A stretch of DNA of 55,161 bases, the filler included, from Jimgerdemannia flammicorona (Eukaryota), in the NCBI GenBank assembly GCA_003990765.1. It is 2 parts of 2 records of this genome, joined end to end, with 100 filler letters (N's around TTAATTAATTAA, not from the genome) between each part and the next. Parts side by side here need not be neighbours in the genome. Positions count along the whole stretch, not along the records: positions 27,643 to 55,161 come from RBNJ01000623.1; 1 more part is not named here. One strand, written 5' to 3'. The first letter of the stretch is position 1, and the number at the start of each line of letters is the position of its first letter. This document shows positions 1-55,161 of the stretch, one piece after another. The notes under the pieces were generated by a model. The model was not told the origin of the DNA. It ran no database searches and saw only the letters and a program-made list of their open reading frames with translations. The translations under genes and the position numbers were made by a program.

Positions 1-417
1 ATGTGTCGATTCATGTTCGAAGTCGTACCCCCAAGCATTTTGAACTTCTGGCTGGTGCAGTTCATGGGGGTGGATGAAACAATATCATGTGTGTGTCAAA
101 CAATATCATGTGTGTGTCAAACAATATCATGTGTGTATCAAACAAAGTGTCAATAGGTGCGTCTTAATTTTTTACCTGCAATAATTACAAACAACATCAT
201 CTCCTATCTTAGTACAATGTTGCCAGATTTCGGAGTGAGGATTGCGTGGAAGGTGTGGAACTATCAGGGATGTTTGACTTGAAGCATCATTGGTACTGTG
301 AACTGTTGAAGACTGATCTGTCGACATGTGTGTTTGCGTGTTTGCGTGTGCATGTGTATGCGTGTGTGTATGCGTGTGTGTGTGTTGTGTTGTGGACGCA
401 TCCGGCATATGAGTCAT
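1..417 (-). CDS. hAT transposase N-terminus, BED zinc finger (partial; GT-AG intron ~52-175)
   Basis: W..H...CxxC...GTTSNMNRH motif across an intron; start codon uncertain. Confidence 0.7.
78..144. repeat. 21-bp tandem repeat x3 (aaacaatatcatgtgtgtgtc) inside the transposase intron
   Basis: Directly visible. Confidence 0.9.
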
Positions 418-419
418 GT

Positions 420-835
420 GGAGGATTTGGATTGGAGGATTCAGTTGAAGGATTTGGATGAGGATTCAGATTGAAGAATTCGAATTGGAGGATTCGAATT
501 GGAGGATTCGAATTGGAGGATTAAAATTGAGTGATTCGGATTGAGTGATTCGGATTGAGTGATTCGGATTGAGTGATTCAGATTGAGTGATTCGGATTGG
601 AGTGGTTCGGATGGGTGATTCGGATGGGTGATTCGGATGGGGCGATTTGGATGGGGCGATTCGGATTGAGTGATTCAGATTGAGTGATTCGGATTGGGGT
701 GGTTCGGATGGGTGATTCGGATGGGGCGATTCGGATGGGGCGATTCGGATTAAATCCGAGTTGATCCGGATGGCTTCGGATTTGAGATTCGAATCAAACC
801 GTCATGTGACGAATCGAATCCGGATTTGATTCGAA
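420..835. repeat. Subterminal tandem array of 13-14-bp units (gattcggattgagt variants)
   Basis: Many GATTCGG/GATTCGAA units next to the TIR; typical transposase-binding array. Confidence 0.85.
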
Positions 836-855
836 TTGACTCGTTCGGAGCACTA

Positions 856-3800
856 CCCCCATACATCATCACCCCTATGCCTTACCCCTAAGCAGTCCCC
901 AATGGCCTGCCAAAAGTCACTCAACACCTCACACTCCCCAAGCCAATGTTCTGGCATCTGTACAAATTCCCCTTCCCGCCCTACATTATGGTACTCCTTG
1001 CAGTCAAAGCAGCCCCCTACAACAAGGTGTCCTGAGCAGAAGTTAAGCATCACATTCCTCCTCAGCACACGTCACCAGACCACCCAGTACTTTGACAGCA
1101 TCCAAGTTTTCACCATGGTACTCCAGGTCCAAACTCCCTGCCAGTCCCACTCCTTACCAATTATGACTCCTTGCCAACCACTAGGCCACAGATCCTGGCC
1201 TGGTCCCCTTTGGCATTCGATTCTATCACCAATGTCGAACTCTAGTAAAGACATACCTCCCAGAAGAGTGCCATCCCATCTCCACATCACCGGGCCCCAA
1301 GCCCTCTCCCCCTCATCTCCTTGCCAGCAAATACCAATACGGTGTACCCCCTTGGCTATCCCCCACCAGAAGCCTTTATATCACAGTTGCCCAGTGTTCT
1401 GAAGTCCAACAAATGAAAGAAGATCACCAGTCAAGCCTCTAGATGATGTCTGCCTCTCCTATACCTTCTGTAGCAGGGGAACCCAGCCCCCTCCACTCAA
1501 CTCCACCGCCCTCCTAAGCCACTATGCCCTCAAGCAGTGTAGTCTTTTGGGGAAGTCCATCAGCCCAAGACCACCTCTCACCACCAGTAGGGACAGTATC
1601 TCCCAACCAATCTGACTCTGTCTGCCAGCCCAAATCCATCCCTTGGCCACCTTCACCAATCACTTCACCACCTAGGCTGGGAAGTCCAGATGATAAGCCA
1701 AATACCACAGTTTTGGCAGCCAGTATACATTCAAAATCGAGATCCTTCCTACCAGAGAGAAGTGTCTTCCCCCCCAACCCCACAGGGCTTCCTCCCAAAT
1801 TCCAATCCTCTGCTCCCACCACAGCCTGGGCAGAACAGATCCATAGACTGACAAATATATGCCCAAGTACCACACTGTCTCTTCGGTGGGGACAATTGTT
1901 CCAATAACCTCTCTGCCCACCAATCCATTGCCTAGCACCATTGTTTCACACTTGTGCCAATTCAGCTTTGCCCCAGAGTTCTCCTCATACCACTCTACTG
2001 TCTTCTTGAGCTCCTCGACATCCACAGTTACTCTCAAACCAACCATCATGTCATCTGCAAAGGCTCCAACTTTCCAGCCAATTCCATAGATAGAAAGCCC
2101 TACAATCCTCTGCCGAATTCGGTCCATTAGTGGCTCCAAGGAAAGCACATACAAAATGGGGGACAGTGGGTCCCCCTGGGGTACTCCCCTACCCAGAGAG
2201 AATGCTACCCCTCTATGCCCATTACATACGAGCGCAGCCCTACTCCTTTCCAGAGGCTGACTATCACCGCCTGAAATGGGACCGGAACCCCAATCCTATC
2301 CAGCACTTTCACCAGCCAGACATACTGCACCTGGTCGTAAGCCTTCTCCTGGTCCAAGAAGACAAGACACCCATCTAGTCCACAGGCTCGAGCACCCTCA
2401 ATAACTCCATATACCCAGGCCATGCCATCTCGAATAAGCTGACCCCCTATGAAGCCCCTCTGCTCAACACCCATAATTTGTTGGGCCACCTTCTGCAGCC
2501 TTGCAACCACCACCTTAGTCACCAACTTTCTGTCCATATCTAGCAACATTATCGGCCGCCAGTTCTTCCAATCCTCTCGCCTTCTCTTGTTCTTATAAAG
2601 CAGCATCACCAGCCCAAGATCCTGCTCTCCCACCCATCTCCCTGACTGCAATATGGAGTCACACAGTGCTGTCAACTCTCCCAATATGCCTGGGACTCCA
2701 ACCATTCACTTCCAGAAGTCCCAGGGGAGGCCATCCTCTCCAGGCGCCATACCTGAGACTGTCGTGGCAAGAACCTGGTGGATCTCATTCTTCTTTACAG
2801 GCATCACCAGATCACCTAGTCCCTTAGCTCATGGAGGGTACCAATCTTCTAATGTTTATTCAATGGCTGTAGCATCCACCCCACCCTCCTCCTCACTCCA
2901 CAATCCACTCCATCGTGCCTTCAGCGTTCCAAGGATATCCTGTACACCATGTACTAGTCTACCATCTGAGTCAAGTACCCCTTCCCACCACTGCTGTACC
3001 TTTCTTGCTTGAAGCGTCCTCATAAGAAACTTGGAAGGCCGCTCCCCTTCCTCCAGCCCCTGCCAACGAAGCCATGCCGCCAGGCCTTGCACCCTTAACT
3101 CTTCCTCTTCCCGCAGCATCTGTTGTAGTTCCCCAACCTCTATCTTCACTCTTGTTATTCTCCAATCCTCTTCTCTCTCTACTACTACTAGACTCGCCCA
3201 CTCCTCCAGAAGCCTAGCCAATCTAGTAGAAACCCAATGCACTCTCTGCCTTCACTGCCTCCCAGCCGCTCTGTCAGCCTCGCTCCAATACATCCTGGCC
3301 ATCTCTTTCATCCTCCTCCACCGAACCCCAATTGTGGCCCCTTCCTGCCACCAATTCGCCACCTTCATCTGAATGTCATTTGCCCACTCCTCCCACCGGG
3401 ACTCGTCATCCAACAAGGAGGAATTCAGGCGCCAATGTCCAGGCCCATCACCACTTCCCCCAAAACACCCCTGTCCCAAAAGGCCCCAGTGGTCTGACCA
3501 CAGACACCATTCTACCTCTAGCATCTTCCAAATGTCATGGCCCCAGCAGTTGGCCATCAGAATCCAGTCAATCCTTGTCCCCAGACCTCCAGCCCAATGT
3601 GTATATGCTCCCTGTCCTCCCAGTATTCCCTACCAGCATCCACCAGTGCTCCTAGCCTTTCAACCTCCTCCCACATTGCCAGCCCCCCACTCCTGCTCTC
3701 AGCACTCCATCTGCCATCAGTTCTATCCAGTCATACATCCCGAACCATATTGAAATCGCCTCCAAGAACATCCAACCCAGCTTCAGCAAGGATCCCACTC

Positions 3801-4168
3801 TCTAGGAGCCCTTTCACCCAATCCACATGCTCCCCCCACACAGCAGGGCAGTAATAGGAGCCAACTGTAACTGGCTCCCAACCTGCACGAATCCACTCAC
3901 CCCAGACCAGCCTCTCCCCCCAGCTCCTCACATTCTGTATCTCCCCTCTGCCTTTCCGCACCAGAATTCTGACCTTGCTGTTCCAAATCGCCATGCCACC
4001 CCATTCCTTAGTCCATTCTATCCTATCAAAATTATCCTTGCACCTGACATCCTGCAAGAGGAAGAGATCGGCCTCCAATTCCTTCAACTAAGTAAAAATG
4101 TTCCTGCATCTAACTGTGCCCCTTAGCCCATTCACGTTCAAAGAAAAAATATTGGTTGTACTGTTCAT
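856..4168 (-). pseudogene. LINE ORF2 (AP endonuclease, RT, C-terminal Cys/His motif) with premature stops
   Basis: MNSTTNIFSLNVNGLRG; GGDFN; SDH; WRLNSSLL; NWRPIMLL; FLDQEKAYD; QGDPLSP; AFADD; CFDC...HWLGEC. Confidence 0.92.
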
Positions 4169-4198
4169 AATGAAATATGGTTTGTTTGCAATCAATCC

Positions 4199-6225
4199 CT
4201 ACTGCTCCATACCCATCTCCTCCTGTGCTATATCCAGATTGTGTTCTGCCATCACCCCCTCCTCTTCAGCTCTCTGAGCCTCCAGTCCAGCCAACAGCTC
4301 ATTCATCTCCTCATCAGCCTTCTCCTCAAACTCCTCTCTGTACTCGATGCAAGCCTCCTGCCAAAGCTGCAACCTATGATGCCTGTTCCAACAGTACTCA
4401 GCCTTCTCCCCAGTGACAACCGCTAACTCTGCCTCCCTCTCCTTATCCATCTCATACCCTTCCTCCTCCAGATATACCACGAGAATTTCCGCCTTCAGTG
4501 CCATCGCCACTCCTTCCCCCTGCAAAATTCTCACCCAGTGCTTGTCACCCATCCCATGCAAGTCCACCTCCCCCAGCTCTTCTGCTGCCAGGTTGTTCAT
4601 CATCCGGCACATCCAAAGTAGGTTCCCCACCTCCTTCCCACCAGGGGTCGCCGGCCTCCCTCCGTCCAGCATCATGGTGTCAGCTCCAGCACTCGCATCC
4701 TCATCCCATACCTCTGGGACATCCACCAGTTCCTCCTCCCTGGCCGCCACTACCTGGTCCTCATCCATTACCTCCAGAATGCTGAATTTCACCTGCTGGG
4801 TCCCCAGCATCGTCACGTCCTCTCAGATTTGTTCCTGGAAGCCGGGCCATGCCTGATAAGAGGGGAAGGGGTGGGGGAGTTCTCCCAGACTTCCTCCCAA
4901 ACCTCCAAGGTGCCATCTGCATATAGATCATTAATCATCACCTCCTTTGCCTTCCCTGTCTTTGTCCCATCATTCCCACTCCTCTCACCAGCCCAGACAC
5001 TCGCTCTGGCCCCTTCTGCACCCATCTTCATGCTCGCATCCTTCTGTGGTCCACCCCCCAGTTTAGTCAGCAGATCCTTTTGCCTCTTCCGCCCTTGAGC
5101 CCTTTCCCACTGCACCTTGTCTACTCAAATCCTCTTCTCATCCACTACCTTCAGGTGCGTCGACTCCTTGAAAATCTTCCAGGCCTTGGCACACCGTTCC
5201 ACAGCCCCATCCTGCTCCTCCAGTGCTTCCAATAAAACCTCCTCCTCTTCTTCACTTCCTTTCACCCACATTACCTTGCACAGGAATGCACCCCAAACCA
5301 TCGCCGAAGGCCAGTCCCTCATCTTCCCAATAGCCTCTTTTCCAGCTAGCTGAATCCTCACATCTACATTCCCAGTCCTGAGTGTGGTCCCTTCCCAGAC
5401 CCTGAATCCAATATCCACCACCTCACCATACTCTGCCATGACATCCTCTACTCTCTTCCTTGTCTCCATCACTGTCACCATGGGGACTCCTTTCACCAGC
5501 AGTTGGACCCTTGGATCCCATTTCAAACACCTTGCCATCAGAACACACACCTCTCCAACCACCAGCCCAACCCTCAGTACCTCCTCCAGTGGTTCGACCT
5601 CCTCAAAACCCACCTCCACCCCCTCCAGTCCCTTTAGGAACTTCACTGAAGCCGCTCCCACCACCTACTTAGCGATAAGCCCCAACACCATTTTCGCCAT
5701 CACTGCTAAGCCCCAGAAACACAGTGTGACTGCGAATGCTGAGATCGACTTCTTGAGTAATGGAGCCACCACCAGTCCCATTACACCATCTGCCAGGTCT
5801 CCGGGCCTTGTGCCCTTCCCACCATTTGGCTCACCATTAGCAGTCCCATCTAGATTTTTTTCCAGATTACCCATCACACCCCCATCAGCAGTCCCCGCCC
5901 CAGCCGCTACTCCCCCAGCTCCACCCCTATGGCCCTCCAGAGAGGTACCCCCAAGAGGTTGCTGCCTGGCAGCCTTCACCGGTACCTTCCCCCCTCGCAG
6001 CCAGCTCTCCAGTCCAGCCCCTTGCTGACCCCCCTTCACCTTCTCTACAAAGCTCACTCTGCCAGACCCTTGACCTCCGGCTCTGCTCCCTCCTCCACTA
6101 TGGCCTCCTGCCAGCAGGCCCCTCATACTTCCCCCCAAGCCAGGGCCTCTCCCCACTTGCTGCCATTCAAATGCTCCAGGGCCACCCTGCCCAGTATGCA
6201 TCTCTGGATGCTCATTGGTCGCCAT
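4199..6225 (-). pseudogene. LINE ORF1 (Gly-rich N-terminus, acidic coiled-coil-like C-terminus)
   Basis: Consecutive same-frame ORF pieces upstream of ORF2; homologous in all three LINE copies. Confidence 0.8.
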
Positions 6226-6293
6226 AATACTAGTAGCTTTTCTCCAGAAACTGTGTCGAAAGTGTTGCCAAAGATTGTGTAACCTGAATGTTA

Positions 6294-9200
6294 TATCACT
6301 TCCTTAAGCTCCTCAACTTCCTTCTGAATCCATACAATATACCAGTCTACCACCTCCCAATCCTCAAGTACCCCCACCTATCTCCCCAGAAGTACTGCCA
6401 GCCATTGTGAAGCCCAAAGCACTCTCTGCTATCACTGCACACTCCTCCCTTTCCCTGCCTCCCTCCAGTATCTCTGAGCACTTGATTTCAACCTCTGCCA
6501 GCAATCCCCAATTACCAGGCCTTGCTTCTACCACCTTTCAATTTTCCTAATAACCTCCTTCTCTCAGGCTGCCCATAAAGTACCATCCTCCAACAAAGAG
6601 GAATTCAGTTGCCAATATCCTGGCCCATTCCCACTATCTCTGAACCTCTCTCTCCCTAGCAGGCCCCAATGATCTAACCATGGGCACCAAACCACCTCCA
6701 GCACAGTCCAGACATCTGCTCCCCAGCACTCTGCTGTCAATATCCAGTCAATTCTAGAACCCAGCCCTGCTGTCCAATGAGTATAAATTTGATGCTCTCC
6801 CCAGAACTGTCTTCCTGAATCAACCAAAGAACTCAATCTCTCCATCTCCATCCAATCCTCCAACCTGCCACTTCTGCTTCTCATTTCTCTCCCACCATCA
6901 GTCCTATCTACTATATTATTCCTTACCATATTGAAATTCCCCCCCAAGCAATTGATCTCTGTCCCACCCATGACACCAGCCTCTCTCAAATTTCTGATCC
7001 AATCTACCTGTTCCCCCCTTTCTACCAGGCAGTAATATGATCCAACTATCAAAGAGCTCCATCCAGGCCTCTTCCACACTCCCTACACTAACTAACTCTC
7101 CCAATATCCAATGTCACCAATGTCTCCTATCCCTTTTCAAACTAGGATACCCACTCACCCAAACCACACAGCTACCTCCCCCAAATCCCTAGTCCAATCC
7201 TGTAAGTCCACATCTACCTCATAACATATATTTTGCAGTAAGAAGAGATCTGTATCCAATCCCTTGAGCTACTCAAATATGAATTTTTGCTGAGCTGCTC
7301 CCCTCAATCTATTCACATTTAAAGAGAATATTCTAGTTGTACTGTTCATATTGAATAATGTTTGAATTTGAGAACTCAGCCTAGTATTCCATGCTCATCT
7401 CATCCCCAGTCAGATCTAATTGCCACTTTGCTTTCAAGTCACCTTCCATAGCAGCCTGAGTATCTAATGCCTCTAGGATCTCTTAACATTCTGCCCCATC
7501 TACCACCTCCATCTCTATCTGATAATCTGTACAGACCACTCTCCACTTCTCCAAGCCCTTCCTCAAATTCCACAAGTATGCTGCTTGGTTATTTGTAATC
7601 TCTCAAAGTTCCTCCTCCTGCTGATCATCTACTTAATACTTGACTGATTCCAAGAGTACTACTAGAATCTCATTTCTAACCTTCCTTGGTACCTCCTCAC
7701 CATGAAGGATTTCCTTCTAATGCCTATCTTCCATAATTCAGAAGTTCTCTCCCTCCAACTCCTCTGCTACCACCCCCTTTAGTGTCTTCTACAGCTACTT
7801 TCTCTTCATCCACTGCTTCAGCAATACCCTGGGTGATCCTCTCAACCCCCATCACTGGGTCCATCAGAGCACTCCTCCTCACAGATTCATCCCACTCCTC
7901 AGACACATCCAGCAATTCCTCCTTACTCCTGACCCCACCTGGAATACTATACTGGGGCTGTACACCTTTGCTCATTTCTGCATCTGCCTCCATGCCACCC
8001 TAACCCTCCTCACTTGGTCCTTTCTGGGCCTCACCTTGAGTAGTCCTATACTTCCCAGCCTATGCACTCTCCCACAGTCCTGCACCACCTTCTTCTATAT
8101 CACTGCCAGCCCCACTGCCTCCCAACTTCTCCAGCAGCTCCTTCTGGATTCACCTCCCCTGCATCTTCTCTCAAGTTGTCCAGTCCATCCTGATCCTCTT
8201 GCTATCCACCAATTTCACTACTGTCTTGGCTTCATACTCCTTCTAAGCCAACTGCTTCCTCTCAACTACTCCTACCAGGTCCTCAAGAGCCTCTAGCAAA
8301 TTCTCCTCCTCTTCTTGTATCCCTTTCACCCACAAGACCTTGTACTCCACTGAACTCTACTTGAGAGTCACCAGCCAGTCCCTCATCTTCCCTGTATTCT
8401 CCTTTTCAGCCAGCCTCACCCAGATGTCAACATCTCCAGTCTGAAGCTCAGTACCCTCTCAGACTCTGAACCTGATGTCCACTATTTCTCCATACTCCTT
8501 GACTGCTTCCACAATCAACTTCCTGGCCCTCTCTCTTAATACTGTAGGAAGATCCAGTACTATCAACTGTACCACCCAGGGGTCCCAGTACATACATCTG
8601 GCCATAGAGATCATCACTCTGCCCACCATTACCCCCTTCTCTATGGCCACCAACAATGACTTATCTTCCTCAAATCTGATCTCAATTTCTTTCTTCCCCT
8701 TCAAGAACTTCACTGATACTACCTCCTTTACCTCCTGCACCACCAGCCCTAAGATCATCCTCATGGTCACCACCAAGCTCTAGAAACACAGTGTGAGGGT
8801 GAATTCTGACCTTGATTTCTTGAGTAATGGTGCCACCACCAAACTTGTCACACAATCCACCAGGTTCCCAGGCCTTGTACCCCCCCCCTGTCCTGAACCA
8901 CCAACTACCATCACATCTGGATTTTTTTCCAGATCTCCAGTCACAGCTCCATCAGTAGTTACATCTCTAGCTCCTACTCCCCCCCCCTCCCCTACTGCCT
9001 GACTCTCCCAAGGGGGCCCCTCCCTGTCCCCCACAGTGGCTATCAAAGACTTCCCCAGACCCAACCAATTATTTAGCCCAGAAGTCATTCTCCTCATCTT
9101 GACCTTATCTGCAAAGGTCATCCTCCCTCCTCCTCATTGCCTCAATCCACCTCTTCCTCTACCTCTAGTGCCATGGTCCACCATAGAAGACCCCAGTATT

Positions 9201-9378
9201 TCCAAACCATCACTACTTCTCCTCTCTACATGCTGCCAGTCAAAGGCACTGCTGCCCCCCTGGCTGACCTGCTCACTAGTCTGATCATTGCTGTCTATAT
9301 TGTTAGTCACCTTTCACCAAAAACATTATTGAGAGTATTGTCTGAGTCTTATGTTATCTGAATATTACCAGTGAAAGG
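6294..9378 (-). mobile_element. L1/Tx1-like LINE, copy 2 (older; 5'UTR, ORF1, endonuclease), interrupted by copy 1
   Basis: ORF2 start MNSTTRIFSLNVN at 7349; GGNFN, RIDWIL, WQLNSSLL; ORF1 VVAPLLKKS motif shared. Confidence 0.88.
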
Positions 9379-11950
9379 TATCTGTCTTCTTTCTTCTTAC
9401 TGGTAACTCTTGTTATCTCTGAGTAGATAACCTTAGCTCCTCTGTGGTAGATATTCTCTGTTGTCTTATTGATAACTCTGATTTTTGCATATAGTAAGTT
9501 TTTCAATCTATTCAATCAATCAGTCTAGCTTAGAACTGAGGTCTTGAATTTTGCTTCTATTCTTCTTTTCTTCTTTGGCTGGTCTTCTTTCTTCAGATCT
9601 TTCCTATCCTTGGAGGAGTCCTTACAGAGCTTTGACCAGGATATCATTTTTGGCATCCTTTTTATCATGGTTACTCCAGGTAGTTCCTTATCTGATATCA
9701 AAAAATTCTTAGGCTGTATCGACTTATTCCTCAGATCTTCTGATGTCTAGAGTATAGACATACTGAGTAATGTTTGGCAGAATTCCATTTATGAAGGTCA
9801 TTGGACCTATAATGTTTTGGTTGGTAGCATTGAATCTGGCTGCATATATTCTCTTCTAAATTCTTGTAAAGAATACTCTGAGTGATTCTCTAAGATTCAT
9901 CTTTATTTTCATGATGGATTCTTGAGCTTTGTGGTGGGTCTCATTTTCTGTATATTTTTCAATAAGTCAATAGATTATGGCTTCATACTCTACTAGTCAA
10001 GTTGGTGCTATATTGATGGCTGCTCTAAGGTCTGAGTTTAGATCATTCCTTACTCAGGTGAAAATTTCTTTGACCAGTTCTCTGAGTTAGGCCTTATAGA
10101 TGGCAATTTTCCTTTCAGGAGTAAGGTTCTTCAGAGCTGTAATTCCTTTAATTCTATCAAGAAATTCTCTTGGGTCTTCTTTAGAGTATCTTGCAAAAGT
10201 TAGCAGTGGGTTTGCTATTTCATTATTACTGTCTTCTAATTCTAATTCTGGTTCTAATTCTGACTCTAGTTCAGATTCTGGTTCTGATTCAGATTTAGAT
10301 TCTGGTTTACTTTCTAAATTATTGCTAGAATTCAGAATACTTGAATATTCTGAGAATGGTGTTGAAGATCTTGGGTAAGGTAGAATAGGTCTGGGTATCT
10401 TTGAAGGGGCTACTCTTTGGTCTTCTTGTTCTGTGATAGCTAGTGGGAGAGGTTTAATAGATGAAATTGGTAAAACCTCTGCAAGAAATCAGACTTGTTC
10501 AATGAGGTCTTCAAGTTATTATACAAGCTCATTAAAAACTCTGGCAGGACTTTTTATATAACCTGGTTGAGATCTTTCTAATACTGAGTAGTTGGCAACT
10601 CTTAAAGTAATTACTTCTCTTTCTGTTCAAATGCTAGTAATGACTAGTTCTCTTATAGTAGTAGAGATTAGTATTATATCAAATATATCCAGTTTGACTG
10701 TGAGTTCTTGTAAGCTAAAAAGTTATATCAATTTTGAAATTTTCTCAGTTGAGTCCCCTAAATATAACTTATCTGACTCAATAGAGACAAATTATAAGAT
10801 TGGAAGTTAATATAGTTTGGCTTGAGCTCCTAATTACTTTGTCAAAAATAACAAAATGTTCTAAGATCTCTTGTTAGTATTTAGTGATATAATAGTCAAT
10901 CTAGATATAATAATAGTTTCTCTATTTGTATAGTGATTAATTTGAGTAGATTTCCTTATTAGGTCAGTTCTTGGGTATAGTAGTAATTTCATATAATAGC
11001 TGTGATCTTTATAGAGTATGAGCTGGATTTCTTATATAGATGATCTGGTAATTTAGCAGTTTCTTTCTTAAATGATAGATGATCTTCAAAAGTATACAAT
11101 TTCTGTATAATAATCTTAGTATAATGCTCTTATTTCTAAAAGTATATGATTTCTAGCAGATAACTCAATTTGGCAGATAATTTGAATGACTTAGTTTAGT
11201 GCAGATTTTTCTAAATCAGTGGCTTTCTGAGAATATCAGTTAACTTAATAACTTTAGATAACTTGGATTCTTAACAAGTATATCAAAGACTGGTTTCATT
11301 TATATAGAGTTATATTATAGATTAGCTCTACTGTAAAGTTATATCAGAAAAACTAGCTTAGTGATAAGAATCAGACTCTCTGAGAATAGTAGTAAATAAC
11401 TTGAAATTGATAAATATGTAGTATAGATTCTTCTGAATTAGTAGACTTCTTTAGAAAAAAACTTTTTTGGCAAAGTTATATCAAAGACTGACTTTATTTG
11501 TATAGGATTATATCATAGACTAGCTCTACTGTAAAGTTGTGTCAAAAAGACTAACTTTGTAGTAAGATAGTAGACTTCTTCTTAAAATGGCAGCTCTTTC
11601 TTGAGCAGTAGATTTACTCAAATTCTTCAGACTTATCTGATAAGTGAACCAAGGCTTGTATCAGAAAGAAAACTAGAGTAGAAAGAAAATACTGTTGCTT
11701 TAGATTCAATTTCAGACTGAGATTTATTCACTCTTATCTCTGGAGTATTTTATATAGTTATAATTGCTATCTGATTATTATATTACTAATTATAGATTGC
11801 TATCTATAGTAGATATACCTGGACAATATAGTATACTAGACAGATATAGTATATCTACTTGGTACAATATACTGGACTAGTATATAGATACTTCTAAAGA
11901 TGACCTGAGAGCAGTTCTAGTTCAAGAAAAACTAGTTCAGTAATATTATA
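9379..11950 (-). mobile_element. Old Ty3/Gypsy element: 5' LTR (~10763-11950), possible PBS and decayed gag
   Basis: LTR similar to the reverse complement of 13768-14893 + 23750-24113; gag-like remnant (TFA..EDPREFLDRI); PBS-like taggggactc next to the LTR end. Confidence 0.65.
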
Positions 11951-13200
11951 TAATTGCTTATACAAATTGAGCTATCAACCAACAGTAAGCCAATTATAGT
12001 AGCACCAAACTAGAATATCTTACAGTCATATAGGCAGTCACTCTGTTCAAGCACCATCTTATCAGAAGAAGATTCATCCTAATAACTTATTATGCTATCT
12101 TCAAATAGCTATTAATTATAAGAAACCTACTGAAATTCTTATCTGCTAGATTCTTATTCTATAAGATTACAAAACTATCATTATTTACAAAGTAGAGAAA
12201 GCTTATAACAATATTGATATACTTTCTCATAAACTAGAAAAAGAGTATACTAAGAAGAACTCATCCAAAAGGAATACCAGAAAACCTACTAAAGACAAAC
12301 AAATATAGAAGAAAAGTTACAAACAATATACTAACATTAGCCCAATCTCAGAACATAAGTCTAAGATATACTTAGAAAATATAATACCTATCAAAAGTAT
12401 CAAAGAAAGAAGAACTATCAAGCACTATTATAATCAATTACACTATCTAATAATATCTTTTAAAGATAGAGAATAAATGTTATTAGACCACTATTAGTTA
12501 TATTAAAAAGAAATAAATATATCTTAGTATTTGTAGAATATCTGACCAAATGATCCAAGGCTTTTCCATGAAAATTACTGATACCTTGACTATTGTTAGC
12601 CTCCTCTATAGCCTCACTTTCAGATATGGACCTCTGAAAGAACTTATTTCTGACTGAGACATAGAATTCATCAATAATATAATTATAAGTTTATACTTAA
12701 ATTTATAAGATCTATCTTAAATAGACCATATCATACTATTCTCAAATCAATAGTATGACAGAACAGATAAATCAGACCATTAAGAAAGAACTTACCTAAG
12801 TCAATCCTACTAACTGAGATCTCTGCTTACCTGAGATCCTATAAGAAATTCAGAACACTCTTACTGTCTCTACTAAATAAAAGCTATTTAAGATAATATT
12901 TGTCAAAAGACCAGAACTACTGATTATGAAAACCTCAGAGACCTTCTCAAAAAAGCAGAATAATTATATAATTAAGCCTAAACTCAGATAATCAAGACTC
13001 AAGAAAGTTAGAAAATCAAGATTAGAGATCAAGTACTAGTTTAGAGAAGTATGATCAAAACAAACTTTATTATCAAACTAGAACCCAAATAGGAAGGGCC
13101 TTATCTTGTCTATAATATCAGAAAAACTAGTATCTATTTAAGAAGTATAGATAGATAAACTCTGAGAACATTAATATATCAATTGTCTCAAGTTATATCT
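11951..13200 (+). pseudogene. Old Gypsy pol remnant: RNase H, integrase, GPY/F motif
   Basis: Degenerate IAY.SR....ANYS.TKLE.L.VI.AV..FKHHL; YILVFVEYLTK; KLEPK(W)EGPYLV. Confidence 0.75.
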
Positions 13201-13964
13201 CTCTCTATATTATGAATCAGAGAATTAACTAGTATCTCTAGACTCTTATTCTCAGCTTCTTTCAATCACTTCTGGTTTCTCTACTCCAATTCCACTAAGC
13301 CAATAGAAACTTCTATTAGTAAATTCAGATTTATTAAGAGAATCTCATTTTGGCTAGATACTTATTATAAGTTTACTAACTACAGACCTACTATATAATT
13401 AGTAAACAGTTGCAGAACCTTCTAACTTCCAAGCTAACCTATATCAGAAATACTATAGATCTGATGTAAAGAAATATCATTGCTGCAGACAGATTATATA
13501 TACTCTATAAATAAAATATCAGAGTATTGATACAGATATAGTTCTCTTTAAATGACATATGTATAAGGAATAAATCTAGTCACCTATTTGAGTATTATTA
13601 ATTATATTGAAATTTCATTTTTAGAAGAAAAAGAAGAGCTAGAAAAATAAAGTAACTCAGATATAAATAAATATGATAGCTCAGGTATTGATACTGAAGA
13701 TACTTATAGATACTAAAATGATAACTAAAGAATAGTCTGAGATAGACCACTTTTTAGTAGAGACTTATATAATGAGCCAGCAGAAAAATATACCAGAATA
13801 CTATCTGAATTAGTTACTATAATATAGTCATATATTATAGTAAGTATACTAGATAATCATGAGTATAATAAGTAGTCAAAAATATCCTAGGATATCTAAA
13901 ACTACTTTATCATACTAACTTATAATTATAATTAGCTAGAGATATCTGAAAGAGTATATTTACC

Positions 13965-14070
13965 TATACTGAACTAGTATACTATACTAAATCAGTATAC
14001 TGTACTGAACTAGTATATTATACTGAATCAGTATACTATACTAAACCAGTATACTATACTGAACTAGTAT
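13965..14070. repeat. 18-bp tandem repeat (ctgaactagtatactata) within the old LTR
   Basis: About six visible units. Confidence 0.8.
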
Positions 14071-14893
14071 ATCTGCTATAAATAGTATTCTATAATTAGT
14101 CACATAGCAACCAGATAGTAACCAACTTATATAAAATACTCCAGAGATAAGAGTAAATAAACCTTAGTCTAAAAAGTTGAAATATAAATCAAAGCAAAAA
14201 CTACTAAAGATAATAAATATTGGTTCTCTTTTTCCTACTTCAGTCTACTTTTCAATATAAAGAACAAGTCTACATTTAAGAGTATTTGCTGCCTAAGTTT
14301 GAGTGAAGAACTTTATTGCTATTTGAAGAGAAACCTACCACTTAAGAAAAAGCTGCTATATTTTGGTCTGCTTGCCAGATAAGTCTAAAGTCTCTCTTAT
14401 TACAAAGTCAGTCTATCTTGATATAACTTCACAGTAAAGCTAGTCTCTTTTGACATAACTTTATATAAATGAAGTCAGTCTCTAATACAACTTTGTTAAG
14501 AGAAGAGAATCTGTATTATTCAAAAAGTCCACCAATTCAGAAAGAATCTGTATCATCTATTATTTTCAAGAAATCTACCTACATTTCAACTTATTTGATA
14601 CAACTTTACTATAGAGCTAATCTTTGATATAACTCCATATAAATAAAGCCAGTCTTTAATGTAACTTTGCTAAGAATCTATACTAAAACTAAGTTATCTG
14701 AATTATTTACTATCTGAGTTATTGAGTTATCTACTATCTGAGTTATTGAGTTATCTGCCATCTGAGTTATCTGAGTTATTATTCAAAAAGCCTATTAATT
14801 CAGAAGAATCTATACCAAATCAAAATATCTACCAAGTCTATATAAGGAATACCACCAAGATCATCATATAGAAATCATTTATCACTCAAGAAG

Positions 14894-16362
14894 TGTAGGC
14901 ACACAACCTCCAAGCCACTGAAATTACATGTTACCCTCTGAACAAATCTGGAAATCACCTGCTTGATCACAAAGCTGAGTCAAACTGAAGTCACAGCACA
15001 CAAAGCTGAGTCAATACAAAGTCATAGAATACAAGATTTACACAAACGAAATCTTACCAATCAGGATCAAATGTATATATACCAAGCACTGAGACATGTC
15101 AAATCAGAGAACCAAAACAAACAACAAACTACAACTTCCAAACACACAAACATGACCACCAAGATCTATACCCATATCCATACTGACATTTGGAATGTCA
15201 TTGTCAACCGAGCCACACCCCCTCTGCCCCTCATGAATATCCATAGCCTAGCACCCCTCTATTTCATGGAAGCCCGATGGAATGCTCTGAACATGCTTAG
15301 TGAGGCCCACCGAATTAGACAAATCTCAAGCTACTACCAGATCAGCCACCTCCTGGAAGACATGGTCGAAGACCACTATGATACAAACATTATACAGATG
15401 TCTCAACACCAGAAGCTCATCGTCTGTAAACATCAAGAACTCTTCTATGAGTATAGTATCTTTATTTCCTGCCTTCGAGTTACTACCAGCAAATTGGTTG
15501 CTACCCTGTCCTATGGCCAAATCGATGACATGATATAAGAACTCAACCAGAAGTACCTCAAGTATGTCAAAACTATAGACAGAACCTTCCCACACCCCAA
15601 TGATCATATCCTGCAAATGTCTCAAGTTGGATATGCCATGAAGGATATCTATGATATAATCTACTTCAATAAAGATGAAGCAGAAGACAATGATTCCTCT
15701 GACACTGACATAACCTCTAGCCAAGGATCTCTGCCAACCCTGACCACTCTGTCAATCTTGCTGATGAACTTACAATAGTTCATAACTGCATATGAGACTT
15801 ATTGGGACAATGACCACTGGCACAAATACCAACCTGCATTTACCCCTGACTACTTCAACTACAATGAAGAGACCAGAGAACACAACCTGTACCTCCAGAC
15901 AACCCTCGAGACTCGAACACACAAGAAAATTCCTAAATACTTCCCCACAATATCCCTTCACATAACTACTCCTAGTATAGCAATATCATGAATAGCAAAT
16001 AAACCTATTCAATAATCCACAAACCACTCTTAAGTAAATCTGCTCCCTGTTAGGTCCCACTCCTAACCCCATCATGAAATTTCCTAATTGGGTATTGTCT
16101 GCAGCAATACACCAATTCAACTAAGCTGGTCTTAGTTTTTTGAACTTCCCAAAATATGGAAAATCCTGAACATCCAGAACTAGTCTGAAAAAGGACTTTG
16201 GTTGAGACATCAACCCAATCTTGAAATCAATAAGCATAGAGGATGTACTCCATATGAGATTGATCTTGACCATAAAGAAACGGTCTTCCAGAGTATCCAG
16301 AATATTTAGAAAACCTTTCCAGAACTATATAATAGTTACCCTAAAAAAGCAACCCTCTTACA
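14894..16362 (+). repeat. LTR (1469 bp, internally deleted variant)
   Basis: TGTAGG...CTTACA; followed by act + TGGTAGTAGTGG PBS. Confidence 0.9.
15152..15911 (+). pseudogene. LTR-encoded ORF, C-terminally truncated copy
   Basis: MTTKIYTHIHTDIWNVIVNRATPPLP...; matches the other three LTRs. Confidence 0.75.
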
Positions 16363-16363
16363 A

Positions 16364-19300
16364 CTTGGTAGTAGTGGTTTATAACCCAATTCTGCTTCAA
16401 GATGCTTCCTCACCCTGCTACAAACCCCTCTGCGAATTCCTACAAGTTGGTATAAAGTCCAGCCTCTGAACTGGAATTTATCCAAACCATCTGACAATCT
16501 GGAGAGAATTGAACCTGATGTACAAGGACAATTTGACCTCCACACCTGCAACAAGTGGGACAAACTTCATTCAAAGAAAGAAGTACTCAGGTTAAACCAG
16601 CAAATAGGCAAAACCCTATTCACCAAACTCCTTGCACTACACCCAGCAAGTCAAGACAAAGAAGGTCTTATTGAAGCCTTCTTTACTCTTCTCAATAAGA
16701 GTTTTGTCAGCTCCACAAATCTGAGCGACTTAGGACAACCAGCAGCAGTCTTTCTAGCCTTAGTTCCTCACGAAGCCCAAGCCTCTGTAGCCAAGTGGCT
16801 CAACTCTACCGATTTTCACCATACCAGGACCAAGACTGCATTATACTACTGATTCTAGAACAACAAGGCCCGCTATATTCTTAAAGAAGAAGTAAGAGAA
16901 ATCCTTCATCAACTACCTGACCCTGAACCTGAAGCAGGCCCTACTACAGCCCTACCTGAATCTGAAACCAATACCGAACCTGAACTTGACTTTGAATTAA
17001 GTCCATCTGAAATCAGATATACAACTGATTCTGTCTACTTTGATGCTAAGCAAACCCAATTACACAGGGACCAAACTGAAGAAGAGGAGGAGTATCTCAG
17101 TGAATTCGATCCCAGATATACTACCAAAGGAGAAGTACCTCTATCAGGACAGAATATACCTATACAGCAACAAATAGATATCTATCAAGCCCTCACTCCA
17201 GACCTACAACTACTACTCTAGCAACTTACACAGACCTAAAGAATTCCATCACACTCTGCACCAGTACCTCAAGTAGTACCAGTAACACCACTACCAGCAG
17301 TCCAACCACCTCTAGTAAATAACATGGCGAACCAACAGATTCTCAACCTCACAGCCCAGATAGCCATAATGGCAGCAACCATTACAGCCTTAGCTGAACA
17401 GATCCGACCTACCAAAAATCTGAGCCTACCTACCTTCAATGGTACTGCACAAGAAGTCCAAAGCTTCATTAGTGTAGTTGATACCAACTTCAAAGCCAAT
17501 CAATGGACTAATGAGTGAGTTGCTGACTGCATTCTGACAAACAATCAAGACCATACTCTGGAACAACTCTTTGCTACCACTATAGCCTATGTCTGCTGAG
17601 TTGTTACATTCTTCCGAGGACCTGCTAAAGAATGGTGGCAAACCCTTCCTGAAAAACCTCTCACATGGGATACCCGACCTGCAGTAGTTGCTCAGAATGT
17701 AGCAAACAATGCCCCAGGATATAGAGCCCATCCTGTAGCCCCTGGACTCAAACAACTCATGATTGCTCAATACCACAGCAAAACCATGATTGCTGAATCT
17801 CGAGTAAAACTCTGCAACCTCAAATTTGATGTACATAGCAAAGAAGAATTCAAAACCTTCTGTACAAAACTTGAGTCACTCCTGAACACTGTTGGTCTAG
17901 GATACATTGCCAATGATGAAGCATGAAATGGTATAAGAGCAGACCATTTATTTGATACCCTGCCTGAATGGCTTACTAGAAAAATCCAAGAACAAGGCTG
18001 CCCAGTTGGTTGTGACCACCAACAATGGTGCCTGGCAAGAATCAAGACCATAGTCAAGTGAATCCTAACAGCTGGACCAATTCTGCCCCGAAGGCAATTT
18101 AACAACAAGGAAAAGACTTAGACCAAAAAAGAAGAACCCAAGCATGAAGCATCCCGAGCTCTCTCCACATCCACCTCTTGGACACCCAGAAATCATGAAC
18201 CCACCCAGCCAAGTACCTTCAAGAAACTTACTGAAGATGAAAGGAATGAACTTCAAAGAAGCAGAGCATGCTTCTATTGCCAAAAGATAGGACACATGGC
18301 CAGTGCCTGCCCTAACCAAAAACTCTGAACAGCAATATGAGCAACTGTTACCACTCTGCACCACCTCAACAACCTGACCACCAGAATACTGGACTTTGTC
18401 AAGTTAAGACAAACTGCTAAGGCCCCAACCAAAGGAAGTTAGAAAGCAGCTGAATATGACCTGTATGCAGCTGAAGAAGCTACAGTTTCCAACCAAGAAG
18501 TCAAACAAGTCTATACAGGAATCAGTATCCAAATCCCTGAAGGACATGTTAGAAGAATATGCTGTTACAGCAGCCTAGCACTGAAAGGACTCTCAGTAGA
18601 AGGAGGAGTCATTGATGAAGATTACATAGGCGAAATTATTGTCCTCATTCAAAACCACAGTTAGACACTCTTCAAGATCCTTATTGGCTTCTGTATTGCA
18701 CAGATCCTATTCGAAAAAATCGAGTCAACCCTGATAGTTAAGGAAGTCCCTGAACTACTGCCCACCATCCGAGGATCCAAAGGATTTGGCTCATCGAACA
18801 AGGCACCAGCCCAACCTACTATGAGCAAAGAAGAACAATTCTACAAGAAGATCGAAGATGGATATATACCAAGTGACTGATGCCCTCATGGTATTGGAAT
18901 ATACTCTTCCCGAATGATTGATGATTGCTTCTCTTGTATCAATGAACTGGCTCAGAGAAGAACCAACAAAAGGAAAGCTCAAACAACTGAAATTACCACC
19001 ATTGGATCAGACAAACTGCTTACACTTAAGACTTTTATCAATCGAGCACCTGTCAAGATCATGATAGACAGTGGTGCCTCAGGCAACTTTATCAGTGAAG
19101 AGACAGCCAACAGACTTAAGGTCTTCACCTCTCCAGTACAGCAAACTCAAGCAGTTGCTACAGCTGATGGAATCTCACATGTTATTAGTAAAGAAGTCTG
19201 CAATCTACCCTTCCGAATTGGCAACTACTGAGTATATGTTACCCTCCAAATCGTACCACTTCCTGACAATGAAATCATTCTTGGAACCCCATGGTTAAAA

Positions 19301-22260
19301 TAAGAGAACTCCATGATTGATTGGGTAAACCATTCTCTGATCATTAAGAAAGGATGCCACAACTTCAAACTATAAGGTGAAAAGGACCCACTCAACTCTG
19401 GTGACTCTAGACCAAAGATCACCCATATCAACAAGCTACAACTCAAGAAATTGGCCAAGAAGTGCTCTCTCTTTGCCATCTCCATCTGTCCATCCAAAGG
19501 AGAACCCGAGAACTCTGAAGAAGATTTTTTCAAAGTTGACAGCCATGTCAGACCACTACTCTAGAAATTCCGGGACATATTTCCAAAGAAGCTCCTGAAA
19601 GGCCTACCTCCCAAATGAGTAGTAGACCATACTATCAAGACTATTCCAGATGCCAAACCAGCCTTCAAGTTAATCTACCACATGTCTCCAAGAGAAATTA
19701 ATGCACTCAAGAAGGAAATCGACGAACTCCTAGAACAAGGATTCATCAGACCTAGTGTATCACCCTATGGTGCATCAGTCCTCTTCATTGTCAAGAAAGG
19801 AGGAGACCTGTGAATGTACATTGACTACTGCAATCTCAATGAACAGACCATCAAGAACTGTTGCCCACTACCAAGGATCGATTTAATATTCAATAGACTT
19901 ACCAACCCACAATTCATAAGCTCTTTTGACCTGCGAAATGGCTATTGGCAAATTGCTATGAAAGAAGAAGACATCTACAAGACAGCTTTCCGAACTCACT
20001 ACAGACACTTCGAGTTCCTGGTTATGTCCTTTGGCTTAACTAATGCTCCAGCAATCTTCCGGACACTAATAAATACCATTCTGCATCCATACCTGGACAA
20101 ATTCATTGTTGTCTACATTGATGACATCCTAGTCTTCAGCAAAACCCTGGAGGAACATCTTGAACACCTTGAACTAGTACTACTGAAACTCCAAGAAAAC
20201 TGACTCTTTGCAAAACTCAGCAAGTGTGAATTTCTCCTGAAAGAAATTCAATTCCTTGGACATATTATCACTCCAAATGGAATCAAAGTGGACTCCAGCA
20301 AAATCTCTGCAATCAAGGATTGGCCCAGACCCAAGAAGCTGAAAGACCTCCAGTCATTCCTGGGATTAGCAAACTATTATAGATGATTTGTTGCCAACTT
20401 TGCTAAAATTGCTACTGCTCTCACCCAAATGACCAAGCACAGCAAGAAATAAGAACAACCCTGGACCATGAAACAAGAGAAAGACTTCAACAATCTTGTA
20501 ACTTGGGGACCCAAACAAGATACTGCCTTTCAAGCACTGAAAGATGCCCTGATAACCACTCCAGTACTTTAAGCAGCAAATTCTGCCCTACCATATGAAG
20601 TCACTACTAATGCCTCTGACCTAGTCCTTGGAGCAGTACTCATGCAAGAAGGACACCCTGTGGCCTATCACTCCTGCAAGTTCAATGATGCCAAAATCAA
20701 CTACACAACTCACGAGAAGGAAATGCTAGCCATCGTAGACACTCTGATCAAATGGTGACCATATCTAGAAGGAGTACACTTCACCATATTGACTGACCAT
20801 AAATCATTAGTCAATATCAAGACACAGGCTACCCTTTCTCGAAAGCAAGCCAGATGGATGAAAGTCCTCACCAACTTTGATTACAAAATCCTGTATCACC
20901 CTGGCAAAGAAAACATTATTGCTGATGTAATCTCAAGACCACCTATTGAAGAAGTTATCCAAACTCTGATCTTGGTTACCAACACTATCATGGAACAAAT
21001 CATCACAGCATATGTTGATGATAAGGAAGCTCAAGCACTCTGAGAAATCCTGAACAGTGATGATGCTGACAAGCATACCCAGTACAATCAATACCAACTC
21101 AAGGACAATGCTATCTACTATAAGAACAGACTGTATGTCTCAAACAACCGAGACCTCTGAAGGACTATCCTATTCAAATGTCATGATGCTCCTACAGCTG
21201 GACATTTAGGATTTGATAAATGTTATGAAGATCTCCCAAAACTTCTATTGGCCCCACATGGCAGATCAGCTCAAAAGCTATATCACTTCCTGTGATGCCT
21301 GCCAACAAAACAAGTCCTCAACACTAGCAAAATCTGGCTTACTTCACTCTATCCCAGTACCATCTGTGAATTGGGAACAAATCTCTATAGACTTCATTGT
21401 ACAACTACTCTGAACCAAGAATGAGAAAGATGCAATTGTTGTCTTTGTAGACTATCTCAGCAAACAAGCTCACTTTGTACCAACTACTACCACTGCAACA
21501 GTACCAGACATAGCTATACTCTTGTTTGACAACATCTTCTGCTATCATGGTCTTCCTAAGATCATTGTTAGTGACCAAGATCCAAAATTCACCAGCCATT
21601 TTTGGAAAGCCCTTCATGCATACCTTGGAACAAAACTTATACTATCCACAGCCTTTCACCCTGAAACCGATGGCCAAACTGAAAGAATGAACTGAACTCT
21701 AGAACAAATGCTAAGGAACTATGTTTCCTACAGACAAGATGATTGGCATGAACACCTGACAGCAGTTGAGTTTACTTATAACAATAGCAAACAAGCCTCC
21801 CTGGGAATGACCCCATTCTTCACCAATACTGGACAAAATCCAAACACCCCTTTGACACTTATCCGAATCACTGAAGAGCCCTCCACAGTCGAAGCTGTTG
21901 AAGAATTCTTACTCCAAATGTGCAATTTAAGCCAGATTGCCATCGAGAATTTATCACAAGCTTAAGAACAACAATCACAGTATATTAACCAACACCACCG
22001 AGAAGAAACCTTTGATATTGGAGAAAAAGTTCTCCTGGACATCTGAGGATACCGAGTTGACAACCTGAAGCACAGACCATCTACGAAGCTGAACAGCAAG
22101 TTTATTGGACCATTTGAAGTTATTGCACAAGTCTCTCCAACCTCCTATAAACTGGCACTACCGGATACCATTAAGATTCACCCAGTCTTTAATGTTCAAT
22201 ATCTCAAGTGATACAATGAGAATGATGACGAGCTATTTCCAAACTGGACCATCAAACCAC
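16364..22260 (+). pseudogene. Gag extension-Gag-dUTPase-PR-RT-RNaseH-integrase polyprotein, copy A (chromodomain lost)
   Basis: CFYCQKIGHMASAC; GVIDEDYIGEI, RGSKGFGSS; IDSGAS; YIDDIL; HPETDGQTER; FIGPF. Confidence 0.93.
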
Positions 22261-22275
22261 CCACTGCTACTAAGT

Positions 22276-23744
22276 TGTAAGAGGGTTGCTTTTCTAGGAT
22301 AACCATTATGTAGTTCTGAAAAGGTTTTCTAGATATTCTGGATACTCTGGAAGACCATTTCTTTATGGTCAAGATCAATCTTATATGGAGTACGTCCTCT
22401 ACACTTATTGATTTCAAGATTGGGTTGACATCTCAACCAAAGTCCTTTTTCAGACTAGTTCTGGATGTTCAGGATTTTCCATATTTCAGGAAGTTCAAGA
22501 AACTAAGACCAGCTTAGTTAAATTAGCGTATTGCTGTAGACAATACCCAATTAGGAAATTTCATGATGGGGTTAGGAGTGGGACCTAACAGGGAGCAGAT
22601 TTACTTAAGAGTGGTTTGTGGGTTATTGAATAGGTTTATTTGTTATTCATGATATTGCTATACTAGAAGTAGTTGTGTGAAGGGATATTGTGGGGAAGTA
22701 TTTAGGAATGTTCTTGTGTGTTTGAGTCTTGAGGGTTGTCTGGAGATATAGGTTGTGTTCTCCAGTCTCTTCATTGTAGTTGAAGTAATTGGAGGTGAAT
22801 GCAGGTTGGTATTTGTGTCAGTGGTCATTGTTCCAATAAGTCTCATATGCAGTTATAAACTGTTATAAGTTCATTGGCAAGGTTGGCGGAGTGGTCAGGG
22901 TTAGCAGAGATCCTTGGCTAGAGGTCATGTCGGCGTTAGAGGGATCATTGTCTTTTGCTTCATCTTTATCGAAGTGGATTATATTGTAGATATCCTTCAT
23001 GGTGTATCCAACTTGGGGCATTTGCAGGATATGATCATTGGGGTGTGGGAAGGTTCTATCTGTGGTTTTGATGTACTCGAGATACTTCTGGTTGAGTTCT
23101 TGTATCATGTCATTGATTTGGCCATAGGACAGGGTAGCAACCATTTCGCTGGTAGTAACTTGAAGGTGGGGAATAAAGGTACTGTACTTGTAAAAGAGTT
23201 CTCGATGTTTGTGGGCGATGAGCTTCTGGTGTTGAGACATCTGGATAATGTCTGTATCATAGTAGTGTTTGACCATATCTTCCAGGAGGTGGCTGATCTG
23301 GTAGTAGCTTGAGATTTGTCTGATTCAGTGGGCCTTGCTAAGCATGTTCAGAGCATTCCATCAGGCTTCCACAAAGTAGAGGAGTGCTAGGTTATAGATA
23401 TTCATGAGGGGCAGAGGGGGTGTGGCTCAGTTGACAATGGCATTCCAAATGTCAGCGTGGATATGAGTATAGATCTCAGTGGTCATGTTTGTGTGTTTGG
23501 AAGTTGTAGTTTGTTGTTTGTTTTGATTCTCTGATTTGACGCGTCTCAGTGCTCGGTATATATGCATTTGATCCTAATTGGTAAGATTCCATTTGTGTAA
23601 ATCTTGTGTTCTGTGACTTCATATTAACTCAGCTTTGTGTGCTGTGACTTTGGTTTGACTCAGCTTCATGATCAAGCAGGTGATTTCCAGATTTGTTCAG
23701 AGGGTGACATGTAATTTCAGTGGCTTGGAGGTTGTGCGCCTATA
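22276..23744 (-). repeat. Inverted LTR (1469 bp) with adjacent inverted PBS (22261-22272)
   Basis: Reverse complement of 14894-16377, same internal deletion. Confidence 0.92.
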
Positions 23745-24317
23745 AGAAGGAATCCACTTGTACTATATAGAGATCATCATGCTACACAAGATCATTATGT
23801 CAGAAATCACATACTTTTAGAGGTTGTTATACTATATAGAGACTGTTATACAGAAATTACATAAGAAATCTACTCATGACATATAGAGATCATTATATGA
23901 AATTATCACTATATCTAAGAACTGTCTAAATAAGGAAATCTGCCAGAATCAACCACTATATCTAGACTTGACTATTATACCACTAAATATCAATAAGGAT
24001 ACCAAGAAATCTTAGAATGTTTTATTGCTTTTTAACAAAATAACTGAGGGCTCAAGCCAAACTACATCAATTTCCAGTCTTGTAATTTATCTCTATTGAG
24101 CCAGCATATTACAATATTAATATATTAATTTATATTTAATCTATTATCTTATAGGATATTTATTATAATTATAAAATATATTACTGTCTATTTGAGATAG
24201 TTTTTAAAAATAATTTGAACACTGCTGAGTTATAATGGTGGATGCTTAAGTAAACCCCCATTTTTGTTGAAGTAAGAGTTATACTTTAAATATAACCTCA
24301 TTATTGTGCATCACCCT

Positions 24318-25542
24318 TCACCATACCTCTGCATCTGTTTGCTGGCTAATACCCCCTTCATTACCATCCACCTTTAGCGTCACAGTCCAGAATCCGGAAT
24401 CTACGGCCCGCAACCGCCTGCGCTCAAAAATGTGCACGCACAGGTCGTTAAAGATCATGTTGTTATCGAACTCGGTTGGAAGCGGCGTACATGCGACCAG
24501 CGGAACGGCTAAAATCATGTAAGGGGCTTCACGGCGAAGATGCGAATCTGTTTGGCTGAGGAAAGAAAGTTTAACATATATAAATATAAAAGTGTCGCGT
24601 ATCATTGAGTAAAGAAGAAACCCGTTTTCTTCTCAATACCCACCTTTCAACGTACAATCCAAACCGATTTCCGATAATTACAACTTTCTCTAGCGCCTGT
24701 GCATTCCAATTCGCCGACAGAAGATTGCTGTAAAGAACTTTGTTGCAATGTGGCATGTAGAACAGTGTCATTGCATGGACGGCGCGTTTGGCTTGCTGAG
24801 GGAGAAGAGGTATGGAAGTAAGATATTGCAAGTACTGGGTATGTTGCTCCAATTGAACGACATGCTTACTTCATTCTCCGAAATCAGTTCTACACCATAG
24901 TGTTCCAGCAATTGCCGATCAATGTGCGTCATAACAGGGTCAAATATATATACTTTGCCGTCTATCTGAGTAATTCAAAATGGTATTTCGACTCAATGAT
25001 GGCGCGTACCATCGTTTATTGCGAGCATACTGCATACCTGTAAAGTTTCTCGCATGATCAACATCAACGCGAATTGGAATTGTGCGTTCCGTGATTGGTG
25101 CATTGAGCCAACTCCATAGCAGACAATGTCGTGCAGATGCGTAGGTATAAGGTGGTTGTGTAATATGCCTGTACCGGTTCGAGATATTGTACAGATCATG
25201 GATGTGTGACACTGAAGGGATGTATCGCGTGCATGCAATTCCGTACCTTGAAAATCCCTGTGAAATTTACTATCTACTATGGCTTCCCTAGATTTGTAAG
25301 ATACTTATTAGCACGGATTTAAAATCTTCGCTGCACCTATATTTCCCAAATACACACCTCCGCTTCTCCACGATTTCTACTGCGTCACTCAGAATCCATT
25401 CGTCAACATCCTTCACATGTTTTTTTTTGCCCTTGCCCGGCTTTTTCAATGCCCATATATCTCGCTCAACAATGCCTATGAGGTCTCCGCCAGCACCGTG
25501 CAAACGCTTGCTCTTGTATCGAAACTTGCCGCTGGTAACCAT
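24318..25542 (-). CDS. SRR1-domain protein (SRRD / yeast BER1-like), multi-exon; 5' exon structure uncertain
   Basis: Exons IVCYGVGS...NAQFQFALML; YIFDPVM...LLEHYG; TLFYMPHC..LYSNLLSANW...IIGNRF; FNDLCVH, separated by GT-AG introns. Confidence 0.85.
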
Positions 25543-25709
25543 TGTGAATGGTCGGTTGTCTTCCTCTCTCTTTTTGAATACGAATTAGAAAAATTGTGAC
25601 TCAATCGTTTTAATATTTAACAAACTGACACCTTATTTATATGGTCAGCTTCTCATAGACCGAACTTATAATTACAGTAAATCGAAGTGTATATGTCAGT
25701 CTCTGGGAT

Positions 25710-27228
25710 TTATACCTGACTGGAGATGGTACCAGCTGCCCCGATATCCTCTCTCATAAAGGCATCGGGTAAAGGATCGCGTCCAAGGAAGTCGCGAACC
25801 ATATCCATAGCATCCCTGAAAGAAGATAATAAGTGTGTTTGAATTATTGTATCGTTGGTAAATACATTACTTTGCTCAGTTATGCAATAAATGTCGCCTA
25901 CCAGCTCCCGCCACGCTCGAGAATCTTACGCCTGTATCTATTGCCAACAGCGCTATCCAATGGGTCGCCACTGAATTTGGTGTAGAACATGTCGCTTGAA
26001 TATACTTTGCTCCACATATAACCATAGTAGCCTGTTGTTATGAATAAGTCAGCGTAAGCGAATAAGGGAAACCGCATGAGATCTTTGGGTATCGAGACAT
26101 ATGTACGCTTGTTTGTGTACATGGAAATAAACAATGTCACAAAATCAAGCACTCAAGAGGAATCATACCTGCATCGTATCCGAAAATCATGTGGCTGGAT
26201 GCACATTGAAAAGGATGGAAGGTGATTATTGCATTCCCTAGTAATCGTCCTTGCAACAAATAAGCAAAAGCATACATGCTTACCCGAAGGCAGCTTGGCC
26301 AAACGAACCCTGAGACCGTAATACAGGTAGGATGCGAGAGGAATGAGAATATGTCACAACCATGAACGTTCTCAGATGAAGGGAAATCGCTTTACCTTGG
26401 GTGCTTCAATTAAAGAAATATCTCGGCACAAGTTATTAAATAGTGTAGTCGTGTCCACTTTTTCCTCTGGCAGAAGGAATGAATGCGTGGCAATTTGCAA
26501 TGAGTAACGATCATAGAAAAGTCTAACAAATCGGGTAGGTGAAAATACATTTCCCCACCTTCGCTGCCGTGCAACCTCATGTCAAACACACCGAAGAACA
26601 ACTGCCTAAGATTGAACAGTCCAGCACCGGCTTGCTTTGCCCGCACAATCTTTTCAATGAGCTCGTCTGGAATTGGCTCTCCCGTCTTATAGTGCGAAGA
26701 AAGTCGGCGAAGTGAATTGGATTGCCAACACCAGTTCTCGAGCATCTGTAGTCCAAATGGAAAGATTTAATGAGATGGAATCGGCCATTGTAGTTTGTAA
26801 AAACCGAAAGTACTGACTGAACATCATTCTACCTGAGAAGGGGCCTCGACAAAGTCTTCGTCAGCAAACCAAATATAACCAACTTCAAACGCCATTTTTG
26901 TGTAAAGATTGCATGACGGCGCGTTGCATGTTATACTACTATTTATGACTTCACTCACCTTTTTCAACGTTGGTGCCATGGAAACGCGACCATTTGGTCC
27001 TAGAGCATAGATGGTGCATGACGTGACCCTGTAGAAATATTCAATAAAATTTAATATAGCTCCCACGAGATGCAAGCAGGCGATGACTGAAGATACGGAG
27101 AAGGGGCGGGGTAAGGAATTGTGCATAGATTCTTACCAATTCGTGGAAGAGCGTGACAACTTCATCGTGCTTTAAGAGAGAGGGCTTGTCTTCCGTTCTG
27201 TTGATTGCGCAAGGTATGTCCAAACAAA

Positions 27229-27270
<42 letters not shown>

Positions 27271-27474
27271 GCATCAGAATAAGAAATAAGCATGTCGTAT
27301 AGTGAAGAATAGTAACGTCTTCCGCTTTTGAGGATCTAACTATATAAAGGGGTACATACGGCATGGTAAAATTGGCTACCATAGCAGCAATTGGCGGAAC
27401 TCTTGTGGGTTCGAGCGTATGCTCATCAAGCGTCGTATATGACGCTTGGAAAGGGATACACGCGGCGTGAGAAT
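25710..27474 (-). CDS. M3-family zinc metallopeptidase (thimet oligopeptidase/neurolysin/Prd1-like), 3' part; 5' part lost at the gap
   Basis: PSLLKHDEVVTLFHEL/GHVMH (HExxH across an intron), DFVEAPSQ/MLENWCW, FG/H..GYDA/GYYGYMWS, RYRRKILERGGS; about ten exons; stop at 25710-25712. Confidence 0.95.
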
Positions 27475-27542
27475 CTGTGATAAAGGAAAGGATGACAGGC
27501 AAGTGCGTTCACTGTGAGTGTACGGATGGTGAAAGACGACAA

Positions 27543-27642
27543 NNNNNNNNNNNNNNNNNNNNNNNNNNNNNNNNNNNNNNNNNNNNTTAATTAATTAANN
27601 NNNNNNNNNNNNNNNNNNNNNNNNNNNNNNNNNNNNNNNNNN
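27543..27642. other. Assembly gap: 100 nt of N containing a TTAATTAATTAA six-frame-stop linker
   Basis: Directly visible; the two sides may not be contiguous. Confidence 0.97.
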
Positions 27643-28249
27643 GCCCTGGAACTCAGTAGTTTTAGTTATTGGAATTTATATTTAGCTTTATATCTTAGCA
27701 ACCATTGAATTATATTTTGTATAAATATCTCCCTTATTTCCTCTGAAATAAAGTCAGTCAAGTTTCAGTCAAGTTCACTTACACACACTTCCTTGCAAGC
27801 CATCTAAGAGATAACAAGACAGTTAAAGATAAGAAGTTTGAGGACTATAAGACCTTGGGAAGGCACTCCAATAAGAACTTGCTTATAACAACTTGAGTTA
27901 GTCTAAGAGATATACCTTGAAGAGAATCTGGCATATTTGAAGGACTCAGCAACCACTATGTGACAGTACCTACAGTACTAGTCAGTAATATCAATACTAC
28001 CTATATAATGATTATAATCATTGATAATTTTGAGAATCTTCAACTTTGCTATATACTTCTTACTCTATATTATATGAATAATTACTTCATTAATATATAG
28101 GTCTGAGTTATCTTCATTTCCTCATCACATCTCAGTCATTACTATAAAACTAATATACTATTATCAGAAGATAGATCAGTCCATCATCAATCTAGAGAAT
28201 TGTCAGAATACCATCAATAATAATATCTGACCTAGTATTCCAATTGTAC

Positions 28250-29300
28250 TCAACCTTATACTTGTTGATATTCAACTTTTTTGAGAATTTTTTTTGATGA
28301 TATATATACTGTCCCACAGATACCAATACTCTTATCATAAAGAAAACAGAAGAGCAGAATTGATGAAAAAGTATTGTCTATATAGACTATGAATTCTTGT
28401 TATTAAAAGGGTAGTTGAAGAGTAAGGTGGATGACAGATCAGTCTGTTTCACTAATATCTATCAGGTTCCTACTCTGAAGATTAATTTTAGTATCATTGA
28501 TATATAATATCAGTATAAAAGTTCAAGTATAATCATAATCACAAAGGACAAGAATCTTAAATCTCTCAGAGGTAGACTTATCTCTAATGTGGATAGTGTG
28601 AGTATTTTTACAATAGAAGTAGATTATCTTATCAATTGAAATATTCAAACTGGGTTGGTAAACTGTCTTGGAGATATTACATATATGTGAGAGTAGAGAC
28701 TTAACTTTGATATAGTATTTGGTTTTCTAATATCCATGGTTTGAGATATGTAGAAATCTCTTAATTTGCAAAAATTAGATCAGTAGTATAAATTTCATAA
28801 TATAATAAAGTAGCCAATGGGTGTCACTGATATTTCAAAGCTATAAGAGATCACCAGCTAACTTTAAAAAGAGACTGCAATAGATGCAAATGCCAAGGAA
28901 GGTCAAGAGTTCAGAAATTATAAGATCATATCAGTGCTGACTCTTTTTACTAGCTCTTTTTGATTCAGTATATCAATTTGTATTAGTGATGATAGTCTTG
29001 AGAATCCAGTGTGAAAAAAATAAGTAAAACAGATTTACAATCTATAAGTCTTTGAGCAGTATAATATTATTAGACAACTTAAGCCTAGTGAATTGATATA
29101 GTTTTTTATATTGAAGTAGTATAAAGGCAAGTATAACCAGAAGTTCTTTAGACTTATATAGTACTAAGGCCAATATGATGAGAAGTTTTTTAGGCTTACA
29201 CAGTACCAAGGAAGATATGGCTTATTTATACTTATATAGCATAAAGGTAGATATACCTGCAGGAATATCGAGAGTAATACAGAGATACTATAGTTTGCTT
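28250..29300 (+). mobile_element. Highly decayed, possibly Ty1/Copia-like pol remnant
   Basis: Faint similarity only: IYQVP.LKINF (cf. VLYVP.L..NL), (R)LG, possible CxxC and DD.S motifs in Copia order. Confidence 0.3.
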
Positions 29301-29348
29301 AGAATCTTTATATAGAGAAAACTGGATCTCAAGAACAAAGGTTTGGCC

Positions 29349-29500
29349 ATAGAAGGACTAACAGTAGAAGAACTAGCAGTAATAGAAGAACTGACAGTAG
29401 AAGGACCAGTAGTAGAAGAACTAATAGTAGAAGAACTAATAGTAGAAAGACTGACAATAAAAGAACTAATAGTTGAAAAACTGATAGTAAAAGGACTAGT
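29349..29500. repeat. 15-bp tandem repeat (agtagaagaactaat), ~10 units
   Basis: Directly visible; explains the Leu-rich pseudo-ORF 29329-29598. Confidence 0.85.
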
Positions 29501-30156
29501 GGGCTCTGTATATAGCTGAGAGGATACAAAATGATATAATTAGACTCCCACAACTCTTCAACCATTCTAAACAATTTATAACTTACTAAATAGCTCATCT
29601 TCTTTTTTATTTTTTTTTTGAATCATGGCTCAAAATCATTATCTTTATTATCTAAATATATATATATAGCTCAAAATTATTATCAAAATTATCATCAAAG
29701 TTAGAGCAAGCCTTACTTAGTAATTTGCAAACAGAAAGAAGTAACTCAGATCTAAACTTATCTTCTGATATTAGTATAGATACAGAGATATAGATATATC
29801 AATATACCTAAAATACATTGGATTATATGATATAAAGATATATATTAGCATATATATTAGTATATATATGTAAGCGCACAACCTCCAAGCCACTGAAATT
29901 ACATGTCACCCTCTGAACAAACCACTGAAATCTCACATGACCTCCGAACAAATCTGGAAATCACCTGCTCGATCACGAAGCTGAGTCAAACCGAAGTCAC
30001 AGTGCACAAAGCTGAGTCAATATGAAGTCACGGAACACAAGATTTATACAAACGGAATCTTACCAATTAGGACCAAATGCATATATACCGAGCACTGAGA
30101 CGTGTCGAATCAGAGAACCAAAACAAACAACAACCATAACTTCCAAACATACAAAC

Positions 30157-31253
30157 ATGACCACTGAGATCTACAACCATATCCGCGCTGACATTTGGAA
30201 TGCCATTGTCAACTGAGCCACACCCCTCTGCTCCTCATGAATATCCATAGCCTGGTACCCCTCTACTTCATGGAAGCCCGATGGAATGCCCTGAACATGC
30301 TTAGCGAGGCCCACCGAATCAGACAAATCTTAAGCTACTACCAGATTGGCCGCCTCCTGGAAGACATGGTCGAACACTACCATGATACAGACATTACCCA
30401 GATGTCTCAACACCAGAAGCTCATTGCCCGCAAACATCGAGAACTCTTCTATGAGTACAACACCTTTATTCCCCGCCTCTGAGTCACTACCAGCGAAATG
30501 GTTGCTATCCTATCCTATGGCCAAATCGACAATATGATACAAGAACTCAACCACAAGTACCTCGAATACGTCCAGACCACAGACAGAACCTTCCCGCACC
30601 CTGATGACCATATCCTGCAAATGCCTCAAGTTGGATACACCATGAAGGACATCTACGATATAATCCACTTCGACGAAGATGAAGCAGAAGACAATGATCC
30701 CTCTGATGCTGACATGACCTCTAGTCAAGGATCTCTGCCAACCCTGATCACACCGCCAAACTTGCTGATGAACTTGCAACAGTTCATAACTGCATACAAG
30801 ACTTATTGGGACAATGACCACTGGCACAAATATTAACCCACATTTACCCCTGACTACTTCAACTACAATGAAGAGACCGGAGAACACAACCTGTACCTCC
30901 AGACAACCCTCGAGATTGAACCAACCACTCCACCACCTGAGTACAAGTGACACGAACCACAGCCGCCAGCTTACTACAATCCTGCAACTCATAGTGCTGT
31001 AATTTATAGAAGATATGCAGACAGTGAATCTGATGAAAGCGAAGACAATACACCCATCCTTTGCCCACCAACACCTTATCCAGCATACAAAACAGATGAT
31101 GCTATCCTGTGGGATGGAGATGAAGTCCCAATGTATTACTACCTCAGTCAACAAGGAGAAGTAATCCGCGAACCACTCTTCCTAGATGACTACTTCATCA
31201 GAGATGATGCAATCGATGGTGATGTTATCGAAGACTACCCAGATAGTGTCTAA
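30157..31253 (+). pseudogene. LTR-encoded ORF (~365 aa consensus, unknown function)
   Basis: acaaacATG start; few C->T-type stops and one 1-bp deletion; ends DYPDSV*. Confidence 0.78.
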
Positions 31254-31255
31254 AC

Positions 31256-31452
31256 CTATAAATAGTCTAGCAGTCATAGTATAGATAGATTAGCCTTGTA
31301 CGACATGACTGTGAACTGACTCAGCAGTCAGACGATCTCTTGACATATCAGATCACACTTGTACTATGTGACTGCATTCCAACTCAGCAAGGCACTTAGT
31401 GCTACATCCATATTCAGCATAGTCCAGATAGCCCCTCACTAGTATAAATACC
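31256..31452 (+). promoter_or_regulatory. Two TATA boxes (cctataaata ~31256; gtataaata ~31442), probable LTR promoter
   Basis: Canonical TATAAATA motifs just after the LTR ORF, conserved in the 3' LTR. Confidence 0.55.
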
Positions 31453-31951
31453 CCCTCCCCCAGACCTCAGAATCTCAGACTTGAACAGACTTGAACAGAC
31501 TTGAACAATCTGAACACAACTCCTGAATACTTCCCCACAATACCCCTTCACACAAATACTCCTAGTATAGCAATATCATGAATAGCAAATAAACCTATTC
31601 CATAACCCACAAACCACTCTTAAGTAAATCCACTTTCTGTTAGGTCCTACTCCTAACCCCATCACGAAATTTCCAAATTGGGTATTGTCTGCAGCGATAT
31701 GCCAATTCAACTGAGCTGGTCTTAGTTTCTTGAACTTCCTGAAATATGGAAAATCCTGAACATCCAGAACTAGTCTGAAAAAGGACTTTGGTTGAGATGT
31801 CAACCTGATCTTGAAATCAATAAGCATAGAGGACATACTCCATACGAAATTGATCTTGACCATAAGAAAACAGTCTTCCAGAACATCCAGAATATCCAGA
31901 AAACCTTCTAGAACTACGTAACAGTCACCTTAAAAAGTAACCCTCTCACAA

Positions 31952-34900
31952 CTTGGTAGCAGCGGTTTACAATCCAATTCCGCTTCAAGACACTTCCTCA
32001 CCCCGCTACAAACCCTTCTGCAAATTTCTACAAGTTGGTATAAAGCCCAACCTCTGAACTGGAATTTATCTGAACCATCTGACAATCTGGAGAGAATTGA
32101 ACCTGACGTATAAGGATAATTTGACCTCCATACCTGCAACAAGTGGGATAAACTTCATTCAAAGAAAGAAGTACTCAGGTTAAACCAGCAGATAGGCGAA
32201 ACCCTATTCACCAAACTCCTTGCACTACACCCAGTAAGTCAAGACGAAGAAGGTCTTATTGAAGCCTTCTTTACCCTTCTCAACAAGAGTTTTGTTAGCT
32301 CCACAAATCCAAGTGACCTAGGACAACCAGCAGCAGTCTTTCTAGCCTTAGTTCCTCACGAAGCCCAAGCCTCTGTAGCCAAGTGGCTCAACTCTACTGA
32401 CTTTCACCACACCAGGACCAAGACTGCCTTATACTACCAATTCCAGAACAGCAAGGCCCGCCATATCCTCAAAGAAGAAGCAAGAGAAACCCTTCATCAA
32501 CTACCTGACCCCGAACCTGAAGCAGGCCCTGCTACAGCCCTATCTGAATCTGAAACCAATACCGAACCTGAACTTGACTTTGAATTAAGTCCATCCGAAA
32601 TCAGATATACAACTGATTCTATCTATTTTGACGCCGAGCAAACCCAATTACACGGGGACCAAACCGAAGAAGAGGAGGAGTATCTCACCGAATTCGATCC
32701 CAGATACACCACTGAAGGAGACACACATCCATTAGGACAGAATACACCTACACAGCAACATACAGCTATCTATCAAGCCCTCACTCCAGATCCACAACTA
32801 CTACTCCAGCAACTTACACAGACCCAAAGAACCCCATCATACTCTGCACCAGTACCTCAAGTAGTACCAGTAACACCACTACCAGTAGTCCAACCATCTC
32901 CAGCAATCAACATGGTGAACCAACAGATTCTAGACCTCACAGCCCAGGTAGCTATAATGGCAGCAACCATTACTGCCTTAGCCGAACAGACCTGACCTAC
33001 CAAAAATCTGAGCCTACCTACCTTCAATGATACTGCACAAGAAGTCCAAAGCTTCATTAGTATAGTTGACACTAACTTCGAAGCCAATCAATGGACCAAT
33101 GAGTGAGTTGCTGACCACGTTCTGACAAACAATCAAGACCACACTCTGGAACAACTCTTTGCTACAACTACAGCCTATGTCTGCCAAGTTGTTACATTCT
33201 TCCAAGGACCTGTTGAAGAATGGTGACAAACCCTTCCTGAAAAACCCCTCACATGGGATACCCGACCTGCAGTAGTTGCTCAGAATGCAGCAAACAATGC
33301 CCCAGGATACGGAGCCCATCCTGCAGCCCCTGGACTCAAACAACTCATGATTGCTCAATACTGCAGTGAAACCATGATTGCTGAATCTCAAGTAAAACTC
33401 TGCAACCTCAAATTTGATATACATGGCAAAGAAGAATTCGAAACCTTCTGTACAAAACTTGAGTCACTTCTGAATACTGTTGGTCTAGGATACATTGCCA
33501 ATGATGAAGCATGAAATGGTACAAGAGCAGACCATTTATTTGATGCCCTGCCTGAATGGCTTACTAGAAAAATCTGAGAACAAGACCACCCAGTTGGTTG
33601 TGATCACCAATAATGGTGCCTGGCAAGAATCAAGACCATGGTCAAGTGAATCCTAACAGCTGGACCAATTCTGCCCCAAAGGCAATTCAACAACAAGAAA
33701 AAGACTTGGACCAAGAAAGAAGAACCCAAGCATGAAGTATCTCAAGCTCCCTCCACATCTACCTCTTGGACACCCAGAAATCCTGAACCCACCCAGCTCA
33801 GTACCTTTAAGAAACTTACTAAAGGTGAAAGGAATGAACTTTGAAGAAGTAGAGCATGTTTCTATTACCAAAAGACAGGACACATGGCCAATGCCTGCCC
33901 TAACCGAAAACCCCAAACAGCAACACGAGCAACTGTTACCACTCTTCACCACCTCAACAACCTGACCACCAGAACACTAGACTTTATCAAGTTAAGACAA
34001 ACTGCTAAGGCCCCAACCAAAGGAAGTCAAAAAGCAGCCGGATATGACCTGTATACTGCTGAAGAAGCTACAGTCTCTAACCGAGAAGTCAAACAAGTCT
34101 ATATAGGAATCAGTATCCAAATCCCTGAAGGACATGTTGGAAGAATATGCTATTGCAGCAGCCTAGTACTGAAAGGACTCTCAGTAGAAGGAGGAGTCAT
34201 TGACGAAGATTATACAGGCGAAATCATTGTCCTCATTTGAAACCACAGTTGGACACCCTTCAAGATCCCTATTGGCTTCTGCATTGCCCAGATCCTATTC
34301 GAAAAAATCGAGTCAACCCTGACAGTCAAGGAAGTCCCTGAACTACTGCCTACCATCTGAGGATCTAAAGGATTTGGCTCATCAAACAAGGCCCCAGCCC
34401 AACCTACCATAAGTAAAGAAGAACAATTCTACAAGAAGATAGAAGATGGATATGTACCAAGTGGCTGATGCCCTCACAGTATTGGAATGTACTCTTCCCA
34501 AATGATTGATGATTGCTTCTCTTGTGTCAACGAATTGGCTCAAAGAAGAACCAACAGAAGGAAAGCTCCTACAACTGAAATCACTACCATTGGATCAGAC
34601 AAACTGCTCCCCCTTAAGGCTTTTGTCAATGGAGCACCTGTCAAGATTATGATAGACAGTGGTGTCTCAGGCAACTTCATCAATGAGGAAATAGCCAACA
34701 GACTCAAGGTCTTCACCTCCCCAGTACAGCAAACTCAAGCAGTTGCTACAGCTGATGGAACCTCACATGTTATTAGCAAAGAAGTCCTTCCAAATTGGCG
34801 ACTACCGAGTACATGTTATCCTCCAAATCGTACCACTTTCTGACAATGAAATCATCCTTGGGACTCCATGGTTAAAACAAGAGAACCCTATAATTGATTG

Positions 34901-37900
34901 GGTAAACCATTCCCTGACCATTAAGAAAGAATGCCACAACTTCAAACTATAAGGTGAAAAGGACCCACTCAACTCTAGGGACCCTGGACCAAAGATCACC
35001 CACATCAACAAGCTACAACTCTAGAAATTGGCCAAGAAATACCCTCTCTTCGCTATCTCCATCCGACCATCCAAAGGAGAACCCGAGAACTCTGAAGAAG
35101 ATTTTTCCAAAGTTGACAACCATGTCAGACCACTACTCCAGAAATTCCGAGACATATTCCCAAAGAAGCTCCTGAAAGGCCTACCTCCCAAACAAGCAGT
35201 AGACTATGCAATCAAGACTATCCCAGATGCCAAACCAGCCTTCAAGTCAATCTACCACATGTCTCTGAGAGAAATTGATGCACTCAAAAAGGAAATCGAT
35301 GAACTCCTAGAACAAGGATTCATAAGACCCAGCATATCACCCTATGGTGCACCAGTCCTCTTTATTGTCAAGAAAGGAGGAGACCTATGAATGTACATTG
35401 ACTACCGTGATCTCAATGAATAGACCATCAAGAACTGTTGCCCACTACTGAGGATTGATGAAATATTTGATAGGCTCACCAACCTACAATTCATGAGCTC
35501 TTTTGACCTGTGAAATAGTTACTAGCAAATTGCCATGAAAGAAGAAGACATCTACAAGACAGCTTTCCGAACTCGCTATGGACACTTCGAGTTCCTGGTT
35601 ATGCCCTTTGGCTTAACTAATGCTCCGGCAACCTTCCAGACACTGATGAATACCATTCTGCATCTATACTTGGACAAATTCATTGTTGTCTACATTGACA
35701 ACATCCTAGTCTTCAGCAAAACCCTGGAGGAACATCTTGAACACCTTGAACTAGTACTACTGAAACTCCGAGAAAACAGACTCTTTGCAAAACTCAGCAA
35801 GTGCAAATTTCTTCTGAAAGAAATTCAATTCCTTGGACACATTGTCACTCCAAATGGAATCAAAGTGGACCCTAGCAAAATCTCTGCAATCAAAGATTGG
35901 CCCAGACCAAAGAAGCTGAAAGACCTCCAGTCATTTCTGGGATTAGCAAACTATTACAGGTGATTCGTTGCCAACTTTGCTAAAATCACTACTGCCCTCA
36001 CCCAAATGACCAAGCACAGCAAGAAACAAGAACAACCTTGGACCATGAAACAAGAGAAAGACTTCAACAATCTTGTAAATTGGGGACCTGAGTAAGATAC
36101 CGCCTTTCAGGCACTGAAAGATGCCCTGATAACCACTCCAGTACTTCAAGTGACAAACTCTGCCCTACCATATAAAGTCACTACTGATGCCTCTGACCTA
36201 GCTCTTGGAGCAGTGCTCATGCAAGAAGGACACCCTGTAGCCTATCACTCCTGCAAGTTCAATGATGCCGAAATCAACTATGCAACTCATGAGAAGGAAA
36301 TGCTAGCCATCGTAGACACTCTGATCAAATGGCGACCATACCTAGAAGGAGCACACTTTATGGTATTGACTGACCACAAGTCATTAGTTAACATCAAGAC
36401 ACAGGCTACCCTTTCTCAAAAGCAAGCTAGATGGATGAAAGTCCTTACCAACTTTGACTATGAAATCCAGTACCACCCTGGCAAGGAAAATATTGTTGCC
36501 GATGCAATCTCCAGACCACCAATCGAAGAGGTTATCCAAACTCTGACCTTGGTTACCAACACTATCATGGAACAAATCATCGCAGCATGTGTTGATGATA
36601 AAGAAGCTCAAGCACTCCGAGAAATCCTGAACAATGATGAGACTAACAAGCATACCCAGTACAATCAATACCAACTCAAGGACAATGCTATCTACTACAA
36701 GGACAGATTGTATGTTCCAAACAATCAAGACCTCTGAAGGACTATCCTATTCGAATGTCATGATGCCCCTACAGCTGGACATTTAGGATTTGATAAATGT
36801 TACGAAGTTATCTCCCAAAACTTCTATTGGCCCTGCATGGCAGATCAGCTCAAAACCTACATCACTTCCTATGATGCCTATCAACGAAACAAGTCCTCAA
36901 CACTAGCAAAACCTGGCTTACTTCACCCTATCCCAGTACCATCCACAAATTGGGAACAAATCTCTATGGACTTCATTGTACAACTACCCTGAACCAAGAA
37001 TGGAAAAGATGCAATTGTTGTCTTTGTAGACTATCTCAGCAAACAAGCCCACTTTGTGCCTACTACCACTACTGCAACAGCACCAGACATAGCTACACTC
37101 TTGTTTGACAATATCTTCCACTATCATGGTCTTCCTAAGATCATTGATAGTGACCGAGATCCGAAATTCACCAGCCACTTTTGGAAAGCCCTCCATGCAC
37201 ACCTTGGAACAAAACTTGCACTATCCACAGCCTTTCACCCTGAAACTGATGGCCAAACCAAAAGAATGAACCGAACTCTGGAATAAATGCTAAGGAACTA
37301 TGTCTCCTATAGACAAGATGATTGGTATGAACATCTCACTGCAGTCGAGTTTACCTATAACAACAGCAAGCAAGCCTCTCTTGGAATGACCCCATTCTTC
37401 GCCAATACTGGACAAAACCCAAACACCCCTTTGACACTTATCTGAACTACCGATGAACCCTCCACAGTCGAAGCTGTTGAAGAATTCCTACTCCGAATGC
37501 GTAATCTAAGCCAGATCGCAATTGAGAATTTATTGCAAGCTCAAGAACAACAGTCACAGTATATTAACCAATACTGCTAAGAAGAAACTTTTGATATTGG
37601 AGAAAAAGTCCTACTAGACATCAGAGGATACCGAGTGGACAACCTCAAGCACAGACCATCTACAAAGCTGAACAGCAAGTTCATTGGACCATTTGAAGTC
37701 ATCTCACAAGTCTCTCTGACCTCCTACAAACTGGTGCTACCAGACACCATTAAGATTCACCCAGTCTTTAATGTTCAACATCTCAAGCAATACAATGACA
37801 ATGATGACAAGCTATTTCCAAATCGAACCACCAAACCACCTGCACCTGTCATTATTAATAACCAAGAAGAGTATGAAGTTGAACAAATCCTCAACAAACG

Positions 37901-38033
37901 TGGCAATAAGAACTATCCTGAGTACCTTGTCAAATGGAAAGGTTACCTGACCCATGATGTAACCTAGGAACCCAAGACCAATCTTCAGAATGCTACTGAT
38001 CTAGTTCAGGAATATGATTCCTTGAACAACTAG
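31952..38033 (+). pseudogene. Gag extension-Gag-dUTPase-PR-RT-RH-IN-chromodomain polyprotein, copy B
   Basis: Gag ATG 32912; [61 protein letters not shown]...YLVKWKGY. Confidence 0.95.
31954..31965 (+). promoter_or_regulatory. Primer-binding site TGGTAGCAGCGG (probably initiator tRNA-Met)
   Basis: TGG start 3 nt after the LTR; resembles iMet-type PBS. Confidence 0.75.
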
Positions 38034-38445
38034 AACCAAATATACTGCACCTATCTGTACATACTATATATTATCCTCCTGAACATTATAATTATCACGA
38101 ACCAAATCAAGAACTCAGCAAAACAAGACAAGAATACCGACCCTCTGGGAAAAATAGCAAAATTGAAAGCAAGCCTATTCTCCCTGTATCACTGGTGGGA
38201 AACAAGGCATAGATATTTAAGAAGATTCCTTAGAGGAAATTCTCCAGCAGTGAATGACGTCAGAATCACTTCTGGCGCATGGCATTGAACACATGACCCT
38301 TTAACGTGTGAATCCAACGCATTAAGCAACTGTACTATGAGCATGCCACTTTCTGAAAAAATGGACCTTACCAGACTTTTGACCTCCCAAATGGTGTAAC
38401 AACACTAGAACAAATTAGAAGGTCCTGACAAGGATGTCGAAAGCT

Positions 38446-38459
38446 AAGAAGGGGAGAGT
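38446..38459 (+). promoter_or_regulatory. Polypurine tract aagaaggggagag
   Basis: Immediately precedes the 3' LTR. Confidence 0.9.
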
Positions 38460-40542
38460 TGTAAGTGCACAACCTCCAAGCCACTGAAATTACATGTCAC
38501 CCTCTGAACAAACCACTGAAATCTCACATGACCTCTGAACAAATCTGGAAATCACCTGCTCGATCATGAAGCTGAGTCAAACCGAAGTCACAGCACACAA
38601 AGCTGAGTCAATATGAAGTCACGGAACACAAGATTTACACAAATGAAATCTTATTAATCAGGACCAAATGCATATATACCGAGCACCGAGACGCGTCGAA
38701 TCAGAGAACCAAAACAAACAATAACCACAACTTCCAAACACACAAACATGACCACTGAGATCTACAACTGTATCTATGCTGACATTTGGAATGCTATTGT
38801 CAACCGAGCCACACCCCCTCTGCCCCTCATAAATATCCATAGCCTGGCACCCCTCTACTTCATAGAAGCCTGATGGAATGCCCTGAACATGCTTAGCGAG
38901 GCCCACTAAATTGGACAAATCTCAAGCTACTACCAGATTGGCCGCCTCCTGGAAGACATGGTCGAACACCACCATGATACAGACATTACCCAGATGTCTC
39001 AACACTAGAAGCTCATCACCCGCAAACATCGAGAACTCTTCTATGAGTACAACACCTTTATTCCCCACCTCCAAGTCACTACCAGCGAAATGGTTGCTAC
39101 CCTGTCCTACAGCCAAATTGACGACATGATACAAGAACTCAACCACAAGTATCTTGAATACGTCCAGACTACAGACAGAACCTTCCCGCACCCTGATGAC
39201 CATATTCTGCAAATGCCTCAAGTTGGATACGCCATGAAGGACGTCTACGATATAATCCACTTCGATGAAGATGAAGCAGAAGACAATGATCCCTCTGACA
39301 CCAACATGACCTCTAGCCAAGAATCTCTGCCAACCCTGATCATACCGCCAAACTTACTGATGAACTTGCAACAGTTCATAACTGCATATGAGACTTATTG
39401 GGACAATGACCACTAGTATGAATACCAACCCACATTCACCCCCGACTACTTCAACTACAATGAAGAGACCGGAGAACACAACCTGTACCTCCAGACAACC
39501 CTCGAGATTGAACCAACCACTCCACTACCTGAGTACGAGTGACATGAACCACAGCCACCAGCTTACTACAATCCTGCAACTCATAGTACTGTAACCTATA
39601 GAAGATACGCAGATAGTGAATCTGATGAAAGCAAAGACAATACACCCATCCTTCACCCACCAACATCTTATCTAGTATACGAAACAGATGATGCTATCCT
39701 GTGGGATGGAGATGAAGTCCCAATGTATTACTACCTCAGCCAACAAGGAGAAGTAATCTGCGAACCACTCTTCCTAGATAACTACTTCATCAGAGATGAT
39801 GCAATTGATGGTGATGTTATCGAAGACTACCCAGATAGTGCCTAAACCTATAAATAGTCTAGCAGTCATAGTATAGATAGATTAGCCTTGTATGACATGA
39901 CTGTGAACTGACTCAGCAGTCAGACAATCTCTTGACATGTCAGATCACACTTGTACTACATGACTGCATTCCGACTCAGCAAGACACTTAGTGCTACATC
40001 CATATTTAGCATAGTCCAGATAGTCCCTCACTAGTATAAATACCCCCTCCCCCAGACCTCAGAATCTCAGACTTGAATAGACTTGAACAGACTTGAACAA
40101 TCCGAACACAACTCCTGAATACTTCTCCACAATACCCCTTTACACAAATACTCCTAGTATAGCAATATCATGAATAGCAAATAAACCTATTCCATAACCC
40201 ACAAACTACTCTTAAGTAAATCCACTCTCTGTTAGGTCCTACTCCTAACTCCATCACGAAATTTCCAAATTGGGTATTGTCTACAGCAATATGCCAATTC
40301 AACTGAGCTGGTCTTAGTTTCTTGAACTTCCTGAAATATGGAAAATCCTGAACATCCAGAACTAGTCCGAAAAAGGACTTTGGTTGAGACATCAACCTGA
40401 TCTTGAAATCAATAAGCATAGAGGATGTACTCCATATGAAATTGATCTTGACCATAAGAAAACAGTCTTCCAGAACATCCAGAATATCCAGAAAACCTTC
40501 CAGAACTATGTAACGGTCACCCTAAAAAGTAACCCTCTCACA
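38460..40542 (+). repeat. 3' LTR (2083 bp)
   Basis: TGTAAG...CTCACA. Confidence 0.95.
38748..39845 (+). pseudogene. LTR-encoded ORF, 3' LTR copy (366 codons, no frameshift)
   Basis: ATG to TAA span 1098 nt; internal stops mostly correspond to sense codons in other copies. Confidence 0.78.
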
Positions 40543-41883
40543 TATAGCATAAAGAAAAGAGTATTTAACATAAGAAGTAATAATGTCAACTGCCAAATTT
40601 GATATTATGTGATAGCCAGGATGTACACTGATTGACTAGATGAATTAGTGACTTATAAGTTTATTCTATAGAATTGATATTTAGACTTAGTCAGTTTAGT
40701 AATAATTTAGTAGCTAATTTTGGCTATATTACAGATTAAGATATAGACCTCAATTATATATTATATCAGCTCTTAATTATAGTTGAATACAGTCTAAATA
40801 TCTGACCTAAGTAGTCTTGGGCCCTCTAATAACTCTCAAATAACTAGAGCCTAATCTTATAGATCACTAAGAGCTACTGAGAGTAATATTTACTATCTAA
40901 CTACTCTATACTAATTAGAAGATTCTACTGATATAGTATTTACAATAATTCCAATAATTATTATCAGTCTGATACCCAATTAGTCTATTATAATTATCCT
41001 TCTGCTTATCTGTGATAGTCATCTCCTCTCTCATCTCAATACTATCTAAAAAATAGTTACCTATATCTGAACTATACTTACTGAGAAGCTTGTCAAAGCT
41101 CAGAGAGCTTTATTATAGGTACTAACAATCTGTAGATAATCTATACTAGTACTTAATGCTCAAGAACAGCCAACTCTTTATATAATTCAAAATATATTAA
41201 GATGATATCTAATTGATGATAATAAAAGAAAGAAGTTATTATACTAAAATAAATATATTCTAGATACAGCTAAAGATATTAGAAACTATAAAAAAGTAGA
41301 GAAAGTACTAATCTGATACTAATAAAGAAGTAACTCATCACTATTGCCTTTCTCTCATTACTCAGTAAACTATATAAGATAGAGAGAATAAAGTTAGAAA
41401 AGAAGAAATCCAGATAGTTATCTACTGATTAGTACTCCTAAACAAATCAAATTAATTTGAATTGAATTGAATTAAGAGTCATTTGAATTGAATTGAGATT
41501 TTTTCAATTTGAATCAAGTTTAAATTGAATTAAGGGTTCAATTCAAATCCTATTTTTTGAAATATAATAACTTAATAAAAATATATCCAAAATTAACAAT
41601 CTTTAGCTTGTTAAATTCCTCTTATATAAAAGAATCTACAAGCTAAAGATTATTAAATTTAGACATGTTTTAGTCAAGTTATTACATTTTGAAAAATAGG
41701 GTTCAAATCAAATCTTAAATTGAATTAGACCTTTGATTTGATTTGATCAAATTAAATTTGGATCAAATTTAATTTAATTCAATTTATTACGCAGCTTTCA
41801 CCAGTAACATTCAGGTGACACAAGACTTAGATAACACTTTCGACAATGTTTTTGGTGAAAGGCAACTAGTAACATAGAGAGCA

Positions 41884-43899
41884 ATGACCATACAGGTATG
41901 TATATTAGGTCGGGTGGATCTAGGGCCTTCGACTGGCAGTAGGTGGGAAGGGGTTATGGCCTGGAGATGGGGGCTTTCAGAGGACTGAAGAATGGAGAAG
42001 GCTCTAGAGGGGGACTGGTGTCCAGTAGCAATGGGGGAAGATCTGGTCTCCCGAGCTTCACCGACAAGGTTAAGGGGAGTAGGTGGCTGGCTGGTAATAG
42101 GGCTGGTGCTGCTGAGGGGAAAGGCAAGATGAGCCTTGGGAGGGGGGGCAGTGCTTCGGCTGGAAGTGCAGGTGTAGGGGCTGGAGACACTGTGGCTAGG
42201 GGTGTGACTGTTGATGGGAGTGTGATGGGAAATCAGGAAAAAAAAGGAGATATGATGGCTGATGGCCAGAGGGGGCAGGGGTTTCCGATGCAGAAGGGGG
42301 ACCTGGTGGATGGTGTAACAGGGCTGGTAGTAACCCCATTACTCAAGAAGTCAATCTCGGAGTTTATAGTGACCTTGTGCTTCTGGGGCTTGGCGGTAAC
42401 AGTGAGGATGGTTCTGGGGCTTGTCTCAAAGCAGGTGGCTGGGGCAGCCTCAGTGAAGTTCTTGAAGGATCTGGAGGGAGTCGAGGTAGGATTTGAGGAG
42501 GCCAGTCCACTGGATGAGGCACTGAAGACTGGAGTTATGATTGGGGAAGTGGTGGTCCCCATGGTGTGGTGCTTGTGATGGGACCCCAGAGTGGTGCAGC
42601 TTCTGGTAAAGAGAGTGTCCATGGTGACCAAGGAAGAGACTAGGAAGAGGGTGGAGGAGGTGATGATTGAGTATGACATAGTGGACATCAGCTTTCAAGT
42701 GTGGGAGGGGACAATAATCAGGATGGGCAACATTGATGTCAGAATTCAGCTGGTGGGAAAGGAGGCTATAAGGAAGGCAAGTGACTGGCCTTCTGTACTG
42801 ATGTGAGGGGCATTCATCTGTAAGGTATTGAGGGTGAAGGGGAGTGAGAAGGAGGAGGAGAACTTGTTGGAGGTACTGGAGGAGATGAGTGGAGCTGTGG
42901 AGAGGAGGGTGAGAGCCTGGAAGATGTATGAGGAGTCGATACATCTGGAGGTTGTGGAGGGGAAGTGAATCTACATGGACAAGGGGCAGTGGGAGTGGGC
43001 ACAGAGGCGCAGGAGGCAGAGGGAGCTACTGGCGAGTATGACTGTCAAGGCAAAGAAGAAAGCAGTTGGGGCTGAGGTGTCTGGGGGCATCGAGGCCAGT
43101 GTCTGGGCTAGTAAAGGGGTAGGGGAGGTGGAGGTAGGCAAGGAAGGAGATGGGAAGGTGCTGAGTAAGGACCCTTTTGCCAATGGCACCTTTGAGGTCT
43201 GGGAGCTGGAATTGGACTCCACCCCCCCCCCCTCTGATTAGGAGGGGCCCGGCTGCAAAGAGAAGGGCATCAGAGGATATGCTGATGAAGGGGGCCCAGT
43301 GAGTGCATTTTGGGGTCTCTGATATAGTAAAAGGGGGCCAAGTGGTGGCAGCTGGTGAGGATGAGCTGGTGGATGTCCCTGAGGAGGAGTGGGATGAGGC
43401 TGCCAGTGTGGGTGCTGACACCACAATGTTGGATGTGGGATGGCCAGAGACTCCTGGAGAGAAGGAGGTAGGAAACTTGCTGTAGATGAGCAAGGTGATG
43501 AATAACCTCGCAGCTGATGCATTGGGAGAAGTGGACTTGTGGGTTATACCTGAGGGATACTGGGAGAAAATTCTGTATGGTGAGGGAGTAGTGGAGGCAC
43601 TGAAGGGGGAGATTCTTGCAATTCTCTTAAAGGAGGAGGGATATGAGGTCGATGAGGTGAGGAAGGTAGAGCTGGTGGTGGCTGCAGGTGAGCAGGCAAC
43701 ATACTGCTGGGCTGAGCAGCATAGTTTGCAGCTCTGGAGGGAGGCCTGTCTGGAGTATCGAGAGGAATTTGAGGAGAGGGAAGATGAGGTAATGGTAGAA
43801 CTCCTGGGTGGATTAGAGGTACAGGAAGCTGGGGAAAGGGAACTAGCTGCTGAACATGAATTGGACTTGATGCAGGGAGAGCTGAATGTGGACTTGTAG
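41884..43899 (+). pseudogene. LINE ORF1
   Basis: Homologous to 4199-6225. Confidence 0.8.
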
Positions 43900-43930
43900 A
43901 GGATGGGATCATTTTCTAACATTATTCCTT

Positions 43931-46900
43931 ATGAACAGTACAACTAATATTTTCTCTTTGAATGTGAATGAGCTGAGGGGGTCTGGATGGTGTAAGAACA
44001 TTTTTACCTGACTCAAGGGATTGGAGGCTGATCTCTTTTTACTATAGGATGTACAGTATGAGGATGAGGATGATCAGGTAAAGTGGACTAAGAAATGAGA
44101 TGGGGCTTCTGCTTGGTTTGGAAAAGTGGTGATTCTGGTGAGGAAGGGTAGAGGTGACTTGGAGGGAATCAGGAGCTGGGGTGACCGTTTGGTCTGGGGT
44201 GATTGGCAGCGGCCAGGGTGGGAGTCAGTGAGGGTTGGCTCTTGCTACTGCCCTACAATTAGGGGTGAGAGAATTGCTTGGATTGAGGAGCTGCTGGAGG
44301 AGGGTGTTCTCTTGGTAGAAGGGGTCAATGTAATTAGGGGGGACTTTAATATGGTTCGGGATCAGCGTCTGGACTGCACTGATGGTGGGAGGAGTGCAGG
44401 AGGGAGAAGTGGAGGCCTGGATGCATGGGAGGAGGTGGAGAGGTTGAGCTCCTTAGGGGATATGGGTAGAATGCGATAGGGTGACTCCAGGGTCTATATG
44501 CATTGGGTGAATGGCTTGGGTATAAGGATTGACTGGATTCTGACAGTGAAATGCTGAGGGTCTGATGTCTGGAAGGTATTGGAGGTGGAATGGTGCCCAT
44601 GGTCTGATTACTGGGAACTGTTGGGACAGAGGCAGTTTGGGGGGAGTGGGGATGGACCCAGACATTGGTACCTCAACTCCTCCCTACTAGCTGAGAAGGG
44701 GTTGTGGGATTCATGGGTAGAGGACATTCAGGCAAAAGTTTCTTGCTGGTAGTGTGAGGGTTTGTCAGTAGGTGTCCGGTAGATGAGGTTGAAAGAGGCT
44801 GTGAGGGTCTATTGGAGAGAGGCTGGGAGAGAAGCTGGAAGAAGAAGGAGGAAGTGTACAAGGTATGCTTCCAGCAGGCTGAGATTGTAGATGGATTGGA
44901 CTGATTTGCTTACTTCTGATAGGGTAGAGGATTGGAGGTTAGCATGGATTAGATTGGAGATATTGGAACTGCAACAGGTGCTGAGAGAAGAGGAGGAGGT
45001 ACATATGCAAGGTATGGCTACTAGGCTATGGTAGCAGGGGCTTGAGGAGGGTGAGTGGCCTACTAGATATTTATCCCATCTGCTCAATGCTAGGAGGGTG
45101 AGACATCAGTGAGATGGAGTCCTCGATGCTGATGGGGATATGGTGCATAGCACACAATGAATCCTAGGGGTTTTGAAAGAGAGATGGTAGGGTTTGTGGA
45201 GTGAGAATGAAGGGGGTGCTGATGAGGCAGCTATTGAAGAGGCATTAGGAGAATGGAGGCCACTGCAAGTGGCTGAACTGAATGACTTAGCCTTGCCAGT
45301 GTGAGGTGAGGAAGTCCAGAGTGTCCTTGCAGCAACTAAAACTGGAACAGCACCAGGGGAGGATGGACTACTGTGGGACTTCTGGAAGAAGATGGTCAAG
45401 GTCTCCGGCATTCTGGGGGAGATGACTGCTCTCTGTGATCATGTTCTTCAGAGTGGTGAATGGGTTGGGGAGCAGGATCTTGGGCTGGTGGCTTTATTGT
45501 ACAAAGACAAGGGGAGGAGAGAAGACTGGAAGAACTGGCAGCTGATCATGCTTTTGGACATGGACAGGAAGATAGTAACTAAGGTGGTTGTTGCAAGGCT
45601 GCAGAAGGTTGCCCAACAGGTACTGAGAGAGGAGCAGTGGGGCTTTGTTGGAGGAAGGCTTATTAGAGATGGGACTGCTTGGGTACATAGTGTCATTGAA
45701 GGGGCCTAGGCTTGTGGCCTGGATGGGAGGTTGGTCTTTTTGGATCAGGAGAAGGCCTATGACTGGGTCCAGCGGGTTTGGCTGGGCAAGGTGTTGGATC
45801 ATATTGGTGTTCCTCCTGGATTTCAGGCTTCTATGGTGAATCTGCTTGAGGGCAGTCAGGCAGTGCTGTTGTGTAATGGTCACCATGGTCAGGTATTTAC
45901 CTTAAGAAGAGGGGTTCCTCAGGGGGACCCCTTGTCCTCTATTCTTTATACTCTCTTGTTGGAACTATTAATGGATAGGATTCACCAGAAGGTGGTGGGG
46001 CTCTCTATCTATAGCATAGTGTGGAAGGTGGGGGCCTTTGCAGATGATATGGTAGTTGGTCTTGGGTCTGTGGTGGATGTCGAGGCACTTCAGAAGACAG
46101 TGGAATGGTATGAGGTTCACTCTGGGGCAAAGCTCAACTGGCATAAGTGTGAGACTATGGTGCTAGAGAATGGACTGGTGGATGGGGACATCATTGGAAC
46201 AATTGTCCCTACTGGTGAGGTGGTATGGTATCTGGGTATCTTCCTCTCTGTATATGGTTCTGTCTTACCATGAGTGTGGTGGGAGAGCAGAGTGGCTATT
46301 TGGGGAGAGGCCCTTCGAGGTTGGGGAGGCCACCATATCTCTCTAGTAGGGTGGGTATCAATTCTGAATACTTACTGGTTTCCCAAGCTGTGGTATGTGG
46401 CATATCACCTAGACTTCCCAGCTTGGGTGGTGAAGAGGCTGATGAAGGTGGCTAGGGATTGGATTTGGGCAGAGAGAAGGTCCTAGATCAGTTGGGATGC
46501 TCTTGCAATGCCGGTGGATAGGGGAGGTCTTGGCCTTGTGGATTTCCCTAAGAGGCTGCACTGCTTGTGAGTCTGGTGGATGAGGAGAGCAGCTGAACTG
46601 CAGGGAGAGGGTTGGGTACTTCTGATATAGAAGGTGTGGGAGATGAGAACCTCCCCCCAAGGGTTCTCAGGAGATCTACTCTCTTTGGTAGAGCTCAATA
46701 GAATTTGGCAGCTGCAATTTAAGGGCTTTTGGTGGGGAGTGGTCAATAGAGCACACCGAATTGGTCTGCACTGGCAAGGCAATGAGGGGGAGGTGTTGTG
46801 GGGTCCTCATATGTGGTGATGGGATAGACTGCTTCTGGGGGGTGCTCCACTTATTACTTTTGATATTGGGGATGGAGTGGAGTGTCAGCAGGGTCTTGGC

Positions 46901-47589
46901 CAAGACCTTTGGCCAAGTGGTTGACAGGTAGTCAGGATTGGCGAGGAGTGGGACTGGGCTGGTATCTGGTCTTAGAGTGCTGAGGTGTGGCGGTGGCTTT
47001 CCCCCAAGTTCTGGGTAGTGTGGTGGTGAATGCTGTAGAGGAACATCATGCTGAATTTCCACACCGGGCATCTGGTGGATGGTGGCTGTTTTTATTGTGA
47101 GAAGTGTTACAATGTAGGGTAAGTTAGGGGTTTGGTGCAGATGCCGGAACATTGGCTGGGGGAGTGTGAGGTTTTGAGGGACTTTTGGGTTGAAATAGGG
47201 AATAGACTGGGTATGAAGTGCAGGCCAGCAGGTGAAGGGGATCACTGGGAGGACTTGAGATCTCGGCTGGTGGAGGGGGGGTGGGTGATAGTTGGCTCAC
47301 TATCAGATGGGTGTTAGCAGTTTGGGTGGGTCTGACAGGACATTGGCTATTTGTGTTTGAGGAAAGATAGTAGATGAGCCTGCAGAAGAAGATTGTAAGG
47401 TGGGAGGAGCTGTTGGGGGATCTGTTGACTGGATGGTGGATAGGTTGGGGTCCCCCAGAGTGGCAGCGGTATGGTTTGGTGACAAGGATATGTGAACAGA
47501 GTGGTGGGAGGGTGGGAATTGTATTTGATAGAGTAGTGTTTCATCGAGAAGAGATAGGGAGGAGGAGCCCCCCTAGGGGGATTGGATAG
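43931..47589 (+). pseudogene. LINE ORF2 (APE + RT)
   Basis: MNSTTNIFSLNVN; FLDQEKAYD; RRGVPQGDPLS; AFADD; ends PPRGIG*. Confidence 0.92.
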
Positions 47590-48229
47590 GGGGTGGGTTT
47601 ATTGTATTTATATAGGATAGATGGGTGTAATAAAGGATGAGTCCAAGTGACTATAAAAAAAAAAAAAAAAATCAATTCAATTTATTAAGAGCACTATTAC
47701 TGATATCTTATAATCAGTATGATAGTAGAGAAAGGAGCTGTTTTTATATAGTATATAGATAATGTAAATTAGTTATAATATAATAATTTAAGTAATAATT
47801 AATATTTATACTATTTTTATAATAATTTCTTAGTATTTCTTAATTATAGTCTATTTTTATATCTTTTTTTCTTTTTTTCTAGTCTTTTTTTATCTTTTTT
47901 TAACACTAAGTATCTTATCTTAATTAGTTATAAAATCTTTTGAAATATTGTAAAATTTTATTAGTCATCTTTACTAAGAATCTATTTTTTGACTTTTCTT
48001 TTTATTTTTAAGATTCTTCTGAATTCTTCTTTTAGATCTATATAAATATTTCTATTTTCTACTTAAATAAAGTATAACTTATTATTCAAGACCTCTTGAA
48101 TCTATAAGTATCTCTTTAAGTTACTTTAGATCTATTTAAATATTTTCAGATTTAGTTACTTTTTCTTAAAGAAACTAGAACTATTATATTTAGTAATAGT
48201 GGGTAATTATATCTTGCCTTATTAAGAAG

Positions 48230-51200
48230 CCTCATACAAATTTGGAAACTAGTCACAACTAGTCATATATATTCAAAATAAACTATGAAGAATCTGTCAA
48301 CTAGTCAGAATCTACAGTAGTAGAGAGTACAGATCCAGAGATATATATGAGTGGATCTAGTAGAAATAATTATTACTATAGTATACTAGCTTTAATATCT
48401 ATAAGTATAGCTAGAATAATAGAAAATAAAGAATATAGTAGTATATCTCATAATTATATCTATTAGTTTTAAGTCACTCAAACTAGATACCTTTGATGAC
48501 TACTGAGAAAAACTATCTACTAATATTTAGACTTTCTAATTAGACTAAACTTCAAACCTATAAGAATAAGAGAAGACATATAAGTCTAATTTGCCACTAC
48601 TCTTCTCTGAGGAAATATTACTATCTAATAATATAATTATATTATAATTATATCTATCTATCAAGAAATAAAAATAAAAGATTGGACAATTTTCAAAAAA
48701 GCCCTTTATAAGTAGTTCAAGTCTGCTAATACTACCAAACTAGTCAGAGATAGACTAGTAAATATCAAGCAACTTAAGTCTATATAAAGTTATAATATAT
48801 AATTTTTGTTAATTCTCTTAAAGTTACTATATCTAAGGCTTAAAGAGAAATATATAAGTTAAGATTAAACTAGAAGAGCTAAAATCTCTTGAAGATACTA
48901 TAATAATAGCTAATAGATTTAATATCATTATCTATAGTTACTACTTTAAATTAAAACACTATAACAAGAACTAGTCTAGAACTATAGAACCAGCTCTAAT
49001 AGATTTGGACTTTATAAATAAAAAAAATACCAAGTTTACCTCTGAAGAGAAGGAATATCTAAAGAAGTCAGAAGTATATTTTTTCTATTACCAAATAGAA
49101 TATATTGTAACTAAATATTCTAAGAAGATAAGTGAACCTATAAGATCAGTCATTATGTTGTTTAAAGATATATTTGTTAATTTTACTATCAGTTAGTCAG
49201 AATTTAAGATTAAGAAGCTATATCTAAAGACTCAGATTCTTTAATATTAATCAGAAGAAGCCATTGGTCTTAATATATATTCAGTTAAATAAGTCACCAT
49301 TTTTGTAAAAGAAAGAACCCTAGTATCTACTAGAATTATAATTCAATATCTAAAAAACTACTATGTAAGAATTGTATTTAGATCAGAACTTAGCATCAAT
49401 CATCATTTAGATATTAGTACTAGTGTTATTGATCCAGACTATTAAAGATAAGTTCAAGTTTTACTTATCAACCAGAAGAACTAAGACTATATAGTCAAAA
49501 AGAGAGACTGAGTTATACAAATAGTCCTAGAAGAAGTAAGTCAACCCAGAGTTACAAAAGTCCAAGAACTATTCTCAATTATGTGAGATCAGAAAGATTT
49601 TGAAAGTATAGACCAATAAGTAAGTCTATCTGAAAACTAGGTTCAAGTAATACTCATCTTTAAAGAACTAGTAAAAGGAAAAGATATTTGAGCAACTAGC
49701 TACTTCATCAACTAGAATCTTATCAAAACTCTCAAGATTCTCACTAAGCCTATATTTAGAAATGAGAAAGTAGTTACAGCAGATAATATACTATATCCTA
49801 TCAAGTCAATTACTACCAAACTATCTATCAAGATCTAGAAATATTGAAAATAAGTTAATTTTAAGATTATACCTATAGGAGATCATAATCTGATCTTAGG
49901 AAAACTCTGACTTAAGTATAATCTAAATATTGATTAGTATAAGAATGAAGTTGCTCTACTATAAGATAGAGCTAATATTACCATCAAGTTAGACAAGCTA
50001 GTGAATAAGATTCAGATTATAACCCTATCAGTAATATAGTATAGAAGATACTTAAGAAAGTAGTATATACTTTTATCACTATTATCTATTCTAAAAAATA
50101 AGACAAAAAGCTATTAATTAATAAAAGTATCAAGTTACTACTAGAAGAATTTAAGGATATCTTTCCAGATAAGCTACCTGATCTACTAATCTGTATGAGA
50201 AGAAGACTATAAAATTAAACTGATCTCAGATATTATACTATTCAAAAAGTATATATTATATATTTTCTCTCAAGATAGAAGTAATCAAGAAAGTACTAGA
50301 AGAACTACTCATCCAAGGAGTCATTCAGTCTAATAAGTCTCTCTATAGCTTATCAGTTCTTTTTATCAAGAATAAGGATAAAACTCTATAAATATAAATA
50401 TATAGACTACTATATACTTAATAAACTTATAGTTAAGAACTAGTATCTACTATCTCTTATTGACTAGATCTTTGATACTCTCAAGAATACTAAGTACTTT
50501 ACCAAGCTAGACCTCATGTCTGAATATCACCAAAAGAAGATATCTCTAAGACTGTTTTTCATAATCTCCTTTAGACTCTATAAATTTCTAATCCTAGTAT
50601 TTAGTTTCATTAATATATCTATAATATTCCAGACTCTCATAAATAAGATATTTAAGAAATAACTTTTTATTTTCTTATTGATATATCTCAATGATATTCT
50701 AATCTTTAGTATAATTAAAGAAGAATATCTTAAGTATATTTGTCTTATTTTAGAAATTCTGTAAAAATATAAGTTATATATCAAATTCAAGAAATCCAAA
50801 TTTTTTACTATATTGTCTCTGCTTAAGAAATCCAGATAGACCCATATAAGATAAGGTAATTTAAGAATAGCTCAAGTTAGCAAATCTTACAAAACTCAGA
50901 TTCTTTCTTAGCTTAGTTAGCTATTACTGCTACTTTATCAAAAACTTCTTTAGAATTACTAAGCCTCTTATGAAGGTACTATATTTAGAGTATTCTATAT
51001 CTTATACCTAAGATGCCTTTTATCAATAAGTACTCTAAGAACTCAAGAACTGTCTAACTAATACCTCAGTACTACAAAATCTTAATTTAAATCTAAAAAT
51101 TTACAGATACTACTAATGTCTCAAATTTTGTTATTAGAGTAGTCTTATTATAAGATAATGGAAAAGGATACTGCTCTATCACCTTTAAGTTATAAAAACT

Positions 51201-52405
51201 ATTACCAGCAGAACAGAAGCTAGTAGTGCTCTGAACAAGTCAATCCAGATAGAATTTGGATGAGATTTGAATCAATAATTATTTTAATTTACCAATTAGA
51301 TAATTAAATATTTACATCAATAATTTGATGAATAATCATCCAAATTTAATAATCTTGATATCATTTGAAAACTCTTAATAAGGCCTTTCTAATGATATTA
51401 AGAATATTAAAATCAGATAATACATTGCTGAGATATTAAGGAAAATATTCTATTTGATGAAATTTCCAAAATCAGTAAATCAAATAATTTTCCAAATTAA
51501 TAATTCAGATGTTTTTCTTGATAACTCAGCAATACATGATCTGATTTTAATATTCTTAATATCATTAAAAAGACCTTATTAAGGGCTTTCAAATGACATC
51601 AAGATCATCAAATTTGGATGATTATTTATTGAGTTATTGATATAAACATTTAATTATCTAATTTGGAAATCAAAACAATTATTGATTCAAATCCATCTGG
51701 ATAGGATTTGAATTCCATCTGAGTTGATTTAGATGGGATTCAATCTAAATCAATTTGAATCCAATTTGAATTTAATTGGAGCTTTTTCAATTTAAATTAA
51801 GTTCAAATCAAATTAAATTCAAATTGTGATTCAATTCAATTCATTGAGAGCACTAGATACTACTTAGAAGATATTGAGTTTGATATTATTACTAATTATC
51901 AATTTCTCAAGTATATTAATACCAAATCTACTTGTTATATCAATAAGCCAAATAGAGCCAGAAACTTCAAACTTTCAATCTGATGATTATCTATAAGTCT
52001 GGTAAGATATTTATAGTATTAGATATCTTATCAGAATGTCTAGACCTTACTATAGTAATATAAGTTACCTTGGTATCAGAATTTCTAGACCAAATCAGAC
52101 AAGTTTATAAGAAAGATACTATAGCTACTAGAGTTTTCTTAAATAAGCTCAAGGATATATAAATTCTTAAGGATAATCTGATCTATTTTAAGACAAACTC
52201 TATCTACTAATAATATGGAACTTTACTATAAGATACTATAAGAACACTATAACTTCTTATTTACTAGTTACTTTGAATTTGAGAAAGCTATTAAGAATCT
52301 TCAATATTACTACTACTGATCCAATATAATTAAGAAAATCAAGAACTATATTACTAGTTATAACCTTTATCAACATAATAAACCCAGTAATCAAGTACTA
52401 GTCAG
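48230..52405 (+). mobile_element. Old, heavily mutated Gypsy of a different family (gag, dUTPase, PR, RT, RH, start of IN); 5' boundary uncertain
   Basis: Decayed LK.DTFD; zinc-knuckle remnant ~49070-49120; VIDPDY ~49425; RT/RH remnants (KLLPAEQ, YYLE..FDIIT); IN zinc-finger remnant. Confidence 0.75.
51224..51855. mobile_element. Non-autonomous hAT/MITE with long internal inverted repeat
   Basis: TIRs tagtgctc / gagcacta; ~190-bp arms ~51265-51450 and ~51510-51695; TSD not intact. Confidence 0.82.
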
Positions 52406-52781
52406 TAGTGCTCCCAAACGAATTGAATATATTTGAATCAAATCGAATTGAGATTGATTTGAATCAAATGGAAATGGGGATTTTCATATTCGAATTGAAT
52501 TTGAATCGAATCAAATTTAAATCGAATTAGGGGTTCGATTCGATTCGATACGAATTGAATTGGGGGTTTGATTCGATTCAATATGAATCGAATTAGAAGT
52601 TCGATTGAGGGTCTCAATTTGTCACACGTAACATATGCTACAAAATTTTTATTACCAAGTAACTGAAATTCTTTTTATTGTCTACCCCCCTGTGCCTGCA
52701 ATGGTCTACTTCCTACAAAAATTTTTATTGCTAAGTAACTGAAATTCTTTTTATTGTCTATCCCCCTGCACCTGCAATGGT

Positions 52782-53549
52782 CTACTTCCTGTGATGCCTG
52801 GCTGCAGCTGCCATCCGCTGAGCATTGTTATATGGTCATTTTTCAAGAGGAAGGTTTGGTGTCAATGGGTTTAACTTTTGGCAAATTTTGAGTAAGGTAC
52901 TGCATGTCTTTCCATATTACTGGCAATTGAAGCAGCTCGTACAAGGCTTGTCTCTTGGCCTTCTTGGAGTAGTGGTAGCCTTAGTGGCGTCAGCGGCCTT
53001 GGTGGCATCAGCAGTCTTGGCAGCATCGGCGGCCTCGTTGGTGGCCTCATTAGCAGCCTCATTGGCAGCCTCGTCGGCAGCCTCATCATCTTGAATAGTA
53101 AGGATGGTGTTATCATCTTAAATTGCAGTCTTGTCTTGAATTTCTTGAATAATGGTCTCGTCATCATCTTGAATAGTAATGATGGCCTTGTCATCTTGAA
53201 TAGTAATGATGGCCTTATCATCTTGAGTGGCCTCGTCATCTGTTGAAAGAAGAATAACCTCTTCTCCCTCACTGCTGCCAGCTGAAAGGAGGATAGCCTC
53301 ATCTACCTCGTCGTTGTCTGAGTCGTCATCATCATCTGAATGGAGAAAGATAGTGTCATCTGTTGCCTTGATGAATTCTTCGATAGTATCTATAATTTTT
53401 CTTTTTTTCCTTTTACATTGAGCTTTGGTGGTGGTTATTCCTTCTTTATTTAGCCATGTAATGATTCTGCCAATTTGATGATTCATCATTTCAAATGCTC
53501 CAGAGATGGTTTCAAGGTAAGCATGAAGGTTATTTGTAGGAGTATTCAT
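52782..53549 (-). pseudogene. Acidic low-complexity ORF (256 codons) with C-terminal Cys cluster inside the hAT
   Basis: MNTPTNNL...; three in-frame stops of C->T type; CTSCFNC..YGKTC......C. Confidence 0.55.
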
Positions 53550-53644
53550 TATGAAGGTTATTAGCAGGAGAAATGTTTTTTTTTTTTTTTTTTTTTTCTT
53601 TTTTCACTATTAGAGGCAGCTTATTTATATGTTTTACCTAATGC

Positions 53645-54070
53645 CATAGCCATAGCCATATCCAAAGTACCATATCTGAAGCTCTTGGCTACATATGTTT
53701 GAAGCGCCACCTAACTACATATGTTTGAAGTGCTGCCATATCTGAAGCTCTTGGCTACATATATGTTTGAAGCACCACCTGACTACATATGTTCAAAGTG
53801 TCACCATATCCGAAGTACTGCTATATCTGAAGCTCTTGGCTACATATGTATGTTCAAAGCGCAACCATATCTGAAGCTCTTGGCTATGTATGTTCGAAGT
53901 GCCACCTATGCTTAAATCTGTTAAGTATTTGCCTTGGCATTTGCTCACTGTCACTGACAAGAACCAAGAGTTTGCTCTTCACTGCCATATTCGAAGCACC
54001 GCCATCCACTTGGCTATGTATGTGCTGCCATATTGGAAGCTCTCAGTGCCACCACATCTGAAGCGGCTAT
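53645..54070. repeat. Degenerate tandem array (ccatatctgaagctcttggctacatatgttcgaagcg)
   Basis: Directly visible repeated units. Confidence 0.8.
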
Positions 54071-54185
54071 CATTTCGACTAAGGGGTTTTATTTGAAGGT
54101 ATGTATATCAGAAATTACCAGAAAAAAAATATATATATATATTTCGAGATTTTGGAATTGGCTAGCTTATTGGAATATTAGATTG

Positions 54186-54835
54186 ATTACCATGCCTTTA
54201 AACACATACATTCACAAATTATTTTAGAGTCTTAAGCACCTCTTTTTAATGACACGAGATCTTTACTCTTTGAAAATATTCTTTCAATTGGCATGCTTGT
54301 TGTGGGGATAGCTAAATAGTCACATGCTATTTTCATTAGATTTGGGAAATCTCTGTTATGGCTCTAATATTTTTCATAAATGATTAAATCAAAAAGAAAT
54401 TCTAAAATTTCAATTCGAATATATATATATATAAATTCTCAACTTACTTACCACCAAGATAATATATCAACTCTTGGTGGATATTCAACAGTTTCATGTT
54501 TCAAATAAATATCTACCTCTTACTTGGGAATCGCCATCAGTTTCTATTGTTTGCTGAACATATGTTCTTATAGTTCAGCATCTACATCATCTCCAGTATC
54601 TTCAATATTAGAACTTGCTTGATAAACTGATCCAGCTAGAGGGGTATAGGTTGCATTATAGGTTGTGTAAAATACATTTTTCGCCTCTTCAATCCACTCG
54701 GGTTCCCAATCGTGAGATATATAATATTGTAATTTAAGCCTGGGATCGAGTACTGGTTTTATTCAAAAAAGAAAAAAATTAGTTCAATTTCGAAATGCAG
54801 CCAACATCATTTCAAATATATATACTTACTGGTAC
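54186..54835 (-). pseudogene. hAT transposase C-terminus with dimerisation domain, intron-containing
   Basis: ILDPRLKLQYY; DILSWW; FPNLMKIACDYLAIPTTSMPIERIFS; CMCLKAW. Confidence 0.88.
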
Positions 54836-55161
54836 TGTAATAACTCTCACTTCTATCCCTCTCTTATCCTTAGGATAATTAGGGAAGTGGACTATTACTT
54901 AGGGACTTAGTACACAATATGCACCAAGAAGCCTTCGGTTTGAGGAAGCGCTCACTTAAAGTAGTTGTAGCGGCAGTGCCTTCTGTTTCAAAGGTCTTTC
55001 TCTTGTGCTCTATTTCGAGGGTCTTGTTCTTTGCTGTGCACAGACTGAATTTGCCTTGGAATTCAGGTTCAATGGGTTTACTTAAGTCTTTGGGGATTTA
55101 TATACCGGTCTCAGTTCTGGCAGAAGTTAGCTAGGCTTCTGGAGTTTAGTCAGAAACACTA
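54836..55161 (-). mobile_element. Probable LTR 3' end inserted in the hAT transposase
   Basis: Transposase similarity stops abruptly; insert ends ...gttattACA on the minus strand and has a tatataaat box ~55100. Confidence 0.55.

Follow-up and report, generated by a model that had tools for sequence, protein, structure and literature searches.

Retroviral autointegration, known from the literature of the 1980s, turns a single cDNA into a circle with inverted LTRs when the LTR tips join a target inside the molecule. In L1 elements, 5' inversion is explained by twin priming, in which a second, misplaced plus-sense priming takes place within one event and leaves microhomology at the junction and a normal target-site duplication (TSD). 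Textbook plus-strand strong-stop DNA carries a copy of the last 18 nt of the primer tRNA; in vitro, integrase can use two U3 ends, and two separate donor ends are routinely integrated in concert. [quoted passage not shown] DIRS elements, as described in the accessible sections of two reports, have inverted terminal repeats and a tyrosine recombinase instead of a DDE integrase (PMC7192593; PMC3950715). Finally, hairpin-forming loci linked to silencing include Mu killer and an antisense nested insertion of EVD, according to the portion consulted of a further article (PMC11624286).

A locus of Jimgerdemannia flammicorona (assembly GCA_003990765.1) is described here in which a Ty3/gypsy chromovirus-type element of the dUTPase-PR-RT-RH-IN family, at 14889-23749, is bounded by LTRs in inverted orientation, and which is probably a dead-on-arrival insertion. 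A gene flanking it, for an SRR1/peptidase M3 protein, matches this species. The window, that is, the whole stretch of DNA analysed (55,161 nt, filler included), also holds an ordinary full-length copy of the family, which was used as a reference (Table 1). The two copies agree in PBS, LTR tips, domain order, short TSD and interior sequence, positions 15909-22261 being collinear with 31497-37840 of the full copy at 90.75% identity (6357 columns, 17 gaps; BLAST). Whereas the ordinary copy has direct LTRs and a right end that runs from chromodomain to PPT to LTR, the LTRs here are inverted, the right end is made of LTR plus PBS, and both tips are U3.

The locus can be set against each of the systems named above. 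Autointegration was rejected because no LTR tip forms the internal junction, which is found 15-21 nt past the tip, where the PBS/tRNA copy ends; the LTR tips themselves meet chromosomal DNA, with a TSD. L1 is a non-LTR, target-primed element whose twin priming uses an end of the target DNA as primer, whereas here the misplaced primer would be strong-stop DNA within the particle and insertion would be carried out by a DDE integrase. In line with the original prediction, DIRS was also rejected, because a DDE integrase is present and no tyrosine recombinase was found among the ORF pieces scanned on both strands; the Integrase_H2C2, rve and SH3_Tf2-1 remnants, the 5-bp TSD and the normal family members with direct LTRs all differ from the DIRS pattern. 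Defective HIV-1 proviruses offer a closer likeness as rearranged yet integrated products of one round of reverse transcription, but the inversions of that survey are not given, in its accessible part, as whole-LTR inversions with two U3 tips, nor with microhomology to a tRNA tail (PMC9278108). The Mu killer and EVD loci likewise have inverted transposon termini whose read-through transcription could yield double-stranded RNA, but they are presented, in the portion consulted, as products of rearrangement or nested insertion (PMC11624286), whereas a one-step reverse-transcription error is proposed here.

Table 1. Features of the inverted-LTR element, of the repeat that it interrupts and of the full-length reference copy (positions in the window)
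Feature	Position	Strand	Remarks
Older repeat, left half	14012..14888	+	matches reverse complement of 11873-11236
Left TSD copy, AGAAG	14889..14893		read directly; same as 23745-23749
Left LTR, 1469 bp, TGTAGG...TTACA, U3 end outermost	14894..16362	+	repeat search, BLAST, MAFFT
Spacer ACT + 12-nt PBS TGGTAGTAGTGG	16363..16377	+	family form TGGTAGCAG[C/T]GG
Decayed interior (gag, protease, RT, RNase H, integrase zinc finger/core/SH3)	16378..22261	+	collinear with 31966-37840; Pfam remnants
Protease, inverted-LTR element	18881-19231		Pfam
RVT_1, inverted-LTR element	19814-20203		Pfam
RT_RNaseH, inverted-LTR element	20573-21043		Pfam
Integrase_H2C2, inverted-LTR element	21210-21413		Pfam
rve, inverted-LTR element	21414-21695		27.3 bits on fragment, below the 32.6 cut-off
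SH3_Tf2-1, inverted-LTR element	22047-22211		Pfam
AACCACC	22255..22261		internal (= full copy 37834-37840) and tRNA positions 59-65; proposed junction microhomology
ACT + TAGTAGCAGTGGGTGGTT	22255..22275	-	sole window match at <=3 mismatches; 0.09 expected
Right LTR, 1469 bp, reverse complement, U3 end outermost (minus strand TATAGG)	22276..23744	-	
Right TSD copy, AGAAG	23745..23749		read directly; abuts U3 end of right arm
Older repeat, right half	23750..24156	+	matches reverse complement of 11038-10705; collinear with left half
Uninterrupted second copy of older repeat (empty-site comparator)	10705..11873	-	
Ordinary full-length family copy (reference)	29869..40542	+	dUTPase-PR-RT-RH-IN-chromodomain
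Reference copy LTRs, direct	29869-31950 + 38460-40542	+	1965/2097 positions identical
Reference copy PBS	31954-31965	+	differs from PBS of inverted-LTR copy: TGGTAGCAGCGG
Reference copy PPT	38443-38459	+	family PPT motif

The segment 14894-16377, which comprises the LTR, the 3-nt spacer and the 12-nt PBS, is repeated as its reverse complement at 22261-23744. An inverted-repeat search delimited the arms at 14896-16377 and 22261-23742 (1482 nt, 91% complementary), BLAST aligned them without gaps, and MAFFT found 1352 of 1484 positions identical with no indels, the 132 mismatches being distributed over arms that are separated by 5.9 kb of unique-order sequence. Each LTR carries on its inner side the identical 15 nt, ACT and the PBS. 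The inverted LTRs of the original prediction, with their coordinates and length, were thus reproduced by repeat search, BLAST and MAFFT, and the shared deletion that it had seen in both proved to be two, a 31-bp and a 586-bp block missing from both arms and present in both LTRs of the full-length copy. The LTRs are inverted, unlike the direct ones of Ty3/gypsy elements generally, and because the inverted arm carries a PBS, it derives from an LTR-PBS unit and not from a 3' LTR preceded by a PPT.

Both outer ends are complete U3 tips abutting identical 5 bp. The AGAAG predicted at each of them can be read directly, and its length lies within the 4-6 bp of short TSDs made by integrase. The insertion interrupts an older repeat: the flanks 14320-14893 and 23750-24156, when joined, are collinear with a reverse-oriented copy, about 62-77% identical, at about 10.7-11.9 kb. 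AGAAG is not directly readable there as a single copy, because a gap of about 15 nt falls at the join in the alignment to the comparator. A lenient alignment of the older repeat ran through both flanks, and its boundaries could not be fixed. The flanking sequence had originally been taken for an interrupted older LTR; the resumption on both sides is upheld by the collinear second copy, and the neutral term older repeat is used here in place of LTR.

Many stop codons lie in the interior of the element. Its pol order, protease, RT, RNase H and DDE integrase, is that of Ty3/gypsy elements, and the full copy has the same domain order, with an rve match of 32.8 bits and a chromodomain (Chromo, E 2.7e-7) from about 37872. 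The interior of the inverted-LTR copy breaks off at the position corresponding to 37840, past the SH3_Tf2-1 domain and short of the chromodomain; because the element stops before the chromodomain, it is a truncated derivative of a chromovirus. A motif search of the window found the family PPT once, in the full copy, and nowhere in 14889-23749, and near the right arm there is no purine run of at least 11 nt. Two U3 termini, no PPT and no chromodomain, all expected from the original prediction, are thus supported by motif search, alignment and Pfam. A central PPT near the breakpoint was also considered and rejected, none being present.

The arms are 9% diverged, and identity alone therefore leaves independent origins possible. 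Over 1480 gap-free columns, 68 sites unite the arms to the exclusion of the full copy's two LTRs, which were the only other family LTRs compared, while the conflicting groupings are favoured by 13 and 13 sites; within the window, the comparison of LTR-LTR with family divergence thus came out for the pairing of the arms. Private changes are balanced between them (53 and 50). Together, the sister sites, shared deletions, absence of indels and balanced changes fit LTRs that were identical at insertion, and the single insertion of a U3/U3 DNA originally predicted is the most economical reading of the sequence.

The internal junction bears on how such a DNA might arise. New here is that the inner end of the inverted arm coincides exactly with the 3' edge of the 12-nt PBS, where the abutting internal bases extend an initiator-type tRNA-Met sequence by 7-8 nt. 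On a metagenome contig (L013, positions 1197-1126) lies an initiator-type tRNA-Met gene, possibly different from the host's, to whose positions 65-73, plus CCA, the PBS is complementary. Furthermore, all 16 nt of 22254-22269 agree with positions 58-73 of this gene, and minus-strand 22272-22255 agrees at 17 of 18 nt with the tRNA copy carried by plus-strand strong-stop DNA, as read from the L013 tRNA, from which the host's may differ; 7 of these nt are also internal sequence. When the window was searched for this 18-nt tail motif, it matched at the junction alone, with 1 mismatch. The L013 gene was called Met-CAT by ARAGORN and scored 53.1 bits with the Rfam tRNA model, with a C6-A67 mismatch, and lies on an AT-rich contig that has seven tRNA genes within about 1.2 kb and no ORF longer than 115 aa. 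Since the junction sequence was itself the query that led to this gene, the tRNA evidence is partly circular. The PBS of the full copy, TGGTAGCAGCGG, suggests that the host tRNA may differ from that of L013 at the position of the C6-A67 mismatch.

The 5.9-kb interior contains two copies of AACCACC but a single AAACCACC, and it is at the latter that the junction is located. The element's own PBS region has AAACCAC in common with the internal site; a join through it would be 3 nt shorter than the one observed, and the junction appears to fit the tRNA-copy version rather than the PBS homology. The 8 nt at the junction up to 22261 read the same in the full copy. Because the letters up to 22261 are internal and those from 22261 are the 12-nt PBS, a blunt or 1-nt join would yield identical letters, and the tRNA is not strictly needed. 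A metagenome scan with the junction motif returned 19 loci, of which one contained a tRNA called by ARAGORN and 18 contained none; 0 of the 19 resembled the window beyond the motif (BLAST, 1e-5), so that the same junction was not seen elsewhere. Viral contigs scanned with the 3' half of the tRNA gave 0 matches.

To the U3/U3 DNA of the original prediction the junction analysis adds a concrete origin, plus-strand strong-stop DNA. It is probable, in our judgement, that this DNA mis-annealed to a plus-sense internal site and gave rise to a cDNA with two U3 ends, which integrase inserted once. Normal plus-strand strong-stop DNA would have been made, in which U3-R-U5 and the spacer ACT are followed by 18 nt copied from the 3' end of the initiator tRNA. 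Because in this family only the first 12 of these 18 nt match the element's PBS, the last 6 (GTGGTT) would be unpaired at the normal landing site. The usual second strand transfer would then be replaced by pairing of GGTGGTT, the 3' tail, with AACCACC on a plus-sense strand, at the sole AAACCACC of the interior, which falls in the linker that connects the SH3 domain of the integrase to the chromodomain. Synthesis up to the 5' end of the template, together with reciprocal extension, would join LTR-PBS-gag...IN to a reverse-complement PBS-LTR in a duplex that has a U3 tip at both ends and is without the chromodomain, PPT and 3' LTR. Because the U3 and U5 tips of the inverted-LTR copy begin with the same 6 nt (TGTAAG), two U3 tips could be used by integrase as a normal pair, and one insertion of the molecule would produce the 5-bp duplication AGAAG. 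No description of the use of two U3 ends by integrase in vivo was found in the full-text literature. The scheme presumes the order of these events, a plus-sense template that may have been RNA or DNA, and a host tRNA with such a T-stem. Completion of the second strand of the right arm is not accounted for by the data.

The same anatomy, with two U3 tips, one 5-bp TSD, an arm that extends to the strong-stop 3' end and 7-nt microhomology, would also be produced from two DNAs in one integration, although we regard this course as unlikely. A full-length cDNA and a separate short strong-stop duplex, made of an LTR and the tRNA copy, would be paired through their U3 ends and inserted in concert, after which host microhomology-mediated end joining would connect the free PBS end to a resected internal site of the long cDNA. 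The sequence holds nothing to tell this from the single-molecule model; more steps are needed, however, about 2.7 kb of the long cDNA (chromodomain, PPT and 3' LTR) would have to be lost, and nuclear end joining would have to hit the single match to the tRNA tail.

An error of assembly or sequencing, in the form of a chimeric join of two loci at 22261 or of an inverted chimera, is very unlikely. Some room for it is left by the repeat content of the genome, reported as more than 77% in the accessible part of one account (PMC10386755), and by the lack of a contig bridging 22261 among the listed soil-metagenome relatives. A chimera, however, would not be flanked on each side by one half of the older repeat and by an identical 5 bp, the join shares 1 nt (8 nt under the tRNA reading), which is far too short for a repeat-induced misjoin, and positions 1-27542 of the window contain no N. 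Arms that differ at 132 of 1484 positions around a 5.9-kb spacer are also unlike amplification palindromes or those from a missed adapter, and the latter were rejected on these grounds.

The metagenome data consisted of eight read runs, all from soil, the best of which had a 0.21 share of the sampled words. Four of the eight (X1-X4) were aligned to 16400-24400, the left arm being excluded to avoid a long internal repeat, and gave only short contigs of family relatives with 93-99% similarity. Among the contigs listed, none bridges 22261 or 23744/23745, and they are uninformative for or against the junction; one (X1 record 8) aligns up to 22261 and then stops. Loose ends at 22699 in all four runs indicate that most relatives keep the block deleted in the inverted-LTR copy, and a loose end at 23736 corresponds to the PPT-LTR boundary of the family.

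A history in which two members of one deletion subfamily entered the older repeat independently and in opposite orientation, and the stretch from an internal point of one to the PBS edge of the other was then deleted, or another post-insertion rearrangement, was already disfavoured and is very improbable. The 9% arm divergence and the surroundings, a dense repeat nest in which inverted pairs of other families are also present, would accommodate it, but the same outer 5 bp would be needed by chance (1 in 1024) or from a target hit twice, along with no detectable loss of the older repeat between the sites. The LTRs would also have to be sisters by coincidence, alike in their deletions and balanced in divergence, and the deletion would have to end by chance exactly on the PBS edge beside a tRNA-like continuation.

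No report of inverted LTRs together with a shared TSD in a gypsy or copia element was found in the full-text literature, where subscription journals are thinly covered and a prior description is possible. The inverted-LTR locus is most likely the unusually readable scar of a copying error, a rare one, and not a working element. As a single decayed copy, it counts as a well-resolved anecdote, a single-locus curiosity. If the strong-stop origin is correct, the locus would be a fossil of three events that are usually known from test tubes alone: natural plus-strand strong-stop DNA, as long as it should be if synthesis halted at the modified A58 of the primer tRNA; the priming of this strand at a wrong, microhomologous site; and the acceptance of two U3 ends by integrase in vivo.

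It would also define a one-step route from an error of reverse transcription to a long inverted-repeat locus with 1.5-kb arms. In other systems, inverted-repeat loci are suspected of triggering transposon silencing, according to the accessible text of the article on Mu killer and EVD (PMC11624286). A further and rather doubtful extension, in a genome of which more than 77% is reported as repeats in the part consulted of that account (PMC10386755), is that a 12-nt PBS, by leaving a 6-nt unpaired tRNA tail on every strong-stop DNA, might make U3/U3 insertions recurrent, and that read-through of the resulting LTR hairpins might seed family-wide RNAi and act as a brake similar to Mu killer.

The gypsy copy carries its LTRs in opposite orientation between duplicated target bases. 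A repeat search recovered its arms as an inverted repeat of 1482 nt (14896-16377 and 22261-23742; 91% complementary, 5883 nt between), and BLAST aligned them free of gaps. In an alignment of four sequences, comprising both arms and the two LTRs of an ordinary full-length family member on the second record (the full copy and its reference LTRs), the arms were identical at 1352 of 1484 positions with 0 indels. Each arm is made up of a 1469-bp LTR with ACT and then the 12-nt PBS adjoining its inner end, and both arms lack two blocks, of 31 bp and 586 bp, that are present in both reference LTRs. AGAAG directly abuts the TG... tip of each arm. The original prediction of a plus-strand LTR, an internal region and a reverse-complement PBS and LTR, with the same five bases at both outer ends, was borne out, and the common deletion that it proposed for the two 1469-bp LTRs comprises these two missing blocks. 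The insertion has neither of two features that define LTR retrotransposon copies, direct LTRs and a PPT. The full copy is flanked by ATATA (29864-29868) and TATAG (40543-40547), which do not form a clean 5-bp duplication; TATA alone is common to both, after a one-base shift, in an AT-dinucleotide context.

Coordinates of features in the window
Feature	Position	Strand	Remarks
RT-bearing element, first copy	910-9000	-	
Older repeat, second copy	10705-11873	-	
18-bp tandem repeat	13947-14090		
Older repeat, split by insertion	14012-14893 + 23750-24156	+	
AGAAG	14889-14893; 23745-23749		
Left arm	14894-16377	+	
Frame with XPG_N match	14942-15538	+	198 aa; E 4.2e-4; 21.2 bits, cut-off 22
Element domains (Pfam order)		+	aspartyl protease, RVT_1, RT_RNaseH, Integrase_H2C2, rve, SH3_Tf2-1
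Right arm	22261-23744	-	
SRR1-domain + peptidase M3 gene exons	24271-27508	-	0.5 kb from insertion
Two runs of 44 N	27543-27586; 27599-27642		12 bases between
Reference LTRs	29869-31950; 38460-40542		
dUTPase domain	33845-34240	+	upstream of protease; E 1.1e-18
Chromodomain, full copy	from ~37872		
Family PPT	38443-38459		in full copy
Near-palindrome	41460-41784		~330 bp, 73% identical
RT-bearing element, second copy	41805-47188	+	
Near-palindrome	51259-51697		~440 bp, 83% identical

The insertion splits an older repeat. On the left, 14012-14701 aligns with 11873-11236 in reverse complement, as does 23858-24104 with 11038-10773 on the right, and the two flanks, when joined computationally, were collinear with the second copy of the repeat across the join. 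This second copy has a gap of ~15 nt at the join, which prevents a lone AGAAG from being read at the empty site. Resumption of the interrupted repeat on both sides was confirmed, while its nature as an LTR could not be shown; an LTR, a TIR and a foldback element are candidates. The repeat is one arm of an inverted pair, ~62-77% identical, which flanks a 2.1-kb AT-rich spacer containing the 18-bp tandem repeat.

The wider surroundings are repetitive as well; a review puts the Jimgerdemannia flammicorona genome at ~240 Mb with >77% repeats (PMC10386755). Another RT-bearing element (RVT_1 matches only) is present as two inverted copies ~33 kb apart in the window, with 64-68% identity over up to 5.4 kb and an extreme composition of the strands, shown by GC skews of ~-0.45 and ~+0.45; within the first copy, direct repeats recur at a spacing of ~3.1 kb. 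One exon of the neighboring gene showed 100% identity over its aligned part to two Jimgerdemannia flammicorona proteins, and because both carry SRR1 and peptidase M3 domains, public gene models fuse the two.

The element belongs to an ordinary chromovirus-type family, of which it is a truncated and rearranged copy. Its rve match is to a fragment and scores 27.3 bits, under the Pfam cut-off of 32.6, while the full copy has an rve match of 32.8 bits and, in addition, a dUTPase ahead of the protease and a chromodomain. Metaviridae bearing dUTPase are known from fungi. Stop codons are numerous in both copies. BLAST found the interior (15909-22261) collinear with 31497-37840 of the full copy (90.75% over 6357 columns, 17 gaps), and because collinearity reaches only to 37840, the end falls after the integrase SH3 domain and before the chromodomain. 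The window contains one instance of the family PPT motif, which was derived from the full copy and a loose end of soil contigs, and that instance lies in the full copy. As anticipated, both termini are U3 ends with no PPT or chromodomain. DIRS was rejected, also in line with expectation, because DDE-integrase domains are present and the remaining ORF pieces on both strands yielded neither a tyrosine recombinase nor any other domain, with the sole exception of a sub-threshold XPG_N match in an LTR ORF of the left arm. This match, which has no equivalent in the counterpart frame on the right, may be due to chance or represent an old captured fragment.

Comparison of the LTRs suggests that the arms are sisters. 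Among 1480 gap-free columns, 1208 were invariant and 68 paired arm with arm and reference LTR with reference LTR, versus 13 and 13 for the conflicting groupings; private changes numbered 53 (left arm), 50 (right arm), and 28 and 43 (reference LTRs), and 4 columns showed other patterns. The arms differ at 132 positions, of which 103 could be polarised, 90 of these being C>T or G>A, and the 29 unpolarised ones were without exception transition-type pairs. Changes cluster at CpG and CpA in our tally of the 30 context classes listed. Because of this grouping, the balanced private changes and the C>T-type differences, the arms look like once identical copies that have decayed equally since. As predicted, they are closer to each other than to the reference LTRs (87.8-89.1% identity; 1300-1318 of 1480-1481 positions). 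Between the reference LTRs, 1965 of 2097 positions are identical, and their divergence of 6.3%, against 8.9% for the arms, indicates that the insertion is older than the full copy. Relatives in soil metagenomes from three studies, with high summed depth, were 93-99% identical over 16400-24142 and, where they differed, mostly had C or G against T or A in the window, which fits C-to-T decay of the window copy.

At the internal junction the window reads ...CATCAAACCACC/CACTGCTACTAAGT/TGTAAGAGG..., compared with ...CACCAAACCACCTGCACC... at the equivalent site within the full copy and ...TTATAAACCACTACTACCAAGTTGTAAGAGG... in the left PBS region when reverse-complemented; internal homology therefore extends to 22261, where the inverted arm also begins, with 1 nt shared. 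This position is the exact 3' edge of the 12-nt PBS. An autointegration product was rejected because the junction lies at the PBS edge and not at an LTR tip. The element's own PBS agrees with the tRNA over 12 nt only and is followed by TTTATA (TTTACA in the full copy) in place of GTGGTT. Within the 5.9-kb interior, AAACCACC occurs once and AACCACC twice, and the junction falls on the AAACCACC site. AAACCAC is common to the internal site and the PBS region, and a join through it would be 3 nt shorter than that observed. Soil metagenome runs yielded short contigs of family relatives, none across the junction. Judged by its letters, the junction has no base that requires a tRNA, and 8 nt are equally internal sequence in the full copy.

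Plus-strand strong-stop DNA ends in a copy of the last 18 nt of the primer tRNA, with RT halting at modified A58, and the bases beside the PBS were therefore compared with tRNA. A metagenome scan using 22251-22269 in reverse complement, with an optional base allowed at the initiator T-loop's extra residue, gave 19 loci, one of which, on contig L013, is the 3'-terminal part of a gene for tRNA-Met(CAT) (ARAGORN, 1125-1198, minus strand; Rfam tRNA model, 53.1 bits at 1197-1126). This gene has A1 and T72, its anticodon stem is closed by a GGG/CCC run, and its T-loop reads ATCGAAA, all hallmarks of eukaryotic initiator tRNAs. Window positions 22254-22269 are identical to its positions 58-73, and 17 of the 18 nt at 22272-22255 on the minus strand (TAGTAGCAGTGGGTGGTT) agree with the complement of its 3'-terminal 18 nt, CCA included; the match is partly circular, as the junction sequence itself served to find the gene. 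The search-independent part is AAACC at positions 58-62, which is probably conserved in initiator tRNAs. With as many as 3 mismatches allowed, the 18-nt tail motif matches the window nowhere else; the expectation was 0.09, and 9 of 100 shuffles gave a match. The acceptor stem has a C6-A67 mismatch, and since the PBS of the full copy (...CAGCGG) fits a G67 version, the host tRNA may differ from that of L013 at position 67. On L013, seven tRNA genes lie within ~1.2 kb of one another (68-1198, minus strand: Ile-TAT twice, Leu-TAA, Glu-TTC, Gln-TTG, Arg-TCT and the initiator-like Met-CAT), with tRNA-like fragments between them and AT-rich sequence outside the cluster; the contig has no ORF >115 aa and no match among viral contigs.

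From these sequence features we infer mis-annealing of strong-stop DNA. In this family its 3' tail, GGTGGTT, would be partnerless where it normally lands, and might instead anneal to AACCACC on a plus-sense strand (RNA or DNA) and be extended to the 5' end of that strand. Reciprocal extension would fuse LTR-PBS-gag...IN to a reverse-complement PBS-LTR, leaving U3 tips at both ends. Because the first six bases of the U3 and U5 tips are alike in this copy (TGTAAG), two U3 tips could be paired by integrase, which would insert the molecule once, producing the AGAAG duplication. A single integrase-mediated insertion of a U3-U3 cDNA, as originally proposed, is supported by AGAAG, the collinear flanks and the sister arms, and the junction analysis extends it.

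U3/U3 integration of two molecules followed by microhomology-mediated end joining is unlikely, but predicts the same junction letters as the single-molecule model and is inseparable from it by sequence. An assembly chimera is very improbable, as it would not be flanked by matching 5-bp sequences and by parts of a single older repeat, and the arms differ at 132 positions. Two independent insertions plus a deletion are also very improbable, needing the coincidence of the same 5 bp at both outer ends, LTRs that are sisters and share their deletions, and a deletion that happens to stop on the PBS edge.

The single-molecule insertion bears a conceptual likeness to L1 twin priming. It is functionally similar to defective proviruses from template switching, as portrayed in one report (PMC9278108). 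The full-text literature, with most subscription journals outside its coverage, gave no description of U3/U3 integration in vivo or of a gypsy/copia copy whose LTRs are inverted and flanked by the same TSD, which is not proof that either is new. The insertion is a single decayed locus, yet its junction is unusually informative.

Follow-up and report, generated by a model that had tools for sequence, protein, structure and literature searches.

Is it possible for a retrotransposon to carry a protein-coding gene entirely within its long terminal repeat (LTR)? This question is raised by an open reading frame (ORF) at positions 30157-31253 of the DNA analyzed here, a stretch of 55,161 nucleotides from Jimgerdemannia flammicorona (GenBank assembly GCA_003990765.1; two joined parts, filler included) that we call the window. 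A sequence-only reading of the window had assigned this frame, here termed the LTR ORF, to the U3 region of a Gypsy LTR and had proposed an accessory role for its product of about 365 amino acids. The account that we favor, with moderate confidence in the combination of its parts, is that the LTR ORF is the hypermutated relic of a protein-coding accessory gene that lay wholly in the LTR, formed a cassette in U3, and encoded a regulator acting in trans. Its position in the LTR, its coding character, its strand, and its decay are shown by the sequence analysis, and these are taken up first.

The LTR ORF Is Carried by a Chromodomain Gypsy Element

Self-BLAST of the window revealed one complete LTR retrotransposon, element B, at 29869-40542. 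Its two LTRs of 2083 bp (2082 bp in the 5′ copy) are 94.1% alike in this comparison and have TG..CA ends. Direct LTRs of this form, a primer-binding site, and a polypurine tract are all present, and together these constitute the structural plan of a Ty3/Gypsy chromovirus. The 4-bp sequence TATA flanks element B on both sides, which is weak evidence in AT-rich DNA. The window also holds two LTRs of a short form, one belonging to an older, truncated element (element A) and the other inverted. The relevant features are as follows.

29869-31950, + strand: 5′ LTR of element B, 2082 bp, TG..CA ends (self-BLAST, sequence)
31954-31965, + strand: primer-binding site TGGTAGCAGCGG, starting 3 nt past the 5′ LTR, which we take to be the complement of a tRNA 3′ end (sequence)
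31951-38459, + strand: internal region of element B, with gag, dUTPase, protease, RT, RNase H, Tf2-type SH3, and chromodomain (Pfam)
38446-38458, + strand: polypurine tract aagaaggggagag, immediately upstream of the 3′ LTR (sequence)
38460-40542, + strand: 3′ LTR of element B, 2083 bp (self-BLAST)
14894-16362, + strand: 5′ LTR of the older truncated element A, short form with a 586-bp and a 31-bp deletion (self-BLAST)
22261-23739, − strand: inverted LTR of the same short form, adjoining the truncated internal region of element A (self-BLAST)

The internal frames of element B are fragmented into pieces of 121-291 codons. A Pfam scan of seven frame pieces identified, in order, dUTPase, Asp_protease_2, RVT_1, RT_RNaseH, SH3_Tf2-1, and Chromo; the integrase core lies outside those pieces, and gag is without a Pfam match. 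Because of these domains and their order, we classify element B as a chromodomain Gypsy element with a dUTPase. In the pieces scanned, the order ending in a C-terminal chromodomain is that of Ty3/Gypsy chromoviruses. Rfam gave 0 matches in the window.

Both short LTRs share the same 586-bp deletion, equivalent to 39517-40102 in 3′ LTR coordinates, and one 31-bp deletion. The larger deletion takes out codons ~257-366 of the LTR ORF along with both copies of a TATA-type box, TATAAATA, that follow the ORF in the full-length LTRs. It lies between two copies of an AGAYTTGAAC-like microhomology of about 10 bp.

Four Copies of the LTR ORF Share One Frame and Are All Decayed

The LTR ORF occupies LTR positions 289-1386 of 2083 and is thus located wholly inside the LTR, in both LTRs of element B. 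It had been claimed from the sequence that all four LTRs carry the same frame from an ATG, and this was confirmed for the start codons at 30157, 38748, 15152, and 23486 (− strand). The frame in the 3′ LTR was likewise verified to span 366 codons when the final TAA is counted, with five internal stops. The four copies are listed below.

30157-31253, + strand: LTR ORF, 5′ LTR copy (the one flagged initially); 1-bp deletion near 30223; stops at codons 20, 109, 227, and 265
38748-39845, + strand: LTR ORF, 3′ LTR copy; 366 codons including TAA; stops at codons 42, 54, 87, 223, and 265
15152-15920, + strand: LTR ORF, element A copy; codons 1-256 only; stops at codons 129 and 209
22718-23486, − strand: LTR ORF, inverted copy; codons 1-256 only; stops at codons 20, 42, 54, 208, and 223

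The flagged 5′ LTR copy is 1097 nt in length, and its frame shifts after about codon 22 as a result of the 1-bp deletion. All four copies within the window are pseudogenes, and no full-length intact copy was found either in the window or among public protein relatives.

Despite these lesions, the stops proved to be mostly copy-specific and of the transition type, as had been suggested, leaving an open consensus: 10 of the 11 pre-terminal stop positions are occupied elsewhere by a sense codon that is one transition away. The remaining position is the TGA at codon 265 (30948/39540), whose presence in both full LTRs also holds. This is the sole stop position without a sense counterpart, and the region is deleted in the short LTRs. 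Independent hits are seen at CGA codons 20, 42, and 54, in two of the four copies each, and therefore the TGA at codon 265 can be the product of two parallel CpG hits.

The mutational spectrum is strongly skewed. Among copy-private changes in the shared part of the ORF, 93 of 110 are C>T or G>A (56 and 37, respectively). When C>T changes in the LTR alignment are sorted by context, they affect 27 of 35 CpG sites, 54 of 192 CpA sites, 26 of 130 CpC sites, and 9 of 162 CpT sites. C-to-T hypermutation has left neither the four LTR ORF copies nor the remaining parts of the elements functional.

The Frame Resembles Genes of the Element Only in the Sense Direction

A long open frame can arise without a gene, either by chance in DNA of suitable composition or as the shadow of a gene on the opposite strand. 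The + strand of the region is poor in T (0.22) and G (0.16), and stops are thinned in it for this reason. In addition, the codon-aligned antisense frame is nearly as open as the sense frame. It has five stops among 367 codons and two stops common to all copies, and an antisense stretch of 223 codons at 30510-31181 is free of stops. Real genes often face an open frame of this kind, and the question of strand therefore needed a separate test.

The distribution of stops argues against composition as the explanation. Within the ORF span, the LTR ORF frame has one internal stop common to all copies present, compared with 13 and 23 all-copy stops in the other two + frames and 19 and 21 in two of the − frames. 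The same frame beyond the ORF span has an ordinary stop density, and the stop-triplet frequency of 0.066 in the LTR outside the ORF would lead one to expect about 24 stops in 365 codons.

The strand was addressed by calculating codon log-likelihoods for all six frames after training on 1160 codons read in frame from gag/pol of the element itself. The LTR ORF frame scored +134.5 bits in the 3′ LTR, +135.9 bits in the 5′ LTR copy past its frameshift, and +81.4 bits in a 256-codon copy. Scores for the other five frames ranged from −44 to −354 bits, with the aligned antisense frame at −148.7, and no frame exceeded +17 in the LTR parts that flank the ORF. For reference, a held-out gag piece of element A scored +45.2. 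In position-specific composition, the LTR ORF frame therefore agrees with the genes of the element, and it does so on the sense strand only. These scores, together with the counts of shared stops, bear out the earlier suggestion of an open ancestral state with a coding-like sense strand.

Base composition by codon position can also be compared with that of host genes. G occurs at codon position 2 with a frequency of 0.09 in the LTR ORF versus 0.07 in RNase H, and at position 3 with a frequency of 0.13 versus 0.15. In a small sample of three host peptidase exons from the window, the corresponding ranges are 0.19-0.22 and 0.18-0.27.

Two Public Proteins Keep the Frame Open

Relatives of the predicted protein were sought by a word-indexed search of 5.8 billion clusters and by an exhaustive HMMER search of 1.84 billion representatives, covering about 15 billion proteins overall. 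Two true relatives emerged, P0003 and P0004, each encoded on one short contig. P0004 is a protein of 128 amino acids with the source name "hypothetical protein"; it is 88% identical to residues 1-128, begins with the same first Met, and carries sense residues at all three window stop positions within its range. Its end corresponds to codon 129, exactly the position of the premature stop in the 15152 (+) copy, and for this reason P0004 may itself be a truncated, decayed copy.

P0003 is an uninterrupted protein of 247 amino acids that matches residues 115-364 with 65% identity and 80% similarity, is aligned with just two gaps of two residues each, and ends at the same stop position. It begins at the residue aligned to M115, and its contig of 998 nt is too short for the whole gene. 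Noncoding DNA would hardly be expected to keep a frame open, with every gap in frame, over a protein divergence of 35%. The divergence of P0003 with an open frame constitutes the strongest evidence for what appears to have been past purifying selection.

The search was otherwise sparse. P0003 as a query found itself only, a search among shorter proteins returned P0004 only, and scans of metagenome_contigs, viral_contigs, and genome_contigs gave no confirmed locus for the DNA of P0003 or P0004. P0005, which matched at 33% over 38 residues in six repeats, is repetitive and was rejected as repeat-inflated; each of its Pfam hits contained zero passing stretches. The LTR ORF is a frame distinct from gag and pol that is kept among family copies and relatives, as additional ORFs of LTR retrotransposons are.

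Selection tests confined to the window are less discriminating. Fixed differences between the A and B copies comprise 14 synonymous and 12 nonsynonymous changes, for a dN/dS of 0.20, but the same estimator already gives 0.32 for the element B LTR pair and 0.39 for the A pair after insertion. Because the post-insertion pairs give such values, the mutation spectrum alone mimics constraint. The other frames yield dN/dS values of 0.33-1.47 at the A-versus-B fixed sites. On window copies only, fixed and within-pair changes are not clearly distinct (Fisher p = 0.20), and the same is true, again on window copies only, of their spread over codon positions (8/6/18 fixed versus 47/22/41 private; p = 0.12).

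Judging from its codon usage, its shared frame, and its relatives, the LTR ORF evidently was a real, formerly coding orphan gene inside the LTR.

The LTR Contains Two Promoter-Like Modules

The placement of the ORF in U3 or R, the use of the upstream promoter-like module, and the function of the product are the interpretive parts of our reading. The first two depend on the following features of the 3′ LTR.

38477-38631, + strand: two tandem repeats of enhancer-like type, with units of 32 bp (x2.1) and 31 bp (x2) (repeat search, sequence)
38670-38680, + strand: gcATATATAcc box, ~70 nt upstream of the ATG, conserved in each of the four LTRs (in one case with 1 mismatch)
39849-39856, + strand: first TATAAATA box, 3 nt past the ORF stop
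40035-40042, + strand: second TATAAATA box, with a 10-bp x3.2 repeat downstream of it at 40068-40099
40180-40185, + strand: AATAAA (31588 in the 5′ LTR), the only + strand AATAAA in each full LTR

We refer to the tandem repeats and TATATA box as P1, which would be the promoter of the ORF, and to the two TATAAATA boxes after the ORF stop as P2, which would be the genomic promoter of the element, with an R of roughly 100 nt. All parts of P1 fall within the initial 290 bp of the LTR, and the 31-bp repeat carries TGAGTCA at 38573 and 38604. Enrichment of this motif was considered and discarded, as 17 occurrences window-wide against 12.3 expected is not significant. At the matching place of the short LTRs, signals equivalent to the AATAAA are found at 15998 (+) and at 22635 (− strand), and the short + strand LTR has an extra one at 15668.

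The ORF had been described as ending just ahead of TATA boxes, and this is indeed the arrangement, with the stop at 39843-39845 lying 3 nt before the TATAAATA at 39849. If the TATAAATA boxes are read as the element's own promoter, the ORF falls in U3. The two boxes are perfect copies placed after the stop, and the AATAAA lies about 140 nt further on, which is the classic succession of TATA, R, and poly(A) signal. We regard a U3 position as likely for the LTR ORF, with genomic transcription beginning downstream of it. The order of the LTR from 5′ to 3′ would then be repeats and TATATA (P1), ATG, the ORF for 365 amino acids, P2, AATAAA, and U5.

Because a second promoter-like module precedes the ATG, a position in R or the leader is possible alongside U3. 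In this alternative, the gene is equally real, but P1 is the genomic promoter, RNA starts near 38700, and the ORF is a first cistron (an "ORF0") ahead of gag that the RNA would carry at its two ends. The tandem repeats and TATA of P1 are what usually makes up U3, P1 is located at the extreme 5′ end of the LTR, and the ATG at 38748 is the first one after the gcATATATAcc box, with none between. The accessible text on Retrosat2/RIRE describes an ORF0 ahead of gag in plant Gypsy elements, so ORFs in this position are known (PMC3485330). Moreover, the short LTR form without both TATAAATA boxes occurs twice; if these are separate insertions, then P1 may drive genomic RNA and the ORF may be in R. However, the two short LTRs may instead be the pair of a single insertion in which the deletion happened once, in which case they are silent on promoter use. 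An R of about 1.5 kb would also be needed to reach the only AATAAA, which is far longer than any R known to us. We therefore regard this arrangement as rather unlikely, although it is the strongest of the alternatives.

The end of the 586-bp deletion was also entertained as a transcription start, and was dropped because the deletion sits between the ~10-bp microhomologies noted above.

Part of the LTR is present in 20 of 21 listed sequencing runs, none of them on record as RNA, at a share of up to 0.31. Four of these (X1, X2, X7, and X16) were aligned as contigs at a threshold of at least 85%, giving 8714, 1014, 318, and 424 pieces, respectively. These contigs include no joint from the leader to the ORF start. 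As a side observation, the summed depth of X7/X16, which can be taken for RNA only by guess, is 807/3422 in 40043-40331, compared with 0-37 across the ORF and 0-8 in the internal region, although contig depth cannot rank gene parts. With the same limit on contig depth as a ranking of parts, the last 800 bp of the LTR have about twice the depth of the ORF part in X1/X2.

An LTR Cassette, a Passenger, or No Gene

Returning to a gene in U3, we can envision how such a cassette would be maintained. The genomic RNA would carry a single ORF copy, in its 3′ U3, and reverse transcription would transfer it from there to both LTRs. Each LTR, including solo LTRs, would be a self-contained transcription unit composed of P1, the ORF, and the AATAAA. 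Such a placement would let reverse transcription double the gene and would keep recombination from removing it. Entry into U3 could have occurred in one step, through a shift of plus-strand priming to a site upstream of a former accessory ORF between pol and the 3′ LTR. In its fullest form, this proposal makes the LTR an autonomous cassette in which every LTR, even a solo one, would express an orphan acidic protein from its own promoter; the product would be a trans-acting transactivator or anti-silencing protein of the family, equivalent in a retrotransposon to the regulatory genes of complex retroviruses. We consider that complete version unlikely.

It is also conceivable that the ORF is a passenger, meaning a host gene or gene fragment that was transduced into the LTR and plays no role for the element, with P0003 as its cellular parent or a paralogue. 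LTR elements capture foreign ORFs, according to the portion of PMC6431247 available to us, all local copies are dead, and the placement of P0003 in an LTR is putative only. Furthermore, because both LTRs share the stop at codon 265, element B may have moved with a broken ORF. Nevertheless, the base composition (G2 and G3) matches that of the element's genes and is unlike that of the three host peptidase exons, small as that sample is, and in codon score it is on a par with gag. Many annotated orthologues would be expected of a conserved host gene, yet the HMMER pass gave two relatives, and the frame has stayed open across the 35% protein divergence. These observations make a passenger quite improbable.

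Finally, the proposal that no gene exists, and that the frame is open by chance because the DNA is T-poor or merely mirrors a gene on the antisense strand, is largely refuted and highly improbable in light of the stop densities and antisense codon score given above and of two relatives that are both sense-frame ORFs, one at 65% identity with in-frame gaps only.

The Predicted Protein Has an Acidic, Aromatic-Rich C-Terminal Part

The predicted protein of 365 amino acids has a pI of 4.18 and a net charge of −51, with 64 D+E versus 13 K+R. Its N-terminal ~140 residues are near neutral and predicted to be helical, from H3-21 to H121-141 in low-confidence models. The C-terminal ~225 residues are strongly acidic, rich in aromatic residues and proline, and predicted to be disordered; residues 141-365 carry a net charge of −42, with 30 Y/F/W in 223 residues and 22 P. 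Composition and these low-confidence models agree with the sequence-only reading, which had foreseen a helical N-terminal half and an acidic, Tyr/Pro-rich C-terminal half. Model confidence is limited throughout: an AF2 model of the whole protein from a 3-row alignment has a pLDDT of 31.1, a model of P0004 alone (residues 1-128) has a pLDDT of 51.3, and the Atlas model of P0003 has a pLDDT of 0.39.

The statement that the protein belongs to no recognized family also stands, as searches of Pfam, PDB profiles, and folds gave no match. Specifically, with E cutoffs of 0.01 for the protein from the window and 1 for P0003 and P0004, no Pfam family was detected, and a PDB profile search gave nothing better than E 0.27. 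Foldseek against the PDB yielded 0 matches at E up to 0.001 among the 386 listed, which were generic helical bundles only. The Atlas search produced no usable hit for P0003 and only sub-threshold ones for P0004 (155 shared features, recognition 2273). The protein also shows no resemblance to the gag of the element.

Acidic tracts studded with aromatic residues are a mark of activation domains and histone-binding tails. The LTR ORF protein combines an acidic tract with bulky hydrophobic and aromatic residues and predicted disorder, as acidic activators do, which is a likeness by analogy only. From this analogy we tentatively suggest, as a possibility well short of probable, that the protein acted in the nucleus, regulating either the transcription of its own family or the state of the family's chromatin. 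The C-terminal part would serve as an acidic activation or chromatin-binding tail, the helical part would tether it to a host factor, and the protein would act in trans.

Comparison with Known Accessory Genes

In the part of the literature accessible to us, the closest positional analogue is the LTR ORF (sag, which encodes a superantigen) of mouse mammary tumor virus, MMTV (PMC2118998). As in the present case, sag is a gene of several hundred codons in the LTR, with a copy in every LTR. The two show no sequence likeness, and they differ in host and in element family, ours being a chromodomain Gypsy element. Sag is a membrane glycoprotein of a vertebrate retrovirus, whereas the LTR ORF protein is acidic and has no evident hydrophobic anchor. 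No likeness to Sag or Nef was found, there being no Pfam family and a best PDB profile match at E 0.27.

Complex retroviruses offer a second comparison. Foamy virus tas/bel and HIV nef are 3′ accessory genes served by an internal promoter, and their coding sequence lengthens U3. The accessory products of complex retroviruses include a transactivator with an acidic activation part. However, tas/bel and nef start upstream of the LTR and only overlap U3, whereas the start, stop, and putative promoter of the LTR ORF are all inside. Pfam and PDB profile searches found no homology to tas/bel or nef.

Additional ORFs (aORFs) of LTR retrotransposons provide the third reference point. As described in the available portions of four reports, these occupy one of two places, either after the 5′ LTR and ahead of gag or after pol and ahead of the 3′ LTR, and may run in the sense or the antisense direction (PMC7264820, PMC6431247, PMC3485330, 10.1101/2021.04.13.439636). 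The first of these, as far as its accessible text goes, presents them as lineage-restricted, fast-evolving, without an assigned function, and kept within a family without database relatives (PMC7264820). Partial accounts also mention an additional ORF, brtn, in Botrytis Boty (10.1101/2021.04.13.439636) and an "add. ORF" in fungal chromoviruses (figure legend of PMC2864245). The LTR ORF is like the aORFs so described in being an orphan ORF besides gag-pol with few or no relatives. It differs from them in position, for it lies wholly in the LTR and is hence duplicated, and not in the internal region. The accessible text of PMC7264820 contains none of the phrases "within the LTR," "in the LTR," or "inside LTR."

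Element B itself has counterparts. Fungal chromoviruses bearing a dUTPase include PosPlaTy3 of Postia placenta, elements of Phanerochaete, and Tmt1 of Tuber, according to the part of PMC2864245 available to us. Element B is like these in having a dUTPase ahead of the protease and a chromodomain ending pol, whereas the accessible portions of their descriptions make no mention of 2-kb LTRs or of an LTR-borne ORF. More generally, subscription papers and old-format supplements excepted, our literature search found no report of a retrotransposon gene wholly inside an LTR. What is new here is an accessory ORF wholly within the LTR, where the additional ORFs so far described for LTR retrotransposons are in the internal region.

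Implications of a Gene inside an LTR

LTRs are treated as noncoding control regions and are masked prior to gene calling. Because of this masking, genes in LTRs are systematically missed, which may explain why there are just two metagenomic ORF matches among ~15 billion proteins. The location of a gene inside an LTR is unusual and hints at an accessory role for the element. A conserved gene wholly in the LTR would double at each insertion and would persist in solo LTRs after the rest of its element is gone. Through such a gene, a retrotransposon would also possess its own regulatory protein, a feature that has so far been associated with complex retroviruses.

Sequence decay and rearrangement of the LTRs

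When C-to-T hypermutation was scored by sequence context over all four LTRs (14894-16362, 22261-23739, 29869-31950, and 38460-40542), mutated sites proved most common at CpG (77%), followed by CpA (28%), CpC (20%), and CpT (6%). This pattern fits either methylation-linked deamination or a RIP-like process. The DNA flanking the LTRs has a G+C content of 24-30%.

The LTRs at 14894-16362 (+) and 22261-23739 (-) represent a short form that carries a 586-bp deletion. The deletion ends correspond to two look-alike motifs of ~10 bp (AGAYTTGAAC-like) at 39505-39516 and 40090-40101, one residing within the 366-codon ORF and the other within a 10-bp tandem repeat past the second TATA box. The presence of such motifs at both ends suggests that the deletion arose by template switching or slippage.

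The inverted short LTR (22261-23739) is joined to the internal region of element A, the older truncated Gypsy relative, at the position equivalent to 37840 of the dUTPase-bearing element B, and its other side carries no element sequence. Its arrangement matches neither a clean solo-LTR insertion nor a simple inversion of the 3′ LTR of element A.

The strand opposite the ORF contains a further open region:

30510-31181 (-), stop-free antisense stretch of 223 codons

With a codon score of -136 to -149 bits, this stretch is rejected as a gene and taken for the shadow that a sense frame commonly casts on the opposite strand.

Contig depth at the LTR end

Two small sequencing runs (X7 and X16, RNA by guess) show summed contig depth ~100 times as great across the final 500 bp of the LTR as across the ORF or the internal region. 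For two runs that are DNA-like, depth across the final 800 bp is ~2 times that of the ORF part. Contig depth of this kind permits no conclusion.

40043-40600, stretch of raised contig depth

The excess possibly derives from relatives with a shorter LTR that lacks the ORF, or possibly from a strongly expressed relative that has this part in common.

Gypsy dUTPase and neighboring sequences

33845-34240 (+), Gypsy-element dUTPase domain (Pfam E 1.1e-18), located after gag and before protease
25700-27510 (-), host gene of the peptidase M3 type (thimet-oligopeptidase-like), present as exon-like pieces (weak Pfam match, E 7.8e-05, under the cut-off)
1255-2025/46073-46843, inverted-relic arm pair 1
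2269-2637/45460-45828, arm pair 2
5507-5802/42297-42592, arm pair 3
1672-2705 (-), RVT_1 match, first relic
45710-46273 (+), RVT_1 match, second relic

A few fungal chromoviruses are also known to carry a dUTPase domain, whose placement differs from family to family (PMC2864245). The peptidase pieces are located between the two Gypsy elements and adjoin N runs at 27543-27586 and 27599-27642.

Another retroelement is present as two mutually inverted relics (1000-9000 and 42000-47000), with 71-75% complementarity over the arms. Their GC skew is extreme, ranging from -0.36 to -0.51 in the first and from +0.38 to +0.53 in the second, and these signs indicate a coding strand rich in G and poor in C.
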